From Candidatus Parcubacteria bacterium (lineage in GTDB: Bacteria; Patescibacteriota; Patescibacteriia; Patescibacteriales; BM507): a DNA stretch of 64,000 nucleotides. The notes below the pieces were generated by a model that did not search any database, had not been told where the DNA came from, and worked only from the letters and a program-made list of their open reading frames with translations. Positions 1-64,000 of this stretch are shown one piece after another; the first letter of the stretch is position 1; each line of letters starts with the position of its first letter. The DNA lies in assembly GCA_002869265.1 (NCBI GenBank), contig PKTH01000040.1, positions 69,120 through 133,119 of the forward strand, written 5' to 3'. The translations under genes were made by a program, and so were the position numbers.

Positions 1-881
1 ACATTTTCTGCTCGAAAAAGTTTTGTAAATATCTTTGCTTGCTCCTCTTCCGGAATGCCACAGCCGCGATCAGAAACTTTTATCAAGACATGATCATCCT
101 TTTCTTTAATAGATATTTTAACTATTCCGTTATCTGGTGTGTATTTAATGGAGTTTGTTAAAAGATTTTCAAAAACTAATTTTATTAGAGACGGATCAAC
201 GTTTATTTTTGAAACTTTATCATACTCTTTCGAAATAATAATACTTTTGCTATCAATCTCCTTCTTAAACTTCTTTACAATTTCGTCAGACAAACTAACT
301 ATGTTGGACATTTTTGGCTCTATGGAAAAAGTCCCCAAATCAATCCTTGATACAATTAATAAATTATTAACTAATTCTATCATCCTTTCATTAGCCTTAT
401 ATGTTTCTCGCAAATACTTGAGCTGGTCTGTTTTGAGCTCTCCGGCATCTCCAGAAACTATGTAGTCTATATACCACTTTATAATAGAGAGCGGGGTTCT
501 TAGTTGATGCGAAGCCAAAGAAACAAAATCTACTTTCGCCGCTTCTATCTCTTTGTTTTTAGAGGCTTTACTAATCGCTTTCGATTTTATCGCCACCATT
601 AAGCTGTTGATTGAATCTGCGAGCTTTGTTATTTCGTCCTTGCCATGAAGCTTGATCTTTTCTTCCATCTCTCCTTTTTGCATTTTTTTTATTTTGCTTT
701 GTAGAAGTTTCAACTTATCATCATGCTTTCTGAAAATAAAAAATATAAATAAAAGAGCAATGTAAAATACAATCAAGTTGCTAATCAAAATTGCGATAAC
801 ATCGCTCAATAAATAGATGCTGGCAACAAAAAAAACAAAGGAAGAATAGATTATTACGATTATTTTATTTGATAGTTTCAT
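1..881 (-). CDS. Sensor histidine kinase, partial (3' end lies beyond window start)
   Basis: Absent from the ORF track because it runs off the window edge. Reverse translation from ATG 881..879 gives MKLSNKIIVIIYSSFVFFVASIYLLSDV (TM). It continues to the H-box FVSLASHQLRTPLSII (His codon 509..507, in frame), the N-box ENLLTNSIKYTP and the G1 box DRGCGIPEEEQAKIF near position 1. Confidence 0.85.
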   Translation of the reverse strand, partial: MKLSNKIIVIIYSSFVFFVASIYLLSDVIAILISNLIVFYIALLFIFFIFRKHDDKLKLLQSKIKKMQKGEMEEKIKLHGKDEITKLADSINSLMVAIKSKAISKASKNKEIEAAKVDFVSLASHQLRTPLSIIKWYIDYIVSGDAGELKTDQLKYLRETYKANERMIELVNNLLIVSRIDLGTFSIEPKMSNIVSLSDEIVKKFKKEIDSKSIIISKEYDKVSKINVDPSLIKLVFENLLTNSIKYTPDNGIVKISIKEKDDHVLIKVSDRGCGIPEEEQAKIFTKLFRAEN

Positions 882-1112
882 GTTTATACCTTACCTATAT
901 ATTTTACATCATTATCGTTCTTTCGTAAATTAAAAATACAGATGAAAAGACATATTGGATAAGCAGGCTATTTATTTACTAAATTCATAATCTTTTAATT
1001 AATATTTTTTAATATTAGTGTAATGATAATCCAAATTATTCAGAGTCCTGAAACACACAAAATACAATTATTCTCTTCATATATTTTGTTTTAAGGTTAG
1101 CAAAAAATGCCC

Positions 1113-1141
1113 TTGACAATATCAGATATTTCTGATAATAT
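1113..1141 (+). promoter_or_regulatory. Sigma70-type promoter TTGACA-17-TAATAT with an embedded inverted repeat (candidate operator)
   Basis: TTGACA at 1113..1118 and TAATAT at 1136..1141. ATCAGA-TATT-TCTGAT (1121..1136) fills the spacer. Lies about 40 nt upstream of the efflux operon ATG at 1180. Confidence 0.45.
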
Positions 1142-1179
1142 TTTTCTCTTGTATTAGAAATTAAAAATTCGAAATAGAT

Positions 1180-2913
1180 ATGAAAATCAATTTTAACAAA
1201 AAAACTATTTTTGCTGTTTTGGCAGTAATTATTCTAATTGTTGTTTTTACTAAAATAAGCAACAAAAACGCTTCTCCTGAAGCAGAGGAAACAACAGTCA
1301 AGACTGTTGCCACTATGATAATAGGTGAAGATTTAGCAACTCAGGGGTCAATAAAAACAGAAGGTTCTGTGAAAGCCGACTCTAATGTTTCTCTTATCTC
1401 AATGCAATCAGCAACAGTGAAGAACATAAACTTTGAAGTTGGAGATACGGTTTTTGCGGGACAAAACCTTATTAGCATGTCTGAAAACGCAATACTAACC
1501 AGTCTGCTTAATGCTCAAACCGACTATTCAAACAAACAAAACAATCTTGAGATAGTGAAAACAAGTACTGACCAGGATATTAAATCTTCTGAAATTAATT
1601 TTAGAAATGCCAAAGAAGCCTTAGAGCTTTCAAAGATTCAATTAAAGTCTGCTCAAGATAATTATGACAATGGAATAATCCAAATAGAAAAAGGAAAAGC
1701 TGATCTAAAAAACAATGCTGTTATTACCTACAATAACAATCTAAGCGCTCTCTTTGATATCCTTGATCAAATTGATTACATCATCAAAGAAGATGGAGAA
1801 GAACAAATCGCAGGGATCGAAAATGTTCTTGCTGTCAAAAATCGTCAAAGTCTCACAGAGACAAAAAGCTCTTACCGTACAACACGAACATGTTATGACA
1901 CACTAGCTGCAAAACAAATTAGCGCTGAAAATATACAATCTGAAATAAATGAATCGATTTCCTGTCTCCAAAAAGCTAAAATTGCAATTGATAATTTAAT
2001 TATTGCTCTTGAGAATACAATTAGCTCTCAAGATTTTAGTGAGGCAACTCTGAACTCACAAATTTCTAAGTTTAATCAACTGAGATTGTCTGTCTTAGGA
2101 ACAGAGGCGAACACCAAATCAACAGAGCAAGCTCTAGAAAATATTGAAATAAACGCTAAAGCCGACAAAGACAGATTAGATAACGCTTTGGCTCTAGCAA
2201 AAAATCAATTAGCTCAAACTGAAATCGCCTACGAATCCGCTGAGCTGTCTCTTGAGAAAACAAAAAGCTTGAAAGAACAACAAATAGTCTCAGCCCAAAT
2301 CGCAAAAGACAGTTCTCTGGGGCAACTAAATCTTGCCAGAGAAAGAGCTGGTGACCTCTATATCCAAAGTCCGATTAATGGTGTGGTTACGAAAAAATCA
2401 GTTCAACTAGGTGAAGAGGTTTCTCCAGGAAAGGTACTAGGAGAGGTTTCTCAATTGGGTCTAGTTAAAATAATAGTCAATCTATCTTCAGATGAAATTT
2501 ACAGAATCGCCCTTGGAGATCTTGTTAAAATTGAAAAAGAACATGAAGGCACTGTCGTAAATATTGCCCCCGCCGCTGACCCACTAACAAAAAAGGTACG
2601 AATAGAAATTGCCTACGACAATACAAACTCAGACTTAATCGCAGAAACATTTGTTGATGTTGAGTTCCCTAAAAAGAAATTGGAAACTCAAGAAGAAGGA
2701 ACTTTCTATATTCCTCTCAGCTCAGTCACTATTACTCAAAATGGAAACTATGTTTTTTTAAACGAGGATGGCAAAGCTAAAAAACAAGAAGTTAGTATCG
2801 GCAGAATCGATGATGCCTTGGTTGAAATAAGCTCTGGTCTTTCAAACGGAATGGAATTAATAATTGAAGGGAATAAATTAGTAGAAAATGGTGATTTAAT
2901 AAAAACCGAATAG
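1180..2913 (+). CDS. Efflux periplasmic adaptor (membrane-fusion protein, HlyD/RND-MFP family) with an unusually long coiled coil
   Basis: N-terminal TM anchor, about 300 aa of heptad-like Q/E/K/L/N-rich sequence, and a C-terminal beta-barrel-type region (IQSPINGVVTKKSVQLGEEVSPGKVLGEV). Sits 4 nt upstream of the RND pump. Confidence 0.75.
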   Translation: MKINFNKKTIFAVLAVIILIVVFTKISNKNASPEAEETTVKTVATMIIGEDLATQGSIKTEGSVKADSNVSLISMQSATVKNINFEVGDTVFAGQNLISMSENAILTSLLNAQTDYSNKQNNLEIVKTSTDQDIKSSEINFRNAKEALELSKIQLKSAQDNYDNGIIQIEKGKADLKNNAVITYNNNLSALFDILDQIDYIIKEDGEEQIAGIENVLAVKNRQSLTETKSSYRTTRTCYDTLAAKQISAENIQSEINESISCLQKAKIAIDNLIIALENTISSQDFSEATLNSQISKFNQLRLSVLGTEANTKSTEQALENIEINAKADKDRLDNALALAKNQLAQTEIAYESAELSLEKTKSLKEQQIVSAQIAKDSSLGQLNLARERAGDLYIQSPINGVVTKKSVQLGEEVSPGKVLGEVSQLGLVKIIVNLSSDEIYRIALGDLVKIEKEHEGTVVNIAPAADPLTKKVRIEIAYDNTNSDLIAETFVDVEFPKKKLETQEEGTFYIPLSSVTITQNGNYVFLNEDGKAKKQEVSIGRIDDALVEISSGLSNGMELIIEGNKLVENGDLIKTE

Positions 2914-2917
2914 CCTT

Positions 2918-5900
2918 ATGACATATCAAGAACAACTTGAAAAAAAATTAGCCGAAGGACTTAAATCAGAAAAGTCATCTCCTTTTGGTTTCTTTATTAC
3001 TCACTTTCGTTTTACTTATCTTATCCTAATAATAATAACTATTTTTGGATTTTACTCAATTTCCTCTCTTCCCAAGGAAGCGAACCCCGAGGTAAATGTC
3101 CCCTACGCAGTTGTAAATACAATATATCCCGGGGCTAATCCAACAGATGTAGAAGAATTAATAACCGACAAGTTAGAATCGCGAATAAAAAACCTAGATA
3201 ACTTAAAAAGATACACCTCTGGGACTGGAATTGGTATTTCAACTATCTTTGTTGAATTTGAGGCAGGGGTAGATATCGATAAATCTATTGAAGATTTAAA
3301 AGATGCCGTTGACCTTGCCAAGCCAGAACTCCCCGGTGAAGCAGAAGACCCAATGGTCTCTGAAATTTCCTTCTCAGATTTTCCTATTGTCACCTATTCT
3401 TTAGTCGGTGATTTTTCACTGGTTGAACTAAAAAAGTCGGCTGATTTTTTACAAGAGGAATTTGAAAGCATCAGAGATGTTTCAAAGGTAGTTATTTTAG
3501 GTGATCTTGAAAAAGAGTTTCGGGTTGAAGTCAGCCAAGACAAACTGGCAAATTTTGGAATTTCCATGGGACAAATTGCTAATGCGATCTCTCTAAATAA
3601 CTTCAACCTCCCTAGCGGCAACATAGAAGTAGAAGGCTTTAAATATAATGTTAGAGTTAAAGGAAAATTTGAAAATATTGAAGATCTTAAGAATATCGTT
3701 ATCAGGACAAGTTCAGAAACCCCTATCTACTTAAAAGATATTGCCAACGTAATAGACACCTACAAAGAAAAAACAACAGAGTCTCGAATAGGCTTCAAAG
3801 ATGAGCTTCCTAGAAACACAATCTCCCTACAAGTTTACAAAAAAACTGGAGGAAATATCTTAAACATAGTTCAAGGAACTCAAGACAAAATAAACGAATT
3901 AACAAATGCTGGTAAATTTTCTGATGACCTTAAAATCCAAAAAACCAACGACAACGCTGTGTTTATTAAAGAAGACTTAAGAACCCTAGGAGGAAGTGCT
4001 GTACAAACAATGATTCTTATTACTATTATCCTGATGTTTGTCCTAAGTACTCGAGGAGCCATTATCACTGCCCTTTCAATTCCTTTTGCCTTCTTAATAA
4101 CTTTCACAGTTATTTACCTCCAAGGCGGAACCCTAAATAGTTTAGCTTTGTTTTCATTGGTTATTGCTCTTGGTTTGATGGTGGACAACTCTATTATTAT
4201 AATTGAAGGGATTAGTGAATATACAAGCAAACACGGAAAAGGAGTTTGTGAATCAGCCCTGCTCTCAGTCTGGAACTATAAGTGGCCAATAATTGCTGGA
4301 ACCATGACTACCGTTTCTGCATTTTTGCCGATGCTTCTAGTCTCCGGAATAATGGGTGAATTTATCTCCACCCTACCAAAAACTATTTCCGCTGCTCTAA
4401 TTTCATCTCTTTTTGTAGCTCTGGTCATCATCCCTACCCTAATTACCAGATTCATGCATGACAAAACAAACGGAGATTCAGGGGGATCGCAAAGAGACAA
4501 AAAAAGACATCAACGCGTAGCAAAGGTAATGGGATATTTTCAGAATCTATATGAAAAACAACTAACAGAAATCCTCCCTAACAAAAAGAAAAGGAGAAGA
4601 GTAATTAAAACAGCTTGGCTAGCTTTTATTATCGCTGTTTTAATTCCATTTTTTGGCATTCTAGAAGTAGAGATGTTCTCCCCGATTGATAACGACTATG
4701 CGGTCGTAAATATTTCCCTGCCCGTAGGGTCTTCTCTTGAAAAGACCAAGGAAATAACCGCTCAAGTCGAAGCTGTGGTTGATAAGATCCCTGAACTAGA
4801 CAACTATGTCACCAACCTTGGGACCTCAGCCTCTGTTGGAATGACTGACAGCACTTCCATGGGTGGATCTTCGGATAACTCTCACCTATCTTCTATTACT
4901 GTTAATTTCACAGACAAAGATAAGCGAAAAAGAAAAAGCTATGAAATTTCTGAAGTCCTCAGAAATGAACTTAAAAATTTTAGTCAGGCTGAAGTAAAAG
5001 TAGAAGAGATAGGAGCCGGACCTCCAACAGGTGCCCCGATAGAACTTAGAGTGACTGGTACAGACATGAAAGAACTATCACTGGTTGGTGAAGAGGTAAA
5101 AAATATTATCAGAAACATAAACGGAACAATAAACGTAACAGACAACATTCAAGATTCAACAGGAGATTTTGTCTTTACTGTCAATAAGCAAAAAGCAAAC
5201 TTCTACGGACTAAGCACAGTAGAAGTGGCTTCAACTATTAGAAGCGCCATATACGGACAAAAAGCTTCTGAGATCAATATTGATGGTGATGATGTTGATA
5301 TCACCATTACTTATGATGAGGCTAAATTTAAAACTATTGATGATATCGAAAATATTCTTTTGTTTTCGCCAAGTGGACAGAACGTAAAGCTAAAAGAAGT
5401 AGTAGACACTCAGATTGAAGCATCTGTCCTAGCCATCGCCCACAGAGACGGTGATAAGGTTATCACGATTAGATCAGATATAGAACCAAACGCTAACCTC
5501 CAAAATATACTTAAAGAATTTGATCTAAAAATAGCGGAACTTACCCTGCCAGAAGGCTATGCGGTTGATGTTGGCGGAGAGGTTGAAGATATTGAACAAT
5601 CATTTAGGGAGATATTTCTCTCTATGATATTGTCTATTATTCTTATAACTATCATTTTGGTATTGCAGTTCAACTCATTTAGACAACCGTTTATTATTTT
5701 GTTCACCCTCCCTTTGGCGGTGATAGGTGTTATTGCGGGGCTAGTAATACTAGGACTTCCATTCTCATTCACAGCTTTCCTGGGAATTGTTGCTCTGTCT
5801 GGAATAGTTGTAAATGATGCTATTGTTCTTATTGATAAAATAAATAAGAACGTTGATCTTGGAATGGAAATGGTCCCGGCAATTATTGAAGGAGGCAAGG

Positions 5901-6082
5901 CTAGGATGCAGCCAATTCTCCTGACCACTCTGACAACAGTTGCTGGGGTGTTCCCTCTTATATTTGCTTCAGAGCTCTGGATCGGGCTTAGTATATCTGT
6001 TATATTTGGTCTAAGTTTTGCTTCGGTGCTCTCTCTCATAATGATCCCTATTCTCTATCAAGGCTTTACCGATAAAAAATAA
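2918..6082 (+). CDS. RND efflux permease (AcrB/HAE family)
   Basis: 1054 aa with the 1+5 / 1+5 TM arrangement and two large periplasmic loops. AcrB-like strings include SLALFSLVIALGLMVDNSIIIIEG and FLGIVALSGIVVNDAIVLID. Confidence 0.9.
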   Translation: MTYQEQLEKKLAEGLKSEKSSPFGFFITHFRFTYLILIIITIFGFYSISSLPKEANPEVNVPYAVVNTIYPGANPTDVEELITDKLESRIKNLDNLKRYTSGTGIGISTIFVEFEAGVDIDKSIEDLKDAVDLAKPELPGEAEDPMVSEISFSDFPIVTYSLVGDFSLVELKKSADFLQEEFESIRDVSKVVILGDLEKEFRVEVSQDKLANFGISMGQIANAISLNNFNLPSGNIEVEGFKYNVRVKGKFENIEDLKNIVIRTSSETPIYLKDIANVIDTYKEKTTESRIGFKDELPRNTISLQVYKKTGGNILNIVQGTQDKINELTNAGKFSDDLKIQKTNDNAVFIKEDLRTLGGSAVQTMILITIILMFVLSTRGAIITALSIPFAFLITFTVIYLQGGTLNSLALFSLVIALGLMVDNSIIIIEGISEYTSKHGKGVCESALLSVWNYKWPIIAGTMTTVSAFLPMLLVSGIMGEFISTLPKTISAALISSLFVALVIIPTLITRFMHDKTNGDSGGSQRDKKRHQRVAKVMGYFQNLYEKQLTEILPNKKKRRRVIKTAWLAFIIAVLIPFFGILEVEMFSPIDNDYAVVNISLPVGSSLEKTKEITAQVEAVVDKIPELDNYVTNLGTSASVGMTDSTSMGGSSDNSHLSSITVNFTDKDKRKRKSYEISEVLRNELKNFSQAEVKVEEIGAGPPTGAPIELRVTGTDMKELSLVGEEVKNIIRNINGTINVTDNIQDSTGDFVFTVNKQKANFYGLSTVEVASTIRSAIYGQKASEINIDGDDVDITITYDEAKFKTIDDIENILLFSPSGQNVKLKEVVDTQIEASVLAIAHRDGDKVITIRSDIEPNANLQNILKEFDLKIAELTLPEGYAVDVGGEVEDIEQSFREIFLSMILSIILITIILVLQFNSFRQPFIILFTLPLAVIGVIAGLVILGLPFSFTAFLGIVALSGIVVNDAIVLIDKINKNVDLGMEMVPAIIEGGKARMQPILLTTLTTVAGVFPLIFASELWIGLSISVIFGLSFASVLSLIMIPILYQGFTDKK

Positions 6083-6086
6083 TTTT

Positions 6087-6115
6087 AAAAAAACCGCCAA
6101 GTGGCGGTTTTTTTA
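6087..6115 (+). terminator. Rho-independent terminator
   Basis: ACCGCC-AAGT-GGCGGT hairpin (6093..6108) flanked by an A-run and a T-run, directly after the RND stop codon. Confidence 0.75.
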
Positions 6116-6156
6116 AAATTATGTGACATGTTATAATTAATCTATAATAAAATTCT

Positions 6157-7254
6157 ATGCTTCAAATATTTATTTTTGTTTCCATATTTTCTTTAATTGT
6201 TTTTGCCAGTCACTTACCACTGTATTTCTTTTTGATAAAATTTTTTGGTTTTTCAAACAAAAATCTCTTGCTTCTAATAATGGCTCTACTCTCTCTATCT
6301 CATATTTCGGCCAATCTGATAATTCATAAATTCGACAATATAATTACTCGTATTTTTTATTTACTTAGTGCTGTTTGGCTGGGCATTCTTGTTTGTTTCT
6401 TAATACTAATCTTTTTTTCCTCTATCCTGCTTATCGCTGCAAATCTTCTTGGGTTTTCTATTAATTTAAAAATTGCTGGATTGTTTATTATTTTACTTTC
6501 GCTAGCCTGGAGTTCTTTTAACTACATAAATTCTCGACAACTCAATATTAAGGAATTAGAAATATCAATTAAAAACCTTCCCGCTCGATGGGAGAATAAA
6601 AAAATTGTTCAGATTTCTGATGTCCACCTAGGTGTAATCCACGGTATGGATTATATGGAGAAAATAGTTGATAAAACAAACTCCCTGTCTCCAGAGGCTG
6701 TCTTTATTACAGGTGACTTATTTGACGGAGCTGGCGATAATTTAGCAAGATCAGTTTCCCCGCTTAACAATCTTTCTTCAAGGCTTGGCACATATTTTAT
6801 AACCGGAAATCATGAAACTTATCTAGGAAAAGAAAATACTAAAAAGGCTCTTTCTGGCATAAATATTACAGAGCTAAAAGATAGAGTCGTTGACTTGAAT
6901 GGAATTAGTCTTATCGGCATCAACTATATTCTTAGAGGAGAACAAAAAAATATTAAAGACATTCTAGATAAAGCAGATATGGAAAAGCCAAAAATACTAT
7001 TATTACACGAACCAATTAAAGTAGATTATTTTAGAGAAAGCGGAATTAATCTAATGCTTTCTGGTCACACCCATAGAGGTCAAATGTGGCCATTTAACTA
7101 TATTACAAAACAAATATATAAAGGCTATGACTATGGCTTGCACACCATGGATGATTTCAATATCTACACTACCAATGGTGCAGGAACTTGGGGCCCTCCC
7201 TTTAGAAGCATGCAGGCTTCTGAGATAGTCTCAATAACTCTTAAAAGAAAATAG
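6157..7254 (+). CDS. Membrane-anchored metallophosphoesterase (calcineurin-like)
   Basis: About 4 N-terminal TM helices followed by the phosphoesterase motifs ISDVHLG, GDLFDG, GNHE and GHTHRGQ. Confidence 0.8.
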   Translation: MLQIFIFVSIFSLIVFASHLPLYFFLIKFFGFSNKNLLLLIMALLSLSHISANLIIHKFDNIITRIFYLLSAVWLGILVCFLILIFFSSILLIAANLLGFSINLKIAGLFIILLSLAWSSFNYINSRQLNIKELEISIKNLPARWENKKIVQISDVHLGVIHGMDYMEKIVDKTNSLSPEAVFITGDLFDGAGDNLARSVSPLNNLSSRLGTYFITGNHETYLGKENTKKALSGINITELKDRVVDLNGISLIGINYILRGEQKNIKDILDKADMEKPKILLLHEPIKVDYFRESGINLMLSGHTHRGQMWPFNYITKQIYKGYDYGLHTMDDFNIYTTNGAGTWGPPFRSMQASEIVSITLKRK

Positions 7255-7276
7255 GCCAAATCAATTTACCCTAGTC

Positions 7277-8452
7277 TTAAAACATTCCTAAAAATGATCC
7301 AACCTTTTTCATATCCTCGATAACATCCCTACTGCTGTCATCGGGGTTTTTTAATTTTTTGTTTACTTTTTCAATTATTTTATGGAAGCTTTTATCTTCT
7401 TTCAATTTATCAAATTCATCACTTATCCAAATACGAGCAATATTTTCATCAACAGCGCCACTTTCTACATCGTTTACCAAAGAAGCTAATATCTTCAACT
7501 TTGTAAAAGATTTATGATAATAACGGTCACTCTCGAGTGCATCTTGAACGTCTGCTAAATATATAAGGTCGGCAATATCACTCATACGCTGACCAATTAT
7601 TATTGAAGAGTAGGCCTTTGACTTTTTCCCACCTAAAGCACTATAAGTATCTCCATGATTCCCTGCGATTGCAGCCTCTTTTTCATACCCCAGTTTATAC
7701 AGGATATTAAATGATTCCTGCTCATGGGTTTTCATAATTTCCGTTAAAGAGACATCTTCTTCTATACCATATTCTTTTCTTAGTCTTCTGAATTCTTTTT
7801 TACTTATCCCGTGTCTGACAGGAGTAATTTGTACTGGTCTTATTTTCTTCGTTTTTAAAATACTTAAAATTTCATTTGGATTCTCAGCAAATGCTAATTT
7901 ATCGGCAAAGTGAAATATATTATATTTTTTTAAATATTTTTTTGTAGTAAAATCTATCTTGTTCTTTTGTCTTTTAACTGACTTATAAAATTTGAGAGCC
8001 CAGTCTTTATCTGTTAAAGAATTTCTTAAAATAAATTTCGGTATAGTTATTTTACCAATATCATGAAACAAGCAGGCTCTATAAAAAACATCCAGACTCC
8101 CAGCCTCTTCTTGGACCCCTTTTTTGATTTCGGAACCTCCCTCAAGAGCATTCTCCAACTTATCCCAAACAATCATAAATGAACCGACAGAGTGCTCATA
8201 GGTCTGCCTGTCAAATAATCTAAGCAGAGTTAATAATGCCCAGTCCTTCTCATTTAATTTAAAAGACTTATCAAATATATATCTACACTCCTCTTTTGTT
8301 TTTTCTTTTTCCTCTTGAAATTTACTACTGTGCGGAAACTTTTTAAGTAAAATGTTAATTTCTCTATATTTTTTCAAGCCAACAATATCAGATTCTTTAA
8401 AATCATTGGCAGATTCGCTGTTTTGATTCTTTTTTAATAATTGAGTAATCAT
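7277..8452 (-). CDS. HD-domain phosphohydrolase-like protein
   Basis: Contains LFHDIGKITIP (HD motif) and a later D-rich helix (LADVQDALESDRYY). No further family assignment is possible by eye. Confidence 0.55.
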   Translation of the reverse strand: MITQLLKKNQNSESANDFKESDIVGLKKYREINILLKKFPHSSKFQEEKEKTKEECRYIFDKSFKLNEKDWALLTLLRLFDRQTYEHSVGSFMIVWDKLENALEGGSEIKKGVQEEAGSLDVFYRACLFHDIGKITIPKFILRNSLTDKDWALKFYKSVKRQKNKIDFTTKKYLKKYNIFHFADKLAFAENPNEILSILKTKKIRPVQITPVRHGISKKEFRRLRKEYGIEEDVSLTEIMKTHEQESFNILYKLGYEKEAAIAGNHGDTYSALGGKKSKAYSSIIIGQRMSDIADLIYLADVQDALESDRYYHKSFTKLKILASLVNDVESGAVDENIARIWISDEFDKLKEDKSFHKIIEKVNKKLKNPDDSSRDVIEDMKKVGSFLGMF

Positions 8453-8535
8453 AATTATATTATATACTTTTTGTTAAAAATCCAAAAGAGAAAAACAAAA
8501 AAGAGCCTCTAGACTCTTTTTTGTTTTCGCTTTAT

Positions 8536-9099
8536 TTATCTTATGTTAACAAATTCAGCTATGTTTCTATCTTCAATTGATTGATCAATCCAAACGCTAA
8601 TAATAGACCCAACCTTCAAATCTTCTAAACTTGCTTCTTCTGACAACATTTCCTCGGTATCACCTGAATACTTTAACATCGGTATACCAACGGGAACTAA
8701 CAAATCTTTTTGTTCTGTGCTTCTTTCCAAAAGATTCTGAACTCTTTCTTCATCACTAATAGACTCGTCTCTATTTCTACCACCACCCATCCCAGGAACT
8801 CCTCCACCTGGCATTGCAGTGCCCAGGGTTAGAGCTGCTGCTTCTTTCTCTTCGCTGTCGTCCTCAACTTGGTCATCTTTTTCCTGTCTTTCTATTATGG
8901 AAACTGTTATTTGATTACCAATCATTGATTTCACAACCCCATTAATATCAACCTCTCTATCTGGCTGAGTAAATTGTCCATCATTAATAGAGGATGTTGA
9001 TGTTGTAATGGTATTGTTATTAGAAACATTTGACTGAGAACAAGCCGATAATAAAAAACCAGCTACTACTAATAAAGTAATTAATCTTTTTTTATTCAT
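8536..9099 (-). CDS. Lipoprotein with Gly/Met-rich segment (paralog of 12887..13501)
   Basis: Signal peptide plus lipobox LLSAC, and a PGGGVPGMGGGRNR stretch. The C-terminal half shares LVPVGI.ML, EASLED.K, VW and EDR.IA.FV.I.R with the other lipoprotein. Confidence 0.6.
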   Translation of the reverse strand: MNKKRLITLLVVAGFLLSACSQSNVSNNNTITTSTSSINDGQFTQPDREVDINGVVKSMIGNQITVSIIERQEKDDQVEDDSEEKEAAALTLGTAMPGGGVPGMGGGRNRDESISDEERVQNLLERSTEQKDLLVPVGIPMLKYSGDTEEMLSEEASLEDLKVGSIISVWIDQSIEDRNIAEFVNIR

Positions 9100-9104
9100 A
9101 AAAT

Positions 9105-10301
9105 TTATTCACTCCTTAGAGCATCAACAGGGTCTAGGCGACTTGCTTTTAGGGCTGGATAAAAACCAAAAGTAATACCAACTAGAGCAGAAAAGGAAAA
9201 CCCTAATAGTGGACCTGTAAATGAAGAAGCCATTGCTAAAATATTTAAATTTGAAATTATCGGAATAGCCGATTGTCCCAAAATCACACCTATTAAACCA
9301 CCAATTGTAGAAAGAATAACAGATTCCATAAGAAACTGAGATAGAATGTCAGCTTGTTTTCCTCCGATAGCTTTAGCTATTCCTATTTCTTTTGTTCTCT
9401 CAGCCACAGTTACAAACATTACATTCATAATACCAATCCCTGAAACAACCAAGGTAATAGCAGCCACCAGGGTTAATATGGTGGACATTAACTCCGCAGA
9501 GTCTTGAGCGGCTCCAACCATCGATCCTGCATCAAAAATCCTAAAATCATCTTCGGCCGAGGCCTTTAAACCATGTTCCTCTCTTAGAATTTCTGTTACC
9601 TCTTCGGTCGCCAATTCAACATTGTCAACGTTGTTCACCTCTAAGGCTAACATTGTTTGAGCCCGATCTCCCAATATGCTTGAATTGGCAATCAAATATG
9701 GGATATAAATAGCCTCATCCTTGCTTAGTCTTCCTAGGGTTCCTCCGCTTTCTTTTAAGACACCAATTATTTCAATTTTTTTGCCGGCAATAGTAAGAAT
9801 AACACCAATAGCCTCTTCTCCCTCTTCAAAAAATGCGGAATACACATCACTACCAATAACCGCTACCTTGTCTTTAGTTTCATCTTCATCAAAAAACCTC
9901 CCCTTCTCTAAATCAAGATTGGAAACAGAAAAATAATCTGGATCCGTCCCAACCAAACTAACTGAACTTTCTATAGAATTATAACTAACAGTCCCATTCC
10001 CTTGAACCATTCCAGTGGCAGACTCTATATATGTGGAATTTTCCTTTATCGCAGGAACATCATCTAAACTCAATTTTGAACTAGCCGTTGCCCCCGGTCT
10101 CCCCCCTGCTCCCATAACCATAATAGACTTTGCTGAAAGACCAGAAAATTGCTCATCAACAGCATTGCGAGCAGCTTGTCCTATGGCAAAAACAGCAATA
10201 ACTGTAGCGACGCCGATAATAATACCAAGCATTGAAAGAAAACTTCTTGTTTTATTTGAGAATAATGACTCAAAAGCCATCTTAAATATTTCAAATCTCA
10301 T
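9105..10301 (-). CDS. ABC transporter permease, MacB/FtsX family
   Basis: One N-terminal TM, a roughly 220-aa periplasmic domain, then a C-terminal 3-TM FtsX-type bundle ending in the typical ASRLDPVDALRSE tail. Confidence 0.85.
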   Translation of the reverse strand: MRFEIFKMAFESLFSNKTRSFLSMLGIIIGVATVIAVFAIGQAARNAVDEQFSGLSAKSIMVMGAGGRPGATASSKLSLDDVPAIKENSTYIESATGMVQGNGTVSYNSIESSVSLVGTDPDYFSVSNLDLEKGRFFDEDETKDKVAVIGSDVYSAFFEEGEEAIGVILTIAGKKIEIIGVLKESGGTLGRLSKDEAIYIPYLIANSSILGDRAQTMLALEVNNVDNVELATEEVTEILREEHGLKASAEDDFRIFDAGSMVGAAQDSAELMSTILTLVAAITLVVSGIGIMNVMFVTVAERTKEIGIAKAIGGKQADILSQFLMESVILSTIGGLIGVILGQSAIPIISNLNILAMASSFTGPLLGFSFSALVGITFGFYPALKASRLDPVDALRSE

Positions 10302-10303
10302 AT

Positions 10304-11014
10304 CTAGTAATTGCTTTTTAGTTTATAATTCCTATCAATAACTTTGCCATCTCGTAAAAAAATTATTCTATCGGCAAACTTAGCAACCTCAGCCGTATGG
10401 GTAACCATCACAACAGTTTTACCATCTTTCTTGAAGTTTTTGAATATTTCCATCACCTCAAGTCCAGACTTAGAATCAAGAGCCCCTGTTGGTTCATCGG
10501 CCAGGATGATCTCTGGTTCATTTACCAATGCTCTGGCCACAGCTACTCTTTGTTGTTGACCACCAGAAAGTTCAGTCGGCTTATGCCCAAGTCTATCCCC
10601 CAAACCAACCCTGTTAAGCAAATCTTTTGCTTTCTCTTCTCTTTCCTGTCTGTCTGCTCCGGCATAAAGTGCTGGCAAAGCAACGTTTTTTATAGCAGTC
10701 TTTCTTGTAAACAAATTAAATTGCTGAAAAATAAAACCCATTTTCTTGTTTCTAATATAAGCCAGAGTAAAGTCATCTCTCACCGAACCTATATCTTCAC
10801 CATCAAGCAAATACTCACCTTCAGATAATGGGTGTAAACAGCCTATGATATTTAGAAGAGTAGTTTTACCCCCGCCAGATTCTCCCATCAAGGCAACAAA
10901 TTCTCCCTCCTTAATCCTTAAATCAATTCCTTTTAAGACAGGTATTTCTTCTCCATTGCTTAGGTAATATGATTTCTTGACATCTTTTAATTCGATTGCG
11001 ATATTATCCTTCAT
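10304..11014 (-). CDS. ABC transporter ATP-binding protein (MacB/LolD-like)
   Basis: Walker A GESGGGKTT, Q-loop, signature LSGGQQQRVAVARA, Walker B ILADEPTGALD and an H-loop. Confidence 0.92.
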   Translation of the reverse strand: MKDNIAIELKDVKKSYYLSNGEEIPVLKGIDLRIKEGEFVALMGESGGGKTTLLNIIGCLHPLSEGEYLLDGEDIGSVRDDFTLAYIRNKKMGFIFQQFNLFTRKTAIKNVALPALYAGADRQEREEKAKDLLNRVGLGDRLGHKPTELSGGQQQRVAVARALVNEPEIILADEPTGALDSKSGLEVMEIFKNFKKDGKTVVMVTHTAEVAKFADRIIFLRDGKVIDRNYKLKSNY

Positions 11015-11019
11015 AAACT

Positions 11020-12882
11020 TTAATAAATAATTTTATCTCCAGCGCTAAGACCGCTAATCACTTCAACATATTTACCGTCTGTAAACCCAGTAATGACAGT
11101 AACCCAATCTCCTATCTCCGTCTGCACTGAAGGCTTTCCTGAAACATTTCTAACAGCGCTCACTGGTACCACTAAAACATCATTAGCCTCAGAGGTCACA
11201 AAATCGATGTAAGCACTCATGCCTTCTCTTATTTCATTCTCTCCTTTCGAAAATAGTACTCTCACTAAGTATGTCACAATACCATTATTGTTTGTTTCAG
11301 AGGTAAGGGAGATAAAGCTAATTTCTCCTTCTAGTTTTAGTTCATCCAGAGCATCAAAGGTGGCGTAAGCCTTTTGTCCAATTTTTAATATTGCGATATC
11401 AGCCTCTTCAATATCAACCTCAATAAACAAAGTATCATTATTAATAATAGTAGCAACTGTTTTACTATTATCTGTTATTATATCGCCGGCATCATAATTT
11501 AGTTCAACAATCTGGCCATCAATAGGAGAAACTAAGACTGCCTTATCTAATTCATTTTGAGCTTTTTCAAGTGAGATTGAAGAGCTGGTCAACCTGGATC
11601 TAGCGGATGCTAGTTCTGATTCACTTAATGGCTCCTTCAGTTCTTCTAGACTTCTTTCTGCTTGTTCTAAGGACATTTCTTTGGTGGTCACATTAGCTTC
11701 TGCGTTTTTTATACTTCTCTCACCGTCCTGCTTGGTGGTTTCTAAATCTCTTAATGCTTCCTCATATTCCGTCTCGTAATCGTCTAGGCTGTCGATAGTA
11801 TCATTTATTTCATTTTCTTTACTATTTAATGTGGTTATCTTTGAATTAATACTTGTCCTATTGCTAGAAATTGAATTAATAAGAGAATCAAGGCTAGATT
11901 GACTAAAATCAATGCTTGTAACAGTCGCATCTAACATTAATTTCATGTCATACAAATGATCTTCGAAACTTTCTAGGGTAAGTATTGTTTGTTTTAATGC
12001 TTCATCAATCATATAGTAGCTACTAGAAAAATTAATAGTTACCGCTTGCTTATTTAGCTCAATACTATCTTCCTTTGCCTTATTATAACTTTTTAATGCG
12101 TCTGTTTTAGTCGAAGAGTCTTTTACGCCAAGCAGGTTTTCATAATCATCATTTAAATTCTTTTGATCAACTCCTAATATTTCATCACTTTTCTTTAAAA
12201 TTGATTCAATAGAAATATTTGTGGATTTAATAAACTCAACCAATGACTCATAGGCATCTTTCACTTGTTCGCTGTCTTCTACATTAATGTTGTCCTCCCA
12301 GGCTTCTTTGGCTTCATCTAATTTCTTCTGTGCGTTATATATATTATCTTCTACATTAGTTTTCGTTGATTCAAGGCTATCCTTGGCTTGCTCCAATGAC
12401 AATATTGCACTGGTTATCTTATCTTGAGCATCTGAAATCTCATCATCAGTTGCCCCAGCCATTGTTTCATTATAATCAGCTAAAGTAGACTGATAAGAGC
12501 TCCAGGCGCTTCTTAGGCTCAAATCTAGGGTATCAGAATTAACTGAAGCAATTTTATCTCCTTTGTTGATTTTATCACCTTCGTTTACAAACACTTCACT
12601 TACTTCCAGATTATCACCAGAAACCGAAAAGCTTAGTTCTACACCATCTTTGGCGACCACTTTACCATCTGCTTCTACAGAAACCATAATATCATCTTGC
12701 TTTACTATCCATTGTTTTATTGTTTTCTCTACTACATTCTCCTCTTTTTTGTTTAAAAAGAAATAAGATCCTCCCCCTACAAGTAAAATAAAAATTATTA
12801 AATACACTATTTTTTTATTTCTCCAAAAACCTAATAAGCCTGTTTGTTTTGCTTTTTTGCTTTCTTCTATTATTGATGCCAT
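11020..12882 (-). CDS. Membrane-fusion (HlyD/MacA-like) adaptor with very long coiled coil
   Basis: N-terminal TM, a lipoyl-like motif (VNEGDKINKGDKIASV), more than 300 aa of coiled-coil-like sequence, then a second lipoyl half and beta-barrel (VLVSPIDGQIVELNYDAGD). Confidence 0.7.
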   Translation of the reverse strand: MASIIEESKKAKQTGLLGFWRNKKIVYLIIFILLVGGGSYFFLNKKEENVVEKTIKQWIVKQDDIMVSVEADGKVVAKDGVELSFSVSGDNLEVSEVFVNEGDKINKGDKIASVNSDTLDLSLRSAWSSYQSTLADYNETMAGATDDEISDAQDKITSAILSLEQAKDSLESTKTNVEDNIYNAQKKLDEAKEAWEDNINVEDSEQVKDAYESLVEFIKSTNISIESILKKSDEILGVDQKNLNDDYENLLGVKDSSTKTDALKSYNKAKEDSIELNKQAVTINFSSSYYMIDEALKQTILTLESFEDHLYDMKLMLDATVTSIDFSQSSLDSLINSISSNRTSINSKITTLNSKENEINDTIDSLDDYETEYEEALRDLETTKQDGERSIKNAEANVTTKEMSLEQAERSLEELKEPLSESELASARSRLTSSSISLEKAQNELDKAVLVSPIDGQIVELNYDAGDIITDNSKTVATIINNDTLFIEVDIEEADIAILKIGQKAYATFDALDELKLEGEISFISLTSETNNNGIVTYLVRVLFSKGENEIREGMSAYIDFVTSEANDVLVVPVSAVRNVSGKPSVQTEIGDWVTVITGFTDGKYVEVISGLSAGDKIIY

Positions 12883-12886
12883 ATTT

Positions 12887-13501
12887 TTATCTTGTTATTA
12901 ATACGAAATCCGCTATCATTCTGTCCTCCACTTCCTCGTTTAACCAAACCTGAATCATAGTATTTTCTTTTATGTCTTCTAGACTAGCTTCAACCATCTC
13001 AGCTCCGAGTTCTGAGCTGGAAGGTCTTAGCATTTGAATACCTACAGGGACTAAGATTGTCTCTTCTCCCGTACTCATACTTTTAAATCTCTCGAGCATA
13101 GCCTCTTCATCAAAGTCCTCCCCCTCTAGCCTTTGTCCTCTTCCCATACCCATTCCAGGGCCCATCCCTGGAACTCTTCTCCCGGTGCTTAAAACAGGAG
13201 CATTAGTATTAGAATCGTTGTTTGTTTCACTTCTTCTAAAGTCCTCTGTATCACCCTCCTGATTTTGTGGCCTTTCTATTTTTAATATAGTAACCTCGTT
13301 CCCAGTTAAAGTTTTAACTAAGCCCCTCACATCAGAAGCTCTATCGGGTTGCCCAAAATCTGGTCTCCTAAAATCGTCTATTTGCCCCTGTCTCGTGGGA
13401 GAACTACTTGTTACGGTATTGCTATTTGACCCATTAGAGCAGCCGGTCAAAAGTGTTAATGCAAAAAAAGTAAACACTCCAAATATAAATGTTTTTTTCA
13501 T
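12887..13501 (-). CDS. Lipoprotein with Gly/Met-rich segment (paralog of 8536..9099)
   Basis: Lipobox LLTGC and a Met/Gly-rich stretch VPGMGPGMGMGRGQR. Has the same conserved C-terminal blocks as the 187-aa lipoprotein. Confidence 0.6.
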   Translation of the reverse strand: MKKTFIFGVFTFFALTLLTGCSNGSNSNTVTSSSPTRQGQIDDFRRPDFGQPDRASDVRGLVKTLTGNEVTILKIERPQNQEGDTEDFRRSETNNDSNTNAPVLSTGRRVPGMGPGMGMGRGQRLEGEDFDEEAMLERFKSMSTGEETILVPVGIQMLRPSSSELGAEMVEASLEDIKENTMIQVWLNEEVEDRMIADFVLITR

Positions 13502-13555
13502 AGTTTATTATTTAAAATCAAGGGAAGTACAAAAAGTACCTCCTCTGATTTCAAA

Positions 13556-14185
13556 TTAATTATCTGAATTAATCATTCCTTGCCATTTTCCTCCCATTCT
13601 CCCCTTTCCAAATCCATCTCTCATCCCCATCTCAAGACCAAGATCTTCTTTTATTTGATTTGCCTCTTCAAAATCTCCGGCCTCAAATAATTCATGAGAT
13701 TCTACTAGTTTTTGAAAGTCTTCTTCTGTTTGGATTATTTCTGACATTCTGGTATCTCCGACCTCTTCTTTCCAAGCTTCGTAATCACCAGACTCAATTG
13801 CCTCATAGCCTATTTGATTGTGACCATCTCTGCCGTGCATACCTCCGCCATCTCTCATCCCCTTGGGCCCCATCTCTGGTAAGCCAAGTTCTTCCCTTAG
13901 AACCTCTGCTTCTTCGAAGTCTCCTGATTGCATTAGGTTGTGCATTTCAGAATACTCTGAAAAGTTATCCTCTGTGATTAAATCTGTTATTCTTGGAATT
14001 GAGTTTTGAATACTCTTCCATGTGCCATAATCTCCATCTTCTATGGCTGCCTCGACAGCATCTCTTTGTTCCTCGTCTAGACCATAGCCTCCAAAATGTG
14101 CGCTTGTAATAGCTGTTACACCAAATGTGGCGACTATAGCAGAAATGGCAATAATGCCTGTAAATTTCTTTGAATTGTTTTTCAT
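13556..14185 (-). CDS. Secreted/anchored protein with two ~75-aa internal repeats and G/M/H/R-rich tails
   Basis: N-terminal hydrophobic segment. Repeats: AIEDGDYGTWK...TEDNF...SGDFEEAEVLREELGLPEMG versus AIESGDYEAWK...TEEDF...AGDFEEANQIKEDLGLEMG. Each is followed by a tail such as GMRDGGGMHGRDGH or GMRDGFGKGRMGGKWQGM. Confidence 0.5.
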   Translation of the reverse strand: MKNNSKKFTGIIAISAIVATFGVTAITSAHFGGYGLDEEQRDAVEAAIEDGDYGTWKSIQNSIPRITDLITEDNFSEYSEMHNLMQSGDFEEAEVLREELGLPEMGPKGMRDGGGMHGRDGHNQIGYEAIESGDYEAWKEEVGDTRMSEIIQTEEDFQKLVESHELFEAGDFEEANQIKEDLGLEMGMRDGFGKGRMGGKWQGMINSDN

Positions 14186-14235
14186 ATATATTTATTATTT
14201 ATTATTACCTAGGTTTGTCCGGGCCCGAACACTAA

Positions 14236-14267
14236 GTAATACGCAAACAATTTCTTTTTCTTTCAAA
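14236..14267 (-). promoter_or_regulatory. Candidate ECF-sigma promoter TTTGAAAG-N15-GCGTATTAC (copy 2)
   Basis: The minus strand reads TTTGAAAGAAAAAGAAATTGTTTGCGTATTAC. The blocks and spacing match those at 15849..15880. Lies upstream of the 13556..14185 gene. Confidence 0.4.
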
Positions 14268-14270
14268 ATA

Positions 14271-14295
14271 AAAAAACCTCCCAATGGGAGGTTTT
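14271..14295 (-). terminator. Rho-independent terminator
   Basis: CCTCCC-AAT-GGGAGG hairpin with a flanking A-run and T-run, just downstream of the 14307..15245 gene. Confidence 0.65.
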
Positions 14296-14306
14296 AAACA
14301 AATCAA

Positions 14307-15245
14307 CTATCTTTCTAAGATCGGCTCAGAGCTTGTACCGTGCCTTTCAAGAAACATCATTAGCTCTCTTCCGAACTGCCCTTCCGAACTTGTGGCATGT
14401 CCATCAAGAAAAGTTTTCAAGAATTCTCCCATCTCTGGTCTTTCTTCGATAATCCTTCTCATCTCATCTATTTTTTGCATCTTTCTCTCTGGGTCTTCCA
14501 TCATATGCATCCCCCGACCCATCATTCCTCTTTCTAAAAATGCTCCCCCCGGTCTAAGCGGTCTAAAATCTTTTGCCTCAAAAATATTATTACTGAGAAT
14601 ATTCCCAATCAAACTAATCTTCATGTTATTTTCTAGTTTTGGCATTCTAAAAATTTCTTCCTTATTGTATACAATCAGCCAATCAACATTTTCTGCATCT
14701 CGAAAATTAAACTCAGCGTCAGAAACTATCCCCATAACTTGCCCAGTTAAGTATCCTTTTTCTGGGTTATTCCAAAACAGTGGTTTTCTATTTATTATTT
14801 CTTTATAAAAAGGGGCTCTGCTGCCAAGGATGTCGTCAATGGCCTGTCCCATTCCAATCTTATAAAAAATACCACCCAATAGAACGCTAGCGAACACACT
14901 GATTAAAACCACTACGGGCAAGCGATAACGATATCCTTTATTTGTGTGCCTTATATAATAATCGGCCACCAAGACAAAAATAATTAAAAACACAATCCAA
15001 AAATATGGAAGGGTAAGCAAAATAAACTGTGGTATACTGTCGCTGATATAATGATACTCTTCCCAGCCGTTATAGCGCAGCATATAAATAATGACTGATA
15101 GGGCGAGGGCCCCTATAACCAAAGAAATAAGGCCAGCAAACCAAACAACGTAATTGCGCAACAAAAAGGTCCACTTTGGCTTTGGAATAATCTTGTGTTT
15201 TTTAATTGACTCAAGCACTTTTTGGCTTAGTTCTTTTTTGTTCAT
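14307..15245 (-). CDS. Polytopic membrane protein downstream of ECF sigma (possible anti-sigma/sensor)
   Basis: Its start abuts the sigma stop codon. About 4 TM helices, a soluble C-terminal part and a Met-rich stretch RGMMGRGMHMMEDPE. No recognisable anti-sigma motif, so the role is inferred from position only. Confidence 0.45.
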   Translation of the reverse strand: MNKKELSQKVLESIKKHKIIPKPKWTFLLRNYVVWFAGLISLVIGALALSVIIYMLRYNGWEEYHYISDSIPQFILLTLPYFWIVFLIIFVLVADYYIRHTNKGYRYRLPVVVLISVFASVLLGGIFYKIGMGQAIDDILGSRAPFYKEIINRKPLFWNNPEKGYLTGQVMGIVSDAEFNFRDAENVDWLIVYNKEEIFRMPKLENNMKISLIGNILSNNIFEAKDFRPLRPGGAFLERGMMGRGMHMMEDPERKMQKIDEMRRIIEERPEMGEFLKTFLDGHATSSEGQFGRELMMFLERHGTSSEPILER

Positions 15246-15246
15246 A

Positions 15247-15831
15247 TTATTTAAATTGAATATTTTGACTTTCTATTTCTTTTTCCATCTTCTTTTTAGC
15301 TCTGTTTATCAAAGTGGCTACAGTTCCCATTGGTTTTTTAATAATATCAGATATCTCTTTATAATCACGTTCTTCTAAAAACTTCAAAACTAAAACATCC
15401 CTATATTTTGGTTCTAACTGATTCAAAACCTTTCCAAGAAGCTCCTTATTTAACTGAGCATCAACCTCTTTTAGAACGTCGAATTCCCCCGATATATTAT
15501 TAAACTCCTCTTCGGTTATCTCAAATACTTGTCCTTCCGCTCTAGATTTCAATTTTCTAAAACTACTTATGACATGATTGTGGGTTATTCTGTAAATCCA
15601 GGAACTAAATTTGAGAGAAGGATCATATGAGTTTAAATTCTGATAAACTTTTATAAAAACTTCCTGTAAAATATCTTCTGCTTCTTCAAAAGAAAAATTT
15701 GATATCCTCCTTATATATCTAAAAAGCCGCTCTTCGTGTCTTTTCATGATACACAAAAAATAGCTTTGGTTTTCAGAAGCTAGTCTAACTAATTCTTCAT
15801 CGCTTTTTTCCTGACAATCTATACCTTGCAT
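15247..15831 (-). CDS. ECF-type RNA polymerase sigma-70 family factor
   Basis: Region 2 (EDILQEVFIKVYQNL...FSSWIYRITHN) and a region 4 HTH (YRDVLVLKFLEERDYKEISDIIKKPMGTVATLINRAKKKM). Confidence 0.85.
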   Translation of the reverse strand: MQGIDCQEKSDEELVRLASENQSYFLCIMKRHEERLFRYIRRISNFSFEEAEDILQEVFIKVYQNLNSYDPSLKFSSWIYRITHNHVISSFRKLKSRAEGQVFEITEEEFNNISGEFDVLKEVDAQLNKELLGKVLNQLEPKYRDVLVLKFLEERDYKEISDIIKKPMGTVATLINRAKKKMEKEIESQNIQFK

Positions 15832-15848
15832 TTTTTTGTTTATACTGT

Positions 15849-15880
15849 GTAATACGCAATTTTACTACTTTTCTTTCAAA
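15849..15880 (-). promoter_or_regulatory. Candidate ECF-sigma promoter TTTGAAAG-N15-GCGTATTAC (copy 1, autoregulatory position)
   Basis: The minus strand reads TTTGAAAGAAAAGTAGTAAAATTGCGTATTAC, about 18 nt upstream of the sigma ATG at 15831. Confidence 0.4.
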
Positions 15881-15885
15881 AAGAA

Positions 15886-15905
15886 AAGGGGCGCTGTGGC
15901 CCCTT
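15886..15905 (-). terminator. Rho-independent terminator
   Basis: AAGGGGC-GCTGTG-GCCCCTT hairpin followed by a T-rich tract on the minus strand. Lies after the small gene 15913..16092. Confidence 0.6.
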
Positions 15906-15912
15906 AGTGTTT

Positions 15913-16092
15913 TTAGAAGATAAGATTAATGATTTTTTCAATAATATGTGCAATCGGCTCAGTGAAGGTGCCAACCCACATCTCCAAGGCAAAGGCTGGA
16001 GAAAGCATTAGCAGGGCTACAGCCCCGGTAAGCAATTTGATTAGATCATTACACTCTCCACTCTCTTCAATATCATCAATATAATCGCTCAT
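15913..16092 (-). CDS. Small hydrophobic protein (59 aa), unknown function
   Basis: The internal ATG at 16092 is preceded by AAAGGAGAGTGAG, and the product has one hydrophobic helix. The ORF-track start at 16122 has no SD. Confidence 0.4.
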   Translation of the reverse strand: MSDYIDDIEESGECNDLIKLLTGAVALLMLSPAFALEMWVGTFTEPIAHIIEKIINLIF

Positions 16093-16134
16093 CTCACTCT
16101 CCTTTCTCAAAAAAATGTACAATTCAGTGTGTAT

Positions 16135-16163
16135 ATATTAACACAAAAGGCCTAATGAGTCAA
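16135..16163 (-). promoter_or_regulatory. Sigma70-type promoter TTGACT-17-TAATAT
   Basis: On the minus strand, TTGACT is at 16163..16158 and TAATAT at 16140..16135, upstream of the 59-aa gene. Confidence 0.45.
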
Positions 16164-16224
16164 TGGTTAATTAAAAATGCTAAACAACATTTTTTAATTA
16201 ACTGTGATATATAAGCATATTTGG

Positions 16225-17775
16225 CTACTCCTCAAGTACCTGATCAATCATTAATGGCTCTTCCATGGTTCTCATAATAACTGGCTCGACAACACCAGTC
16301 CCTCGACTCTGAAGCATCTCATCAATAAGGGGTATAACTATATTGTTTTGATAAAAATTTACACCCTCTGGTTTTTCTAAAATTGGAAATATTAATGCGG
16401 GCACTAAAAGCTCCTGACTTACACCATCTCTATAATCCCAATATTGAACTAACTCTTGTTTCGGTTCTCCAAGGAGAATATCAATTTTTTCGGCTTTCTC
16501 ATCAAAATATCTGTTAAGACCACCTTGTTCTAGTACAGCCAATACTTTTTCAATGTCAGTAACAGCCTTATACTGAGATTTTTCATAATCGTTAACCGAC
16601 AAGGAACTTAATCCTGATACTTTATTATATTTAATATTCACATTAACCCTAACTCCACTAAGACCGCCACTCTGATCATACACACTTTGATTATCAACAA
16701 GCGTTGGATAAATAACAGAGATTGTCTCAGGGATATAGGCATTTGTTTTATTCTCAGTTCTTTCATAATTTTCAAACCACCTTTTATCAATCTCTGGCTC
16801 TCCAAAGTCGCCAATATCTATTCCTCTCTCCCTCATAAAACTATTAGCAATTTTTATCAACGATGCATCAGAAGGAACATCTTCCAGGCTCAATCGCTGA
16901 GCTTCAAAACATTTTTCGTCTTGGCATTTTTCTAAATCAGTGTCTCTCCATCTTTCCCAATTTTGATTTATAGAAATAACGCCCTCCCCTAGATTAACAT
17001 TGACCCAATAACCAAAATCTCGATCCTCTACTAAACTAATATTTTGTAACATCGTATTTTCAAAACTGCCAAGATCCAATAATCCTAAATCAGCCTTAGT
17101 AAATTGACCAGCAAATGCTTTAGCTGCACTCAAATTTTTTACTTTTCGGTAAACATCTAATTCATCACTATTTAAAACCAACTCTCCCTCATAAACGTAT
17201 CGAAAAGAATAGCGTGGATAAGGAGCTATCATTTTAGTGCTAATCATATCATCTGTTGCAATTTCTGATACAGCTGCATCAGAAGCCAACATCGCAGTCG
17301 ATCCAATGCCTCCTCCCCCCGAAGCTCGAGGAACGGCCTCTTCACCCATTGTTAAATTTTGACTATCTTCAATTGCCAGATCCCCCAAACTACCAAATGC
17401 ACTACCTGAAAGATTAGAAATCTTTGGAGAAAGGCTTAGCTTTAAAATATCCCCTTGCTGCTCTATTGGATTAAAATTGCCAGATGGAAAAAAATTAAAG
17501 GCTATAAACAAGACTGCCACCATGGCAGCTCCTGCCACTGCATAATAAATCCTTTGTGGAAATAAATAACTTTTATTTATTGTATCAGCATCTCCTATCT
17601 TCTCTTGCTTTGATAATTCAAACTTTAATTCAGAAACAAATTTTTCATCAATCACTACCTTGGGTTTGTTGTCTAATAATTTTTCTATTATTTTAACCAA
17701 TCCTTCCTCTTGGTCTTTAAAAGTCTTATCCAGAGAGTAAAGATCATTTAGTATGTTTTTTACTTCTTTTTTCAT
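16225..17775 (-). CDS. Putative anti-sigma factor / single-pass membrane protein with large extracytoplasmic domain
   Basis: Starts 4 nt after the ECF sigma stop. Has a roughly 80-aa cytoplasmic N-terminus, one TM (IYYAVAGAAMVAVLFIAFNFF) and about 410 aa outside. The call rests on layout only. Confidence 0.45.
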   Translation of the reverse strand: MKKEVKNILNDLYSLDKTFKDQEEGLVKIIEKLLDNKPKVVIDEKFVSELKFELSKQEKIGDADTINKSYLFPQRIYYAVAGAAMVAVLFIAFNFFPSGNFNPIEQQGDILKLSLSPKISNLSGSAFGSLGDLAIEDSQNLTMGEEAVPRASGGGGIGSTAMLASDAAVSEIATDDMISTKMIAPYPRYSFRYVYEGELVLNSDELDVYRKVKNLSAAKAFAGQFTKADLGLLDLGSFENTMLQNISLVEDRDFGYWVNVNLGEGVISINQNWERWRDTDLEKCQDEKCFEAQRLSLEDVPSDASLIKIANSFMRERGIDIGDFGEPEIDKRWFENYERTENKTNAYIPETISVIYPTLVDNQSVYDQSGGLSGVRVNVNIKYNKVSGLSSLSVNDYEKSQYKAVTDIEKVLAVLEQGGLNRYFDEKAEKIDILLGEPKQELVQYWDYRDGVSQELLVPALIFPILEKPEGVNFYQNNIVIPLIDEMLQSRGTGVVEPVIMRTMEEPLMIDQVLEE

Positions 17776-17779
17776 ATTT

Positions 17780-18337
17780 TTAAAAAATTAATATTAATAA
17801 GATCACTTCAATTGGTAAATTTTTCTTCATTTCTTTTATGGTTCTAGAAAACATCACTTTAACACTCCCTTCATTTTTCCCTAGAATCTCTGAAATCTCC
17901 CTATAGCTCATTCCCTGCCATATTCTCATTATCACAATATCCCTCTTTTCACTTTTTATTTCAGCTAAATATTTTTTAACCAATAATATTTTTTCCTTAT
18001 TTTCTAAATCAACTAATAGGTCTTCACCGGAATCAATGTCCCAGAAATCTTCGATATTAGCCGTCTTCTTTGAAGATCGATAATGGTCAATAACTGTATT
18101 GCGAGCAATCTGGAAAAGCCAAGCTGCAAAATATTTCTCTTTTTTACCAAAGCTCTGAATATTTTTTACTGCTTTGAAAAATGTTTTACTAGTCAAATCT
18201 TCAGCAGTTTCCCGATGACTGGTCTTATAATAGATAAAATTATATATCTTATCTATATAGTCATCATATAATTCACCAAAACGTTCCAGGTCTCCTTTTT
18301 GACATGATTTAATTATTTCAATTTCTTTAAGTGTCAT
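17780..18337 (-). CDS. ECF-type RNA polymerase sigma-70 family factor
   Basis: Region 2 (AEDLTSKTFFKAVKNI...AWLFQIARNTVIDHYR) and region 4 (RDIVIMRIWQGMSYREISEILGKNEGSVKVMFSRTIKEM). Confidence 0.85.
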   Translation of the reverse strand: MTLKEIEIIKSCQKGDLERFGELYDDYIDKIYNFIYYKTSHRETAEDLTSKTFFKAVKNIQSFGKKEKYFAAWLFQIARNTVIDHYRSSKKTANIEDFWDIDSGEDLLVDLENKEKILLVKKYLAEIKSEKRDIVIMRIWQGMSYREISEILGKNEGSVKVMFSRTIKEMKKNLPIEVILLILIF

Positions 18338-18399
18338 TTATTTAAGCTTAAATTATCACTTCTATCATTTTAAACGTATAAATATGATAAAAGTAACAT

Positions 18400-19029
18400 T
18401 TATAATTTAGAATATATTTTATTGTACATTTTTTTATATATATTTAAAAATATGGCTAATAATAAGATAGCTGAAAAAATCTGAAGCCAAATCGGTATTT
18501 CTGAAAAATAGGCAAAAAAGATTGCGAAGGGAGTTAAGCCGATTATTGTTGCTAATAAATAGCTTCCTAGGCTCATGTTGGAAAAAAGTCCCAAGGCATA
18601 ACTTAAAACATCAACTGGCAAAATAAAACGCAAAAGGACAACGGACCAGAACAAGTTCTTCTGAGGCAAAATCTTAGACCAGCTCTCGATTCTATCAATA
18701 TCAGAAAATTCTCCAACTATTTTCCGGCCGTATTTTCTCGTTAAGAAAAACACCAAGCCAGAACCAAGTGTCCACCCTGCAATCGTATAGAGCGATGCTA
18801 GTATTGGCCCCCAGGCAACAACAGCTAATGGCAACAGGGGAAGAGTAGAGACGGGAGCAATAAATACCGCCAGGGCAGTAATGAAAAAATATGAAAATCT
18901 ACCCAAAGAATCATCAAATATATTATTTGTATCAATCAAAGCATAGGCCTCTTTACTAAAATATGAAACTAGAATAAAGAGAGAAATAACAAAAAGAACT
19001 AATATTTTTTCTTTGATGCTCTTTTTCAT
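18400..19029 (-). CDS. TVP38/TMEM64 (DedA/SNARE-associated-like) membrane protein
   Basis: Five or six TM helices and the characteristic FFLTRKYGRKIV motif after TM3. Confidence 0.65.
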   Translation of the reverse strand: MKKSIKEKILVLFVISLFILVSYFSKEAYALIDTNNIFDDSLGRFSYFFITALAVFIAPVSTLPLLPLAVVAWGPILASLYTIAGWTLGSGLVFFLTRKYGRKIVGEFSDIDRIESWSKILPQKNLFWSVVLLRFILPVDVLSYALGLFSNMSLGSYLLATIIGLTPFAIFFAYFSEIPIWLQIFSAILLLAIFLNIYKKMYNKIYSKL

Positions 19030-19087
19030 ATAATTATTTTATGATGATTTTATTAAAAAGACATTATTATTAATTAAAACCTTTTTC

Positions 19088-19116
19088 TTGAAAATTTTCA
19101 ATATTTAGGCTAAAAT
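19088..19116 (+). promoter_or_regulatory. Sigma70-type promoter TTGAAA-17-TAAAAT
   Basis: Hexamers at 19088..19093 and 19111..19116, about 25 nt upstream of the pheA ATG. Confidence 0.4.
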
Positions 19117-19140
19117 ATACTAACTATAATAAAGAAAACT

Positions 19141-19713
19141 ATGAAAAAAACAATTGGAGTAATGGGCAATCTTGGGAGCTTCTCTGAAGAAGCAGCACTA
19201 CATTATTGTCAAAAAAACAAAATTAAAGATTATGAATTTTCTTTCCTAGTGACTGCTGAACGCGTTTTGTCTGCTCTCTCTAAGGGAGAAGTAGACTTGG
19301 GAATCTTCCCGATAGAAAACTCAAATGGAGGGATTGTCTATGAATCAGTTTATGCTATGTCAAAAAACAATTTTGCCATTAAAGAATTTTTTGAGATTGA
19401 CGTTAAACACAACCTGTTAGTTAAACCAGGAACAAAGGTTTCTGAAATAAATACAATTTCCTCTCACCCCCAAGCCCTAAAACAATGTCGAATGTACCTA
19501 AAAAGACAATGGAGTGAGACAGAATTGCAAGAATATTCTGATACAGCCAGTGCCGCTAAGGACTTGGGTTCCGGAGTACTGCCTAAAACTACCGCCGTCA
19601 TTGCACCAAGAAAATCTGCAGAGATATATAAACTAGACATACTAGAAGAAGGGATTCAAGATCTAAAATTTAATTTTACTACTTTTATTGCTGCAACAAA
19701 AGATGAAGACTAA
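19141..19713 (+). CDS. pheA: Prephenate dehydratase (catalytic PDT domain only, no ACT domain)
   Basis: G.LGSFSEEAA, PIENSNGGIVYES and SHPQALKQC motifs. At 190 aa it ends where an ACT domain normally begins. Confidence 0.8.
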   Translation: MKKTIGVMGNLGSFSEEAALHYCQKNKIKDYEFSFLVTAERVLSALSKGEVDLGIFPIENSNGGIVYESVYAMSKNNFAIKEFFEIDVKHNLLVKPGTKVSEINTISSHPQALKQCRMYLKRQWSETELQEYSDTASAAKDLGSGVLPKTTAVIAPRKSAEIYKLDILEEGIQDLKFNFTTFIAATKDED

Positions 19714-20728
19714 GAAAAAATTTTTAATTATCGGTTTTGGACGTTTTGGAAAACTAAGTGCTAGTATTTTCAAAAAATATTTTGAAGTTCAAATTTTTGA
19801 TAATAATATCACCACCGAAAAAATAAAGGCCGCCAAAATTATTGGTGTAAATCTTATTAACCCTAAAGAGCTAAATAATGCTGATTTTATATTTCTTACA
19901 GTCCCCATTTCTAGAACTGAAGAGACTATTAAAAATATTTCAAACAAGTTAAAAGAAGGTTCTCTGGTTATGGATGCTTGTTCTGTTAAAACACTCCCTT
20001 GTAAATGGCTGAATAAATATCTTCCGAAAAATGTCCAAATACTTGGCACCCATCCTATGTTTGGACCAAACACAAGCCACTATAACCTAGAAAAACAATC
20101 CTGGGATCTCAAAAATATGCAAATTGTTCTTTGCCCCCAACGTGTAGAACCAAAGACTTATAAGCAAATTAAGGATGTTTTTATGGATCTAGGACTTAAA
20201 ATTATCGAAACAACACCAAGTAACCATGATAAGCAAAACGCTAGAACCTTAAGTTTTGTGCATTTTCTTGGACGTTCTTTATGGGATGCAGGCTTTAGAG
20301 AGCAAGAAATATATACCCCTGGCTACAAAGATATCCTTCGAATATTTGGACACACGACAAACGATGATTGGAGATTGTTTTTTGATATGAACAAATTCAA
20401 CCCCTACTCTACCGGAGTAAGAGAAAATTTTTTAAAGTCATGTTCAAAAATTGAAAACAGACTTTTGAAAAATGAATCTAAAGATGATTTTGACTATTTG
20501 AGAAGAAGAATAGTAAAAATAGATAAAAATATTTTCAGTCTTCTCAAAGAAAGATTTTCGATTGCAACAAAAATTGGAAAGATTAAAAAAAGAAAAGGGA
20601 TAAAGGTTCTTGATAAGTCTCGAGAAAAAACAATTATTGATAAAGCAATTAAAGAATCGAAGCTCTCCCCCAGTTTTATTAAAAAAATCTATAGGACTAT
20701 TTTAAATCAATCTTATAAACAACAATAA
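19688..20728 (+). CDS. tyrA: Prephenate dehydrogenase fused to C-terminal chorismate mutase (AroQ type)
   Basis: Rossmann IIGFGRFGK and GTHPMFGP motifs. The last ~85 aa (LRRRIVKIDKNIFSLLKERFSIATKIGKIKK...DKSREKTII) resemble helical chorismate mutase. The true start may be the ATG at 19703, which overlaps the pheA stop. Confidence 0.75.
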   Translation: MLQQKMKTKKKFLIIGFGRFGKLSASIFKKYFEVQIFDNNITTEKIKAAKIIGVNLINPKELNNADFIFLTVPISRTEETIKNISNKLKEGSLVMDACSVKTLPCKWLNKYLPKNVQILGTHPMFGPNTSHYNLEKQSWDLKNMQIVLCPQRVEPKTYKQIKDVFMDLGLKIIETTPSNHDKQNARTLSFVHFLGRSLWDAGFREQEIYTPGYKDILRIFGHTTNDDWRLFFDMNKFNPYSTGVRENFLKSCSKIENRLLKNESKDDFDYLRRRIVKIDKNIFSLLKERFSIATKIGKIKKRKGIKVLDKSREKTIIDKAIKESKLSPSFIKKIYRTILNQSYKQQ

Positions 20729-21823
20729 ATGTTATCCAAAAGAATTAAAAACATAAAAGAATCAGGCATACGAAAGATTTTTAATAAAGCCCAGGGGCTA
20801 AACGCCAAAGATATCGTAAATCTTTCTATTGGCCAACCGCATTTTCAAACCCCTCTCGGGCTAAAAAATGCCGCAATTAAAGCTATAAACTCAGACCATA
20901 ATGCCTATACACCTACAAGTGGCATTGAAGAGCTAAGAGAGTTAATATCAGAAAAGCTAAGACTGAAAAACAACATCCCTGCTGACAAGTCAGAAATTAT
21001 AGTTACTAGTGGAGCTTCTGGTTCTCTTTATCTTGCCTTTTCGGCAATTTTTGACAAAGGAGATGAAATCATTATTCCAGAACCATACTTTGTTTCATAT
21101 AAACAAATCGCTGACTTCCACGGCCTAAAAACTACTTATCTAAAAACTGGAGAAAATTTCAGAATATCACCGAAAGACCTAGAAAGATGCATTACAAAAA
21201 AAACCAAAGCCCTTATTCTAAACTCACCCAATAACCCAACTGGGGTAACATATTCTAGCAAAGAAATTATTGCTATTACCAAAATTGCCAAGAAACACAA
21301 TATTTTTATTATTAGTGACGAAATTTATGAAATTTTTGACTATGATAAAAAATTCTGCAGTGTCGCTAGTTACTATGATAAAACCATCACCATAAACGGT
21401 TTCTCCAAAAGCCACTCCATAACTGGTTGGCGAGTTGGCTATGTGCATGCTCCTAAGGAAATTATCGAAGCTATGTCCAATTTGCAGCAATATACATTTG
21501 TCTGTTCACCAGCGCCCATGCAAAAAGCTCTGCTTGATGGTTTTAATATTTCTCTAGAAAAGCAAGTCGCCTACTACAAAGAGAACAGAGATTATTTGTG
21601 GACAGAGTTAAAGGGTTGTCTCCAGTTTCCTAAACCTGAAGGAGCGTTTTATGCTTTTATTAAATCACCAAAACCAGATTTTATAAACTCCCTTATAACC
21701 AAGGGGCTTTTGGTTGTTCCGGGTGAGGTTTTCTCAAGCGACAACGAACACTTTAGAATTTCTTTCGCAGTGGATAGAAACACCCTAAAAAAGGGAATAA
21801 AAATCATAAAAGACAGCCTGTAA
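20729..21823 (+). CDS. Class I/II PLP aminotransferase (aspartate/aromatic type)
   Basis: NSPNNPTG and the PLP-lysine block NGFSKSHSITGWRVGY. Its ATG follows the tyrA stop directly. Confidence 0.85.
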   Translation: MLSKRIKNIKESGIRKIFNKAQGLNAKDIVNLSIGQPHFQTPLGLKNAAIKAINSDHNAYTPTSGIEELRELISEKLRLKNNIPADKSEIIVTSGASGSLYLAFSAIFDKGDEIIIPEPYFVSYKQIADFHGLKTTYLKTGENFRISPKDLERCITKKTKALILNSPNNPTGVTYSSKEIIAITKIAKKHNIFIISDEIYEIFDYDKKFCSVASYYDKTITINGFSKSHSITGWRVGYVHAPKEIIEAMSNLQQYTFVCSPAPMQKALLDGFNISLEKQVAYYKENRDYLWTELKGCLQFPKPEGAFYAFIKSPKPDFINSLITKGLLVVPGEVFSSDNEHFRISFAVDRNTLKKGIKIIKDSL

Positions 21824-21847
21824 AATTAAATATAATTATTTAAAAAA

Positions 21848-21874
21848 ATAAACCCTTTTGGGTTTATTTTTTTT
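21848..21874. terminator. Bidirectional rho-independent terminator
   Basis: ATAAACCC-TTTT-GGGTTTAT hairpin with an A-run 5' and a T-run 3'. Confidence 0.7.
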
Positions 21875-21893
21875 CGGAGTGCCGGGAATCGAA
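21874..21893 (-). other. Orphan tRNA 3'-end fragment (T-loop plus acceptor 3' strand), direct repeat of the tRNA-Pro 3' end
   Basis: TCGGAGTGCCGGGAATCGAA versus TCGGGGTGCCGGGAATCGAA at 22054..22073 (19/20). I could find no matching T-stem 5' strand or acceptor 5' strand upstream. Confidence 0.5.
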
Positions 21894-22053
21894 GGGATAA
21901 ACCCCAACACCCGAAGACGCTCAAACACCTATACAAATTCACGTTTTGGCTAATATAAATAATTATTTGCATCAAAACACTACCCTCTCCCATGTCCTCT
22001 AAGCAGCAAGCCGGAAATAAAAAACTTATGGCACTTGCCATAAATTTTCTATG

Positions 22054-22124
22054 TCGGGGTGCCGGGAATCGAACCTGGACTATACGCACCCCATGCGCAC
22101 GTACTACCACTATACTACACCCCG
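22054..22124 (-). tRNA. tRNA-Pro (anticodon GGG)
   Basis: Hand-folded cloverleaf. Acceptor CGGGGTG/CACCCCG with C1:G72 and A73 (a bacterial tRNA-Pro hallmark). Anticodon stem TGCGC/GCGTA with loop AT-GGG-GT. T-loop TTCGATT. No encoded CCA. Confidence 0.85.
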
Positions 22125-22421
22125 CAATAAATAAATAAAAAAACGCCCCACCAGGGATGCTAGTCAAGAATTGGTCTTATAAAATAATGGGAACTGACCC
22201 ATAAGGCTAGATTAGCAATAATTTTCGAAAAATCTGAATACAAACTTATCGAAAACTCAGCTATTTACCCCTATACCCTATTCTCTTCCCCACGGAGAAA
22301 AGAAAAACAGGTAACCAATTCATAAAGTTTTGATCCAAAACTTGAGTAGCTTGGTGAAGCATTTTCTGATAAGAATAAATTCTTATATTTACATAATAGC
22401 ATATATAAAATTAAAAATAAA

Positions 22422-23972
22422 TTATTTTGAAAAGCTGTCTTTTTTTAAGAAGCTATTATAAAAAACCAATATTAGTATCGTTAAATAATAAAGAATTATA
22501 AGAGACTGATTTACTACTTCTATCTCCATGCTCAATATATCAATCCCCGCAAAAAAATTAACAGCGTGAAGTAAAGAAAAAATAAGAAAGCTGAGTGGAG
22601 CAAAAATAAATTGGGAAAATATTGGGAAAATAAAAGTTAGGAAATATGACAAAATTGCTCCAACCAAAATAATCGGCAAAGACCATAATACTAGCACATT
22701 CATTAGTGGAAAAGAAAAAGAAACAATCCCAAAGTTATTTACAATGAGTGGGAATATAAAAATTTGAGCTGATATTGAAACTAGAAAAACATCTCTTATA
22801 TATTTTAATATTCTTTTTTCTGGAGTTTTTAAAAAGCTATCAAGTCTAGGATAAAAATATACAATTCCCAAAAGAGCCAAAAATGAATATATGAAGCCCG
22901 TATCATATCTAATGCTTAGGGGGTTTGCCAAAACCATAAAAAATCCTGCAATTATCACAGATTGTTTTATATTATTTATTCTTCCAATCTTAAAAAGATA
23001 CAAAATTATTAAGCCCATTAAGCTGGCCCTCAATGCTGATGCTGGAAAGCCAATTAATATATTATAGAAAAGCAAGCTGATACATATTTGATAAAATATA
23101 AGCTTTCTTGAAAAGCCCATAGTATAAAACATATACCCTAAAAGAAAAATAATAATTCCAATATGCATTCCGGAGATAGCAATTATATGACTTAGGCCTG
23201 TTTTTGAAAAATTTAGCTTTAAATCATCGCTAAGCATTTTCTTATCACCTGTCAACATTGCATTTATGATAGACGCCCCTGGCTCGCTAATATTATCATT
23301 TATGGTTTTTTTAAAATTATTTTTTAAAGAATATGCCGTTTCTAAAAACAGAAATCTTTATTTTTTCTGGTTATTATTTATTTCTGGATAATAACATAAG
23401 AAATTAATTTTTTTCATCTCTAGGTATTTATCATATCTAAAGTCTTCTATAGGCTCGGGTCTTTGTAACTCACACTCCGGGTTTATAAAATCACCGTATG
23501 AAAATTTTGGATAAAGTCGAGCAAAAACTAATACATTTTTCTTAATATCTTGCCCGTTAATTCGATAAGTCTCTATTATAAACTGTTGATTCTTTATTCC
23601 TGTTTCAGGATTGTTCAATATTCTGGCCTCAATGCTGTGTTTTGAGGCCTCTAGGATCCTAATATCAGCATTTGGGTCTGTGTCTATAAATACTACGAAA
23701 CGAAATATTCCCAAAAAGAAAAAAAGTATTATTAAAAAAACTAGTCTTATATAATAGTGTTTATAAAAAATAATAACAAATATGAAGCCAAGAAATACGC
23801 CTAAAATTATTCTGAATACTTCTCCAGCTAAAAATTCTTCGAAATAGCTAGCTAGCAATATTGCAAATACGAAGTCTAACAAGAGCAGGTAAAAAACCCT
23901 TGATCTTGTTTTAATAAGATTAGTTATTTTTTTTCTAAACAAATTATTATCTAACATAAAGTAAAAGAGCAA
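22422..23972 (-). pseudogene. comEC: ComEC/Rec2 DNA-uptake channel (DUF4131 + competence domain) interrupted by one in-frame TAA; no MBL domain
   Basis: ORF-track pieces 23358..23972 and 22422..23258 are in the same frame. The 99 nt between them have no other stop and read RFLFLETAYSLKNNFKKTINDNISEPGASIINA. The downstream piece carries SHIIAISGMHIG. The only break is TAA at 23358..23360. The likely true start is the ATG at 23957. Confidence 0.6.
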
Positions 23973-24000
23973 TCCTGTGGACTGCTCTTGTTAAACAATT

Positions 24001-24045
24001 TTAAGAGGGACTACCACGAACTGGGTAAATACGATTATTTTTCAT
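24001..24045 (-). CDS. Micro-ORF B (14 aa, MKNNRIYPVRGSPS), speculative
   Basis: ATG preceded by AAGGAG (24059..24054) with a 7-nt spacer. Followed by a hairpin (AAGAGCA...TGCTCTT) just before comEC. Confidence 0.25.
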   Translation of the reverse strand: MKNNRIYPVRGSPS

Positions 24046-24074
24046 CGTAAAACTCCTTGGGGATCGTCGCTTGA

Positions 24075-24185
24075 TTACAGGATGACCCGGGCGCCCTTGT
24101 CGCGCTTACCGGCATTCGCCTCGACATTTGCCATGACCTTGAAAGAATTCGGGGTGCCGCGAGCGGCCGCTGTAAGCATGTTCAT
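24075..24185 (-). CDS. Micro-ORF A (36 aa, MNMLTAAARGTPNSFKVMANVEANAGKRDKGARVIL) in a GC-rich islet, speculative
   Basis: ATG preceded by GAGGAG (24199..24194) with an 8-nt spacer. Third codon positions are mostly G/C, unlike neighbouring genes. Confidence 0.35.
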   Translation of the reverse strand: MNMLTAAARGTPNSFKVMANVEANAGKRDKGARVIL

Positions 24186-24225
24186 GGTAAAAACTCCTCT
24201 CTCTTCTATAAAAGAAGGAACAAGA

Positions 24226-24246
24226 CCCTCCTGACAACCAGGAAGG
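24226..24246 (-). terminator. Probable prfB terminator
   Basis: Minus-strand CCTTCCTG-GTTGT-CAGGAGGG hairpin followed by T-rich TCTTGTTCCTTCTTT. Confidence 0.5.
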
Positions 24247-24292
24247 TAATTATTAATATTATATTATAAATAGATTAATAATGCAATAAAAA

Positions 24293-25387
24293 CTATTCCT
24301 TTAGACTTCTTAAATAGCTTGTCATAAAGTCTTCTAAGTTGCCGTCTAAAACTCCATCAATGTCTTGAGTCTCTTCGTTTGTTCTATGATCTTTGACCAT
24401 CTTATAGGGCTGCATAACATAAGACCTAATCTGCTTACCCCATTCTGCTTTTTTTATATCGCCCCTCAATTCAGACTCTTCCTCAGCTCTCTCTTCTTCT
24501 CTTTTTTGTAACAGCTTAGCTTGCAAAACCTTCAAGGCTCTTTCTCTGTTCTGGTGCTGAGATCTTTCAGTTTGACAAGTAACTGTTATGTTGGTTGGTA
24601 TATGCACAATTCGAATAGCGGAGTCAGTTGTGTTAACACTCTGCCCTCCGGGCCCAGAAGACCTAAATACATCTATTCGCAAATCTGCCTCATTGATTTC
24701 TAGGTTTTCATCATCTGGTAGCTCGGGCAGCACTTCAACTAGTGCAAATGAGGTGTGTCTCATTGCTTCAGCATCGAATGGTGAAATCCTAACCAATCTA
24801 TGAACACCGGCTTCGCTTTTTAAATATGCGAATGACCAACGTCCTGAAATATGAATAGAGGAATTCTTTATTCCTGCTTCATTCCCCTCATTTCTATCGA
24901 TTATTTCAGCCTTCCACCCCATTTTATCTGCAAAGCGAAGATACATTCTTTCTAAGATTTGTGCCCAGTCCTGAGCATCAACGCCACCAGTCCCAGCATG
25001 AATAGTCACTATTGCATTATTTTTATCATACTTTCCAGAAAATAGAACATAAAATTCTAATTTTTCATATTTTGCCCTTAGTTCTTTGTATTTACTATTT
25101 ACTTCACGGTCCAAAGAACTATCTTCTTCTTTTTCAGCTACTGCAACCAGCTCTTCTAAATCACGAACCTCTTTTAAAACTGTTCGCCAATCAGAATTCT
25201 CTGAATCAAGATCTTCTATTCTTTTAGAAATTTCGATCGCCTTTTGCTGGTTATCCCAAAATTTTGGGGAACTAGCTAGATTACGAAGTTCTACCACCTC
25301 CGCCTCTTGTCTTTCAATATCAAGAAGCTTAATTGTCTTCATTATCTCCTCTCTAAGATCTTCGATTTTTTTAAGTAAATTTTCCAT
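24293..25387 (-). CDS. prfB: Peptide chain release factor 2 (contiguous ORF, no programmed frameshift)
   Basis: SPF tripeptide (VRISPFD) and GGQ (SSGPGGQSVNTTDSA). The 364-aa length is uninterrupted from MENLLKKIEDL. Confidence 0.92.
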   Translation of the reverse strand: MENLLKKIEDLREEIMKTIKLLDIERQEAEVVELRNLASSPKFWDNQQKAIEISKRIEDLDSENSDWRTVLKEVRDLEELVAVAEKEEDSSLDREVNSKYKELRAKYEKLEFYVLFSGKYDKNNAIVTIHAGTGGVDAQDWAQILERMYLRFADKMGWKAEIIDRNEGNEAGIKNSSIHISGRWSFAYLKSEAGVHRLVRISPFDAEAMRHTSFALVEVLPELPDDENLEINEADLRIDVFRSSGPGGQSVNTTDSAIRIVHIPTNITVTCQTERSQHQNRERALKVLQAKLLQKREEERAEEESELRGDIKKAEWGKQIRSYVMQPYKMVKDHRTNEETQDIDGVLDGNLEDFMTSYLRSLKE

Positions 25388-25439
25388 TATTTTAAAAAAA
25401 GTATTATTAAAATACTTTTTTATTATTTAAACATTAAAT

Positions 25440-25751
25440 TTATCGTATCATATCAAGCAATCCCGGAGTCAACGATTCTATGTTTGGGACATTATTCACG
25501 GTGGATCCGATATCTAGAATAGTTTTGTACTGCTCTAAAACTTGCTCTAGTATCGGTGGTAGGTAAATAAGTCCAATTATTATTGGTATAAGAAATATAA
25601 AGACCTTTAAAAAGCCAAAGACTTTTTGCCAAAAAATATATTTCTTTATATAAGTAATTGATTCATGAATTTCCTCTGTAAGCTCTACATTTCTTTTCAA
25701 TAAATCTTTAATTTCATCAGAGTAATTATCTGACTCTACATTGTTTGACAT
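25440..25751 (-). CDS. Small membrane protein, unknown function
   Basis: 103 aa with one strongly hydrophobic segment (VFGFLKVFIFLIPIIIGLIYLPPIL). Overlaps the nrdG 3' end by 26 nt. Confidence 0.45.
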   Translation of the reverse strand: MSNNVESDNYSDEIKDLLKRNVELTEEIHESITYIKKYIFWQKVFGFLKVFIFLIPIIIGLIYLPPILEQVLEQYKTILDIGSTVNNVPNIESLTPGLLDMIR

Positions 25752-26469
25752 ATTTTTTTGCTATTTGACACATCTCATCCATCTCCTTCTCAGTAAAAGA
25801 TGAAGCTCCTTCGAATGTGTCGTTAACTAATTTAGTGTCAGATTTAAATGGTTGTAAAAACCACTTCTCTGCCCCTTTAATTAATCCACCCATATCATTA
25901 ATAATTTCCTTGTCGTGAAGCTCGGGGACTAAGGTTGTTCTAAACTCATATGGAAGACCAGACTTCATAATAATATCAATGCTTTCTTTTATTTTATTCA
26001 TTTCTGGATCAATCCCCGTAACCAAATCATAGTTTTTTTCAGATCCCTTTATATCCATCGCAAGATAATCCAATAGTTTTTCTTCCAAGACATCTAAAAG
26101 CATCTTGGGGTTGGTTCCATTAGTATCCAACTTCACCTTAAAGCCTAGTTTTTTTATTTTTTTAATAAACTCCGGTAGATCGTAGTGCATTGTTGGCTCT
26201 CCGCCAGTAATGACAACTGCGTCTAATTTCCCTACTCTTTCTTTTAGAAAATCAAAAAGATTATCTTGACTTATTAGATAATCTTTCTGATCTCCCCCCA
26301 AAGGAGAGTTGTGGTCATATATTGACTCACTAGCACTGTTTTCAGGCCAGACAAGCATAGGGTTATAACAAAATTGGCATCTAAAATTACATCCTTTGGT
26401 AAATACGATAGCAGAAAGGTGTTCTGGGTAATCTATCAAGCTGAATTTTTCCAAGCCGCCAATTATCAT
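25726..26469 (-). CDS. nrdG: Anaerobic ribonucleoside-triphosphate reductase activating protein (radical SAM)
   Basis: CNFRCQFCYNP cluster motif, GGEP motif (ITGGEPT), and location next to nrdD. Confidence 0.88.
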   Translation of the reverse strand: MIIGGLEKFSLIDYPEHLSAIVFTKGCNFRCQFCYNPMLVWPENSASESIYDHNSPLGGDQKDYLISQDNLFDFLKERVGKLDAVVITGGEPTMHYDLPEFIKKIKKLGFKVKLDTNGTNPKMLLDVLEEKLLDYLAMDIKGSEKNYDLVTGIDPEMNKIKESIDIIMKSGLPYEFRTTLVPELHDKEIINDMGGLIKGAEKWFLQPFKSDTKLVNDTFEGASSFTEKEMDEMCQIAKKYVKQCRVR

Positions 26470-26503
26470 TTTTGTTTTGGTTTTTCTTATTTAAACTATA
26501 AAG

Positions 26504-26641
26504 CTACTTACTCATTTTGTATGTCTTTCTGTCTACATACTCCGCTTTCTTTCCTTTGTTCCAATTAGTGGTTGGCGTAATCCAGCCTACTACTCTTGAG
26601 TAAACTGTGCATTCTTGTCTTTGAGTTTGTTTAGGGGACAT
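26504..26641 (-). CDS. Stand-alone glycyl-radical C-terminal segment of class III RNR (45 aa)
   Basis: Below the ORF-track size cut-off. My translation is MSPKQTQRQECTVYSRVVGWITPTTNWNKGKKAEYVDRKTYKMSK. YSRVVG(W/Y)..P...WN.GK..E...R matches the conserved NrdD C-terminus carrying the radical glycine. Confidence 0.7.
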   Translation of the reverse strand: MSPKQTQRQECTVYSRVVGWITPTTNWNKGKKAEYVDRKTYKMSK

Positions 26642-26728
26642 AGTTTTTGTTTTTTTGTTGAAAAATTTATTTTAAATATATTCAACAAGCTCCTTATTAT
26701 TTATAATTATTTGAAAAATTAATATTTA

Positions 26729-28837
26729 TTATTTTTTAGCCAATACTTTTTCTTTCTTCTTCTTTGTGTTTAGGGTGTAACCCATCTCTTCATCGCATTT
26801 TGGACAATATTTATGTTCACCGGCCAAATATCCATGAGTTGGACAGATAGAAAAAGTGGGTGTAATAGTAAAATATGGCAATCTATGAGTTTCGGCAATC
26901 TTCTTTACTAATTTCTTGACAGACTCTGGATTGTCTATTTTCTCTCCTATGAAGCCGTGTAGAACTGTTCCTCCGGTATACTTTGTTTGAAGGTCGTCTT
27001 GAAGTTCAAGTGCTTCAAAGATATCGTCTGTATAACCAACTGGTAGATGTGAAGAATTAGTATAATATGGATTTGCATCATCATTTTTATAGGCTTCTTC
27101 ATTGGCCACTACAATTTCTGGGAACAACTCTTTATCTTTCTTCGCGAATCTATAGGTTGCTCCTTCAGCAGGAGAGGCTTCAAGGTTGTAAAGATTGTTT
27201 GTTTCGTTTTGATAATTCATCAAGGTATCTCTCATGAAATCAAGAACCTCAGTGGCAAGCTTTTTACCTTCTTTTGTTGTAATGTCCTTTCCTAAAAAGT
27301 TTATCAAAGACTCGTTCATTCCGTTAATCCCAATAGTGTTAAAGTGGTTTTGCCAGTATGTATCAAATCTTTTTTTAATATCAACTAAGTAATATTTAGA
27401 ATATGGATATAAACCGTCATCTGTGAATCTCTCAATAACTTTTCTTTTTATTTCCAAACTTTCCTTAGCTAAATCCATTAGACGTAGTAATTGCTTTTTA
27501 TACTCCTTTTTGTCTTTAGCCAAATATCCAATTCTTGCAAGATTTATGGTTACAACACCGAGGCTTCCTGTTAGTGGGTTGGCTCCAAACAAACCTCCTC
27601 CTCTCTTTCTAAGCTCTCTATTATCGAGTCTCAGTCTACAACACATAGATCTAGCATCATCCCTATCCATGTCCGAATTAATAAAGTTTGAAAAATATGG
27701 AATTCCGTATTTTGCTGTCATTTCCCAAACTGGTTTTAATTCTTTTTTGTTCCATTCAAAATTCTTATCTACGTTATAGGTTGGGATAGGAAAAGCAAAT
27801 ACTCTTCCAGTGGCATCACCTTCAATCATTACTTCGGCATAAGCTTGATTAAACATATCCATTTCTTTTTGAAAATCACCGTAGGTCTCTTTTTTGATAT
27901 CTCCGCCAATAATCACATGTTCTTTCTTCATTTGCTTAGAAGGAGTAACGTCTAATGTAACATTTGTAAACGGAGTCTGAAAACCCACTCTAGTCGGGAC
28001 GTTGATATTGAACATGAACTCCTGAAGAGCTTGCTTAGTGTCTTTGTATGACAGTTTATCGTATCTAATAAAAGGTGCTAAATATGTATCAAAATTTGCA
28101 AATGCCTGTGCTCCAGCTGCTTCACCTTGAAGGGTATATAGAAAATTGATTATCTGGCCCAGGGCTGATCTAAAATGTTTCGGTGGTTTACTTTGAACTT
28201 TTTCACCAACCCCCCCAAAACCTTTCATTAAAATATCTTTAAGATCCCAACCGCAGCAATATGGTGCCAACATCCCTAAGTCATGAATATGAAATTCTCC
28301 TTCTGTGTGCGCCCTCCTAATCTCTTGGGGGTATAATTTATTTAACCAATACTTTGCTGAAATTGCTGATGATAAATAATTATTTAATCCTTGGACTGAG
28401 AAACTCATATTTGAGTTTTCTTTCAATCTCCAATCTGCTCTCCCCAAATAATCCTCCATCAACTTGGCTTCAACCTTCTCGTTATTAATGTCTCTTAGTT
28501 GTCTGTGCTGATCTCTATATAGTATATAAGCTTTCGCAACTTTAATCTGTTTGTTTTTAATCAATACCTCCTCAACCACATCTTGTATCTCCTCAACCGC
28601 GGGAATACTTCTCTCGTGAAATCTTTTTATAACTTCTTTAACCACTTTTTCTGTTAAAGTTTTGGCTAATTTTTTATCAGCTTCTCCAACTGCTTCAATG
28701 GCTTTATTGATAGCTTTTTCTATCTTCTTCGTATCAAATTTAACGATTTTGCCTGATCTTTTAATAATTTGTTTGATCGGCTTTGCGGCGGTTTTTTGTG
28801 GCATGGGGGTTTTTAGAAGAATTATTCGGGGACTCAA
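26729..28837 (-). CDS. nrdD: Anaerobic ribonucleoside-triphosphate reductase, main body lacking the glycyl-radical tail
   Basis: N-terminal ATP-cone (IIKRSGKIVKFDTKKIEKAI), SMCCRLRLD...GGGLFG block, and a C-terminal Zn site CPTHGY...CPKC. Ends in a Lys-rich tail and TAA with no RVxGY motif. Confidence 0.9.
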   Translation of the reverse strand: MSPRIILLKTPMPQKTAAKPIKQIIKRSGKIVKFDTKKIEKAINKAIEAVGEADKKLAKTLTEKVVKEVIKRFHERSIPAVEEIQDVVEEVLIKNKQIKVAKAYILYRDQHRQLRDINNEKVEAKLMEDYLGRADWRLKENSNMSFSVQGLNNYLSSAISAKYWLNKLYPQEIRRAHTEGEFHIHDLGMLAPYCCGWDLKDILMKGFGGVGEKVQSKPPKHFRSALGQIINFLYTLQGEAAGAQAFANFDTYLAPFIRYDKLSYKDTKQALQEFMFNINVPTRVGFQTPFTNVTLDVTPSKQMKKEHVIIGGDIKKETYGDFQKEMDMFNQAYAEVMIEGDATGRVFAFPIPTYNVDKNFEWNKKELKPVWEMTAKYGIPYFSNFINSDMDRDDARSMCCRLRLDNRELRKRGGGLFGANPLTGSLGVVTINLARIGYLAKDKKEYKKQLLRLMDLAKESLEIKRKVIERFTDDGLYPYSKYYLVDIKKRFDTYWQNHFNTIGINGMNESLINFLGKDITTKEGKKLATEVLDFMRDTLMNYQNETNNLYNLEASPAEGATYRFAKKDKELFPEIVVANEEAYKNDDANPYYTNSSHLPVGYTDDIFEALELQDDLQTKYTGGTVLHGFIGEKIDNPESVKKLVKKIAETHRLPYFTITPTFSICPTHGYLAGEHKYCPKCDEEMGYTLNTKKKKEKVLAKK

Positions 28838-28855
28838 CCTTATAATTCTCTCCTT

Positions 28856-29341
28856 TTACTTTTTATTGTTTAATGTTTTTTTAGGTTTTTTCTTTTCGAA
28901 GAGTTTGTTTAACTCTTTTTTGAATGTTGTTACATCTTCAAATGCCTGATAGACACTAGCGAATCTTATATAAGCTACCTTATCTATTTTTTTCAGTTGA
29001 TTCATTATGATTTGCCCAACCTCGTCCGAACTCACTTCATTTTTCCTTAGCTTCTGTATATCTCTTTCAATCAAATGGATTAATTGTTTAAATTTATCGT
29101 CTGATACTGATCTTTTTTCTAAAGACTTCTTTAACCCTTTAACTATTTTTTCTCTACTGTAATTTTCTTTTTTGTCATCTCTTTTTACAACGGTTAGATC
29201 CAAAATTTCGATCTCTTCGAAGGTAGAAAATCTAAAACAACACTTAAGACATTCTCTTCTCCTCCTAATAGACAAACCGTCACTTGCAACCCTCGAATCT
29301 ACAACCTTTGTGTCTTGAAAATAACAGACTGGACATTTCAT
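28856..29341 (-). CDS. nrdR: Transcriptional repressor NrdR
   Basis: Zn-ribbon MKCPVCYFQDTKVVDSR...CLKCCFRFSTFE followed by an ATP-cone. Confidence 0.92.
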   Translation of the reverse strand: MKCPVCYFQDTKVVDSRVASDGLSIRRRRECLKCCFRFSTFEEIEILDLTVVKRDDKKENYSREKIVKGLKKSLEKRSVSDDKFKQLIHLIERDIQKLRKNEVSSDEVGQIIMNQLKKIDKVAYIRFASVYQAFEDVTTFKKELNKLFEKKKPKKTLNNKK

Positions 29342-29423
29342 ATTTTTTGCTTATTCCTATAAAAAACTCCCTAAAAATGAGGCTTGGGGAGCTTAAATAG
29401 ATGTAAATCAGCTATTAGGACTT

Positions 29424-29471
29424 AATCTATATATAGTATATCTACTATCTTCTTCATACTATATATTGTGT
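29424..29471 (-). promoter_or_regulatory. Tandem NrdR boxes
   Basis: Minus strand ACACAATATATAGTAT (29471..29456) and ATACTATATATAGATT (29439..29424). The centres are 32 bp apart, and the boxes lie upstream of nrdR-nrdD-nrdG. Confidence 0.65.
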
Positions 29472-29604
29472 TATATCTATATTATATCACGCCCAAATTT
29501 AGTGTCAATAATCGATCACTTATCTAATTTTAGAGTATTCATGGGGCTAAAAAATTAAAGTTAAATTAAAGAGAAAATTTTAAATATTTTTTTAGCAAAA
29601 ACCC

Positions 29605-29631
29605 TGTGGATAAGTCAAAAATTGGGGATAA
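29605..29631 (-). promoter_or_regulatory. Two DnaA-box-like 9-mers
   Basis: The reverse complement of 29605..29613 is TTATCCACA (perfect consensus). The reverse complement of 29623..29631 is TTATCCCCA (1 mismatch). Both have the same orientation, 18 bp apart. Confidence 0.4.
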
Positions 29632-29666
29632 GTGTCTTTCGTTTTCATGTTTTCAAGAATAAAAAA

Positions 29667-29687
29667 AGGATTATAATATATAATCCT
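29667..29687. terminator. Bidirectional terminator after ftsZ
   Basis: AGGATTATA-ATA-TATAATCCT hairpin flanked by A7 and T6. Confidence 0.65.
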
Positions 29688-29710
29688 TTTTTAAAATATA
29701 TTCAATATTT

Positions 29711-30901
29711 TTACATCATCTTTTTTCGAATAAAGGCAGGAATTCCGATCTCCTCATCTTCTTCGTCTGTTTCTGTCTGCATTCCAGTATCTTTTTTTGC
29801 TGGCTCTTGTTGTGCTTCTTTAAGTGGTGATGTTTTAGTCTTCTTTTCCTCTGGCTTGTCTTTAGCTTTGTCGTCCTGGTCATCTGCCAAGAAAGAGCTT
29901 GGAGTATATCCTCTTTCAATAGAGCCCAGTTCACTCTTCCCTCCAACTTTTCCGTCAAAACCAGTTGCCACAACAGTTATCTTAACCTCATCTTTCATTT
30001 TTTCATCAACCACCGTACCAAATATAATCTTGGCATCTTCGTCAGCTGAAGCTGTAATAACCTTTGATGCTTCACTTACTTCAACCATCCCCAGTGAAGT
30101 TCCACCGGTAATAGTAAATAATATTCCTCTTGCTCCTTCGATTGACATTTCAAGTAAGGGTGAATTTATAGCCGCTTTAGCTGCTTCTAGAGCTTTATTC
30201 TCTCCACTAGCCTGGCCGATTCCCATTAGGGCTGACCCAGCATTGGCCATAACTGCTTTCACGTCTGCAAAATCAACGTTAATCAGACCGGGTACTGTAA
30301 TTAGTTCAGCAATACCCTGAACCCCTTGTCTTAGAACTTCATCAACTATTTGAAAAGCATCGAGTAGTGATGTTTTCTTATCAATACTTTGCAAAAGTTT
30401 ATCATTTGGAATTGTAATAATGGTATCAACTTTATCTGAAAGCTCTGTTAAGCCTCTGTCAGCCAAGTTTTTCCTTTGCTGTCCTTCAAAAGAAAATGGC
30501 TTTGTAACAACAGAAACGGTCAAAGCACCTAGATCTCTAGCTATTTCAGCTACTACCGGAGAGGCTCCTGTGCCAGTTCCACCACCAAGTCCACAAGTTA
30601 CAAAAACCATGTCAGCGTCTTTTAGGGCATCTCTAATCTCGTTTTGAGATTCCTCTGCCGCTTGCATCCCTAACTCTGGGTTCATTCCGGCCCCTAAACC
30701 TCTTGTGATTGCCTTTCCTATGTGAATTTTTGTGTTTGCCTTATTGTAATGCAAGGCCTGAACATCTGTATTTACTGCAATAAACTCAACTCCTTTTACG
30801 CCAGCGTCAATCATTCTATCGATTGCGGTTCCTCCTCCGCCTCCTACGCCAACTACTTTAATTTTAGCAAAAGTTTCAATTGCTGGTTTTACTTCAGCCA
30901 T
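29711..30901 (-). CDS. ftsZ: Cell division GTPase FtsZ
   Basis: GGGTGTG signature ([15 protein letters not shown]), NTD/T7 region, and the C-terminal FtsA-binding peptide [11 protein letters not shown]. Confidence 0.95.
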
Positions 30902-30964
30902 ATATAGATTTTAATTAAATTTAGTTTATATAATCTTAATATAATGCTTCAAAATTAGCAAGCA

Positions 30965-32224
30965 TTATGGTTTAAACTTTGAAAAAACGTCTTTAACGTT
31001 ATTTAAGACATTATTAAATGTTTTTTTGATTGCAACCCCATGAGAACTGTTTTCATCCATAAATTGATCTCCCCAGGCAACAAGACCAAGAGCTGTTAGG
31101 TAGTTTTGGTCATTTACCTTTTCAATAACTGCTGAAATACTTCTGTTAACACCGATACAGGCAGGCAGTCTAAGTTGTTTTTTTGCAACCTCGACTATGT
31201 CCTGGAGTTTTGTCCCAGCACCAACTAAAAAAGCCCCAGCCGGAAGCATTCCTGACCTATCGATTTTTTTCAATTCATTATCAACCTTTTGAAATATCTC
31301 TTCTACTCTTGCTTCTATTATTTCTGCAATATATTTTCTTGATACTTTCCTTGAATCGTCTTCTGAATTTTCTTCTTTTGCTAACTCACTAATATCAACC
31401 TCATCTTTTTTAGAAAATTTATCTGGATTAGCACTGCCGTATTCTAGCTTTATTCTTTCAGCCAAATTTATAGGACAACGTAGACCAATTGCGACATCGG
31501 CGGTGATATGTTCAGAGCCTATTGGCAGTATCGCTGTGTGCAATAGTTCTCCTTCTTCAAAAACCGCTAAACTAGTTGTTGATGATCCAATATTTATTAA
31601 AACCGCTCCTAATTCTTTTTGTTTAGAATCAACTACGGCCTCCGCTGCTGCCAATGGTGATAGCACCAAGTCTTCTATCCCAAGACCAGTCCTGTAAATT
31701 GCTTTGGTTAGATTGTTAATTTGAGATGTTAACCCTTGAATAATTAAAGCTTCAACCTCAAGTCTTACGCCAACCATTCCAATAGGGTCTTTAATATCTT
31801 CCTGATTGTCAACAATGTATTTTACAGGAATAACATGGAGTATTTCATAGTTAGGAGGAACTGACAGAGCACGAGCGGCCTCTATAGCTCTTTCAACATC
31901 ATCACGCCCTATTTCGTTATCACTTTTACTTACCGCAACCACACCCTTACTTCTCTCACTCTTAATATGCGGACCATTAATACCGACCCAGACACTTGAT
32001 ATAGGGACGCCAACAAGTCTTTCAGCTTTTTCCAGACAAGCAGAAATAGAAGATGTAACATCCTCTATACTATTAACAGAGCCTTTGTTTATTCCCTCTG
32101 AGGGGGTTGAAACTGCCCCTATTATTTGGATCTTATCCCTTCGCTCTCCCTCGACCCTCTGACCGACTACAAGTCTAATTTCAGTAGAGCCAATATCTAA
32201 GCCAGCAATTATATCATCCTTCAT
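30965..32224 (-). CDS. ftsA: Cell division protein FtsA (actin-like ATPase)
   Basis: DIGSTEIRLVVG phosphate-1 motif, INIGSSTTSLAVF, and an FtsA-type 1C insert. Lies upstream of ftsZ. Confidence 0.9.
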   Translation of the reverse strand: MKDDIIAGLDIGSTEIRLVVGQRVEGERRDKIQIIGAVSTPSEGINKGSVNSIEDVTSSISACLEKAERLVGVPISSVWVGINGPHIKSERSKGVVAVSKSDNEIGRDDVERAIEAARALSVPPNYEILHVIPVKYIVDNQEDIKDPIGMVGVRLEVEALIIQGLTSQINNLTKAIYRTGLGIEDLVLSPLAAAEAVVDSKQKELGAVLINIGSSTTSLAVFEEGELLHTAILPIGSEHITADVAIGLRCPINLAERIKLEYGSANPDKFSKKDEVDISELAKEENSEDDSRKVSRKYIAEIIEARVEEIFQKVDNELKKIDRSGMLPAGAFLVGAGTKLQDIVEVAKKQLRLPACIGVNRSISAVIEKVNDQNYLTALGLVAWGDQFMDENSSHGVAIKKTFNNVLNNVKDVFSKFKP

Positions 32225-32328
32225 AAATAAAAATTATGTATAAATTTTTTATACATATTAAGTTATATATAATATTATACTAAAAATTAAAAAATAAAAC
32301 AATAGATTTTAGCCAATAAAAGTGAAAT

Positions 32329-32694
32329 TTAAAAAAGACCTAGCAAATAAGGCCAAAAAATTGAAATACCTATGATTAGCGAAATTATCGAAGACAGCAT
32401 GACAGCGGCAGCTGTAATATCTTTTATTTCTTTAACGTAATTATTGATTCTGGGACGAAGAACATCGGCCACTCTTTCAACTGCACTGTTTATGGTTTCG
32501 ATTAAAAAAACTAAACCAATCGAAAAAACGATTAACAAAAACTCTATTTTATCTATTTTAAAATATACAGATAATATTAAAGCCAGCACCCCTATAAATC
32601 CTTGAATCTGCAGATTTTGTTCTTCTTTAAATATCCTAACTAAACCACTTATTGCATATTTAAAACTTTTAAACAGTCTTTTTACTCTTATCAT
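32329..32694 (-). CDS. dgkA: Diacylglycerol/undecaprenol kinase family protein
   Basis: 121 aa with 3 TM helices and the ETINSAVERVAD motif typical of DgkA. Confidence 0.8.
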   Translation of the reverse strand: MIRVKRLFKSFKYAISGLVRIFKEEQNLQIQGFIGVLALILSVYFKIDKIEFLLIVFSIGLVFLIETINSAVERVADVLRPRINNYVKEIKDITAAAVMLSSIISLIIGISIFWPYLLGLF

Positions 32695-33102
32695 CTAAAA
32701 ATTATTATTTTTTATAAACTTTTCTCCCAATTTAATCATTATTTTCTCCTCTTTCTCGGTTTTATCACTATAGCCCAACAAATGCAAGAGGCCGTGCACT
32801 AAAATAAATACCATTTCTTCTTTTACACTATTACCAAATTTCTTTGCTTGTCTTTTTATTTGTGCATAATCTATTATAAGATCACCAAAATAATCTTCTT
32901 CTCCTTCAAATGAAAGAATATCTGTTATCCTATCAATTCCTCGAAAGTTCTTATTTATATCTCTTATTTTTTTGTCACCAACAAAGACTATAGACAAACC
33001 ATAGCTAGCCCTCTTGTTCTTTAGTAGGAAAACTCCTGCTATATCCCTCGCCAGCTTGGTGTTAATTTTTGTTCTAGTTTTATTAAAGACCTCGACTGCC
33101 AT
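32695..33102 (-). CDS. ybeY: rRNA maturation endoribonuclease YbeY
   Basis: HGLLHLLGYSD metal-binding motif in a 135-aa protein. Confidence 0.88.
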   Translation of the reverse strand: MAVEVFNKTRTKINTKLARDIAGVFLLKNKRASYGLSIVFVGDKKIRDINKNFRGIDRITDILSFEGEEDYFGDLIIDYAQIKRQAKKFGNSVKEEMVFILVHGLLHLLGYSDKTEKEEKIMIKLGEKFIKNNNF

Positions 33103-33103
33103 A

Positions 33104-34153
33104 TTAATTCAATATCTTAAAAGAATTAAAGACTACTTCAAAGATATTTAAATACTGCGCTTTTTCTAGGCTAGAATAATTAAAAGCAATAACATAATCA
33201 CCTACATTATTCTTAAAGAAAATAGACCTTCTGTCTGCACTCTTTACAGCCTGCCAATCATTTTTTGAAAATATCAAATTCTCGTCAATAAGGTTCACGG
33301 CAAATTGAGCTTTATACCAATCCTCAATATTTAGTTTTTTAGAATTTGTATCAACAAATATTTGAAAAAATTCCTCATCTCCCAAGTCAAAAATTACCGC
33401 ATCCTCACTACTGGCTTGAATCTTAAAAAGAGTCGGGTAATAAAATAAATAGCTATATTTAGTGTTTTCAAATTTTTGGAAGTTTTGGCTATTAGACAGC
33501 TCTCCTTCGCCGGTCGGATTGTATCCATTTAACATCTCGGCTAAATCATTGAATCCGTCTTTGTCCGTGTCAGCAAAACCATCGCTAGTTCCTGCTAGCT
33601 GCTCCTCTTTACTTGAGAGACCATCCATATCACTATCTACAATATTTATTTCTGGGAGATCGTCCTCTATGGGCTCTGTATCTGATTCCTCTAGTAGCTC
33701 TTCTGGCTCGCCCACCTCTATTTCATCTTCGCTTATATTTTCTTCTTCCACTTCATCAGCAGGGTCTTCAGCGGACTCTTCAGGGTTACTTTGTTCATCA
33801 TTCATTTCATTCTCGTTCATTTTTTCTTCTGGCTCACTGTTTTCTAGCCCCTCTGCTACCTGAGAATTATTTTGCTTATTGTCTCTTTCTATATTGTTTG
33901 CATTTTGTGGAGACATAGCCTGTTTGTTCCCGGCAGCTACAAAATAATAATAAGCCCCAGCGAGAATTATTAATAAAAAGACAGACCCTAAAACCAAGAT
34001 AATAAAGCCCGTTTTTTTTGCATGGTCCGCATCAGAAGCGCCTGAATCACTATTTTTTGCGCTGTCCTTTGGCATAGAGTAAACTTTAACATCTTTAAAA
34101 TTATACGATGTCTCTTGAACTTGTTCTATATTTTTCTTTAATTCTTTATCCAT
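33104..34153 (-). CDS. Single-pass membrane protein: acidic linker, one TSP3-like Ca-binding repeat, unknown C-terminal domain
   Basis: TM GFIILVLGSVFLLIILAGAYYYF, an E/D-rich stretch, and DSDMDGLSSKEEQ...DTDKDGFNDLAEMLNGYNPTG. Confidence 0.55.
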   Translation of the reverse strand: MDKELKKNIEQVQETSYNFKDVKVYSMPKDSAKNSDSGASDADHAKKTGFIILVLGSVFLLIILAGAYYYFVAAGNKQAMSPQNANNIERDNKQNNSQVAEGLENSEPEEKMNENEMNDEQSNPEESAEDPADEVEEENISEDEIEVGEPEELLEESDTEPIEDDLPEINIVDSDMDGLSSKEEQLAGTSDGFADTDKDGFNDLAEMLNGYNPTGEGELSNSQNFQKFENTKYSYLFYYPTLFKIQASSEDAVIFDLGDEEFFQIFVDTNSKKLNIEDWYKAQFAVNLIDENLIFSKNDWQAVKSADRRSIFFKNNVGDYVIAFNYSSLEKAQYLNIFEVVFNSFKILN

Positions 34154-34157
34154 TTTT

Positions 34158-34928
34158 TTATTGTCCTATTTCATAAAGTTTCCCTGCCCCATTTGGATTA
34201 TAACCCGCTTGTACTTCGCTGCCGTCGGAAAAACTATCACCATCTGTGTCGGCGTTTTTAGGATTTGTTTTGTATACCTCAACCTCTTCTCTATCAAAAA
34301 GACCATCACCGTCTGTATCAATATTATCAACCCTGGTCCCGAGCTCCATTTCTCGAGCATCGCTTAGACCATCGCCGTCTGTATCTAAATTGCTCTCGCT
34401 TGGTGTAACTGTCCTTTCTTGGATTACCTCCTCTTGGACAGGTTCTGTCTTTATTTCTTGAACTTCCTCTACCTTAGCTTCAAGATCCTCTTCTTGAGAA
34501 TTTAGATCTGCCTGCTCTGTCTGCTCATAATCATTTGTAATCATTTTATCTTTTAGATACAGATCATAAGCAAAATATGCACCAACGCCGATTGCTAATA
34601 TTATAAGCAAAACAATAACAAATTTTATCAATTTTGATATAAATGATCCAGCGGCATCTTCTTGTTGAACAACTTCTCTGGGCCTATCTCCTTCAATCGG
34701 CTTAAAAGCATCTGGCTTTTCCTTGCCTTCATTTATAGAAAGGGTTGACTCAGAAGAATCTTCTGTCATTTCTTCCCCGCCACTAGAAAAAATATCTTCT
34801 ACTTCATTATTTGAAACGTTGCCTGGTTTTTTTTCTGGCATTATTGGTTTTTGCTCTGGGTTGTTTAATGATAATTTTTCTCCCTGGTCTTCTGTTGGTT
34901 TTTCATTAATATCTAGGTCGTCAAACAT
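34158..34928 (-). CDS. Single-pass membrane protein with TSP3-like repeats
   Basis: Acidic N-terminus, one TM (FVIVLLIILAIGVGAYFAY), then DTDGDGLSDAREMELGT..DTDGDGLFDREEVEVYKTNP..DTDGDSFSDGSEVQAGYNPNG. Confidence 0.6.
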   Translation of the reverse strand: MFDDLDINEKPTEDQGEKLSLNNPEQKPIMPEKKPGNVSNNEVEDIFSSGGEEMTEDSSESTLSINEGKEKPDAFKPIEGDRPREVVQQEDAAGSFISKLIKFVIVLLIILAIGVGAYFAYDLYLKDKMITNDYEQTEQADLNSQEEDLEAKVEEVQEIKTEPVQEEVIQERTVTPSESNLDTDGDGLSDAREMELGTRVDNIDTDGDGLFDREEVEVYKTNPKNADTDGDSFSDGSEVQAGYNPNGAGKLYEIGQ

Positions 34929-34946
34929 GTTTTTATTATTATTTTA

Positions 34947-36620
34947 TTATTTTTTTGGGTCAAATCCAGCTTGAACCTCCTCTCCATCCAAATATGTATC
35001 TCCATCTGTATCTGAATTTAGAGGGTCTGTGAAGTATTTGTTTAATTCATCTCCATCGGACAATGCATCACCATCAGTGTCACTTTTTATTGGGTTTAAC
35101 TTCATCTTCAATTCATATAAATTATTCAAACCATCCCCGTCCGTATCATCCGATATAGGATCAAGCCCTTTCCTGATTGACTCAAAATCTGTTACCCAAT
35201 CACCGTTTGTGTCACTTTTATAAGGGTTGGTTCCTAGTTCTAATTCTTCTTTATCACTAAGCCTGTCTCCATCAAAATCAGCGTCTCCCTCTCCTAGAGG
35301 ATTGCTTCCATTGTCTATCTCTTGTTTATCATCTACCCCATCGTCATCTGAGTCTTTTTTTAGTGGGTCAGTCAAATAAAATATTTCATCAATATCCAAA
35401 AGGCCATCGCCATCTGTATCACTCTTCCAGCCCTCCCCTAACGGGTTCATCCCGTTTATTACTTCATCTCTATCATTAACACCATCACCATCTGTGTCTT
35501 TATTGTTTGGGTCTGTCCCCCACTGAGCTTCCTCTGCGTCACTCAGTCTGTCATTATCACTATCTCCGGATATCGGATCATTGTCAACGCTATCTAACAC
35601 CCCATCTCCGTCGGTATCCGGTCTTTGGAGACTTGTCCCTAAAACATACTCCTCTTTATCGCCAAGGCCGTCTTGGTCAGTGTCAGCCTCAACTGGATTT
35701 GAGTGAATTTCAATCACCTCTTGATAATCGCTTAGGCCATCATCGTCTGAATCGGCCTTAAAAGGGTCGGTGTTCAGCCATAACTCTTTAAAGTGTGTTA
35801 AGCCATCCCCATCAGTATCAAAATCATAGTCTTTATCTTCTCTTTTTTCGAGAATCTCTAAACAAACTTTTTTATAGTTTATGTCAGGGATTTCTAAACA
35901 CTTTTTTTCTGTATCTGCTATCAAAAATAGAGCCTCGGAAAAACATTTATCTCTTCCTTCTTTGTCTACAATATCATCACAGCTTTTCCCGCTAGTCTCA
36001 GCGGCCATTATTCTACACAACCCTCCATATTCCAGTGTTTCTATATCCCCACATTCTTCGAGTTTGCCTGAGTCTTTTAGCTTAAAAGCCATTGTCCTAT
36101 CAAGACATTCTTGTTTTTCATGTGGTTCCCCATCAAAAATATCACAAAAATCAGAATACCTAGTTTCTATACTAGCCAGCTGAACACAAGCTTCTGCCTT
36201 AAAATGATCTGGAATTCTGCCACAACTTCTTACGCTATATAAATCTCTTACTCCCTGAAAAATACAATCACTTCTTAATTCATAATCATCAACCTCTAAA
36301 CATTTTTCTAGATCTTCTTCCAAAGATGATTCATTCACTATAATTTGATTATAACACCTATCTCTCTCCTCTCCATTTAGTTCATCGCAAGTCTCTTCGG
36401 TCAATGGCCTAGCGATTCTCATTACTCTGTTGCTATCATTATTTGAAACAATATATTGACTAGACGTTGCTTTTCTCTCCGGTAGAATAAGTTCTTTCTC
36501 TACGGGCTTGTCATTTTTAAAAGCATAATAAAAGAAAGAAGCCAAAAGAGCCACCAAACTTAAAACAACTGCTATTATAATTTTATTTTTAAAACTAATC
36601 ATTTTTATTGACAATAACAT
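34947..36620 (-). CDS. Membrane-anchored protein: Cys-patterned helical region plus ~13 TSP3-like Ca-binding repeats
   Basis: N-terminal TM, about 20 spaced Cys over roughly 200 aa, then a repeated D.D.DG..D..E...GT(D/N)P unit through to the C-terminus (..VQAGFDPKK). The likely start is the ATG at 36602 (MISFKNK). Confidence 0.65.
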   Translation of the reverse strand: MLLSIKMISFKNKIIIAVVLSLVALLASFFYYAFKNDKPVEKELILPERKATSSQYIVSNNDSNRVMRIARPLTEETCDELNGEERDRCYNQIIVNESSLEEDLEKCLEVDDYELRSDCIFQGVRDLYSVRSCGRIPDHFKAEACVQLASIETRYSDFCDIFDGEPHEKQECLDRTMAFKLKDSGKLEECGDIETLEYGGLCRIMAAETSGKSCDDIVDKEGRDKCFSEALFLIADTEKKCLEIPDINYKKVCLEILEKREDKDYDFDTDGDGLTHFKELWLNTDPFKADSDDDGLSDYQEVIEIHSNPVEADTDQDGLGDKEEYVLGTSLQRPDTDGDGVLDSVDNDPISGDSDNDRLSDAEEAQWGTDPNNKDTDGDGVNDRDEVINGMNPLGEGWKSDTDGDGLLDIDEIFYLTDPLKKDSDDDGVDDKQEIDNGSNPLGEGDADFDGDRLSDKEELELGTNPYKSDTNGDWVTDFESIRKGLDPISDDTDGDGLNNLYELKMKLNPIKSDTDGDALSDGDELNKYFTDPLNSDTDGDTYLDGEEVQAGFDPKK

Positions 36621-37966
36621 GCCGCTTCTCCGACATGAAAGTTAGGACTTAGAGGAGGAAGAGAAGATCCGTCACTACAAGTTCCTAGATACCCGGCAAA
36701 AGTATATCCAACCAAAGATGAGGCTGTGCTTGCTCCCGCTAAACTAAAATAAGATTTACAATCATCATAGGCTGTGTTTCCGCTATTTTCACAATTGTTT
36801 CCCATATCATGAACCACTGATTTACAAGCGTTTGTCTCATGATTATTAAGGCCAACTCCGATACAAACCTGCCCGGTCTGCTTGCACACGTAGTCACAAG
36901 TATAATAATAAAAAGTTGTTCCTGTGTTTTGATAAATACCAAGAAAACTACCATAATAACCCCCAGCTGCACTAAAAACAACGTCTGTAGCGTTTGCCCG
37001 AACAACACTAAAGGGGCCAATATCTGGGACAGTGGCGCAAGCCCCCGTGTTATTTCCCGTACAAGATAAAAAATCGCTTTGCCCCGAACAGCAATAATCA
37101 AACTTTACAGAACCACCCGCAGCCGTATAAACATCAACGCATTTCAAGTTGTTGTTGAGACAAATGTTTTTTCCTTTCTGGCATTCGCCAATACCAATAT
37201 AACCATCATTGTTAGCATCAATATAACAACCCTCAGCCAATAGCGGGTCACCCACGCAACCCATTCTACAACTAGTCATATCACAAGAAAGACTGATGGC
37301 CTGCCACCTGGCATCATCTCCCAAAACTGAAGTATCTCCTGTTCGAGAAACATATTGGGTTACTGTCTCTGCTGGATCACATTCTTCGCTCCAGTCTGCA
37401 GTCCCATTTGTACCGTCTTGGACTATTCCATCTCCACACCAACCACCTCCATTCGCAGAATCAAGGTAAGAACAGGTTCCCGTACAGTCTGATCCCTCAG
37501 TGCAAGGGCCTGAACAAGCATAGCTTTTAACTCCGCCAACACTATCTGCTGGGTTAATTGCTACCCCATCCTGACCGTCACAATCTTCATGGCCGTTATT
37601 CGTAGGTCCTCCCTGCCCTTCTGAGTTGGGCGTCTGCTTAGTGTTGTCTCCACAATAACTATTTATCTGCAAACTAAAGGTCGCCTCAGGTGATTCTGCC
37701 CCATACTCATCTCTAGCCTGAATGCTTATATTATGTATACCAACATCCTTAGATGATCCTGTTATTATGCCTGTAGCTGGATCTATAACAATCCCTGGAG
37801 TACTTTGGGTCAACGAAAAAGTAAAAGAATTACCCTCGGCATCATTGGCTTCAATCTGACAAGGTGGTAGTATTTTGCCCGCGATTGAAGAGTTTAGAGA
37901 CATTAAAATAAAGGCAAAAGAAGCCAGAAGCCCTATATTAAATTTTATCATTTTACCTTTTTCCAT
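36605..37966 (-). CDS. Secreted Cys-rich protein with one cadherin-like/putative-Ig domain
   Basis: Signal peptide (ILMSLNSSIAG), then a He_PIG-like segment FTFSLTQSTPGIVIDPATGIITG...IQARDEYG, then a ~330-aa region with many Cys. Confidence 0.6.
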   Translation of the reverse strand: MEKGKMIKFNIGLLASFAFILMSLNSSIAGKILPPCQIEANDAEGNSFTFSLTQSTPGIVIDPATGIITGSSKDVGIHNISIQARDEYGAESPEATFSLQINSYCGDNTKQTPNSEGQGGPTNNGHEDCDGQDGVAINPADSVGGVKSYACSGPCTEGSDCTGTCSYLDSANGGGWCGDGIVQDGTNGTADWSEECDPAETVTQYVSRTGDTSVLGDDARWQAISLSCDMTSCRMGCVGDPLLAEGCYIDANNDGYIGIGECQKGKNICLNNNLKCVDVYTAAGGSVKFDYCCSGQSDFLSCTGNNTGACATVPDIGPFSVVRANATDVVFSAAGGYYGSFLGIYQNTGTTFYYYTCDYVCKQTGQVCIGVGLNNHETNACKSVVHDMGNNCENSGNTAYDDCKSYFSLAGASTASSLVGYTFAGYLGTCSDGSSLPPLSPNFHVGEAACYCQ

Positions 37967-37996
37967 ATAGCATTATGAACTATATTATAACACAAA

Positions 37997-40900
37997 TTAT
38001 TTTATACCATTTAACTCTTCGACATATGTATCGATCTTCTCTTGCCATTCATTGTCTATTTCAAGTTCAGGATAGAGCTCTGGCCTTAAGGCATTATAAA
38101 AACCAGAAGAAACGAAGATATATGCTTCTTTTTCATTTTCTTTCTTAATATATCTACCGGCCCTGAACTCTAAATCTATTTCATCTCCTTGCTTTGTATC
38201 AACATACACAAAATCTTTTTCCTCCAACCTCTCTAATACATCTTCCCCACTTGAATGAAGGGCTTCTGTGGTTAAGAGTTCTTCTAGTCTGTACTCTAAT
38301 TCCTCTGAGATAACAACAGAGATTTGATCTACCCAATGTTCTTGGGTCCAGACAATTTTAGCTTTCAAACTATCTCTCTGAGATCTAGAAATTAACTCGC
38401 TAATATCAATGTAGGATGTAGTTTCAATCTCCCTTGGATGTATCTGATTTAACTCCAGGTACTCTCCATTTCCCTCTGTATCAAAATAAATAGACATGGA
38501 AGCTTCCGCACTGGCCTTGCCCGCCAACGGTTTCATTGGGAGAGGTGTAGAGCCCCAAGAGTTCATAGATAGATAAATATTTTTCCCTTTCAAATTTTTT
38601 GTATTTATTTCAAACTCGATGAAATCATTTTTCCTCCCATACACACTGTTGTTATCATTTTCTAAAATCTCCCCTAAACACTCCTCTTTTATTTCTTGAC
38701 TATTTATCTCACAACCAGATATAACCTCTCTAAGCTTTTCTTTTTTAATGCTTCTTAATTGGTTTGTTTGATTGTCTACTATTAACTCTGTCTGATCGTT
38801 ATATAAAGCCCTAACTAATCTTATCTGGTCAATATGAGACTCTTCTGGCTCTAACTCTTTGATATTTAATTTCAATATACCTTTTTCTATGCTTGGTTTG
38901 TTGGCGAGAATATATCTGTCGGTTGTTCTGTATTTATTATTAGAAAATCCATAGTCACTTAGTGGCGTTTCTTCATACATCTCCTTTGCTCTACTGTAAT
39001 CAATATCCCAAAAGGTTGCCATAATATCGTTTTCAATGTAATTGTATCCGTCTATATTGGTAAAGAGGTACGGTGTAGAACTACATTCTATCGTTCCTCC
39101 GCAACCATCACTCTGAGTCGTTCCACCTGAGCAATGTATTTGTGGTTGGCAGCAAGTATTAGTTGGATAACAAACATACGCAGGCCAGTCTGAAGGACAA
39201 GACCAAGGACAGGGAACATTAACTGTAGATGTTATTTCTTGAGTATCAGTTGAACAGTCCGCATTTGTCTTGGTCTGAGTTTCATATTGAGCAACATCAG
39301 CTGACCCACATTCACAAGTAGCCGGAGTTGGATCAGTAACCACTGATGTGGTTACCCATCCTGTTTCAACGCAAGTAGAGTCATCAATACTTAAATCTCC
39401 ATCACATATTCCCAGTGAAGCATCACAGCAATTTCCCGTAGTAACATCAAAGATGCCACTAAGCGTTTGACAATGAACTAATTTATACTCATTTGGAAGA
39501 CCAATATTTTCACAATGGGTTCCCGGTAAAACAATCTGACCATCACAATGTGTCACTGAGTCAGCCCAGGTGCAGTTTTCATAAGAGGTGTATTCTTTCC
39601 AAAAATCAGCCTGACAGCCGCAAGAACCACCTGAACATGTTTCTGTCGGGGAAGTACATAAATTATCAAAACAATTAGGATTAGTGAAACCCCCTGAAAG
39701 ATTTCCATCATCACAAACCCTAGTTTCTGAGTTACAAAAACCCGCTCCACAAAAAACATTTAAATCTTCATAAGCAACAACAGAGGCTCCGTCAGGAATT
39801 GTTCCACCCCAAGGCAAAACACAATCAGAAGAACAAGGCTCAATGGTGCAACTAGGGCTAGTGTATACACCAGTTAAGCTACCCCCAGAACAAATCCTTG
39901 TTTCTGATTCGCAAGTTTCACCACAATAAATATAAGATTTTTTATAAGCCGTAATCCCAGCCCCCTCCGAGACAAGTGCTCCCCAAGGAGTTACACAACC
40001 ATCAGTGTTTACCCGCAGGGTTGTTTCGCAGGTCAGTGGCGTCTCTATTGCCGGCGGATGATTTATAACGTTTATTGTTATATCTTTATCACTCACCGTT
40101 CCGTAAGTATCAGCTACCTCTAAGTTGCGGACAACCTGCGTAACTGAATTTGAAAAAGTATTTGTTAGAGGATTAAAAATACCAAATATATCAAAGTCCC
40201 AAGTAATTCCATCGGCGTTTATATTATAATTAAGGTTCAGAGCATCAGGTAACGGTGTTGTAAAAGATGGTGTTAAGGGATAATTAAGAACATCTCCCTG
40301 AACTGTAAAGGATCCCGAAAAAGGGTTGGTGCTACTAGCATGATAAGTAAAAGGATTTGAATTTATAATCGGAGGGAATATAACTATTTTTATTGAAAAA
40401 GATTTAGTGGTCACCCCTCCCATCCCATCATCTAGGGTTACAGAAAAACTATATACACCCTCATCACCAGCACTTGTAGCTTTGATACTTACATGATTAT
40501 CAACTGCGGAAAATTGTAAAATCGGTGGGCTTGACCATCCAGTCCATGTCCCCGGTGTGTTAATACTCCAAGTGATCGGATCGTTGTTTGGATCAACCGC
40601 CTGCAAATACCCAGCATAAGGGTGTCCAGCGTAACCAACTGGGATGTTAGAAGCAATTATTTGAGGAGCATGATTGACGACCACCCCAACCGAACCGGCG
40701 GCTGCTGTAAAACCAGAACAAGCCCCACTAGCACCACTTACAAAACCGCTTTCCATCTCACCACAAAAAGAATATGAGGCACCATCTGGGCTAACTTGAT
40801 AAATAAAAGCTTTGCTGTCACTTGGGAGATTAAGAGCCGAGTCAGTGGGGTCGGAGTCAGCAAACTCTTTACTAACATCATCCCAACAGGTAACGTCATC

Positions 40901-41602
40901 ATAGCCAGAACATACCCCTAGGTCATTGATAGGATCAACCGGAAGCTGAACTCCCAACTCTTGCGAAAGGGTCCCCTGCCAACTTGGCCAAGTAGAAATA
41001 CTTTTATTTGGCAAATAACTTCCAGCAGAAAGAATCGGATAATGCCCAGTTCTTTCTTTATAATCATTTAGGGCAATATCTATTTCAGCAATATTCTCAA
41101 GACGAATTGTATCGCGAATAGTATTTGACTTTGCCCCCAGACAATAATCTCCATTTTCACAGTCGTCATTTAGAACACAAGAAATGTCTGTGTTTTGGGC
41201 ACAGGTTCCAATTAAATTTGTATTTAGATTAATATTAAATTTCCAATTATCTAAAATCTTTGCAAAAATATCCTCTGTCTCTTGCCCCGCTTCTATATTA
41301 TAAGAAATAATATAAATATTTGTAAAAAGCGTTTGCGGAGTGGTATTTGTAACATTAGCAGCGTTCACATAGACAGTGCTTCCATTCCTTACCCCCAAAT
41401 AACCGTCAACTACAACTTGTTGAGGGGTACCAATAAACCCCTGCTCTTTATACCAACGCAGGGAAGAATAATGGCTAGGGTTTGGAATTAGTCTAACAGA
41501 TATTGCATCAGAAGAATTTTCAGCTGAGGTGGTTCCAGGGGAAATAAAAATACCAAAAAAGAAAAACAGAAATATATAATATTTTATACTTTTATAACCA
41601 AT
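37997..41602 (-). CDS. Large secreted Cys-rich surface protein (start uncertain; ORF-track TTG at 41398 is probably internal)
   Basis: The in-frame sequence upstream of 41398 encodes a textbook signal peptide (..YKSIKYYIFLFFFFGIFISPGTTSAENSS), bounded by a stop at 41617..41615. The body has a pilin-like block (YKERTGHYPIL..), a putative-Ig domain, tandem 6-Cys modules and a non-Cys C-terminal third. Confidence 0.6.
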   Translation of the reverse strand: MGYKSIKYYIFLFFFFGIFISPGTTSAENSSDAISVRLIPNPSHYSSLRWYKEQGFIGTPQQVVVDGYLGVRNGSTVYVNAANVTNTTPQTLFTNIYIISYNIEAGQETEDIFAKILDNWKFNINLNTNLIGTCAQNTDISCVLNDDCENGDYCLGAKSNTIRDTIRLENIAEIDIALNDYKERTGHYPILSAGSYLPNKSISTWPSWQGTLSQELGVQLPVDPINDLGVCSGYDDVTCWDDVSKEFADSDPTDSALNLPSDSKAFIYQVSPDGASYSFCGEMESGFVSGASGACSGFTAAAGSVGVVVNHAPQIIASNIPVGYAGHPYAGYLQAVDPNNDPITWSINTPGTWTGWSSPPILQFSAVDNHVSIKATSAGDEGVYSFSVTLDDGMGGVTTKSFSIKIVIFPPIINSNPFTYHASSTNPFSGSFTVQGDVLNYPLTPSFTTPLPDALNLNYNINADGITWDFDIFGIFNPLTNTFSNSVTQVVRNLEVADTYGTVSDKDITINVINHPPAIETPLTCETTLRVNTDGCVTPWGALVSEGAGITAYKKSYIYCGETCESETRICSGGSLTGVYTSPSCTIEPCSSDCVLPWGGTIPDGASVVAYEDLNVFCGAGFCNSETRVCDDGNLSGGFTNPNCFDNLCTSPTETCSGGSCGCQADFWKEYTSYENCTWADSVTHCDGQIVLPGTHCENIGLPNEYKLVHCQTLSGIFDVTTGNCCDASLGICDGDLSIDDSTCVETGWVTTSVVTDPTPATCECGSADVAQYETQTKTNADCSTDTQEITSTVNVPCPWSCPSDWPAYVCYPTNTCCQPQIHCSGGTTQSDGCGGTIECSSTPYLFTNIDGYNYIENDIMATFWDIDYSRAKEMYEETPLSDYGFSNNKYRTTDRYILANKPSIEKGILKLNIKELEPEESHIDQIRLVRALYNDQTELIVDNQTNQLRSIKKEKLREVISGCEINSQEIKEECLGEILENDNNSVYGRKNDFIEFEINTKNLKGKNIYLSMNSWGSTPLPMKPLAGKASAEASMSIYFDTEGNGEYLELNQIHPREIETTSYIDISELISRSQRDSLKAKIVWTQEHWVDQISVVISEELEYRLEELLTTEALHSSGEDVLERLEEKDFVYVDTKQGDEIDLEFRAGRYIKKENEKEAYIFVSSGFYNALRPELYPELEIDNEWQEKIDTYVEELNGIK

Positions 41603-41626
41603 TAAATCTATCGATTATATAATAAA

Positions 41627-44600
41627 CTATTTAAGTTTTAGATAGGAAATACCTCCTATTAAATCTATGTCTATATTACTAGACGGCTTTTTCAATATCA
41701 GCTTATATCGACTATCTTCATTTAAATTTTTAACGATTGTCCTGTGTTCACCACCCACTGTTATAATCTCTTCCCTGCAAATATTATCATCAGATGAATC
41801 ACATAAAAGAATTTCTATTTCTCTGGACTGAGCCTCAGCACTACTAACAAAAGTATGTGAAATCTTTTTAAACAAAAATTTCATAATACTTCCAAAAAGA
41901 TTGACTCGGTTCCCTTCCATTTCCTCCAATGCTTCAAAGGCGCCAGCGATCTCCCCATCATCAAGATAGTAAAGACTTTCTTCTGCTGGAACATCAGAAG
42001 AATCCCAGGCTAGAACCAAGTTATTTTCTGTGTTTATGTCAGCTGCAGTCAAAACCGGAGTATCAGAAACCTCTCCCGAATAAGGACTCTCATTGCCAGA
42101 AGAATCAATCGCTGTAACCGCAAAGAAGTAAGGAGTACCATTTGCTAGATCGGTAATAACCACTCCTGTAGAGTTGCCAACGTTTTGCGAGCTTGCATAA
42201 CAGTCTGGAGGAGTAGAACCAACGCAACCAGATCCCGCTTTCCAATAAATCCTGTAAGACGAAGCGTCTGTAATTTCCGTCCACTCTATCTCAATCTGAG
42301 CATTTCCCACAGTCGTAGTGCTAATAGAAGGAGCAAACGGGGCCAAAGTGTCAACTGGAGTAGCGCTAATTTCAGGAGAAGGATCGCTCTCGGCTCCACT
42401 AACATATACTGCTGTTACTGCAATATAATAAATAGTTCCATTACTAAGGCCGGTAAGACTAGTATTAAAGACAGCAGGCCCAACTGAGACACTATCGCTA
42501 TAATTGCCACTTGCTGTTCCGTAATGTACTAAGAATTCTTGGACAGTTTCGCCTGGGTCTACGGTAAAGGCTGACCAAGAAACATTGATTGTCCCGCCCT
42601 GGGTTGGTGCAGTGGCATTTACTGTAATGCTTGAAAGATCAGGTGTTTCTTCTCTAAAGAAATAATATTCTTTAAATAAATCTTGATCTGCGTCTCTACC
42701 TCGAATAACTGACTCATTCAGTATTGGAGGTAGGTCATCGTAAGTATCTTCGGTCCCCTGATCACGACAATAATAAAATTCATAATTAGCATTTATACAT
42801 GAGTTGGTAGCTCCGGCGCCTTCCGGATAAATAGTACAGTTGTTTTCTTGGTCTGACCAAGGGGCCCACTGACCACTAGCATCGAATGGTGGCCAAGGAT
42901 TATTACAAAGGAATAAATATAAATCAGCATCACCAACTTTGGTATCAGAACCAATGGTTCCAGTAATATTTGCTGTGGCTTGAATCACGGTATGCCCGTC
43001 GGTGGCAGTACTTTGAGCTCTAATTAGTCTATTGTCACCATCGCTTGCAAAAACAGAAGGGCTGACAAAGTCTGCAATCCCAATATTTGAACTACTCCAA
43101 CCCCATGTCCATGAATAAACCCCTGGAACAGGGACTAAGGTTTGTCCACTAATAGTTTTTGCTTTCGCGGTATATCTTTTATCTGAATCATTAACTGTAT
43201 CAAAACTATTTGCCAAAGGATTTGTATCATCCTCTACCAAACTATTCTCTGTAGTTTGTATTAAATAAGAAGCTGGCACAACATTAATATAATCAACCAG
43301 ACAATAACCTTGATTTGGTCCTTGGTCGGGTAGAGTTACAAATGACCAAATATAAGCGTTTTCATATTCTTTAGCATTAAAAGTAGCTAATGGAGTTGTT
43401 CCTGTTGTTCCCATACTTAGACTTACTTCGTCCAAGACTCCTTGGGAGCTATCATCCCCCAGGTCTCTATCACCCAAAATAATCACATAATATCGAATAT
43501 CTCCATCAAGCGGCTTGTTTGGAGAGAATGTTAAAACACCCTGACCTGAAACATCATTATAACCACTAGTCTTTCCTGTTACAGCGCAATAATTATTTGT
43601 TCCCCCTATTGGGAAAAAAGCTTTAGCTTCGTCTATGAAAAATTTATTTATTTTACCTTTTAGAACATTTGAGACTTGAGTAAAAGTATTCTCTTCTCCT
43701 AAAATCTCTCTCTCTTCCTGACTAAGATACTGGGTCCCCACGGGACAAGGATCATTGCCATAATCTCCAAGAACTATAACGTTCCCGCTAAAAGTGGATA
43801 CATTCATTTCTTTATTAAAAGTCGCTTCTATCATTACGTTTCTACAGGCTTTATCACTGTCCGTAACTGGGCTTGGCTCATCTGGAGGGATGGTGCTCAC
43901 AACATAAGGCCTTGGTTGGCAGCAAGTATCATCGCCACAGGCATTCAGATCTGTATTACCGCACTCTGTATCACTCTCACAGCCGCAATATAGTCCTCTG
44001 CCCTCACCGCTGCAAGGACCTTTATCTTCTTGGCAAGTCAGAGTTCCTCCATCAGCAGTCGGCAATGTTTGAGGTATGGTTGGGTCACAACAGCAAGTAC
44101 CACAACTATCCAGAGGGTCTCCTGTAGGGGGGTCGGCTGAAAGACAGTCATAGCCAGCTCCACAATTAAACGAAGGGTCACAAACAAAATTGGAAGTTAA
44201 ACCAACAAATAATTCTTGAATACACAGAGCTCCGGGATAGGTCTTTTCTAGCTGACAAGTACATGAACCAGGGTCGCAAAACTGGCCGGTCGAACAAGCA
44301 GTGGTCCCAACCGTACATGAAGCTCCATCAACACAAGGATCTCCAACATCGGTTGGAGGTGATGGTGGGGGGGCATCAACACAGGTTCCCGTATCACTTG
44401 GCAGGGCGGGGTTAATCTGACAAATCTTTCCAGTGGTACCCGAACAATTACAAGCTAGGTCACTTGCCGCCTGATCTACAACTCCAGCATTTTCTACACG
44501 ACAACCAGTACATTGACCAAAATTCGCTTGAACAGTTGAGCTAGCTGTATCACCACAGCCGCCAGGAGAACAAGTTAGTCCCATACAACAGTCATTGGCT

Positions 44601-47269
44601 CCCACTTCACAACAACACTCACAAGTCGCAGAGCCTAGACAAAAGCTACCATCACAAGCAGAATCCCCATTACAAACATCACCAGCCTTAGCACAAGCGC
44701 CACCCTCACAAGTAAAACCACTGTCACAAATATCACAAGTCTGAGCTAGAGGTACAAATAAACTACCTACTGTACACTTGCCGTTAGTTGCATCTTGATA
44801 TGTGCCAGCTGGACAAGAGCCTGGAACCGTAATCTGCCAGGCATTTACTGTGCCATCGACTGGATGTGTTACCGTAGCACACGTTGCAGTATAGCCAGCA
44901 TAAACACTGGTCGAAGGTTCACTACAAGTATCCTGAACTGCTCCACCTGGAGTGGCTATACATTTATTATAAGTTGGATTATTTGTATCATCATCATATT
45001 CACAATTTCCTGGGCCACAACCAGCTAAGCTTTCACAATAATTATCTCCACAAAAACCAGTTATAGGATTTGGATTGGTCTGGCACTCACCAGGAGAGTT
45101 TGGACAATCTACATTATCAGCCAGACAAGCATTTCCTCCTGACCAGCCAGAACAAGTTTCAGTTGGGTCAGTGGGGGTTTCAGTGGTCGTCCCCTCTGAA
45201 GTGAAAGACCATCCATAACCAGTATCGCTAATTGGGGCTCCGTCATCACAAGAACCTATGTCACGACAAATACCACTCCAATAAGTAGAACTAGGGCAAC
45301 ATTCTTCCAAGACAACATCACACGGGAAGTTTGGACTTGTTGTTGCGATACTCGCATCACAATACCCAACAGTAAAAAGGACTGGGTTGGAACTAGTAGA
45401 AGTGAAAACCTCGACTGGCCCAGTTTGTGCTCCAACCGGAACATATGTTTCTATAAATTGATTCTCCCAGGTATCAAAAGTAGTGGCTGAAATTGCATTA
45501 TGAAAATTTACTGTATTGGTAGTATTGGTAAAGTTGTCACCGAAAATATCAACATCAAGACCAGTTGGACCATTTCGTGGAGACATCTTACAGATTCCTG
45601 GACCAGGAGAGTCTGTATTTACAAAATAATCATATGGCTGACTTGTGAAATTGCTTGAATTTGTAACAGTTACTGTATAGTCCCCCAAATTACCATCCCC
45701 TCCTATTAGGATTGGAACCTGCACCAAAATAATATTCTTACTCCACCAAGAATCTTGACATTCCAAAGGAAAGCTAAGTCCGTCAGCTGTATAAACACTA
45801 CCTGGGTTAGTAGTACCAGGACCAGCAGTAAATAAAACTTCAGCCGGTGCCGCATATGAATTTCCAAAACCCGAACCCGTGATAGTTATATACTGACCGG
45901 GAGGCCCTGGTTCAGGAGAAATATCCTCAATAAAAGGCACATTTGTATTGTCTATAAAAACATTAAAACCAACAGCATTTGAAGAACTACCATTTACACT
46001 CACATAAACCGTATTATTTCCGCCGCCAACATTTGGAACACCAGCCACCACAGAAGAATTCGTCCAAGAATTAATATTCACAGCACTGATAAAGCTACTT
46101 GGATTACCAAAATTTACTTCTTGAGTGGCTCCTGGAGGGCCCAAAAATGAGACACCCTGCAATGTAAAAGGGTCTTCAAAGGAACCAGTAATCGGACTAA
46201 TCCCACAAACACCTGGTCTTTTTTCTATATTTACCAAAAAATCATCAATAGGTGCTCCACGAGAATTATCTGTTACATCTTCTGCGGAATCAGCTTGTCT
46301 AATTATTTTAATTGGCCCATCGGAAACACCGCTTGGGACCACAATAATCACTTGTGTTTCAGTCCAAGTGTCTGTACAATTAGCATTTACTGTACTTGGA
46401 GATATCCCGTTTCTATCATCTGCATCACCAAAAATATCTCCATCGCCATTCACATCCTGACCTCCAAACACTATCGTCCCAGCTGTCGCTCCAAAGAATC
46501 TTCCACCGATAGTTATTATATCCCCCTCTGCTCCATTGGGTGTTCCTAAATAATCAACCGGACTTATCCAGTCAATAATAGGTGCTCCTTCACAAGTACA
46601 GCCCGTCGGGTCACAAACTAAACCAGCCATACACATAGAGTCATCTGGGGAAACACAGGCCGGACCAGTAGTGTCAAAATCACAATCTGCACCAGGGCCT
46701 CCCAAGAGCTGACAAGTGCAAGAACTGGCCTCACAATACTCAACCCCTGTCACACACATCGAATCAGTTGGGTCACAAATCGGAGTCAAAGTATTTCCAT
46801 CACAAGGAGTGCCACTAGGAGAACAGCCTGCGCCAACACAATCTGGAGGCGGAGGCAAGCAACCTGCTCCCACACAAGGGGTTGAAGTCGTACCAGAAGT
46901 TGAAGTAGTTGCACTCAAAAGTCTACTTAATATAAAGCTTGCTATTGCAAAAGATGAAAGAATAATCAAAAGTCCAATAATAGCAGAAACTAATATCTTT
47001 TTAGCTTTATCTATTTTAGAAGGGTCTCCAGCGCTTGTTGTCCATAAAAAACCGGCGTACAAAATTAAAACCAAAGCGATTATTCCTAGAAAGCCAAGAA
47101 ATATCCGAATAACATTGGCGGCCACTACCCGAGGATCAGCATCCCCAAGGCCAATAACCGACACCTCATTTAACCCCGTATCGATTTGCGCTAAAGCAAA
47201 ATTACCTATCAGAAAAACAAAAACCAGACTGAAAGAAAACGCTATTAATTTTTTGATTTTTTTATTCAT
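41627..47269 (-). CDS. Giant (1880 aa) Cys-rich surface protein with N-terminal VirB2/TrbC-like pilin hairpin, IPT/TIG-like and FN3 domains
   Basis: Signal peptide ..NFALAQ, then two hydrophobic helices joined by a TSAGDPSKIDKAKK loop, then an S/T linker. IPT/TIG-like blocks include GDIITIGGRFFG and YITITGSGFG. Two FN3-like modules lie near the C-terminus (INVSWSAF..YYIAVTAVY; IEIEWTEI..YFFAVTAID). Confidence 0.7.
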   Translation of the reverse strand: MNKKIKKLIAFSFSLVFVFLIGNFALAQIDTGLNEVSVIGLGDADPRVVAANVIRIFLGFLGIIALVLILYAGFLWTTSAGDPSKIDKAKKILVSAIIGLLIILSSFAIASFILSRLLSATTSTSGTTSTPCVGAGCLPPPPDCVGAGCSPSGTPCDGNTLTPICDPTDSMCVTGVEYCEASSCTCQLLGGPGADCDFDTTGPACVSPDDSMCMAGLVCDPTGCTCEGAPIIDWISPVDYLGTPNGAEGDIITIGGRFFGATAGTIVFGGQDVNGDGDIFGDADDRNGISPSTVNANCTDTWTETQVIIVVPSGVSDGPIKIIRQADSAEDVTDNSRGAPIDDFLVNIEKRPGVCGISPITGSFEDPFTLQGVSFLGPPGATQEVNFGNPSSFISAVNINSWTNSSVVAGVPNVGGGNNTVYVSVNGSSSNAVGFNVFIDNTNVPFIEDISPEPGPPGQYITITGSGFGNSYAAPAEVLFTAGPGTTNPGSVYTADGLSFPLECQDSWWSKNIILVQVPILIGGDGNLGDYTVTVTNSSNFTSQPYDYFVNTDSPGPGICKMSPRNGPTGLDVDIFGDNFTNTTNTVNFHNAISATTFDTWENQFIETYVPVGAQTGPVEVFTSTSSNPVLFTVGYCDASIATTSPNFPCDVVLEECCPSSTYWSGICRDIGSCDDGAPISDTGYGWSFTSEGTTTETPTDPTETCSGWSGGNACLADNVDCPNSPGECQTNPNPITGFCGDNYCESLAGCGPGNCEYDDDTNNPTYNKCIATPGGAVQDTCSEPSTSVYAGYTATCATVTHPVDGTVNAWQITVPGSCPAGTYQDATNGKCTVGSLFVPLAQTCDICDSGFTCEGGACAKAGDVCNGDSACDGSFCLGSATCECCCEVGANDCCMGLTCSPGGCGDTASSTVQANFGQCTGCRVENAGVVDQAASDLACNCSGTTGKICQINPALPSDTGTCVDAPPPSPPTDVGDPCVDGASCTVGTTACSTGQFCDPGSCTCQLEKTYPGALCIQELFVGLTSNFVCDPSFNCGAGYDCLSADPPTGDPLDSCGTCCCDPTIPQTLPTADGGTLTCQEDKGPCSGEGRGLYCGCESDTECGNTDLNACGDDTCCQPRPYVVSTIPPDEPSPVTDSDKACRNVMIEATFNKEMNVSTFSGNVIVLGDYGNDPCPVGTQYLSQEEREILGEENTFTQVSNVLKGKINKFFIDEAKAFFPIGGTNNYCAVTGKTSGYNDVSGQGVLTFSPNKPLDGDIRYYVIILGDRDLGDDSSQGVLDEVSLSMGTTGTTPLATFNAKEYENAYIWSFVTLPDQGPNQGYCLVDYINVVPASYLIQTTENSLVEDDTNPLANSFDTVNDSDKRYTAKAKTISGQTLVPVPGVYSWTWGWSSSNIGIADFVSPSVFASDGDNRLIRAQSTATDGHTVIQATANITGTIGSDTKVGDADLYLFLCNNPWPPFDASGQWAPWSDQENNCTIYPEGAGATNSCINANYEFYYCRDQGTEDTYDDLPPILNESVIRGRDADQDLFKEYYFFREETPDLSSITVNATAPTQGGTINVSWSAFTVDPGETVQEFLVHYGTASGNYSDSVSVGPAVFNTSLTGLSNGTIYYIAVTAVYVSGAESDPSPEISATPVDTLAPFAPSISTTTVGNAQIEIEWTEITDASSYRIYWKAGSGCVGSTPPDCYASSQNVGNSTGVVITDLANGTPYFFAVTAIDSSGNESPYSGEVSDTPVLTAADINTENNLVLAWDSSDVPAEESLYYLDDGEIAGAFEALEEMEGNRVNLFGSIMKFLFKKISHTFVSSAEAQSREIEILLCDSSDDNICREEIITVGGEHRTIVKNLNEDSRYKLILKKPSSNIDIDLIGGISYLKLK

Positions 47270-49222
47270 TTAATTACAAGCAGTTGTACTCAAAGCTCCA
47301 TCACAACAATAAGGAAAAGCTGTAGGAGTTGATGTTGGAGTTGGCGTACATACCCCAGTATTTGTTCCAGAAACAGGACCTGAGCCAGGGTAAAAACAAT
47401 TTTGATAAATATCTTTAAGTCCTGAATTAAATTCTGGAGTATACTCTGCAGTGTCTCCAAAAGGACTATGACTTATTTCTATTGTTGTTTCCTTATTAAC
47501 TATATCGTCAGTTTTAGACAACCAAAAAGATATTTCTGGAACCGAATATAGAGCTACCGATCCTAGAGATGGTGGTGAGTGCTTAGTCATACTAGAACTC
47601 ATCATCAATCTATCAAAAGTAGCCGCCGGCTTAAAATTAGTTTGGATATTATTTGATCCAATAGCCGGTAGGACGTTTATAATATTTGGGCTAGAAAGCA
47701 AAATTTCATCAGAAGTGCCAAAGTCCCACCGATAAGAATCTCCTTGAGTTAAAGCATCAGAAGCTCCTGGGTTAGCATTGAAAGGTTCCACAAAAGCATC
47801 AGCTGGGTCCTGGTCTTCAGGTCCCTGAGAGGTTCCGTCGTTATTCCCGTCTAGGGAATTACTAGCCATATCAACAATTCCATCAAAAGGGAAAGTCGCT
47901 TCATTCTGCCCAGGAATTACAGTGGCCGCTTTTACAAGCGCCTCTATAGTACTTGTAGCTGGCAAACAATAAACCCCATCTCCACATGAATTTCTTCCGC
48001 AAAGGGTTTCTGTTAAAAATTCTATTGTTCTGTATTTATTTGAAATATAAAAGTTTCCGTTGACGTCGCTCCCATCACTAAGATTATTAATCTCGATGTT
48101 TTCAAAGTCGTCTGGAAAATTTCCAGGAGAAACATAAGAACCACTTCCTGAAAGAGGATTAATCGCTTCATTAAAATTGATTTGGACAATAACATTTCTT
48201 GGTTCTGTTGTAGCCGGATAAGGAATAACATTAGTTATCTTTGGTGGAGTTGTGTCAAAAATTGTGCTTACCAAAAACGACCAGTAATATCCGGCGGGAT
48301 TACTAAAGGCTGGAGTCAGATTTGCTTTTTGCAGGGCGCTAGTTAGGGCAACCGTATACCAAATCTCCTCAGAAGGGCTACCAATATAGTCAGGAGGCCT
48401 TGGCTTAAACATGAATGTTTTATTGTCGGCTGTTGTTGCAAAAACCTCTGTTACCAGAGTTGCAGCTGCCGGTCCATCTGCTTCTTTGTAGAGTAAAACA
48501 TAAGCCTCGTTTACAGAATCATAAACCTCTCCAGTGTCCAATACTCCATTAAGGTTTGAATCTGTGAAATCACCATAAGTACCGTTTCCATTATTATCCT
48601 TGATAAGCTGTCCGACGTTCATTTCCTCCTTAAAGGTGATAATGATTGAAGTGTTTCTTGGCACATCTTGTTGGCCACTCTCAGGATAGTGATATTCAAT
48701 TATCTTATTTCCCGAAACTGGCACTCCTCCACCAAAGGTAGTTCCTCCTCCGCCTGGCCCAGAACTTGTCCCTGAGGTAGAATTAGTGAGGAAATTTAAA
48801 ATAAAAGAAACAATAGCAAAAGAAGCTAGAATTATAATAAGCCCTATGGCTGCGCTGGTTAATATTTTCTTGGCTTTATCAATTTTGTCTGGTGCCCCCG
48901 CACTGGTCATATAAAGAAAACCAGCATAAAGAACCAAGACCAAGGCAATGATACCAAGAAATCCTAAGGCAACTCGAATGACTCGAGCAATAACAATTAT
49001 GGGGTCTGTATCAGAAAGACCAATCCCCGCCGCCTGATCAATACCTGTGTCAACTTGAGCTAGCGCAAAATTAGGTAATAAAAAAATTGCTACCGCCAAT
49101 AAAATACTGAAAACAGCAATTTGAAAAATCCTTCCTTGAATTAATTTGTAAAGCATGGAGGCTTTAATTTTAGTAGTAAATAACACAAAATCAAGGAGAA
49201 AATATCTCTTTGACTTTTCCAC
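47270..49222 (-). CDS. 650-aa surface protein with the same N-terminal pilin-like hairpin and Ig-like (SbsA/Big-type) domains
   Basis: The N-terminal ~110 aa are closely similar to the 1880-aa protein (RVIRVALGFLGIIALVLVLYAGFLYMTSAGAPDKIDKAKKILTSAAIGLIIILASFAIVSFIL). The stop TAA abuts the next ATG (TAAATG). The likely start is the ATG at 49156 (MLYKLIQ..). Confidence 0.7.
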   Translation of the reverse strand: MEKSKRYFLLDFVLFTTKIKASMLYKLIQGRIFQIAVFSILLAVAIFLLPNFALAQVDTGIDQAAGIGLSDTDPIIVIARVIRVALGFLGIIALVLVLYAGFLYMTSAGAPDKIDKAKKILTSAAIGLIIILASFAIVSFILNFLTNSTSGTSSGPGGGGTTFGGGVPVSGNKIIEYHYPESGQQDVPRNTSIIITFKEEMNVGQLIKDNNGNGTYGDFTDSNLNGVLDTGEVYDSVNEAYVLLYKEADGPAAATLVTEVFATTADNKTFMFKPRPPDYIGSPSEEIWYTVALTSALQKANLTPAFSNPAGYYWSFLVSTIFDTTPPKITNVIPYPATTEPRNVIVQINFNEAINPLSGSGSYVSPGNFPDDFENIEINNLSDGSDVNGNFYISNKYRTIEFLTETLCGRNSCGDGVYCLPATSTIEALVKAATVIPGQNEATFPFDGIVDMASNSLDGNNDGTSQGPEDQDPADAFVEPFNANPGASDALTQGDSYRWDFGTSDEILLSSPNIINVLPAIGSNNIQTNFKPAATFDRLMMSSSMTKHSPPSLGSVALYSVPEISFWLSKTDDIVNKETTIEISHSPFGDTAEYTPEFNSGLKDIYQNCFYPGSGPVSGTNTGVCTPTPTSTPTAFPYCCDGALSTTACN

Positions 49223-49259
49223 AATTTTATAATAGTATTATAACATAAATTACTAAAAA

Positions 49260-50756
49260 ATGGCTAGTGTTATGGAGATGACAATAGACAGAATAATACA
49301 TAAGGTAAAGGAAAACAGTCCAGAAGCTGATGTTGATTTATTGCGTCTAGCCTATGACTTCGCCAACGAAGCTCACAAGGGACAAAAAAGAAAAACTGGT
49401 GAGCCATACATCCAACACTCTCTGCACACTTCTTTCCTTCTGGCACAGATAAAAGCAGACCTAGAAACTGTCATCGCTGGCATCCTCCACGATGTACCAG
49501 AAGATACAGAAAGAACGCTAGAAGATGTTGAAAAAGAGTTTGGTAAAGAAGTGGGTTTTCTAGTAGAAGGAATAACCAAGCTTAGTAAAATCAAATACCG
49601 AGGAGTTGATAGATACAACGAATCTCTTCGTAAAATGTTTTTGGCCATGGCCCAAGACCTAAGAGTTATTCTTATCAAATTTGCCGACAGGTTACACAAT
49701 CTTCGTACCCTAGAGGGCTTACCAGATAAAAAACGCGCAAGAATTGCCAGAGAAACATTGGAGATTTATGCTCCTATAGCTGGACTTTTGGGTATTTGGA
49801 GATTTAAATGGCAGTTGGAAGATCTGTGTTTTAAACATCTCTACCCTGAAGAATTCAAAAAACTAGAATACAAATACGAGGTTGAACAAAGAGTAGAAAG
49901 AAACCAATATATCCAAAAAATTAAAAAAGAGCTCGGTAAAAAGCTAAAAGATGAAGGAGTGGAAGAATTTGAAATACTCGGAAGATTCAAACATCTCTAC
50001 AGCATTTACAAGAAAATGCAAATAAAAAACAGACGTTTTGACGAAATATTTGATGTATTTGCTCTAAGAGTTGTTGTACCAAATATATCTGATTGTTATC
50101 GTGTTCTTGGAATAATCCACGAACTATGGAGACCAAAATCATCCCGCTTTAAAGACTATATTGCTGTTCCTAAACCAAATGGTTATAGGAGTTTACATAC
50201 TACTGTTTTCGGCCCCGGAGGGAAAGCCACGGAATTTCAAATCAGAACAACCGAAATGAATGATGAGGCCTTTTACGGAATTGCCGCCCACTGGTACTAC
50301 AAAAAGGGTGGTAGTGCTAAAAGCCCCAAAGAAAACCAACCAAAATGGGTTAAAGAAATACTTAACACCCAAAAAGATGCCCTTGATTCAAACGAATTTA
50401 TCCAAAAAATTAAAATAGATATATTTCAAAAAAGAAAGTTTATATTTTCACCCAAAGGAGATGTTTTTGACCTCCCAGAAGGATCAACCCCAATAGATTT
50501 TGCATACGCAGTTCATACAGAAATTGGCAATCACGCCACCGGAGCTCTTGTAAATAATACTATGTCTAGTCTAGATAGAGAATTAAAAAACGGAGACATG
50601 GTAGAAATCATTATCGACAAAAAAAGAAAAGGACCAAATAAAGCCTGGCTCAAGTTTGTAAAAACAGGTAGAGCTAAAGACAAAATAAACCAAGCCCTAA
50701 AAAATTCTTCTCACTTCGAAAATATCAAAAAGCTTATCCCCTATACAAAAAAATAA
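49260..50756 (+). CDS. rel: Bifunctional (p)ppGpp synthetase/hydrolase, RelA/SpoT homolog (HD + synthetase + TGS, no ACT)
   Basis: HD block HSLHTSFLLA..ILHDVPEDT, synthetase block FKDYIAVPKPNGYRSLHTTV, and TGS block FSPKGDVFDLPEGSTPIDFAYAVHTEIG. Confidence 0.9.
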   Translation: MASVMEMTIDRIIHKVKENSPEADVDLLRLAYDFANEAHKGQKRKTGEPYIQHSLHTSFLLAQIKADLETVIAGILHDVPEDTERTLEDVEKEFGKEVGFLVEGITKLSKIKYRGVDRYNESLRKMFLAMAQDLRVILIKFADRLHNLRTLEGLPDKKRARIARETLEIYAPIAGLLGIWRFKWQLEDLCFKHLYPEEFKKLEYKYEVEQRVERNQYIQKIKKELGKKLKDEGVEEFEILGRFKHLYSIYKKMQIKNRRFDEIFDVFALRVVVPNISDCYRVLGIIHELWRPKSSRFKDYIAVPKPNGYRSLHTTVFGPGGKATEFQIRTTEMNDEAFYGIAAHWYYKKGGSAKSPKENQPKWVKEILNTQKDALDSNEFIQKIKIDIFQKRKFIFSPKGDVFDLPEGSTPIDFAYAVHTEIGNHATGALVNNTMSSLDRELKNGDMVEIIIDKKRKGPNKAWLKFVKTGRAKDKINQALKNSSHFENIKKLIPYTKK

Positions 50757-50772
50757 TTGACCCAAAAAAAAG

Positions 50773-50800
50773 AAAAGGAGCTACTTCAGTAGCTCCTTTT
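50773..50800. terminator. Bidirectional rho-independent terminator
   Basis: AAAAGGAGCTAC-TTCA-GTAGCTCCTTTT hairpin. Confidence 0.75.
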
Positions 50801-50807
50801 TTGCGTC

Positions 50808-51056
50808 TTATGCCGCAACTTTTTCATTTTTCTTGATAATCCGAGGATTGATAATGTTTTGACTTTTTTTAGCACCGGCAAGTGCTGAGTCGGCTTTGCA
50901 ACCAAGGCCAGATTCTCTGAAATCCAGAGAAGATTCTCCATAGGTGGCCAAGCGTTCTTCTCCATCAACCACTACATCATGCACGACAACTTCTTCGTTC
51001 CTTTTCAGAGCCTCTCTCACCTCATTTTCGTCCAAAAATACTGTCCCGTGTTCCAT
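50808..51056 (-). CDS. Hypothetical acidic protein (82 aa)
   Basis: ATG preceded by GAGAGGAG, 18 nt after the upstream gene's stop. No recognisable motif. Confidence 0.45.
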   Translation of the reverse strand: MEHGTVFLDENEVREALKRNEEVVVHDVVVDGEERLATYGESSLDFRESGLGCKADSALAGAKKSQNIINPRIIKKNEKVAA

Positions 51057-51074
51057 GTCGATCTCCTCTCTTGC

Positions 51075-51350
51075 TTAGCTAAGTTGTTGTAGCTTCAAAA
51101 CTGGTCTTCCGTCTGCGCCATCTCTTGCTTCTTTGTACAACTCTTCGAAATTTTCACAGAAATCTTTTGTAGAAACAGAACCCATGGCTGTTTCAATCTC
51201 TCCTCCCAAGCCCTCTTCTCCAGTCTGATAAATCAAAACTATATGGTCCCTGGGTAATTCTTTAAAAACCTCTTGTTGAGAACTAAAAATTTTACCTTTA
51301 CCCAAACTTTCCAATACGGTTTTGGCCAAACATGCGCCCTGACTACTCAT
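51075..51350 (-). CDS. Hypothetical protein (91 aa)
   Basis: ATG preceded by GAGGAGGTGACTT. No recognisable motif. Confidence 0.45.
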   Translation of the reverse strand: MSSQGACLAKTVLESLGKGKIFSSQQEVFKELPRDHIVLIYQTGEEGLGGEIETAMGSVSTKDFCENFEELYKEARDGADGRPVLKLQQLS

Positions 51351-51442
51351 AAGTCACCTCCTCGTTTTTTTAGTTTAAATTGATTAAAAGAACAAAAAAT
51401 CGTCTTTTGAAGACGATTTGTAAATAACTGCTTTATGCGTCT

Positions 51443-51529
51443 TCAAGAAAACAAAGGAATATCACCAATAATAATGATAATAACAAGGTGAATGAAAACT
51501 CTGTTTTCAGAGAGGGTGGCCTGGGCCAT
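51443..51529 (-). CDS. Micro-ORF (28 aa, MAQATLSENRVFIHLVIIIIIGDIPLFS), speculative small hydrophobic peptide
   Basis: Followed on the minus strand by the hairpin AAATCGTCTT-CAAA-AGACGATTT plus a T-run (about 51398..51420). Only a weak AGGA lies upstream. Confidence 0.25.
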   Translation of the reverse strand: MAQATLSENRVFIHLVIIIIIGDIPLFS

Positions 51530-51721
51530 TTGAAATATTCCTTTGTTTCCTTGAATTTTCATATATAAAATAATGATAAATAATTTGGGAAGGAGGGAGA
51601 AGGAAAATCCTTCTCCCTCCTTTTGTTTTTAGGTCGATGAAAACGAAGATTTGTTGGTAAAGAACATTTCTGTTCACAAATCCAATTCTCAAAGAGGGAT
51701 TACCTCGCTTGACCTAAAAAT

Positions 51722-52093
51722 CTAATTCATAGAAGCTGCGCCCATGCGGACCGGGGGTGATTCAGAAATTACTTTATCGCTAGGATCTATTTCATCCCCC
51801 AGACAAACGTTTCTCACTTTTTTACATCCACATTCACAACGGCTCGATCCTTTCGGTCTAACACGACGACATTTTTCACAAAGCGTTCTGCAGGTTTCAT
51901 TGATAAAGGGCTCTTCACCGGTTTCGTAAGCAACAAGAAATGGCGTCAATTGAGGCATCTTGTCTAATTCAGTCTGAAGTTGCAATAAAATTGCTTCACT
52001 TTTTTCGGGATTTCCGGAATTTTTGTTTGCTGCCCGATAAAGACCTTTCAGGTTTTTCAGGGCTTTTCTCTCGCTAACGCTTAATTCGTACAA
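51722..52093 (-). CDS. Hypothetical protein with C-terminal Cys-cluster (zinc-ribbon-like), 123 aa
   Basis: TTG at 52093 preceded by AAAGGAGAGAGCC. The ORF-track start at 52168 would overlap the upstream gene by 50 nt. Cys cluster: CRTLCEKCRRVRPKGSSRCECGCKKVRNVC. Confidence 0.5.
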   Translation of the reverse strand: MYELSVSERKALKNLKGLYRAANKNSGNPEKSEAILLQLQTELDKMPQLTPFLVAYETGEEPFINETCRTLCEKCRRVRPKGSSRCECGCKKVRNVCLGDEIDPSDKVISESPPVRMGAASMN

Positions 52094-52118
52094 GGCTCTC
52101 TCCTTTTGGTTTGAGATA

Positions 52119-52340
52119 TTAACGATAAGCAAAATCGTGAAGTTGTTTTGTGATGCGAGGAATAGCAATTGTTAAGAGGAGCTTTTTTTGACGAGCGATT
52201 CTTTTCTTTCTTGATTCTGAAATCCTGGGATCATTAATCCTCTTCTCATGAGTTATCGTCTCTTCACAAAGCTTGGCAAGCTTTTCTTGCCTGGATACCA
52301 TTTCAATGTTCTTAAGATCATCACTGTAATAAATTTCCAC
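52119..52340 (-). CDS. Hypothetical basic protein (73 aa)
   Basis: GTG start preceded by GAGGAGGTAAAG. The middle is K/R-rich. Confidence 0.4.
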   Translation of the reverse strand: MEIYYSDDLKNIEMVSRQEKLAKLCEETITHEKRINDPRISESRKKRIARQKKLLLTIAIPRITKQLHDFAYR

Positions 52341-52446
52341 CTTTACCTCCTCAGCTTCTATGGGTTATAAATGAACAACTTTTGCTTCAAAAAAACCGCC
52401 CCTATTGGACGGCTTACATATTTTTTTGATTTTATTTATAAATATA

Positions 52447-52533
52447 TTAGTCGTCCAATTGTTTCACAGGAAAAATCACTGGCATAATAATGACAGCGAC
52501 AGCCCATAAAATTGTTAAACTATATATATTCAT
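52447..52533 (-). CDS. Micro-ORF (28 aa, MNIYSLTILWAVAVIIMPVIFPVKQLDD), speculative small hydrophobic peptide
   Basis: Followed on the minus strand by an imperfect hairpin (CCGTCC-AATAG-GGGCGG) plus T7 (about 52392..52418). No SD. Confidence 0.2.
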   Translation of the reverse strand: MNIYSLTILWAVAVIIMPVIFPVKQLDD

Positions 52534-52689
52534 ATGTGGATATCTTAACATATTTTTAATTTTTGTCAATATTGTCTAAAAATTGTTTAATATTTACCTA
52601 AAAATAGTAAAAATATAGATATTTTATTGACAACGAAACTCTCTATTGCTAAGCTTTGCCTATCTTTTAATATAGCCAAGGAGATTAAA

Positions 52690-53010
52690 ATGAATATTAT
52701 TGGAAGATTTTTTAAAGCTCTTTTTAACGAATTTGATATTATTATCTTTACAAAAAGTCAGTTGGAGAAGATGAGAGACGACCTTGTCGACCAATCTGAG
52801 GCCGCAAGAAGAGAGGTTATTTCCCATCGAAATGAAATTCAGAACATTAACTCAAATCAGCCAAATCGATTCAATAAAAAAGAAGACCCAGGAATCATAG
52901 AAATGCCTATTAAATTATCAGGAAAGATTTCCTTGCTAAACCATCTCCTTAGAATATCAACTCCAGTTCGTCGACTAGGCGGGGGTGAGAGCACTTTCTT
53001 TCCAGAATAA
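52690..53010 (+). CDS. Hypothetical protein (106 aa)
   Basis: ATG at 52690 preceded by AAGGAGATTAAA. A TTGACA-17-TAAGCT promoter candidate lies at 52627..52655, and a terminator hairpin AGCTACGG-GAAAA-CCGTAGCT follows after 53017. Confidence 0.5.
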   Translation: MNIIGRFFKALFNEFDIIIFTKSQLEKMRDDLVDQSEAARREVISHRNEIQNINSNQPNRFNKKEDPGIIEMPIKLSGKISLLNHLLRISTPVRRLGGGESTFFPE

Positions 53011-53094
53011 ACAAAAGCTACGGGAAAACCGTAGCTCTTTTATTATTCATGAGAAACAACACTACCTCCTGACTCGGCCAAGGCAAGAAATGCT

Positions 53095-53298
53095 CTAGAC
53101 ACAGCAACCCCCCAAGCCTGGGGCATTTCTACTCGCCCCTCCAGATGTACATATGCGCACAGAACGGACCGGAACTTCACCTTCAGGAACTACCGCTACA
53201 TACCAATCCCCGTTTCTTCCCATAGTTATGACTAACTCATGTCTATGTGGCATATCACGATCGTCCGTTAAATATCTTACCTCTGTTATTTCTGACAT
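53095..53298 (-). CDS. Hypothetical protein (67 aa), ends ..GLGGCCV
   Basis: The internal ATG at 53298 is preceded by AAAAGGAGAAGAAA. The longer ORF-track start lacks an SD. Confidence 0.4.
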   Translation of the reverse strand: MSEITEVRYLTDDRDMPHRHELVITMGRNGDWYVAVVPEGEVPVRSVRICTSGGASRNAPGLGGCCV

Positions 53299-53383
53299 TT
53301 TCTTCTCCTTTTTGGTTAATTTACAACAATTTTTAATGGTCCATTTTTTTGTGACATTAACATAGATATTCCTTACTGGCAAC

Positions 53384-53445
53384 AAAAAAAGAATTACGAA
53401 ATGTTGTGTAATTCTTTTTTATCTAAATTGAGGATCAACTATTCT
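53384..53445. repeat. 62-bp direct repeat, copy A (stop codon + spacer + terminator hairpin)
   Basis: AAAAAAAGAATTACGAAATGTTGTGTAATTCTTTTTTATCTAAATTGAGGATCAACTATTCT. Differs at 2 positions from 55131..55192. Confidence 0.85.
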
Positions 53446-55103
53446 ACTGCTTCATTGGAGGCTGAGGAGGTGCCAATTTTAAAATTTAAATTTATTACTA
53501 AATCATCATTTTCAAAACAACTTTCGTTTTTAGTTTTTAGGCAACCACCATCGTCAACCTTGTTCACCCCTACAGAATAAAGCATTTTTTCTGTAGGTTT
53601 ATAAATATATTCACTGTCTACAAACGTATCTTTTGGAGTCGCTTGAACATATGTAGGATAAAGATTTGTTATATCTTCCGGCAAAGCTCCTTCATTGTCG
53701 TAAAAAGACTTTATCGATAACAACAATTTTGTTAAAAGAACATCTTCCTCAAGTTCACATGTTTTTCTCTCTACATTATTCAATGAAACAACCCCCAAGC
53801 TTCTTAAGAGCTCACCAATCACATTTTCTGTTTTTAGAAGTTTAAAATAATCATAAATATTATCAAGCTTTATAGTCTCCTCTGCTTCTACATCTACTCT
53901 TTCGTAACATTCTTTCTTTGACTCATCAACTATGAGTCTTAGCCTGTTCAGGGAGTGAGATACTGTTAGATTCGGTTTGAAGTAATAAACAGATGAAGGA
54001 TCAGTGTTGTTCGAATCGAATTCTCTGGAAATATCATCAAATGCTCTTTTTTTAGCAACATATTCAAACTTATATCTTGAAAAATCGTCTTTAACAACCG
54101 AATATTTCTCTAATTCCCTAGCAATATATTCCTTATCACTCGGGGTTGTTTCTGCTAAGATAAGAATTCTTTGGATGCCGTTAAGGCCGTTTTTCTTTAT
54201 AGACATTCCAACAAGATAACCAATCAATGAATTCTGAGATTCCATCATTTTATGACCCAAAACAACAGATTTAAAAGCCTCTTTATAAGAATTCTCAACG
54301 TCCCCTTTCGAGGCAAGCCAAATTGCCTTAGAAACAGAGACCCTGCTAATCTTTCTGTAATTGTTTAGTGGATAAATTTCAAAAGTTGAACTTGAGATTT
54401 CTTTAGTAGCCAAAGTCGGGACTTGATAATAATTTTTACTGGCAGCATCCGTGAAATACTGAAGTGCTTCTCTGTTTTTTTCCCAAGTACTACTAGCAAG
54501 CTCATCATCCCAAGAATCAGAATATAAAAAATTACTTGCATATCTTTTTTCTGCTTCTGGTTCATAAACCTCTTCTATTTTCTCTAGATCAAAAAAAGAA
54601 TTATCTTCATTTGGAACAAAAACGTCTACAGGTAAAAAATCCTCATCTTGCAGGATTTCTAGGTCATCGCCCCAAAAGACATTTAAGCTCAATACAAAAA
54701 AACTAAAAAATGAGATTATCATCGCAATGCTCAGAAAAAATTTTAGACTTCCTGTAACAAGCTGCCTTGCAATATTTTTAAACCTACCGACCTCCTCATG
54801 TTCTTCTCTTAATTCTAGCTCCCCTCTCTTTATCTTGGTCCTTAGCCAAATATACCAGGGGAAAAATATTATCCAAAACAAGTATACTGAAAGAAACAAA
54901 AGATAAGGGGAGGAGATTATCCTAGTTTTGTATTTATTTGTTTGTGTTTTTTTGTTATCGATAAATACAAAAATCGCACTAAAAAAAGCTACTAATAAAC
55001 CCACTGGGCTCCCTACGCCCCCTGGTAAAAGCTGCAGAAATAATTCATAGGAAAAGACTGCCAAGACAATTAGTAATATTAATTTTGTACTTTTATTTAA
55101 CAT
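53439..55103 (-). CDS. Membrane-anchored protein of unknown function (554 aa)
   Basis: About 4 N-terminal TM helices, then a ~400-aa soluble region with no motif I recognise. Confidence 0.5.
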   Translation of the reverse strand: MLNKSTKLILLIVLAVFSYELFLQLLPGGVGSPVGLLVAFFSAIFVFIDNKKTQTNKYKTRIISSPYLLFLSVYLFWIIFFPWYIWLRTKIKRGELELREEHEEVGRFKNIARQLVTGSLKFFLSIAMIISFFSFFVLSLNVFWGDDLEILQDEDFLPVDVFVPNEDNSFFDLEKIEEVYEPEAEKRYASNFLYSDSWDDELASSTWEKNREALQYFTDAASKNYYQVPTLATKEISSSTFEIYPLNNYRKISRVSVSKAIWLASKGDVENSYKEAFKSVVLGHKMMESQNSLIGYLVGMSIKKNGLNGIQRILILAETTPSDKEYIARELEKYSVVKDDFSRYKFEYVAKKRAFDDISREFDSNNTDPSSVYYFKPNLTVSHSLNRLRLIVDESKKECYERVDVEAEETIKLDNIYDYFKLLKTENVIGELLRSLGVVSLNNVERKTCELEEDVLLTKLLLSIKSFYDNEGALPEDITNLYPTYVQATPKDTFVDSEYIYKPTEKMLYSVGVNKVDDGGCLKTKNESCFENDDLVINLNFKIGTSSASNEAVE

Positions 55104-55130
55104 ACCTTAACTATACATTAATTCAGCTAT

Positions 55131-55192
55131 AAAAAAAGAATTACGCAATGTTGTGTAATTCTTTTTTATCTAAATTGAGGATCAATTATTCT
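55131..55192. repeat. 62-bp direct repeat, copy B (ndk stop + terminator)
   Basis: AAAAAAAGAATTACGCAATGTTGTGTAATTCTTTTTTATCTAAATTGAGGATCAATTATTCT. Contains the hairpin AGAATTAC..GTAATTCT. Confidence 0.85.
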
Positions 55193-55794
55193 TTTATTCC
55201 ATCAAGATCCACATCATAAAGCATTGCTTCTGTAATATGTCTGTATTCTAAAATCTCATCGTTATTAAACCAGATTTTTATTTCTTTTTCTGCTTCTTCA
55301 ACTTCCCCTGAAGCGTGAATTAGATTTCTAACAGATCGCTCCCCTTGGTCTGCCATAGCATATGAATCCAGGGTGTAATCACCTCTAATTGTTCCTACAT
55401 CACTAGATAGAGGTTCAGTCCCACCGGTAATCTTTCTTACTAACGGAACAGCTTGATTTCCTTGCCAGATCATAGCAACCACTGGCCCAGCGCTCATGTA
55501 TTTAGCATTTCTCTCAAGAACAGCTACACCACAGTCTCTGTTGGTTGCAAATGGAGATTTCAAACCTTTTTTCTCGTAAGAAGCGTTGGCTTTTCTGCCA
55601 ACTTCTTCTAACCACTCTTCTCCACCGACCATATAATGTTCAGTAGCCTTCTCGGGTGTTGGCATAACCATTTTCATGGCAACTAATTTCAATCCAACTT
55701 GTTCATATCTTTTAACAATCTCACCAATCAAAGTTCTTTGAACTCCATCCGGCTTGATAATGACAAGTGTCCTTTCATTTTTTGGATGACTCAT
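55186..55794 (-). CDS. ndk: Nucleoside diphosphate kinase (long form)
   Basis: TLVIIKPDGVQR, GTIRGDY and NLIHAS (catalytic His region). At 202 aa it carries insertions relative to the ~140-aa canonical form. Confidence 0.8.
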   Translation of the reverse strand: MSHPKNERTLVIIKPDGVQRTLIGEIVKRYEQVGLKLVAMKMVMPTPEKATEHYMVGGEEWLEEVGRKANASYEKKGLKSPFATNRDCGVAVLERNAKYMSAGPVVAMIWQGNQAVPLVRKITGGTEPLSSDVGTIRGDYTLDSYAMADQGERSVRNLIHASGEVEEAEKEIKIWFNNDEILEYRHITEAMLYDVDLDGIKE

Positions 55795-55852
55795 ACAAAA
55801 TAAAATTCTAAGAGAAGCTTAGCCTCAAAACTTAGAATTGCTATAATTAATA

Positions 55853-56230
55853 TTATTTAAATTCTTTTTTCACCTTAGCGAGAACCTCTCCTGGTGTCAA
55901 GCTAGCCTTTACTAGGTAATCTTTTGCTCCCAACTCTTGTCCCTTTTTAACGTCCTCTTCTGTGCCTAGATTTGTTAATAAAAACACCGGTATACTTTTA
56001 GTTTTAGCACTCATCTTGAGTCTTTCCAGAACAGCAAAGCCGTCCAATTGGGGCATTATAATATCTAGAAGTATTAAATCAGGCTTTTTTGACATTGCTA
56101 ATTCAAGTCCATCAGCACCATTATCTGCTGTGATAACTTCAAATTTAGCTGACTCAAACTTAGTCTTATACATTGAGCTAATCATTGTGTCGTCTTCAAC
56201 TAATAATATTGTTTTTTGTCCGTTTGGCAT
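55853..56230 (-). CDS. Stand-alone response-regulator receiver domain (CheY-like)
   Basis: LLVEDD, phospho-acceptor LILLDIIMPQLDG, LTNLG and a conserved Lys (DYLVK). No output domain. Confidence 0.88.
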   Translation of the reverse strand: MPNGQKTILLVEDDTMISSMYKTKFESAKFEVITADNGADGLELAMSKKPDLILLDIIMPQLDGFAVLERLKMSAKTKSIPVFLLTNLGTEEDVKKGQELGAKDYLVKASLTPGEVLAKVKKEFK

Positions 56231-56285
56231 ATTTTTTCGTTAATTCACTCTAATTATAGCAAGAAATATCTTTTTTTCAAGAGAT

Positions 56286-57125
56286 TTAAGGGGTAAATTC
56301 TATCCTTTGGCCATCACTCCGAAAAACAATATCACCGTAAATATCTGTCCTCAATATTTCTGAACCAAGATTGTCTAAAATATTTAAAGTATTTTGACTC
56401 GGATGTAAAAATATATTATCTTCACCAACTGAAATAACTGCATACTCTGGTCCAACGGCCTCTAGGAATCTCTTATCATTCGTTTTTGAGCCATGGTGAG
56501 AGACCTTTAAAACATCAATATCTTTTATTTTATCTTTATCGATTTTTTCCTCTATTTCACTCTCCGCATCCCCCATAAACAAAAATGAATTCTCTCCAAA
56601 AACCAACTTAAGCACCATTGAAGTGTTGTTCAAATCATTTATAACCATTTCTGAGATATCTTCGTTTGGGTATAATATTTCCAATAAAGCATTATCTCCC
56701 AAGGAAATGCTTTGTTCCTTATTTACAATCAGCAAATCAATTTTATCTTGTTTTTTTATTTCATTTAAAAATTCTTCATAAACTTCTGACTGATGATCAG
56801 CTCCGGTGTATAATATTTTATCAACATCATATCTTCTAATAATTTCGACAAGACCTGTTAAATGATCTTCGTGTGGGTGGCTAATAATCAAAAGCTCAAT
56901 GTCTCGATTGAAAACACCAAGTTCGTAACCAAGTCTCTCTAAAACACTGTTGTCCGGACCACCATCTATCAAAATATCTTGACCAAATGGTGTCTGTATT
57001 AAGGCCGAATCCCCTTGGCCAACATCAAAAAACACAACCCTCATCAGATCATCCTCTCTCTCAAAAAATAAAAAAATCGCTATTGCGAAAAAAGCGATCA
57101 AAAATATTGAGAAAATTTTTCTCAT
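56286..57125 (-). CDS. Membrane-anchored MBL-fold hydrolase resembling the ComEC C-terminal domain
   Basis: N-terminal TM, FFDVGQGDSALIQTP..ILIDGG, ISHPHEDH and a downstream SHHGS motif. Confidence 0.75.
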   Translation of the reverse strand: MRKIFSIFLIAFFAIAIFLFFEREDDLMRVVFFDVGQGDSALIQTPFGQDILIDGGPDNSVLERLGYELGVFNRDIELLIISHPHEDHLTGLVEIIRRYDVDKILYTGADHQSEVYEEFLNEIKKQDKIDLLIVNKEQSISLGDNALLEILYPNEDISEMVINDLNNTSMVLKLVFGENSFLFMGDAESEIEEKIDKDKIKDIDVLKVSHHGSKTNDKRFLEAVGPEYAVISVGEDNIFLHPSQNTLNILDNLGSEILRTDIYGDIVFRSDGQRIEFTP

Positions 57126-57126
57126 A

Positions 57127-58812
57127 CTACTTTGCCAGAGTGTGTTTTAACATCATTTGCTCTTTTTGTTCTCGAACTAATCTTTTCATTGTTCGTCTAT
57201 TCCAAACTTCTTCTTTCAGAGTTTTAGCAAGCCAATCTCCTCCGATTAGGTGTGGCATCATGATATAGTCTGCTCCCGCTTCATACATTTCATCCAAAAA
57301 TCTCACATAAGACAAATTTCCTATAATGATAGGATTAGGAAAATTTTCCCTAACATGTTTTATCATTGTTATCTGACAACTAGAGTTTGGCAAAGTCGAG
57401 ACAATCATCTTCACATTTTCTAATGGCAGTTCAGATAAAAGCTCCACATCTGTTGCATCGCCAAAATAGTAGGGAATATTTCTATCTTTTAATTTTTCGA
57501 TAGCCAATGGATCAAAATCAACCACCGCAAAACTTACGCCCATTTCTGCTAGAGCATCAGCCACCTTCCAGCCCAATCTATGATAACCAAAAAGCAAAAC
57601 ATCATACTTTGCATTATCTTCCTCTTTAGTGACATATTTATCTTTACCAAAAAGTTTAAAAAATCCTCCAAACATCTTATATATCTCGCCATTATACATA
57701 ATAAGATAAGAAGAAATAAAAATTGTCACTAGGGCCACAAATGTAAATAATGGTAGAAGGCTTGAGTCAGAAAAACCTTGTTGTTCCACCAGAAAAAGAA
57801 AAACAAATCCAAATTCAGAAACCTGAGCAGCTGTTAAGCCTGCCCGAAAGGAAACTCTTCTAGAAAATTTCATTATTCTATACAAGAGATAAAGAATAAA
57901 TGGATTACCGATCAGAACAAAGATTGAAAGAACTATCCCCGGAATAACCACATCACCAAAACTGGCTATATCCATTTCTGAACCCAAAATAATAAAAAAC
58001 ATCACAATAAAAAAATCTCTTAGGGGTTTTAATCTTGAAATAATCTCAGCACTATAGATGGATGAACCCAGAGCAAGACCAGCAACTATTGCTCCAACTT
58101 CCAATGAAAGACCAGCCAATTCCGCTACGCCAGCCACAGAAAAACACCAAGCAATGGTAAATATCAAAAGAAATTCTCCAGACTTGGCCACTCGATCAAT
58201 CACCAAGAGGATAATCCGAGAAGTTAAATAAATAACCATCAGAAATAAAAGAGATTTTAAAATAACCGTCACCAAGGCAAAGACTACTGAGCCACCCTGC
58301 TTGAAGGCAGGAAGCATAATAAGTAGTAGTATGGCTATAATGTCTTGCACAAGCATCAAGCCAATAGTATATCGACCATAAACAGTTTCTGTCTCCCTCT
58401 TTTCTCCCAAAAGTTTCATTATAATAATTGTCGAAGAAAAGGTTATAGCAATAGCTAAATAAGTTGCAAACTCTTGATCGAAGCCTAGCCAGCTAAGTAT
58501 TAAATACCCGACAAGGGCTGTAAAAAGAATTTGCCCCCCTCCAGTTATAGCAGCTACTCGCCCTATTTTTTTGAGAAAATGAAAATTGAGACCCAAGCCA
58601 ACTAAGAATAAAAGCAGGATAACACCAAATTCAGCAAAAATATGAAAATACTCCTGACTACTATTAACGATATTTAGAAAAACTGGACCAACGATAATGC
58701 CGGTAACAATATAAGAGATAATCAAGGGTTGTTTTAATAGTTGCACCAAAAACGAGACAGCAATAGCTATCCCTAAAATAATACTTGTGTTTAGAAATAT
58801 TGAATCAACCAT
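57127..58812 (-). CDS. Cation:proton antiporter (Kef/CPA2-like) with C-terminal TrkA-N/RCK domain
   Basis: About 12 TM Na_H-exchanger-type helices followed by the Rossmann-like VLLFGYHRLGWKVADAL. Confidence 0.8.
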   Translation of the reverse strand: MVDSIFLNTSIILGIAIAVSFLVQLLKQPLIISYIVTGIIVGPVFLNIVNSSQEYFHIFAEFGVILLLFLVGLGLNFHFLKKIGRVAAITGGGQILFTALVGYLILSWLGFDQEFATYLAIAITFSSTIIIMKLLGEKRETETVYGRYTIGLMLVQDIIAILLLIMLPAFKQGGSVVFALVTVILKSLLFLMVIYLTSRIILLVIDRVAKSGEFLLIFTIAWCFSVAGVAELAGLSLEVGAIVAGLALGSSIYSAEIISRLKPLRDFFIVMFFIILGSEMDIASFGDVVIPGIVLSIFVLIGNPFILYLLYRIMKFSRRVSFRAGLTAAQVSEFGFVFLFLVEQQGFSDSSLLPLFTFVALVTIFISSYLIMYNGEIYKMFGGFFKLFGKDKYVTKEEDNAKYDVLLFGYHRLGWKVADALAEMGVSFAVVDFDPLAIEKLKDRNIPYYFGDATDVELLSELPLENVKMIVSTLPNSSCQITMIKHVRENFPNPIIIGNLSYVRFLDEMYEAGADYIMMPHLIGGDWLAKTLKEEVWNRRTMKRLVREQKEQMMLKHTLAK

Positions 58813-58864
58813 ATTTTATTTTAACAACTATATTATAACACATTTTATTTAAATTAGCATCTCA

Positions 58865-58893
58865 TTGACTGATTTATTTTAAGTTGATATAAA
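58865..58893 (+). promoter_or_regulatory. Sigma70-type promoter TTGACT-17-TATAAA
   Basis: Hexamers at 58865..58870 and 58888..58893. An SD (GAAGGAG) precedes the ATG at 58965. Confidence 0.4.
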
Positions 58894-58964
58894 GAGACAA
58901 AAGCACATTGTAAAATAATATTATTTTTTAAATCCAACATTCAACCCACACCGAAGGAGTAGCC

Positions 58965-59570
58965 ATGACAACAAACGTATCAGAAATTATTGCCCTTCTG
59001 AATGGCAACAAACTCTTGTCAGGAAATATTTTTCAAGACATTTTATCTGCTCTGGCCGAAGGGAGGTTCGGAGAACCAAAAGAGCCTGTTCAGGAGTATG
59101 ACGTCATAATCGATGAAATGAATGCTTTTGAGAAAGCAATAAATTATGTCTTTATGCAAACAGGATTTGAGGCAAATGCTATTTATGACCAGTACATCAA
59201 GCAAGCTGAGGGATCAAATACAGCAATAAGGCTTGAGTTTGAATACTACGCCATACTCAAAAAGCAAGACGCTCTTAATGCCCTCCTCTGGGAAAACATA
59301 AGTAAAAGATTGCCCCAAACAGACCACGAAAAACCATTCATGTATGTTAGGGCAGGCTTTAAAATTGTCGTAAATGACAACGCAGAAGAGCCCCAAGAGA
59401 AAATCCTAGAGGAAGTAAAAAAAGCCCTGGATGATTATGGGGTTCTCGAGGAAGCTAGGGCCGACGGTCTTAATGTTGAAATTGCAGTAGAGGGCCCGAA
59501 CGGCGCTATAGCTACAGACTTGATTGAAAATGAATGCTCAGACCAAGCCCCTAAACGCGTGTTGAATTAA
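58965..59570 (+). CDS. Hypothetical acidic cytoplasmic protein (201 aa)
   Basis: Strong SD and no TM. No motif recognised. Confidence 0.5.
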   Translation: MTTNVSEIIALLNGNKLLSGNIFQDILSALAEGRFGEPKEPVQEYDVIIDEMNAFEKAINYVFMQTGFEANAIYDQYIKQAEGSNTAIRLEFEYYAILKKQDALNALLWENISKRLPQTDHEKPFMYVRAGFKIVVNDNAEEPQEKILEEVKKALDDYGVLEEARADGLNVEIAVEGPNGAIATDLIENECSDQAPKRVLN

Positions 59571-59628
59571 TTTTTTAAAAAAAGGACTACTCTAAAGTAG
59601 TCATTTTCTTTTTTTATATTTCAGAAGT

Positions 59629-61005
59629 CTACAAGTTCTCTTCAAAATATTTATCCATTTCTTCTAATTTGATAGTTTCTTGTTTCATGGTATCTCTATC
59701 ACGAACTGTTACCGTTCCTTTTTCTAGAGTGTCGAAATCGACAGTCAAACAATACGGAGTTCCTATTTCGTCTTGTCTTCTATAACGTTTACCAACATTG
59801 CCATTGTCGTCAAATTCGCATGTATATTTCTGACTCAAATTTGTGAACACCTCTTTTGCTTTTTCAACTAGGTCGGGCTTGTTTTTAAGAAGAGGGAAAA
59901 CAGCTATTTTCACTGGAGCAATTTCCTTCGGGAATTTCATAACTACTCGAGTCTCCCCACCCTCTAATTCTTCTTCGGTGTAGGCAGCTACTAGGGAAAC
60001 CAGTATTGCTCTATCTAAACCAAAGGTTGGTTCTAAAACATGAGGCACATACCTTCTGTTATTCGGGGCGTCAAAGTATTCTAGCTTTTCGTTTGAATAT
60101 TCAGAATGCTGTGTTAGGTCAAAGTTCCCCCTGTGAGCAAGACCTGAAACTTCTCCCCAGCCAAATGAAAAATTGTATTCAAAGTCGATAGTCTTTTTGG
60201 AATAGTGCGACAGCTTCTCTTTTGGATGCTCGTATTGTCTTAGATCTCTATCGTCTGCTCCCAGTCTATTATAAAATTCCTTTTGTTTAGAGAGCCAGTC
60301 TTCAAATAATGGCTCCCAATCAATTTCCGGATCAATAAAGTACTCTATCTCCATTTGCTCAAATTCACGTATTCGAAATGTAAAGTTACGAGCAACTATT
60401 TCATTACGAAAAGCTTTACCAATTTGCGCTACCCCAAAAGGCACTTTCACTCGAAGTGAATCAGTGATATTTTTGAAGTCCATAAAGATGGCTCCTGCGG
60501 TCTCGGGACGCAGATAAACTGGGCCTTCATAGGCATTCATCTCTGTTTTAAACATCATGCTAATGTGTCTAGCTTCTGTCCAATTAGATTTCTTACATTC
60601 TGGACATTTCATTTTAGGATCTTGTAAAACCTTTGTCATTCCCTCCAGGTCCCCTTCCATGTCTTTACCTGTTAAATCCATAACAAGATGATCTGCTCTA
60701 AATCTTTTTTTACACTCCTTACAATCAACCAAAGCATCGTTAAATCCACTAGTATGACCTGAAGCCTCCCAAAGCTTTGGGTGTAAAAGTATTGGACCAT
60801 CCATACCAACTATATCTGGTCTAGATGAAACAAACATTTTCCACCACATGTTTTTTATATTGTTTTTAATCTCCGCTCCATATGGTCCATAAGAATAAGA
60901 GTTCGCAAATCCTCCATAAATTTCTGAACTAGGATAAATAAAACCTTTTCGTTTAGAATAGGCGGAGATTATCTCCATTGGTACTTGTTTTTTTTCATTT
61001 TCCAT
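59629..61005 (-). CDS. glyQS: Glycine--tRNA ligase (alpha2 GlyQS type)
   Basis: RKGFIYPSSEIYGG, RPETAGAIF, FRNEI and GLDR class II motifs, plus a C-terminal anticodon-binding domain. I prefer the start at 61005 (MENEKKQVPMEII) because the ORF-track start at 61056 overlaps the upstream small ORF. Confidence 0.9.
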   Translation of the reverse strand: MENEKKQVPMEIISAYSKRKGFIYPSSEIYGGFANSYSYGPYGAEIKNNIKNMWWKMFVSSRPDIVGMDGPILLHPKLWEASGHTSGFNDALVDCKECKKRFRADHLVMDLTGKDMEGDLEGMTKVLQDPKMKCPECKKSNWTEARHISMMFKTEMNAYEGPVYLRPETAGAIFMDFKNITDSLRVKVPFGVAQIGKAFRNEIVARNFTFRIREFEQMEIEYFIDPEIDWEPLFEDWLSKQKEFYNRLGADDRDLRQYEHPKEKLSHYSKKTIDFEYNFSFGWGEVSGLAHRGNFDLTQHSEYSNEKLEYFDAPNNRRYVPHVLEPTFGLDRAILVSLVAAYTEEELEGGETRVVMKFPKEIAPVKIAVFPLLKNKPDLVEKAKEVFTNLSQKYTCEFDDNGNVGKRYRRQDEIGTPYCLTVDFDTLEKGTVTVRDRDTMKQETIKLEEMDKYFEENL

Positions 61006-61028
61006 ATTTTTATATAATTTATTATAAT

Positions 61029-61199
61029 TTACATTCTTCCCATCCCCATTGGCCAAAGTCCAAAGATTAGATACAAAACGCCTCCAATAGCAAAACCTGC
61101 CACTAAGAGTGCAAGAATATGGCCGAAATACTTAAATATGAACACAACCTGATTGCTATCATCCATTTCCTCTTGATTGTATTTTTCTTCTTCACTCAT
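61029..61199 (-). CDS. Small membrane protein (56 aa)
   Basis: Below the ORF-track cut-off. MSEEEKYNQEEMDDSNQVVFIFKYFGHILALLVAGFAIGGVLYLIFGLWPMGMGRM. Its start lies 9 nt after the upstream stop. Confidence 0.4.
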   Translation of the reverse strand: MSEEEKYNQEEMDDSNQVVFIFKYFGHILALLVAGFAIGGVLYLIFGLWPMGMGRM

Positions 61200-61208
61200 A
61201 TATTTATA

Positions 61209-61844
61209 TTAATTATTATTTTTCACTTCTCTGTTTTGCTTCATTTTGCTAATAAAATAATTTATGTATATAACAAAAGAAGACGGCACTAAAAAATAAC
61301 TGATTTTATCATTGTTCGCAATATCTTCTATGGAATTAATAAACTTATATACAAAAGCCGATCCAATAATTAAACAAAAAACCACAAAGGTTTTTTTAAA
61401 ACGATCAGGAATATGTTCTTTTGTTTTTATAAAAAACCAGAACAAAAATGACAATAAAAGAACTGCTAAGATAAACACTGACATTACTCCAGCAAATGAT
61501 TCATTAACCATCTCACTGGAATCACTAATAATAAATCCCTTAAAAAAGTTTTCTGAAATAACTGAAATAAGAAATACTATAAACCCGCTCCAAACTAAAA
61601 TATTAAAAATTTCACTATCTTTTCCATTCATCTTAAGTCTTATAATCGCAAAAACAAGAAGAGATACACAAACAAAGCCCATGAAAGCACTTGAATAGAT
61701 ATTTTTTTCATTTATTATCTCGAAGGCAAGTCCTGTCAAAAAAAACATCAAATAGAATCCGCTAAGAGCATAGGCAGGCATCATTGAAAGATAGCTCCAA
61801 ACATTTGAAAAGTTTATTGTATTTTTAACCTTAGGTTTTTCCAT
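61209..61844 (-). CDS. Polytopic membrane protein of unknown family (211 aa), first gene after the T-box leader
   Basis: About 6 hydrophobic helices. No family motif recognised. Confidence 0.55.
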   Translation of the reverse strand: MEKPKVKNTINFSNVWSYLSMMPAYALSGFYLMFFLTGLAFEIINEKNIYSSAFMGFVCVSLLVFAIIRLKMNGKDSEIFNILVWSGFIVFLISVISENFFKGFIISDSSEMVNESFAGVMSVFILAVLLLSFLFWFFIKTKEHIPDRFKKTFVVFCLIIGSAFVYKFINSIEDIANNDKISYFLVPSSFVIYINYFISKMKQNREVKNNN

Positions 61845-61856
61845 ATTTTTATTATA

Positions 61857-62024
61857 ATTAAAAAATCTCGTTCCTATAATCCAAAATTAATTGAATTACT
61901 AGAACGAGATTTCCCGCGGTTCCATCTAGTTTTCCCATTACTGGGACGCCTTGATTTATGTAACTTATCTCTTTTGAGAACAGGGTGCCAATCTCCCCGC
62001 GTAGCTACAAATTAAATTTTCAAT
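61857..62024 (-). promoter_or_regulatory. T-box riboswitch leader (Gly-type) with terminator/antiterminator
   Basis: The minus strand contains AGAUGGAACCGCG (T-box core). Antiterminator: CUAGA (61929..61925), 7-nt bulge UGGAACC (61924..61918), GCGGG-AAAU-CUCGU, then UCUAG (61903..61899). The competing terminator pairs AAAUCUCGUUC (61912..61902) with GAACGAGAUUU (61873..61863), followed by a U-run. A Stem III-like CCCA-GUAA-UGGG hairpin is present, and there are GGC triplets at 61989..61987 and 61950..61948. Confidence 0.7.
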
Positions 62025-62030
62025 ATCTTC

Positions 62031-62058
62031 ATTATACTTTTTTTTGTGCTTTTGTCAA
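62031..62058 (-). promoter_or_regulatory. Near-consensus sigma70 promoter TTGACA-16-TATAAT
   Basis: On the minus strand, TTGACA is at 62058..62053 and TATAAT at 62036..62031, directly upstream of the T-box leader. Confidence 0.6.
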
Positions 62059-62059
62059 C

Positions 62060-62410
62060 TTATGAATATGTTTCATGAACCTTTTCAAGCTCTTGCTCCC
62101 AGTATTCTTTTTTTTCTGCCTCCAGGGCATCTTCTTTGAGCGCCTTATATTGTGTTGCAACTCTAAAAAATTCTTCTCCAGGAATCTGAGTATCATTCTT
62201 TACTACCAGAGCTGTTATCATTATTCCTCTCTCTAAAACACTTACCTCATTTACTTCCCTTAATATTTCTGAACCACGTTTTCGCTCGCCTGCATTCTTC
62301 ATATCAACCCCAATCTGATCATATAATTCACCATAAGTTATAATAGCTTCTCTTTTTGCTACTTTTTTTAATATCTCATAGGTTTTTTCAACCACTTTGC
62401 TTATTTGCAT
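62060..62410 (-). CDS. Hypothetical protein (116 aa)
   Basis: The ORF has plausible codon usage. No confident family call. Confidence 0.45.
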   Translation of the reverse strand: MQISKVVEKTYEILKKVAKREAIITYGELYDQIGVDMKNAGERKRGSEILREVNEVSVLERGIMITALVVKNDTQIPGEEFFRVATQYKALKEDALEAEKKEYWEQELEKVHETYS

Positions 62411-62425
62411 ATTAATAATCTTTAA

Positions 62426-62659
62426 TTACTTTCTATCCCTAAAAGTCCAATAATACAATTTCTCAACTTTTTCTCTGGCCCAAGGGGTTCTACGTAAAAA
62501 CTTTAAGCTAGATTTAATACTTGGATTTTCTTTGAAACAATTTATTTTTACTTGCTCATAGAGTCTTTCCCAGCCATATTTCTCAAACAACTCCCCTATA
62601 ATCATCTGAAGAGTCACTCCGTGCTGAGGATTATTTTTATCTGTTGTTTTTTCCACCAT
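62426..62659 (-). CDS. VF530/DUF2132-like small protein
   Basis: [21 protein letters not shown]...[23 protein letters not shown] matches my memory of the DUF2132 family consensus. Confidence 0.6.
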
Positions 62660-62674
62660 TTTTTTATCTAAACT

Positions 62675-62713
62675 AAATGTCTATACATATGTCTATACAT
62701 ATGTATAGACATT
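62675..62713. repeat. Tandem-plus-inverted 12-mer element
   Basis: AAATGTCTATACAT ATGTCTATACAT ATGTATAGACATTT. This is two direct copies of ATGTCTATACAT followed by its inverted copy, then a T-run. Confidence 0.7.
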
Positions 62714-62850
62714 TTTTTCATCTTACTTTCTTTTAGCTTATCTCTAATAAAAAACCATGTCAAACTAATATAATTGACAAGAAAGGTTTTTGTTGATATA
62801 AAAACATATTGCTCTTTCAAAAAATATTTGCCCTTCAAAAGGAGGCGATT

Positions 62851-63315
62851 ATGCCAAAAGAAATATTAGTCAAAAGATACATTGAACAGATTAAGGATGG
62901 TCTTCACTACAGAGGAAAGTTAACTTTAGGAGGTATAGTTCTAGAATATGAAATTATCTTTACAGTTCATATTAAAAACACAGGGTACTCCACCTCCGCA
63001 AAAGACCCGTCTGCAATACGTGAAAGATACCCAATAAGCATTAAACGTAATGGTTCAAAAATTGAACTAAACGATAATGAACTTTTTGTCTTTTTCTACC
63101 TAATTGTCTTTTTTGCAGTTGAATTTTACTGCAGCCCAGAAGTTGTCGAGCTTAATGCCAGCAATATTGAAGACAAACTGAAGGTAGATCCAAAAACAGT
63201 TAATCTGGTAAACTCTACTCTTATTTGCTGCGAAGATGAAACAACACTTTCTGTATCGACGCAGGTTTTCAAAATCCTCCAAAATCCCAAATTTGGTTTT
63301 ATTTTCTCAAATTAA
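62851..63315 (+). CDS. Hypothetical protein (154 aa)
   Basis: ATG at 62851 preceded by AAAAGGAGGCGATT. A terminator-like hairpin GCGACTAC-TAAA-GTGGTCGC follows. Confidence 0.5.
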   Translation: MPKEILVKRYIEQIKDGLHYRGKLTLGGIVLEYEIIFTVHIKNTGYSTSAKDPSAIRERYPISIKRNGSKIELNDNELFVFFYLIVFFAVEFYCSPEVVELNASNIEDKLKVDPKTVNLVNSTLICCEDETTLSVSTQVFKILQNPKFGFIFSN

Positions 63316-63373
63316 GTTCAAAGTAAGCGACTACTAAAGTGGTCGCTTTTTATTTTCCTTAATATTAAAAAAA

Positions 63374-63382
63374 TGGTATAAT
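63374..63382 (+). promoter_or_regulatory. Extended -10 element TGgTATAAT
   Basis: TGGTATAAT lies about 30 nt upstream of the ATG at 63411. Confidence 0.45.
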
Positions 63383-63410
63383 GTATTTATTCAAATTCTT
63401 AATAAAAAAC

Positions 63411-64000
63411 ATGAAAATTAAAGAAAAGATAACTCTAACTATCATTGTCTTGGTGTTTATTCCTTCTGCTTTTATCGGGCTTATTGCCTACAACGAAGCT
63501 AAGGGGCGCTTAGAGTTGCAAAATGAGGCCGAAAGAGAGTTTATGGAACACCTTGTAAAAGGTAATGTAAAAGTGCAGGCGGATCTTGTAAATACTTTTC
63601 ATATTTTTGCAGCTGATAATATTGATGTAAATTTTGACGTTGCCGTAGATAAATTCATCGAATACTGTGGCACTTTCGTAGATATTGACGAAGAAAACGA
63701 CGAACTTGTTTGTGAAACTGGCAAAAAGTTTAATGATAAATACTACGATAACGACCTAGTAACAGATATTAAAAGGATTGTAAAAGGAAACACTTCAATT
63801 TTCATAAGAGAAGCTGACAACACAGCCAAAAAAATATCAACCACTGTAACTGACGGTCTTTATGAATACGGATACATTATGGAAGACGTTATGTACAATA
63901 CCACGATAGAAAACGAGGAAATATATTCAGAATATACAAAAATTGAAGGAGAATACAAAACAAAGAAATGCCAATCATTTAATGATTCAAACGGAAGACC
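63411..64000 (+). CDS. Membrane sensor protein, partial (N-terminal TM + extracytoplasmic sensing region; continues beyond window)
   Basis: MKIKEKITLTIIVLVFIPSAFIGLIAY followed by a soluble region resembling the periplasmic part of Cache-type sensors. The C-terminal output domain is not visible. Confidence 0.5.
   Translation, partial: MKIKEKITLTIIVLVFIPSAFIGLIAYNEAKGRLELQNEAEREFMEHLVKGNVKVQADLVNTFHIFAADNIDVNFDVAVDKFIEYCGTFVDIDEENDELVCETGKKFNDKYYDNDLVTDIKRIVKGNTSIFIREADNTAKKISTTVTDGLYEYGYIMEDVMYNTTIENEEIYSEYTKIEGEYKTKKCQSFNDSNGR

What the first reader, a model, noticed from the sequence alone, without database searches (positions are those of the whole stretch)
8536..15831. ECF-sigma-headed operon coupling a MacAB-type exporter to four Met/Gly-rich envelope proteins (possible soft-metal stress module)
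Eight co-oriented genes make up this operon: an ECF sigma, a 4-TM protein, a secreted two-repeat protein, a lipoprotein, a 620-aa MFP, an ABC ATPase, a MacB-type permease and a second paralogous lipoprotein.

All four non-transporter proteins carry short Met/Gly(/His/Arg)-rich tracts:
- RGMMGRGMHMMEDPE
- GMRDGGGMHGRDGH and GMRDGFGKGRMGG
- VPGMGPGMGMGRGQR
- PGGGVPGMGGGRNR

Met/His-rich tracts are a known feature of periplasmic Cu(I)/Ag(I)-handling proteins. That makes a metal-responsive export system a testable idea. The paralogous lipoproteins bracketing the pump are not part of canonical MacAB systems.
Basis: inference. Interest (0 to 1): 0.6.

Follow-up and report, generated by a model that had tools for sequence, protein, structure and literature searches.

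The report
ECF-sigma-controlled MacB pump module of CPR bacteria
This is a stress-switched export pump with three uncharacterised helper proteins, conserved across many ultra-small (CPR) bacteria; the glycine/methionine-rich tracts are real, but nothing here ties them convincingly to copper or silver.

Summary
All eight genes and the four quoted Gly/Met tracts are present at 8536-15831 on the minus strand. They are the only such tracts among 207 ORFs in the window. The contig is from a Candidatus Parcubacteria bacterium.

There are two transcription units, not one operon: sigma plus a 3-TM putative anti-sigma, and then the other six genes. Each follows an intrinsic terminator and starts at the same ECF promoter, TGAAAG-N16-CGTATTAC, which resembles B. 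subtilis SigW promoters. In 55 related CPR genomes a looser form of this motif lies upstream of the sigma, repeat-protein and lipoprotein genes, but not upstream of internal genes.

The order lipoprotein-MFP-ABC-MacB is nearly universal in those genomes. The sigma/anti-sigma pair and the repeat protein are frequent. The second lipoprotein appears only in the nearest relative.

The soft-metal idea is poorly supported:
- The anti-sigma tract is absent from all orthologues, including the closest.
- The lipoprotein tract core is 50% Gly and 12% Met, with almost no His and no Cys.
- The repeat-protein tails are Gly/Arg/Lys-rich, with variable Met.
- No fold or profile search links any of these proteins to Cu/Ag proteins.
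- Related genomes carry a separate CsoR-CopA operon that lacks the ECF motif.

Best reading: a CPR-specific, ECF-induced MacAB/YknXYZ-like detoxification exporter with an unusually long MFP and orphan accessory proteins.

The parts
15886..15905 (-). Intrinsic terminator ending the upstream unit. It insulates the sigma promoter from read-through.
   Evidence: 7-bp stem with 5 GC pairs, followed by a T-run. Sequence seen.
15853..15878 (-). ECF-type promoter P1, TGAAAG-N16-CGTA(TTAC), upstream of the sigma gene. Inferred to be autoregulatory.
   Evidence: The looser motif A[AG]GA[AT]-N14-15-CGTA lies upstream of the sigma gene in 22 of 33 related loci, against 1.1% of background windows. It resembles the SigW -35 TGAAAC / -10 CGTA (PMC5758882).
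15247..15831 (-). ECF sigma factor, 194 aa.
   Evidence: Sigma70_r2 (E 8e-16) and Sigma70_r4_2 (E 3e-13). TIGR02937 sigma70-ECF, 98 bits against a cutoff of 42.9. The best named model is SigW at 102 bits, below its cutoff of 209.
14307..15245 (-). Putative anti-sigma factor of a new family, 312 aa. It has a Lys-rich N-terminal cytoplasmic helix, 3 TM segments, a conserved cytoplasmic loop (KHTKKGYRY in orthologues) and an extracytoplasmic beta-rich domain ending in P-G-R-x-F-F. The C-terminal tail carrying RGMMGRGMHMM is specific to this genome.
   Evidence: There is a 1-nt gap to the sigma gene. It lies directly downstream of sigma in most sigma-bearing related loci. Alignments are, topology. 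No Pfam family matches. All 42 homologues are unnamed CPR proteins.
14273..14295 (-). Intrinsic terminator after the sigma/anti-sigma unit.
   Evidence: 10-bp stem with 5 GC pairs, then TTTATTTT.
14240..14265 (-). ECF-type promoter P2, TGAAAG-N16-CGTA(TTAC), driving the six-gene pump unit.
   Evidence: Its spacing and extended -10 are identical to P1. The motif lies upstream of the repeat-protein gene in 13 of 20 loci and of the lipoprotein gene in 30 of 53.
13556..14185 (-). Secreted two-repeat helical protein, 209 aa. Each unit carries GDYxAW...ITExNF...H...ELGL and is followed by a disordered Gly-rich basic tract.
   Evidence: AF2 model: two helical bundles at residues 38-100 and 127-182, with tract pLDDT below 50. 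The unit occurs in 45 family proteins, once in 29 and twice in 16. No Pfam, PDB-sequence or Foldseek match.
13523..13543 (-). Weak hairpin between the repeat-protein and lipoprotein genes. It may attenuate transcription or stabilise the RNA.
   Evidence: 8-bp stem with a poor T-run. Function not tested.
12887..13501 (-). Lipoprotein 1, 204 aa. A small beta-barrel is split by a ~45-aa disordered insert with an acidic part followed by a Gly/Met/Arg part. This is the universal partner of the pump.
   Evidence: Lipobox LLTGC; Cys21 is at least 90% conserved. AF2: strands at 58-75 and 143-202; residues 83-128 have pLDDT below 50. It lies directly upstream of the MFP gene in essentially every locus that contains one. 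The family has 525 clusters at 50% identity.
11020..12882 (-). Membrane fusion protein, 620 aa, with a single N-terminal TM segment and a ~330-aa alpha-hairpin.
   Evidence: HlyD_D23; RND_mfp 139 bits against a cutoff of 94.9. In the alignment to MacA (5nik), residues 47-115 match MacA 28-93 and residues 371-619 match MacA 102-361. The length is conserved across loci.
10304..11014 (-). ABC ATPase, 236 aa, MacB/LolD/DevA-type.
   Evidence: ABC_tran, E 5e-33; the best model is the MacB NBD region at 265 bits.
9105..10301 (-). MacB-type permease, 398 aa.
   Evidence: MacB_PCD (E 4e-40, profile positions 1-206 of 207) and FtsX (E 7e-17). MacB 234 bits, against LolCE 55, FtsX 26 and DevC 19.
8536..9099 (-). 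Lipoprotein 2, 187 aa, a paralogue of lipoprotein 1. This is a lineage-specific addition.
   Evidence: 37% identity, E 5e-28. No second copy was found in the 55 genome loci. A 186-aa counterpart exists in the nearest relative, L056.
8491..8528 (-). Terminator at the end of the pump unit.
   Evidence: 17-bp stem followed by a T-run.

Best explanation
This is a self-contained envelope-stress export module specific to CPR (Patescibacteria) bacteria.

Proposed mechanism:
1. An ECF sigma factor is held by a new type of 3-TM anti-sigma protein. The C-terminal beta-rich domain of that protein faces outward.
2. On an envelope signal the sigma is released.
3. The sigma then transcribes its own two-gene unit and, from an identical promoter, the unit encoding the secreted repeat protein, lipoprotein, MFP, ABC ATPase, MacB permease and a second lipoprotein.
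4. The MacB dimer and the MFP form a MacAB/YknXYZ-like pump. The MFP has an alpha-hairpin of about 330 aa, roughly three times that of MacA.
5. This pump expels a noxious amphipathic compound from the outer membrane face through a long tube across the cell wall. The most likely substrate is an antimicrobial peptide or similar agent.
6. The lipoprotein is a dedicated accessory subunit. Its flexible Gly/Met loop, and the Gly-rich tails of the repeat protein, act as malleable binding or docking elements rather than as classical metal sites.

Shown: gene content, family membership, conserved synteny, the promoter motif and its positions, the terminators, and disorder and composition of the tracts.

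Inferred: the anti-sigma role, the signal, pump assembly, the substrate class and the role of the tracts.
For: Families:
- The sigma is ECF type. The MFP, ABC ATPase and permease score best against MacA/MacB models, not against Lol, FtsX or DevC models.

Synteny:
- Lipoprotein-MFP-ABC-MacB is the order in essentially all of the 55 species-level loci where the contig allows.
- The sigma/membrane-protein pair lies directly upstream in about 30 loci.
- The repeat protein is present in 27 loci.

Regulation:
- Two identical promoters, TGAAAG-N16-CGTATTAC, sit just after terminators in the window. The broader pattern TGAAA-N17-CGTA gave 3 matches in 64 kb against 0.45 expected.
- The looser motif lies upstream of sigma in 22 of 33 loci, of the repeat protein in 13 of 20 and of the lipoprotein in 30 of 53.
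- It is essentially absent upstream of internal genes: anti-sigma 0 of 30, MFP 1 of 51, ABC 0 of 47, MacB 0 of 45. Background is 1.1%.
- It is present upstream of both the sigma and lipoprotein genes in L004, L011 and L015, where these lie about 6 kb apart.
- It resembles SigW promoters (PMC5758882).

Precedents:
- SigW controls yknWXYZ, a MacAB-like transporter that protects against the SDP peptide (PMC8144471; PMC4887032).
- The pneumococcal MacAB-like pump confers LL-37 resistance, and its MFP forms a tube into the wall (PMC5768738).
- The MFP orthologue in L056 has a weak hit to the YknX beta-barrel family.

Tracts:
- They are disordered.
- They are module-specific. Only 5 of about 2,570 other locus ORFs have one, and all five are divergent repeat proteins.
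- In the lipoprotein core Met is 12%, against 0.6-1.8% for each of Phe, Val, Ile and Leu.
Against: - No substrate, inducer or protein-protein contact has been shown.
- The anti-sigma role rests on gene order, gene spacing and topology only. The protein has no recognisable anti-sigma domain.
- The strong preference for Met over other hydrophobic residues in the lipoprotein loop is not explained by a plain linker. It would also fit thioether-based binding of Cu(I) or Ag(I), or a role as an oxidant sink.
- A CsoR-CopA operon abuts the module in six related loci.
- The lipoprotein and the repeat protein have no structural relatives that could guide function.
Confidence: 0.55

Rival explanations
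1. Soft-metal (Cu(I)/Ag(I)) stress module. The Gly/Met tracts of the lipoproteins and the repeat protein would bind Cu(I) or Ag(I) through thioethers. They would buffer the metal or hand it to the MacB pump. The anti-sigma protein would sense metal stress.
For: - Met is strongly enriched in the lipoprotein core: 12%, with 122 of 184 members having at least 2 Met, often as GMGMG (MxM).
- The tracts are specific to this module.
- A CsoR / HMA-DsbD_2-cupredoxin / CopA operon lies within 0.1-1 kb downstream of MacB in L018, L026, L027, L039 and L042, and upstream of sigma in L021.
- From my own knowledge, not tested here: Met-rich segments occur in CueO, CopA/PcoA and Ctr1, and a Gly/Met/His tail occurs in ZraP.
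Against: - The anti-sigma tract is unique to this genome (0 of 31 orthologues), so it cannot be the conserved sensor.
- In the lipoprotein core His is 0.4% and Cys is 0. 26 of 184 members have no Met there, and Met is replaced by Phe, Ile or Val in some.
- The repeat-protein tails have only 6% Met, and several have none. The conserved residues of its repeat unit look structural, and His is only 66% conserved.
- No Pfam or NCBIfam hit to CusF, CopC, HMA, PcoE/SilE or CnrX-type families. No fold or PDB-profile match.
- All six CopA-adjacent loci belong to one clade and show about two arrangements. The cop operon is convergent, has its own sigma-70-like promoter and a palindromic operator, and has no ECF motif.
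- The window has no P-type ATPase or HMA motif.
- To my knowledge, no MacB-family pump is known to export metal ions.
Confidence: 0.1
2. Two-step secretion system. The pump's cargo would be the co-transcribed repeat protein, or another Sec-exported small protein. It would be taken from the wall space and pushed through the long MFP tube to the cell surface, as MacAB-TolC does with enterotoxin STII. The lipoprotein would act as an adaptor.
For: - The repeat protein has a signal peptide and is the first gene of the ECF-driven unit.
- It frequently co-occurs with the pump (27 loci).
- From my own knowledge: MacB pumps are reported to export peptides from the periplasm. A review that surfaced (PMC5985334) covers this but was not read here.
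- The very long MFP suggests delivery beyond the wall.
Against: - The repeat-protein gene is missing from about half of the loci that keep the lipoprotein and pump.
- It often has its own promoter.
- Control by a dedicated stress-type sigma/anti-sigma pair fits detoxification better than constitutive secretion.
- The folded two-bundle protein is much larger than known MacB peptide cargos.
Confidence: 0.1
3. Mechanotransmission device rather than a pump. Like FtsEX or LolCDE, the MacB dimer would use ATP to change the conformation of an extracytoplasmic partner, here the lipoprotein. The result would be remodelling of the wall or S-layer under stress.
For: - A dedicated extracytoplasmic partner is encoded next to a MacB-type transporter.
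- From my own knowledge: MacB relatives such as FtsEX and LolCDE work this way (mentioned in PMC5768738).
Against: - A full-length MFP with lipoyl, beta-barrel and hairpin parts is always present. FtsEX and LolCDE do not use an MFP.
- The permease scores as MacB (234 bits), not as LolCE (55) or FtsX (26).
- The lipoprotein has no recognisable enzyme domain.
Confidence: 0.1

Closest known systems
Bacillus subtilis SigW-dependent YknWXYZ (MacAB-like four-component transporter, SDP toxin protection)
   Same: - An ECF sigma with a TGAAAC/CGTA-type promoter controls a monoderm MFP + ABC + MacB-type permease set together with an extra membrane-associated component (PMC8144471; PMC4887032; PMC5758882).
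- The sigma's best named model is SigW.
- The MFP orthologue has a weak YknX beta-barrel hit.
   Different: - The sigma scores below the SigW cutoff (102 against 209 bits).
- The anti-sigma candidate is a 3-TM orphan, not a single-pass RsiW-type protein.
- The fourth component is a beta-barrel lipoprotein plus a secreted helical protein, not a Yip1-type YknW.
- From my own knowledge: YknX is under 400 aa, against 620 aa for this MFP.
- Here the sigma/anti-sigma genes are usually adjacent to the pump, and within this window the motif points to no other target.
Streptococcus pneumoniae Spr0693-0694-0695 MacAB-like pump
   Same: It is a monoderm MacB-type pump with separate NBD and permease and a hexameric MFP tube reaching into the wall. 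It confers resistance to an antimicrobial peptide (PMC5768738).
   Different: - The Spr0693 alpha-barrel is 56 A high and the whole assembly about 154 A. The ~330-aa hairpin here would, by inference, give roughly 240 A.
- No lipoprotein, repeat protein or ECF regulator is described for the pneumococcal operon in the passages read.
Escherichia coli MacAB-TolC
   Same: The permease has MacB_PCD plus FtsX architecture. MacA is the best PDB sequence match for the MFP (E 1e-16). The ATPase's best model is the MacB NBD.
   Different: - No TolC-type outer-membrane factor is encoded in the locus.
- NBD and permease are separate genes.
- The hairpin is about three times longer.
- A dedicated lipoprotein and ECF control are added.
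Metal-responsive envelope systems: CnrYXH-CnrCBA and CusCFBA (from my own knowledge, not tested by similarity here beyond family and fold searches)
   Same: The logic is similar: an ECF sigma or a small periplasmic protein is coupled to an MFP-containing efflux pump. CusF is a small beta-barrel.
   Different: - Those pumps are RND type, not MacB type.
- Their metal sites are defined His/Met/Trp or His/Glu ligands inside folded domains. Here the Met residues lie in a disordered Gly-rich loop without conserved His or Cys.
- No profile or fold match to these families was found.

Membership tests
MacB-type (type VII ABC) exporter with MFP | Permease with an N-terminal TM segment, a large extracytoplasmic MacB_PCD domain and a C-terminal FtsX TM bundle | tested here: met
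   MacB_PCD E 4e-40 (profile positions 1-206 of 207) and FtsX E 7e-17. MacB model 234 bits, far above the Lol, FtsX and DevC models.
MacB-type (type VII ABC) exporter with MFP | Cognate ABC ATPase, fused or encoded adjacent | tested here: met
   ABC_tran E 5e-33; best model is the MacB NBD at 265 bits. There is a 2-nt gap to the permease gene.
MacB-type (type VII ABC) exporter with MFP | Membrane fusion protein with lipoyl, beta-barrel and alpha-hairpin parts | tested here: met
   HlyD_D23, Biotin_lipoyl_2, and RND_mfp at 139 bits against a cutoff of 94.9; alignment to MacA on both sides of a ~330-aa hairpin.
MacB-type (type VII ABC) exporter with MFP | Outer-membrane factor (TolC) completing a tripartite pump | not tested
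   No TolC-like gene was noticed among the module genes or annotated neighbours. No genome-wide search was made. From my own knowledge: CPR bacteria are generally regarded as lacking an outer membrane.
ECF (group 4) sigma factor | Only regions sigma-2 and sigma-4 are present | tested here: met
   Sigma70_r2 and Sigma70_r4_2 only, in 194 aa. TIGR02937, 98 bits against a cutoff of 42.9.
ECF (group 4) sigma factor | Autoregulated promoter with an AAC-type -35 and a CGT-type -10 | tested here: met
   TGAAAG-N16-CGTA upstream of sigma. The motif is conserved upstream of sigma in 22 of 33 loci. Activity itself was not tested.
SigW equivalog | Score above the NCBIfam SigW cutoff | tested here: not met
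   NF007223 scores 102 bits against a cutoff of 209; TIGR02948 scores 90 against 243.
Class I anti-sigma factor (ASD / zf-HC2 / RskA type) | N-terminal anti-sigma domain of about 80 aa before a single TM segment | tested here: not met
   No Pfam or NCBIfam hit in the window protein or in 26 orthologues. The cytoplasmic N-terminus is only about 30 aa, and there are 3 TM segments.
Bacterial lipoprotein | Signal peptide ending in a lipobox [LVI][ASTVI][GAS]C | tested here: met
   LLTGC and LLSAC are read directly from the sequences. The Cys is at least 90% conserved in the family. A few members (P0054, P0056, P0058) have Tyr instead.
Periplasmic Cu(I)/Ag(I) proteins (CusF, CopC/PcoC, PcoE/SilE, HMA/CopZ) | Membership of one of these families by profile | tested here: not met
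   No such Pfam or NCBIfam hit at E up to 0.1 for any of the four orphan proteins.
Periplasmic Cu(I)/Ag(I) proteins (CusF, CopC/PcoC, PcoE/SilE, HMA/CopZ) | Conserved Met/His(/Cys/Trp) ligand set | tested here: not met
   - Lipoprotein core: His 0.4%, Cys 0, Met absent in 26 of 184 members.
- Anti-sigma tract: absent in orthologues.
- Repeat-protein tails: Met 6%, His 2.4%.
Periplasmic Cu(I)/Ag(I) proteins (CusF, CopC/PcoC, PcoE/SilE, HMA/CopZ) | Actual metal binding | not testable with these tools
   This needs ITC, ICP-MS or a competition assay on recombinant protein.
Periplasmic Cu(I)/Ag(I) proteins (CusF, CopC/PcoC, PcoE/SilE, HMA/CopZ) | Fold similarity to CusF (OB beta-barrel) | tested here: inconclusive

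The most novel reading that the evidence does not exclude
The Gly/Met-rich loops of the pump lipoprotein and the Gly-rich tails of the co-induced repeat protein may be functional capture elements for a soft ligand. The ligand would be Cu(I) or Ag(I) bound through thioethers, or reactive oxidants consumed by sacrificial Met residues. The loops would feed or protect a MacB-type pump. The whole system would be switched by a previously unrecognised class of 3-TM anti-sigma factor. That would be the first MacB-family system tied to metal or oxidant stress, and the first defined envelope-stress regulon of CPR bacteria.
Probability: 0.1. Interest if true: 0.7.

Novelty: new variant of a known kind. 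Interest (0 to 1): 0.4.

Why it matters
CPR/Patescibacteria have tiny genomes and are largely uncultured, so almost nothing is known about how they sense and answer envelope stress.

This locus offers a compact, conserved and testable regulon:
- a defined promoter motif
- a dedicated sigma factor
- a candidate anti-sigma factor of a new family
- a MacB pump with an unusually long adaptor
- two orphan accessory protein families found, so far, only in CPR-labelled genomes

The very long MFP, seen both here and in the neighbouring RND pump, also hints at the distance these cells must bridge between membrane and surface. The promoter and sigma could be tested in a heterologous host without culturing the organism.

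Tried and rejected
Searches that found nothing:
- Pfam and NCBIfam scans of the four orphan proteins, and Pfam on 26 anti-sigma orthologues: no family.
- Profile searches of the lipoprotein and repeat-protein alignments against PDB sequences: nothing meaningful. The mS26 hit at E 0.005 looks like a compositional match between charged helical segments.
- AF2 models plus Foldseek against the PDB: no match at E <= 0.001 for either model.
- Literature searches for this module in CPR and in the ECF reclassification paper.
- Look-up of names for distant lipoprotein-family members: the only named ones are a Patescibacteria MAG 'hypothetical protein' and a JGI 'hypothetical protein'.

Ideas tested and dropped:
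- The anti-sigma's outer domain is homologous to the lipoprotein barrel. hhalign gave probability 0.5%, so this was rejected.
- A shared short motif (G[RK]G[FM] or PG[RKM]G) links the anti-sigma, the lipoprotein and the repeat protein. Only a minority of each family has it, and MacB itself carries GRFF, so this was dropped.
- The ECF motif lies upstream of the neighbouring CsoR-CopA operons. It is absent there.
- A conserved His/Glu metal site exists in the repeat unit. His is only 66% conserved and the other conserved positions look structural.

Full report
**Observation**

Profile searches confirm the four recognisable parts:
- an ECF sigma with Sigma70_r2 and r4_2 (TIGR02937, 98 bits against a cutoff of 42.9)
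- a 620-aa membrane fusion protein (HlyD_D23, RND_mfp)
- an ABC ATPase
- a MacB-type permease (MacB_PCD E 4e-40, plus FtsX)

The other four proteins match no Pfam or NCBIfam family. The two lipoproteins are paralogues (37% identity, E 5e-28). The 209-aa protein is an internal duplication (49% identity). The quoted Gly/Met tracts are all present.

The tracts are not a compositional accident. I scanned all 207 stop-to-stop ORFs of at least 60 aa in the 64-kb window. Only four have a 14-aa stretch with G+M >= 8, M >= 2 and G >= 4, and they are exactly these four proteins.

An exact database match names the source as a Candidatus Parcubacteria bacterium, i.e. CPR/Patescibacteria.

**Two corrections to the description**

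First, the 312-aa membrane protein has three hydrophobic segments, not four. Its N-terminus is Lys-rich (9 K/R in 31 residues), the short second loop is basic, and the first loop is acidic. The last ~180 residues are therefore predicted to lie outside the cell.

Second, the eight genes are not one operon.
- A strong terminator (14295-14273) follows the membrane-protein gene.
- It is followed immediately by TTTTGAAAGAAAAAGAAATTGTTTGCGTATTAC.
- The sigma gene is preceded by another terminator (15905-15886) and by TTTTGAAAGAAAAGTAGTAAAATTGCGTATTAC.
- Both sites are TGAAAG-N16-CGTATTAC.
- The broader pattern TGAAA-N17-CGTA gave three matches in the window against 0.45 expected. None of 100 shuffles reached three.
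- This is close to the B. subtilis SigW promoter, -35 TGAAAC and -10 CGTA (PMC5758882).

The layout is therefore P1-sigma-membrane protein-terminator, then P2-repeat protein-lipoprotein 1-MFP-ABC-MacB-lipoprotein 2-terminator (8528-8491). Gaps within the second unit are 2-5 nt, except for 54 nt with a weak hairpin after the repeat-protein gene.

**Conservation elsewhere**

- The lipoprotein has 59 homologues in the 90%-clustered collection. Every one that carries a name is from CPR.
- A profile of the family finds 525 clusters at 50% identity.
- A scan of one genome per species returned 55 loci labelled Parcubacteria/Paceibacterota, Falkowbacteria, Nealsonbacteria, Peregrinibacteria or Patescibacteria. 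Some carry what look like wrong bin labels.

I called ORFs in those loci and searched them with the window's proteins.
- Lipoprotein-MFP-ABC-MacB is the order in essentially every locus long enough to show it.
- The MFP is always about 620 aa.
- The sigma/membrane-protein pair sits directly upstream in about 30 loci. In four loci (L004, L011, L015, L029) a sigma homologue is found only about 6 kb downstream of MacB.
- The repeat protein was detected in 22 loci. Five further Gly/Met-tract ORFs in the same slot carry the same repeat unit, giving 27.
- No locus has a second lipoprotein after MacB. Only the nearest relative (L056) does.

**Regulatory link**

The looser motif A[AG]GA[AT]-N14-15-CGTA was counted in the 180 nt upstream of each gene class.

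| Upstream of | Loci with motif |
|---|---|
| sigma | 22 of 33 |
| repeat protein | 13 of 20 |
| lipoprotein | 30 of 53 |
| membrane protein | 0 of 30 |
| MFP | 1 of 51 |
| ABC | 0 of 47 |
| MacB | 0 of 45 |
| random 184-nt windows | 1.1% |

In L004, L011 and L015, where the sigma gene is unlinked, the motif is present upstream of both the sigma and the lipoprotein genes. In the window, the only sites upstream of a gene are the two module promoters. A third match lies inside the upstream MFP gene at about 2537.

I infer that the sigma is autoregulated and directly drives the pump unit. The adjacent 3-TM protein is the likely anti-sigma partner. It has no known anti-sigma domain, and all 42 of its homologues are unnamed CPR proteins.

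*Membrane protein.* In 31 orthologues the conserved parts are:
- the N-terminal helix (KIKxxKIxPKPRW)
- three TM segments
- the KHTKKGYRY loop
- an outer beta-rich domain ending P-G-R-x-F-F-x-R

Everything after that is variable or absent. No orthologue has a Gly/Met tract, not even the closest at 51% identity. That tract is therefore a private feature of this genome.

*Lipoprotein.*
- The AF2 model is a small beta-barrel (strands 58-75 and 143-202, pLDDT above 90). It is split by a 45-residue insert with pLDDT below 50.
- Across 184 family members the insert is always Gly-rich, and two of its Gly positions are nearly invariant.
- Its 16-residue core is 50% Gly, 12% Met, 6% Arg and 6.5% Pro.
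- His is 0.4% and Cys is 0.
- 122 members have at least 2 Met in the core, and 26 have none.
- Met far exceeds Phe, Val, Ile and Leu, which are 0.6-1.8% each.

*Repeat protein.*
- The model shows two helical bundles with disordered tracts after each.
- Family tails are 31% Gly, 8% Arg, 7% Lys, 7% Asn, 6% Met and 2.4% His. Several tails have no Met.
- The conserved residues of the repeat unit (A, D, Y, A, W, N, F, L, G) look structural. The one His is 66% conserved.

The tracts are thus a compositionally conserved, module-specific hallmark of the lipoprotein and the repeat protein. They are more than an arbitrary linker, but they are not a Met/His ligand motif, and they are not a property of the sensor protein.

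**Other tests of the metal idea**

- No profile, PDB-sequence or Foldseek search connected the orphan proteins to CusF, CopC, HMA, PcoE/SilE, CnrX, ZraP or Spy.
- The window has no P-type ATPase or HMA motif.
- In six related loci a canonical copper operon lies beside the module: CsoR, an HMA-DsbD_2-cupredoxin membrane protein and a CopA-type ATPase (Pfam). It is convergent just downstream of MacB in five loci and upstream of sigma in one.
- All six loci belong to one clade of the pump tree, and there are about two arrangements.
- The cop operon has its own sigma-70-like promoter with a palindromic operator, and it has no ECF motif.

I count this adjacency as weak evidence for a loose 'metal neighbourhood'. 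It also shows that these organisms handle copper through a separate regulator. To my knowledge no MacB-family pump exports metal ions.

**What it most likely is**

The closest known system is the SigW-dependent YknWXYZ transporter of B. subtilis. It is an ECF-controlled, MacAB-like, four-component pump that protects against the SDP peptide (PMC8144471; PMC4887032). The pneumococcal Spr0693-0695 pump is also close. It confers LL-37 resistance, and its MFP forms a hexameric tube reaching into the wall (PMC5768738).

The permease here scores as MacB (234 bits), not as LolCE (55), FtsX (26) or DevC (19). The L056 MFP has a weak YknX beta-barrel hit.

The MFP differs in one striking way. In the alignment to MacA, residues 47-115 and 371-619 match the two flanks. 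That leaves a hairpin of about 330 residues, roughly three times that of MacA. At 1.5 A per residue this gives about 24 nm, by inference. The Spr0693 alpha-barrel is 5.6 nm high.

My best explanation is an envelope-stress-induced detoxification exporter. It would be adapted to the CPR envelope, with a dedicated lipoprotein subunit and a co-induced secreted protein. Their flexible Gly/Met or Gly/basic segments would serve as malleable binding or docking elements.
- Architecture and regulation: well supported.
- Substrate class and the role of the tracts: inference.

Rivals:
- soft-metal handling, about 0.1
- two-step secretion of the repeat protein, about 0.1
- FtsEX-like mechanotransmission to the lipoprotein, about 0.1

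**Novelty and verdict**

The kind is known: an ECF-regulated MacAB-like pump in a monoderm. The variant is new in several respects:
- a candidate anti-sigma family with three TM segments and no known anti-sigma domain
- two orphan accessory families found here only in CPR-labelled genomes
- a very long MFP
- a conserved promoter that defines what may be the first describable ECF regulon in CPR

No paper in the searchable library describes it. I rate it 'new variant of a known kind', interest 0.4. The soft-metal reading remains possible at about 10% and would be considerably more interesting if true.

Noticed in passing
window 1180-6082 (+): A second efflux system: a 577-aa MFP (HlyD_D23) followed by a 1054-aa AcrB-type RND transporter (ACR_tran, E 3e-185). 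An RND pump with a long-hairpin MFP is unexpected in a bacterium thought to lack an outer membrane. The nearest relative, L056, has the same RND gene nearby.
   Followed up: partly
window 16225-18337 (-): Immediately upstream lies a second ECF sigma (185 aa; best NCBIfam model is BldN-family, with SigM-family second) followed by a 516-aa single-TM protein with no Pfam family. This looks like another sigma/anti-sigma pair. A homologue of the 516-aa protein sits just downstream of MacB in L017, and sigma-2 homologues occur in L035 and L044.
   Followed up: partly
window 15913-16122 (-): A small ORF of 59-69 aa (MSDYIDDIEESGECNDL... with a hydrophobic helix). It has its own sigma-70-like promoter with a TG extension (16163-16135) and ends at the terminator 15905-15886. 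It sits between the two sigma/anti-sigma pairs.
   Followed up: no
window 855-880 (-): A third exact match to TGAAA-N17-CGTA (TGAAACTATCAAATAAAATAATCGTA). No complete minus-strand ORF is listed downstream of it, so any target gene may run off the left end of the window.
   Followed up: partly
L018 14548-18611; L026, L027, L039, L042 about 15400-19550 (all minus strand); L021 221-5961 (+): A canonical copper operon lies directly beside the module in one clade: CsoR-type repressor, HMA-DsbD_2-cupredoxin membrane protein and CopA-type P1B ATPase. It has a sigma-70-like promoter overlapping a palindrome (ATACCTATACC..GGTATAGGTAT) that looks like a CsoR operator. In L039 a ZIP transporter follows.
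   Followed up: yes
L031 4995-6149 (+); also P0243: Some orthologues of the putative anti-sigma protein carry a long Cys-rich C-terminal extension (for example ...CPFESRCLENKCRVVCP...CQCEHY...CRCVEGQC). Others have helical tails. The extracytoplasmic tail of this family is highly variable.
   Followed up: no
P0064, P0070, P0077 (repeat-protein family): Several family members end in a Cys-containing motif (GNCPFAD, GTGNCPFA or GCGGCPLN) after the Gly-rich tail. One is annotated from 'Methanococcoides sp. SA1', probably a mis-binned contig.
   Followed up: no
window 22422-23972 (-): A ComEC-like competence protein appears split into two ORFs: DUF4131 (204 aa, 23358-23972) and Competence (278 aa, 22422-23258). 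In L056 a single 439-aa gene carries both domains. This may be a frameshift, a real split or an assembly error.
   Followed up: no
window 6157-8452: A membrane-anchored calcineurin-like phosphoesterase (365 aa, + strand) and an HD-domain protein (391 aa, - strand) lie directly downstream of the module. Both are syntenic in L056. No link to the module was examined.
   Followed up: no

Follow-up and report, generated by a model that had tools for sequence, protein, structure and literature searches.

The spacer between prfB and comEC in a 64,000-nt stretch of a Candidatus Parcubacteria bacterium contig (the whole stretch that was analysed, referred to as the window) carries a short islet that is GC-rich within an AT-rich genome, raising the question of whether the islet is a captured fragment of foreign DNA, a pair of small regulatory or precursor peptides, or an unrecognised RNA. 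These three candidates had been proposed in a first-pass annotation of the sequence. The analysis indicates that the feature is real and locally striking and that it most probably represents the scar of an insertion that copied a start signal in an indel-prone spacer, rather than a novel RNA or peptide system. On the minus strand, prfB (24293-25387) is followed by a 335-bp spacer and then by comEC (23957-22422). The first-pass annotation had named the flanking genes correctly, as judged from PCRF, RF-1 and the SPF motif in prfB and DUF4131 and Competence in comEC. It had also described two minus-strand micro-ORFs led by Shine-Dalgarno (SD) sequences, which are confirmed at 24185-24075 (36 aa) and 24045-24001 (14 aa), and a prfB terminator and a hairpin ahead of comEC, for which terminator-like structures are present at 24247-24225 and 23989-23965. 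In minus-strand order the parts of the locus are:

24293-25387, minus strand: prfB (release factor 2, RF2), a single 364-aa ORF without a programmed frameshift, with SPF and GGQ motifs and Pfam PCRF and RF-1 domains
24247-24289, minus strand: AT-rich, promoter-like block just 3' of the prfB stop, with two overlapping TATAAT boxes (24268-24263 and 24263-24258)
24225-24247, minus strand: hairpin 1, ACCTTCCTGG-TTG-TCAGGAGGGT with a T-rich tail, terminator-like, probably the prfB terminator
24203-24217, minus strand: hairpin 2, CUUCU-UUUAU-AGAAG, adjoining the first SD on its upstream side, from MFE structures
24181-24198, minus strand: DR1, AGGAGTTTTTACCATGAA, containing an SD-like AGGAG and the ORF1 ATG (24185-24183)
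24075-24185, minus strand: ORF1, 36 codons and TAA, MNMLTAAARGTPNSFKVMANVEANAGKRDKGARVIL, starting in DR1 and reading through the GC-rich core; an orphan
24059-24180, minus strand: GC-rich core of ~122 nt, 60.7% GC, putatively inserted DNA as delimited by composition and change points
24041-24057, minus strand: DR2, AGGAGTTTTACGATGAA, containing an SD-like AGGAG and the ORF2 ATG (24045-24043)
24001-24045, minus strand: ORF2, 14 codons and TAA, MKNNRIYPVRGSPS, probably a tiny ORF older than the insertion
23961-23995, minus strand: motif TTTAACAAG (23995-23987) and intrinsic terminator, hairpin AAGAGCAGTCC-ACA-GGATTGCTCTT (23989-23965) followed by TTTT
22422-23957, minus strand: comEC, 511 codons, with DUF4131 and Competence domains

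The prfB product has hundreds of RF2 homologues. RF2 reads UGA and UAA, and prfB usually carries a programmed frameshift. Among ORFs of at least 150 aa in the window the stop codons are TAA in 35, TAG in 11 and TGA in 1, and RF2 is nevertheless encoded. Downstream of prfB, the AT-rich block is 82% identical over 44 nt (blastn) to positions 2731-2773 of the relative L086, no other part of the spacer being significantly similar to a relative. It was not called in a consensus promoter scan because its -35 element is weak. At the other end of the spacer, the terminator hairpin at 23989-23965 comprises 11 bp, has a folding energy of -15.4 kcal/mol alone and stops 7 nt short of the comEC ATG at 23957. 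Within comEC, codon 200 (23360-23358, minus strand) is an in-frame TAA in the window and GAA in the ENA and JGI contigs, representing either a strain-level nonsense polymorphism in a DNA-uptake channel gene or a sequencing error.

The islet of about 130 bp described previously is borne out by composition. The segment at 24051-24180 contains 59.2% GC, more than any other 130-bp window of the 64 kb (mean 36.1%, sd 6.9%), the value at 24060 being matched by just 0.03% of such windows. It is also the sole top window outside a gene, the remaining ones all lying within long ORFs. By a two-change-point fit the GC block spans 24053-24172, GC content being 61.7% within it and 30.9% beyond, and within the spacer the flanks of the core contain 27% and 36% GC. 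The four restriction sites claimed earlier were each located in 24086-24170: CCCGGG at 24086-24091, GGCGCC at 24090-24095, GAATTC at 24145-24150 and GCGGCCGC at 24163-24170, with NotI among these palindromes. They are dispersed across 85 bp without polylinker-like packing. Elsewhere in the window, most other GC peaks, including segments of up to 58% GC, fall in an 1880-aa ORF (41627-47269, minus strand) with Pfam fn3 and T4SS_pilin domains. The third-highest peak (53065-53194, 56%) overlaps the 3' end of a 96-aa ORF (53095-53385, minus strand) that has no Pfam match.

The core is bracketed by a direct repeat of 17/18 nt, AGGAGTTTT(T)AC(C/G)ATGAA, the copies of which (DR1 and DR2) differ at 2 of 18 positions (16 matches, 1 mismatch and 1 indel). 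When the spacer was dinucleotide-shuffled, 1.3% of the shuffles contained an equally good repeat, a result of only moderate significance (p about 0.013). The repeats bracket the GC block within a few bases, the change points lying at 24053 and 24172 and the sequence between the repeats extending from 24059 to 24180. The alignment confirms the "nearly identical initiation regions" noted for the micro-ORFs and identifies them as the two copies of the bracketing repeat, a relationship that had been missed. AGGAG sits 7-8 nt ahead of the ATG in both ORF1 and ORF2, and the two near-identical SD-ATG units lie 140 nt apart. As the units are identical in spacer and in second-codon bases, one duplication is simpler than two independent origins. 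On both strands of the window the arrangement AGGAG-N5-9-ATG occurs 21 times, twice in the islet. Most long ORFs in the window lack a Shine-Dalgarno sequence, and in many a TATAAT box lies just a few nucleotides ahead of the start codon, suggesting leaderless or SD-independent initiation in this genome; the two strong SDs of the islet are unusual against these mostly SD-less gene starts.

Codon usage in ORF1 is alien to the host and unlike that of a native gene. GC content at codon positions 1, 2 and 3 is 57%, 46% and 73%, respectively, so that the G/C-rich third positions claimed for this ORF stand, with a positional heterogeneity that is only marginal (chi-square p about 0.06, calculated by us from the counts). 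The corresponding third-position value in host ORFs is 29%, and the geometric-mean relative synonymous codon frequency is 0.19 in ORF1 as opposed to 0.31-0.40 in host genes. By our estimate, an open frame of 34 codons would arise by chance about 1 time in 3 in a sequence of 61% GC. Their SDs make translation of ORF1 and ORF2 plausible, and the strength of the ORF1 SD means that this ORF may be translated; there is no sign that ORF1 has a function under selection.

No homologue of ORF1 emerged from a word-index search of 5.8 billion proteins, and a HMMER scan of 1.84 billion representatives yielded one weak match, whose E value of 3.7e-4 is reached only by summing four near-identical FN3-like repeats. 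Searches of Pfam (five frames, E <= 10) and PDB, and tblastn against plasmids and phages, were all empty, and the ORF1 product was never called by a gene caller in any public assembly. A conserved regulatory or precursor peptide pair, as proposed earlier, is therefore not supported for ORF1, no search having returned a homologue. ORF2 and the terminator have weak counterparts in two relatives, L086 and L088. The FN3 match aligns SFRVRANTDAGEG of ORF1 with SFKVMANVEANAG of the FN3-like repeat, corresponding to the F strand and FG loop of a fibronectin type III domain, and the best local match of ORF1 in the window's own 1880-aa protein also falls on the FN3 F strand. However, neither match is significant alone (shuffle p = 0.07 against the window's FN3 protein and p = 0.11 against a small FN3 profile) and Pfam fn3 misses ORF1. 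Origin from an FN3 fragment is thus a weak lead. At the DNA level, blastn against plasmids, phages and E. coli genomes gave no match to the islet. No second copy or donor was detected by blastn or tblastx in the 64 kb examined of the 134-kb contig, a weak negative, and no second copy of the core was found among the fetched relative loci. Six-pattern scans of viral and metagenome collections, using a pseudo-protein from three frames, also gave no core match. The metagenome negatives are weak because that collection lacks the samples of both the window's JGI contig and the JGI contig of L086, both of which were missed by exact-pattern scans.

The prfB-comEC synteny is kept across the clade with a highly variable spacer. 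The nearest species-level relatives are Patescibacteria MAGs of 68% identity or less, and spacers were compared in L083-L091, L153-L155, L007, L010, L012, L017 and L018. No relative examined carries the core. It is absent from all of the closest relatives (RF2 75-81% identical), and more distant relatives have other small genes in the spacer, or none. The spacers and the identity of the accompanying RF2 are as follows:

L083-85: RF2 81%; spacer of 9 bp
L089: RF2 80%; spacer of 27 bp
L091: RF2 79%; spacer of 125 bp
L090: RF2 80%; AT-rich spacer
L087: RF2 74-75%; synteny broken, with a LeuA-like gene after prfB
L088: RF2 81%; spacer of about 450 bp with small SD-led ORFs
L086: RF2 78%; spacer of 740 bp with small SD-led ORFs
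L153: RF2 71%; split IS200-like Y1_Tnp gene in the spacer
L154 and L155: RF2 69-70%; 126-aa ORF in the spacer
L007, L010 and L017: RF2 57-62% (tblastn); DUF378 gene in the spacer

The spacer thus behaves as an indel hotspot, its length varying between 9 and 740 bp and its contents being small genes or relics unrelated to one another. The spacers of L086 and L088, to which the core shows no significant similarity, end with an SD-led ORF of 13-14 codons (MTKTYCFWPSGYF and MTKMYHYFWPSGHN), followed by TWAACAAG, a terminator and comEC. This layout is mirrored in the window by ORF2, TTTAACAAG and the terminator. The tiny ORFs of L086 (3064-3105) and L088 (2638-2682) match the Y1_Tnp-like N-terminus of L153 (3649-3740), LKNYDYFWPGFYFVT, at 22/24 nt (E = 4e-4), and because of this match they are probably relics of an IS200-like transposase gene. 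L086 and L088 group as sisters in the RF2 tree, within a set of leaderless genomes outside which the window branches. A degenerate pattern for the L086/L088 leader gave 61 matches in metagenomes, all in unrelated contexts and consistent with chance.

Between prfB and the conserved AT-rich block, L086 contains a second GC-enriched stretch (2444-2730, ~200 nt) with a terminator-like hairpin behind it. A segment of 21 nt matches the 126-aa ORF of L154/L155 in antisense with 90% identity, which suggests that the stretch is a mosaic of relics. A 40-aa ORF of L086 at a place analogous to that of ORF1 is an orphan with host-like third codon positions. Orthology between ORF1 and this ORF was considered and rejected: a MAFFT alignment was suggestive, but local alignment against shuffles was not significant. 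Derivation of the core from the DUF378 gene, the 126-aa ORF or Y1_Tnp of relatives' spacers was likewise rejected, no match being obtained for any of them.

The preferred explanation, which we consider to have about an even chance of being correct, is that foreign DNA, possibly coding at one time, was recently inserted in this lineage alone, with duplication of ~18 bp of the target that included an SD and an ATG. The ancestral spacer would have been a short leader composed of the AT-rich block, two hairpins, an SD-led tiny ORF (now ORF2) and the terminator, followed by comEC. About 120 bp of foreign DNA of 61% GC would have been inserted just upstream of the tiny ORF, the ~18 bp of target with its SD and ATGAA being duplicated in the process. 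The upstream copy of the start signal would then open into the insert and continue to the first stop, generating the chimeric 36-codon ORF1 as a by-product, while the downstream copy would remain the head of the original tiny ORF. The empty-site allele would read ...GAAGAGAG joined directly to a single AGGAGTTTTAC(C/G)ATGAAAAAT..., and the GC-richness would reflect donor composition that has not decayed, not RNA structure or a conserved peptide. The event appears recent because the DR copies differ at just 2/18 positions and the insert keeps its donor composition. The order GC3 > GC1 > GC2 in ORF1, although only marginal, gives a hint of former coding by the insert in the ORF1 frame.

The locus combines defined composition edges, a bracketing repeat, a core without excess folding, alien codons, absence of the core from relatives and a variable spacer. 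The first-pass annotation had offered foreign origin or strong constraint as explanations of the composition. Foreign origin is favoured by the sharp GC edges at the repeat, the alien codons and the absence from relatives, and constraint is disfavoured, as neither excess folding nor homologues were found. Of the three original candidates the captured fragment is the best supported, its edges coinciding with the flanking repeat. As no donor was found in any collection searched, it is by composition alone that the insert is judged foreign. We infer that the event was an insertion here and not a deletion elsewhere, no empty-site allele having been seen and the nearest relative being just 81% identical in RF2; its mechanism and the coding origin of the insert are inferred in the same manner. 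Classical transposon target-site duplications are shorter than 18 bp, and the length of the duplication counts against the insertion, as do the repeat p of about 0.013 and the codon-position p of about 0.06. In addition, real translation and function would be compatible with the strong SDs, the ATG starts and an orientation that matches that of the flanking genes. The insert and duplication could have arisen by break repair, by template switching or by illegitimate recombination with captured, possibly taken-up, DNA. Target-site duplications, filler DNA and template-switch events of the MMBIR type (PMC2621351) resemble the islet in placing a block of foreign composition between short direct repeats of host sequence through a single lineage-specific event. 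The islet differs from them in the length of its repeat (17-18 nt) and in having no inverted ends, transposase or identified donor, and such a mechanism is a conjecture here.

Alternative explanations were weighed against the same observations. The third candidate of the first-pass annotation, an unrecognised structured RNA acting as a riboswitch-like comEC leader or a small RNA gene, has precedent in that GC-rich intergenic regions of AT-rich genomes are a route to structured noncoding RNAs in the GC-IGR pipeline, for which such an island is the classic discovery signature (PMC6429828, PMC11109978). The islet resembles these candidates as a high-GC intergenic island upstream of a gene with a terminator at its end, closing the leader right before comEC. 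The 300-nt leader also folds more stably on the minus strand (z = -5.0) than on the plus strand (z = -2.8), and a 10-bp long-range helix pairing 24189-24180 with 24021-12 is present in the MFE structure. This reading was favoured initially for the z of -5 and dropped once the core alone gave a positive z. Relative to dinucleotide shuffles, z for the core (24059-24180) is +1.1 on the minus and +0.9 on the plus strand and rises to +2.5 when the flanking repeats are included, and a leader reconstructed without DR1 and the core retains a z of -4.8, as against -4.5 to -5 for the leader with the core, which places the stability signal in the flanks. Leader stability is thus supplied by three or four simple hairpins, including those at 24247-24225, 24217-24203 and 23989-23965, and not by the GC-rich part. 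At gathering thresholds Rfam detected tRNA-Pro alone in the whole window. At E <= 10 a 501-nt region returned AT-rich noise outside the core and no family, the islet itself having no match; the L086 spacer was without a match, and ARAGORN found neither tmRNA nor tRNA in the islet region. Unlike GC-IGR candidates, the core has no excess folding energy, homologues or covariation: no core homologue on which covariation could be assessed was found among plasmids, phages, E. coli, viral and metagenome patterns or relatives, and relatives with homologous spacer ends hold unrelated sequence between them. The islet would be placed in the 'unnamed' category (insufficient evidence) of the pipeline (PMC11109978), and a structured RNA is very unlikely. 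An assembly chimera or contaminant, suggested by the foreign composition and by four restriction palindromes including NotI within 85 bp, is more improbable still. The window shares an identical 421-bp region with the 134-kb ENA (ERZ794998) and JGI (3300007102) contigs, from which it is separated by 9-10 SNPs over 21 kb. The islet is therefore present in no fewer than two slightly distinct assemblies, an observation that speaks against a chimera. The direct repeat at the junctions is typical of a biological event, and searches of E. coli genomes, plasmids and phages were empty. A polylinker or vector origin was rejected, as the dispersed sites do not follow the order and spacing of polylinkers.

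The micro-ORFs might instead be genuine translated genes, encoding either a pair of small proteins or uORFs that, together with the terminator at 23989-23965, tune read-through into comEC. Consistent with this, AGGAG precedes both ATGs by 7-8 nt while most genes here have no SD, the ORFs share the strand of prfB and comEC and lie between the promoter-like AT-rich block and a terminator 7 nt before the comEC ATG, L086 and L088 share the SD-led 13-14-codon ORF, TWAACAAG and terminator before comEC, and GC3 > GC1 > GC2 holds in the ORF1 frame. In opposition, ORF1 is without a homologue among 5.8 billion proteins and its one match among 1.84 billion is weak and repeat-driven; Pfam, PDB, plasmid, phage and six-pattern searches were empty, it was never gene-called, and the 40-aa ORF of L086 in the same place is unrelated and itself an orphan. 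ORF2 resembles the leader peptides of attenuators (trp, his, pheA) in being a 14-codon ORF located 11 nt upstream of a terminator directly before comEC, but MKNNRIYPVRGSPS has no regulatory run of the same residue beyond one NN pair. Most close relatives of the window have no such leader, and the counterpart in L088 and L086 looks derived from an IS200-like transposase. A competitive antiterminator was not found: in the fold of the nascent transcript the 5' arm of the terminator has a single alternative pairing, a 7-bp helix that includes three G-U pairs, as compared with -15.4 kcal/mol for the terminator. ORF2 and the terminator could conceivably still regulate comEC. Translated genes as a whole are unlikely. 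A remnant of a mobile element or decayed gene (a MITE, an IS200/IS605-type end or a pseudogene fragment) is a rather poorer prospect. It would fit the indel hotspot, in which L153 holds a split IS200-like Y1_Tnp gene at exactly this location and L088 and L086 retain a piece of the Y1_Tnp N-terminus (LKNYDYFWPG; 22/24 nt, E = 4e-4), and the flanking direct repeats resemble a target-site duplication. However, the core differs from IS200/IS605 Y1 transposase genes in having no similarity to them at the DNA, protein or Pfam-profile level in any frame; local alignment of the L153 Y1_Tnp protein with all spacer frames gave p = 0.3-0.6. There are no terminal inverted repeats, one subterminal 9-nt repeat with 8/9 matching being about what chance provides (~1 per 122 nt by our rough estimate), no second copy occurs in the 64 kb or in the viral and metagenome collections scanned, and the core is not hairpin-rich.

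If the islet is a scar of insertion with duplication of the start signal, it is an evolutionary scar of little functional weight, and it illustrates that GC-rich islands of AT-rich genomes are not always structured RNAs. More widely, foreign DNA combined with a duplicated start signal can yield a translatable new ORF in one step, an origin that matters only given demonstrated translation or function of ORF1. It is also conceivable, and in our judgement a long shot, that foreign DNA captured behind a duplicated ribosome-binding site and start codon has already become a newborn translated gene for a 36-aa micro-protein, or a two-uORF leader modulating comEC read-through. If true, the islet would provide a snapshot of gene birth by insertion and start-signal duplication in a minimal-genome bacterium. 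The prfB-comEC spacer itself records repeated gain and loss of DNA within one clade of the Patescibacteria.

Follow-up and report, generated by a model that had tools for sequence, protein, structure and literature searches.

Glycyl-radical enzymes swing their glycine loop out for activation and back in for work, by a mechanism that is still debated, and oxygen cuts these proteins at the glycine. Small stand-alone radical-glycine proteins also exist, and T4 Y06I and GrcA (YfiD) act as spare parts for PFL. GrcA has about 127 aa, is a homologue of PFL and is activated by the activase of its partner; phage copies exist, and the protein serves as a back-up for a PFL that has a glycyl-radical domain of its own. 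A review of June 2026 states that no spare-part proteins are known outside the formate lyases (PMC13450708). In the canonical class III ribonucleotide reductase (RNR), the single-chain NrdD with its activase NrdG (T4, E. coli, T. maritima, P. copri), the glycine loop is carried in the chain. The glycyl-radical domain is mobile and has to exit the barrel for activation (PMC11226230; PMC4493059). The Zn ribbon of T. maritima NrdD (CxxxHx6CxxC) follows the last barrel strand and precedes the Gly loop (PMC4493059).

Other RNR are encoded in more than one piece. Class I enzymes (NrdA and NrdB) keep a stable metal/tyrosyl radical on a separate, dissociable subunit. The split class II enzyme NrdJa/NrdJb of Pseudomonas aeruginosa and Thermus phage YS40 distributes the catalytic chain over two consecutive, cooperating ORFs, with a functional module in the C-terminal piece, namely a folded IscU-like and Zn-finger re-reduction domain and not the radical site (PMC9669993). 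Phage nrdD and related genes may also lie in pieces (T4 sunY, Aeh1 nrdA-a/b, phiAS4), due to mobile elements or to sporadic breaks in single phages (PMC3653736).

The window, i.e. the whole stretch of 64,000 nucleotides that was analysed, carries on its minus strand a cluster that, judged from sequence comparison, very probably encodes a class III RNR made of two polypeptides; the support is comparative, without biochemical, proteomic or transcript evidence. ORF calling gives the gene order nrdR, nrdD body, 45-aa peptide ORF and nrdG. The first gene, nrdR (28856..29341, minus strand; Pfam Zn_ribbon_NrdR and ATP-cone), codes for the transcriptional repressor of RNR genes and keeps its position in loci L081-L083. 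The last, nrdG (25726..26469, minus strand), codes for the radical-SAM activase with the cluster motif CNFRCQFC, and matches TIGR02495 (NrdG2) with 201 bits against a cut-off of 131, as well as Pfam Radical_SAM. The barrel, Cys loop, NxN flap, ATP-cone, Zn ribbon, RVVG[YW] motif and adjacent activase are all shared with the canonical systems. The difference is that the glycine loop is found here on a separate 45-aa polypeptide.

In the nrdD body (26729..28837, minus strand) an ATP-cone and an NxN flap accompany the barrel with its Cys loop MCCRLRLD; the Zn ribbon and a short tail of variable sequence close the chain, which lacks the glycine loop. It matches PF13597 (NRDD) with E = 1e-185 over profile positions 1-529 of 562, NF006126 with 1056 bits (cut-off 548) over positions 3-656 of 684, and TIGR02487 with 533 bits (cut-off 326); ATP-cone and NrdG2 domains are also matched at the locus by Pfam/NCBIfam profiles. 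MCCRLRLD and CPTH..CPKC do not vary over 68 sequences, and the AlphaFold2 model of the body resembles the class III RNR structures 8p2c, 9d3x, 4u3e and 1h79. The original prediction described an NrdD ORF of 702 aa with these motifs and no radical glycine. Both the motifs and the absence hold for the ORF, which runs from TTG 28837 to TAA 26731..26729. Its start was probably misplaced, since the NrdD of close relatives begins MP(K/Q)xTAAKPIKQ, which favors ATG 28804 over the TTG and a body of 691 aa, as in NCBI record P0001.

The Zn-ribbon segment C-P-T-H...C-P-K-C (26795..26845, minus strand) is kept in the body and is followed by the codons for D-E-E-M-G-Y (26777..26794, minus strand), the last constrained part of the chain by pN/pS and alignment A4. 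The main class of split NrdD conserves DEEMGY, which intact ones lack. A Lys-rich tail ends the body, and the tandem stop TAA TAA (26726..26731, minus strand) is reached 21 residues past CPKC. The break sits at a domain boundary, with the Zn ribbon on one side and the Gly loop on the other.

The peptide gene (26504..26641, minus strand) starts with ATG and encodes MSPKQTQRQECTVYSRVVGWITPTTNWNKGKKAEYVDRKTYKMSK, which matches Pfam NRDD profile positions 530-562 of 562 with E = 2e-8. The large ORF takes up positions 1-529 and the small one 530-562, so that the two pieces abut exactly on the profile. The radical Gly is codon 19 of the peptide (GGC, 26587..26585), within SRVVGW; no radical-glycine motif is present on the polypeptide that carries the barrel. 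The separate ATG-initiated ORF for the NrdD C-terminus and the gap of 87 nt with stops in all three frames are thus as first described, whereas the distance from the peptide ORF to nrdG is 34 nt and not the 35 nt initially given. Sized against intact NrdD, as had been suggested at the outset, the insertion lies between CPKC-x3 and C-E-V-Y; within it, about 18 residues of the body tail and about 10 of the peptide N-terminus flank the stop, the spacer and the start. Intact relatives (L057, L062, L066) are 60-65% identical. Only NrdD models (PF13597) match the peptide among Pfam and NCBIfam profiles, with no PFL or Gly_radical family, and neither PHROG nor NCBIfam holds a dedicated family for it. 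Tryptic cleavage of the 45-aa product would give, among others, the fragments QECTVYSR and VVGWITPTTNWNK.

The peptides form 34 database clusters with lengths of 41-72 aa. The invariant residues of the peptide are M1, R16, G19, P23, N28, K31, E34 and R38. The ATG is conserved and a Cys is found at position 11 in 32/32 close sequences. This Cys11 was considered as a fourth Zn ligand and the idea was dropped, because the T. maritima site is a Cys3His site inside the ribbon and several intact enzymes replace Cys11. Structure prediction did not place the peptide. With body and peptide concatenated, AlphaFold2 reached a pLDDT of 35 from the single sequence; with 67 body homologues added the body rose to 73.7, while residues 678-736 (tail and peptide) stayed near 30, the peptide part having no alignment depth. 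MAFFT, for its part, put free peptides and intact C-termini in wrong positions.

Whether relatives share the split had been left to be checked, and they do. The glycine loop with its Gly motif is missing from all 120 best database homologues (74-100% identity), and because the pattern recurs in every one of them it is far beyond chance. Among the 79 classifiable GTDB species-level loci, 67 are split and 12 intact, and the 150 nearest 50%-identity cluster representatives include at least 56 without the loop and about 50 with it. The nearest relatives show the split in independent assemblies: an NCBI MAG, a JGI metagenome and a Logan run. Beyond Patescibacteria, across which it is conserved, the arrangement also recurs in some other lineages. 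The complete genome CP066698.1 is one of those with the split. The body, the peptide and the activase genes are adjacent in nearly all cellular loci. Three gene orders occur, usually body-peptide-nrdG; two Synergistota loci (L078, L080) have body-nrdG-peptide, and a phage-like contig (L086) has the peptide 2.4 kb upstream of the body. Besides the DEEMGY class, there are split types with CPYEH.., and with CPKCDxELL.., as well as forms of about 100 aa that have their own CxxC..CxxC.

Selection acts on both pieces. The pN/pS ratio is 0.13 in the DEEMGY segment and rises to 0.79 in the next nine codons, so the Lys-rich tail is nearly unconstrained. It is 0.97 in the nine codons upstream of the peptide ATG, 0.28 in peptide codons 2-10 and 0.16 in the peptide core. 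The onset of selection coincides exactly with the peptide ATG. Body and peptide are alike under purifying selection, with the synonymous sites of the peptide saturated. The standard that NrdJa/NrdJb would set is thereby met, as two ORFs jointly cover a full-length homologue and both are under purifying selection. NrdJa/NrdJb itself belongs to another class and is split at another point.

These data bear on the two readings with which the analysis started, namely that the enzyme works in two pieces or that the gene was disrupted not long ago. The first gains comparative, not biochemical, support. The second, in which the locus is a recent pseudogene or an assembly or sequencing artefact and the small ORF a leftover, could draw on the drifting body tail and on the peptide of the window, which lacks the C-terminal D-A-C kept by its nearest relatives and is three residues shorter because a TAG stands in place of a sense codon. 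The same architecture in independent assemblies and samples, in 67 species-level genomes and in 120/120 best protein clusters, together with a peptide under purifying selection and an intact nrdG, refutes a recent disruption or artefact and leaves this reading with practically no credence. The interrupted phage genes resemble the locus in being one enzyme encoded in pieces. On the other hand, here no mobile element is found, and the split has a fixed place at a domain boundary and extends over hundreds of lineages.

The spacer (26642..26728, minus strand) has stops in every frame by a three-frame check. No Shine-Dalgarno sequence lies within 15 nt of the peptide ATG of the window, nor in the equivalent position for its nrdG. 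As originally noted, an AAGGAG is found farther upstream (26690..26695, minus strand); its distance from the ATG is 48 nt and it is conserved in the four closest genomes (alignment A1). Canonical GGAGG sites precede the peptide genes of several relatives. Single-sequence folds place a hairpin between the AAGGAG and an A-rich leader (26655..26688, minus strand), with -6.9 kcal/mol and a z of -1.6 in the window, and z of -3.6 in L081 and -3.3 in L082. The structure is kept among close relatives though the stem sequence varies in each, and the mean z of spacer folds over 54 loci is -2.1. RNAalifold found no consensus structure in four sequences because the hairpins are out of register, while the single folds show them. 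No internal promoter above shuffles was detected in the spacer of the window; a sister clade has a sigma-70-like one in its spacer (TTGTAA or TTGTTT, 17 nt, TATAAT).

A hairpin in the spacer could also belong to a device that rejoins the pieces into one chain, through a self-splicing intron, translational bypass or frameshift, or protein trans-splicing. In phages, group I introns and inteins are known to settle in nrdD (PMC3653736), and many of the relatives have inteins at other sites. The spacers nevertheless range from 4 to 304 nt in relatives, mostly below 130 nt, which leaves no room for group I/II introns, and their sequences are not conserved; the frame of the peptide relative to the body may be 0, 1 or 2. 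Rfam families are absent from window positions 25400..29800 and from 14 loci, and matches in the 304-nt spacer of L061 were mere noise below the threshold. The stops in each frame, the tandem TAA, a conserved ATG at which selection begins, and body and peptide tails too short for split inteins also speak against rejoining. In cis it is impossible where nrdG or six ORFs lie between peptide and body, and likewise for a peptide that stands alone in a phage locus. Rejoining is accordingly considered highly improbable.

For the two-polypeptide enzyme, the following course may be inferred. A large subunit of about 691 aa would retain all the parts through the Zn ribbon, with the ATP-cone and the NxN flap as well as the barrel and its Cys loop. 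The separately translated 45-aa peptide would provide the C-terminal loop, which ordinarily reaches into the barrel and bears the glycyl radical, and would dock non-covalently where the covalent loop would sit. It would probably touch the inside of the barrel, the NxN flap and DEEMGY, the conserved end of the body. NrdG may take the H-atom of Gly19 from the free or flipped-out peptide, and the radical would then move to the Cys loop as in an ordinary NrdD. Assembly, activation, glycyl radical formation, NTP reduction and any advantage of the arrangement have been inferred and await demonstration. NrdG and every body motif are intact.

The proposed analogy with GrcA is partly borne out. The peptide is a small stand-alone radical-glycine protein, as are GrcA and Y06I, whereas it has 45 aa, is homologous to NrdD and not to PFL, and holds the sole glycine loop; as the body has none of its own, the peptide is obligate and not a back-up. 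A closer parallel would make the peptide a spare part for some other, intact NrdD, with the body using a different radical source or having a different function. Phage loci with a peptide and no nearby body, reminiscent of Y06I and GrcA towards PFL, point that way. Against it, the body keeps all catalytic and regulatory motifs under selection in spite of lacking the loop, the three genes lie together in nearly all cellular loci, and no second nrdD or other RNR is found among window ORFs of at least 420 aa, a search that covers only 64 kb of the genome. That the peptide serves another enzyme is thus very unlikely.

If the loop is a dissociable part of the enzyme, oxygen would cost the cell only a 45-aa peptide, the 691-aa body could be re-armed, and the peptide supply could be adjusted independently. 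This spare-part advantage is a distinct possibility, more speculative than the two-polypeptide composition itself. Viral sequences extend the picture. In IMG/VR, the peptide ORF stands by itself in 77 of 80 viral loci, where no nrdD body lies within 4 kb, and the viral ORFs are under purifying selection (pN/pS = 0.33, 63 distinct sequences). Among GenBank phages there are only two matches, each annotated as or resembling the C-terminus of a full-length NrdD. A tentative and rather doubtful extension is that the peptide is a consumable radical subunit, produced in surplus or as needed, activated by NrdG, inserted, destroyed by O2 and replaced, and that phages carry its gene alone to re-arm the NrdD bodies of the host and boost the dNTP supply.

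The fission may instead be neutral, an inherited and tolerated insertion (a mobile-element scar or a partial duplication) that left a functional two-piece enzyme with no spare-part or regulatory benefit. The shared derived CPKC-D-E-E-x-G-Y suggests one old, widely inherited event, the body tails drift, and the nrdD of these lineages is rich in inteins and homing elements. Several distinct split types point, on the contrary, to repeated fission. The promoter in the spacer of one clade also counts against neutrality, as does the acquisition by phages of the peptide gene alone; because they keep it under selection, it can be argued that the peptide supply matters. A fission without benefit is thus unlikely, though far from negligible.

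No description of a two-piece class III RNR with a separate radical peptide was found in the searchable literature. The two-polypeptide enzyme would extend the spare-part idea from PFL to ribonucleotide reductase and mirror the separate radical subunit of class I, although the peptide is not homologous to NrdB and its radical would be a glycyl radical made by a radical-SAM enzyme. A free 45-aa loop offers an experimental handle: activation, docking and radical transfer become separable, the peptide can be synthesized or labelled, and oxygen repair becomes testable. In the annotation of Patescibacteria, hundreds of NrdD entries probably pass as complete or truncated, with the small partner called hypothetical or missed, and RNR surveys that demand the glycine motif would misjudge split genomes. 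Its presence in phages suggests that the peptide gene is a new auxiliary metabolic gene of very small size. If the peptide is indeed a consumable radical subunit, it would be the smallest known radical-bearing enzyme subunit and its gene the smallest phage auxiliary metabolic gene, and the class III RNR of these organisms would work like class I, with a separate radical-storing subunit.

On the minus strand the cluster comprises, in order, the repressor gene nrdR (29341..28856), the nrdD body (28837..26729), a 45-aa ORF (26641..26504) and the activase gene nrdG (26469..25726). The body matches the curated NrdD models (NF006126, 1056 bits; PF13597, E = 1e-185) and retains the ATP-cone, the NxN flap (ENSNM), the Cys loop MCCRLRLD and the Zn ribbon CPTH..CPKC. 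Its coverage of the Pfam profile ends at position 529 of 562, and the small ORF, in which codon 19 is the radical glycine of SRVVGW, covers positions 530-562 (E = 2e-8), so that neither gap nor overlap separates the two pieces. Two stop codons (TAA TAA) terminate the body, and an 87-nt spacer with stop codons in all three frames follows. The ORF coordinates, the profile matches and these stops bear out the split nrdD of the original prediction in all but trivial numbers. Since close relatives begin with MP(K/Q)xTAAKPIKQ, the true start of nrdD is probably the ATG at 28804, which would give a protein of 691 aa. No other RNR was found among the ORFs of at least 420 aa in the visible 64 kb. The GC content of the window is 36%, and its ORFs of at least 200 aa end in TAA (27), TAG (10) or TGA (1).

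A recently disrupted gene, also considered in the original prediction, is refuted by the relatives. All 120 best database homologues, which are 74-100% identical and belong to Patescibacteria (Falkowbacteria among them), end shortly past CPKC without the glycine motif. Eighty species-level genome loci were fetched, 79 of them classifiable: a separate small ORF with the glycine motif is present in 67, and the 12 with an intact nrdD, where the sequence reads CPKCGEPCEVYSRVVGYLRP, are more distant relatives. The split recurs in the three nearest relatives (one NCBI MAG, one JGI metagenome, one Logan assembly), where nrdR and nrdD are accompanied by an NRDD-positive gene for 47-48 aa and by nrdG. 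In a set of 1.8 billion proteins clustered at 50% identity, the loop is absent in at least 56 of the 150 closest representatives and present in about 50. On these comparisons the split is neither an artefact nor a fresh pseudogene.

By the evidence of its sequence, the small ORF is a gene translated in its own right. The ATG is conserved, and each of the 32 close-clade sequences has a Cys at position 11. Across relatives, the peptide lies in frame 0, 1 or 2 with respect to the body and starts 4-304 nt downstream of it, with a canonical GGAGG 5-8 nt ahead of the ATG in several loci. Synonymous sites are saturated (pS about 0.8). The pN/pS is 0.21 over the 30 body codons ahead of the Zn site and 0.13 over DEEMGY past CPKC, and reaches 0.79 over the remainder of the tail; it is 0.97 in the nine in-frame codons directly 5' of the peptide ATG, 0.28 in peptide codons 2-10 and 0.16 in the peptide core. 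Selection therefore shows the end of function in the body and its resumption at the peptide. The usual gene order is body-peptide-nrdG; two Synergistota genomes have body-nrdG-peptide, and a phage-like contig has the peptide, six small ORFs and then the body. Splicing, bypassing and frameshifting were excluded because of this evidence for a separate gene, the three gene orders, the short and non-conserved spacers and the lack of any Rfam match in the window or in 14 loci.

In the NrdD of T. maritima, the Zn ribbon (CxxxHx6CxxC) is placed between the last barrel strand and the glycine-bearing C-terminal loop (PMC4493059). The C-terminal domain of the P. copri enzyme, formed by the Zn site, the buried Gly loop and a surface tail, is highly mobile and invisible with dATP (PMC11226230). 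Alignment of split with intact sequences puts the insertion after CPKC-x3 and ahead of C-E-V-Y: the ribbon stays with the body, and the peptide consists of the loop and the surface tail. The main split class shares a derived, strongly constrained CPKC-D-E-E-x-G-Y, absent from intact enzymes. The ends differ in other split types (CPYEH.., CPKCDxELL.., and forms of ~100 aa with their own CxxC..CxxC), which suggests that fission happened more than once. In a neighbour-joining tree the majority of the split sequences fall in large old clades.

Longer stand-alone proteins of about 95-137 aa, with their own CxxC...CxxC segment ahead of the glycine loop, occur at L074:6166-6468 and L076:5964-6377 and in the viral contigs L118, L122, L142, L157 and L163; these seem to have been split at another position or to have gained a second ribbon. 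The peptides of the nearest relatives (L081, L082, L083; P0121-P0123) end in ..K-D-A-C or ..S-C, with Cys last. In the window peptide (26504..26512, minus strand) a TAG stands in place of the GAx codon, which removes the final three residues. Body tails of other clades that end in CxxC co-occur with a Cys near the peptide C-terminus (e.g. ERCSTC with KVACSE), which hints at an inter-chain metal site or redox pair.

The spacers of the four closest genomes keep an AAGGAG about 48 nt 5' of the peptide ATG, followed by a hairpin with a different stem sequence in each, an A-rich leader and the ATG (window 26655..26695, minus strand; L081:5100-5171, L082:5112-5184, L083:5115-5190). Candidate roles for this element are ribosome binding in a structured region, stabilisation of the mRNA and processing. 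Over 54 loci, the spacers fold better than their shuffles (mean z -2.1). In one clade (L006, L008-L010, L012, L014, L016-L020, L022, L023, L025, L028, L029, L031, L038) the spacer contains a sigma-70-like TTGTAA or TTGTTT, 17 nt and TATAAT, located 11-74 nt (mostly 44-74) upstream of the peptide ATG. The peptide and nrdG could thus be transcribed apart from the body in that clade; no sigma-70-like promoter was found in the window's own spacer. A promoter with a perfect TTGACA, 16 nt and TG-TATAAT precedes nrdR (29426..29508, minus strand). It is followed by two AT-rich palindrome-like boxes, ACACAATATATAGTAT and ATATACTATATATAGA, with centres 30 nt apart, which resemble NrdR boxes; if they are such boxes, the whole cluster would be autoregulated. 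At the other end, the last 26 nt of nrdG are shared with a 103-aa ORF (25440..25751, minus strand) that matches no Pfam family and is predicted to have a single transmembrane helix. In single-sequence tblastn, homologues of this ORF directly follow nrdG in at least 25 split loci (22 GTDB and L081-L083) but in no intact locus (0 of 12).

Many NrdD relatives (P0155-P0304; L084/L086:8001-11204; L087:8933-12007) have 800-1900 aa and align to the query in 2-5 pieces, with breaks near query residues 124, 188, 287 and 400. For P0189, Pfam matches to Intein_splicing and LAGLIDADG are recorded, so nrdD is heavily colonised by inteins in these lineages. Six representatives (P0190, P0210, P0218, P0227, P0244, P0251) have a thioredoxin- or glutaredoxin-like end (TCPNCK...APTLVV), which suggests a possible fused reductant.

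The two genes, each conserved and constrained, adjoin an intact activase. The peptide is inferred to take the position of the covalent loop in the barrel; NrdG would then generate the radical at Gly19, and catalysis would proceed as in other NrdDs. AlphaFold2 folded the body, which matched class III RNR structures, and gave the peptide part, where alignment depth was lacking, a pLDDT of about 30. The two-gene split rests on sequence, without expression or protein evidence. Because oxygen destroys the radical site, each hit would cost the split enzyme only 45 residues. A spare-part or dosage advantage is plausible but unproven, the main alternative being that the fission was neutral.

A full-text literature search, which did not cover subscription journals, returned no description of an NrdD split at the boundary of Zn ribbon and Gly loop. 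Precedents are GrcA for PFL, the split NrdJa/NrdJb of class II (PMC9669993) and phage nrdD genes interrupted by introns, inteins or endonucleases (PMC3653736). A review of June 2026 gives the formate lyases as the sole glycyl-radical enzymes with known spare-part proteins (PMC13450708). In databases the small ORFs are named 'hypothetical' or 'anaerobic ribonucleoside-triphosphate reductase', and no dedicated NCBIfam or PHROG family was found for them.

The peptide profile also matched 470 stretches in IMG/VR. Among the best 80, 77 contain a small ORF of 41-110 aa with its own ATG (e.g. L094:4001-4126, L104:4001-4126); in these, neither tblastn nor a body HMM finds an nrdD body within 4 kb, and tblastn with the window NrdG finds no nrdG. 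The others comprise one intact NrdD and two loci with a body nearby. The neighbours of the viral peptides are tail fibre, endolysin and RuvC-like resolvase genes, and the pN/pS is 0.33 over 63 distinct peptide sequences. One identical peptide occurs in five viral contigs (L099-L103). This stand-alone pattern would be expected if the peptide were a self-sufficient, limiting part; a distant body is not excluded, as whole phage genomes were not seen. The peptide of the phage-like contig (L086:5446-5598) matches PHROG phrog_4132, of unknown function, with E = 6e-9 over profile positions 115-155 of 179. A family of stand-alone NrdD-type glycyl-radical proteins may thus already exist, unrecognised, among sequenced phages.
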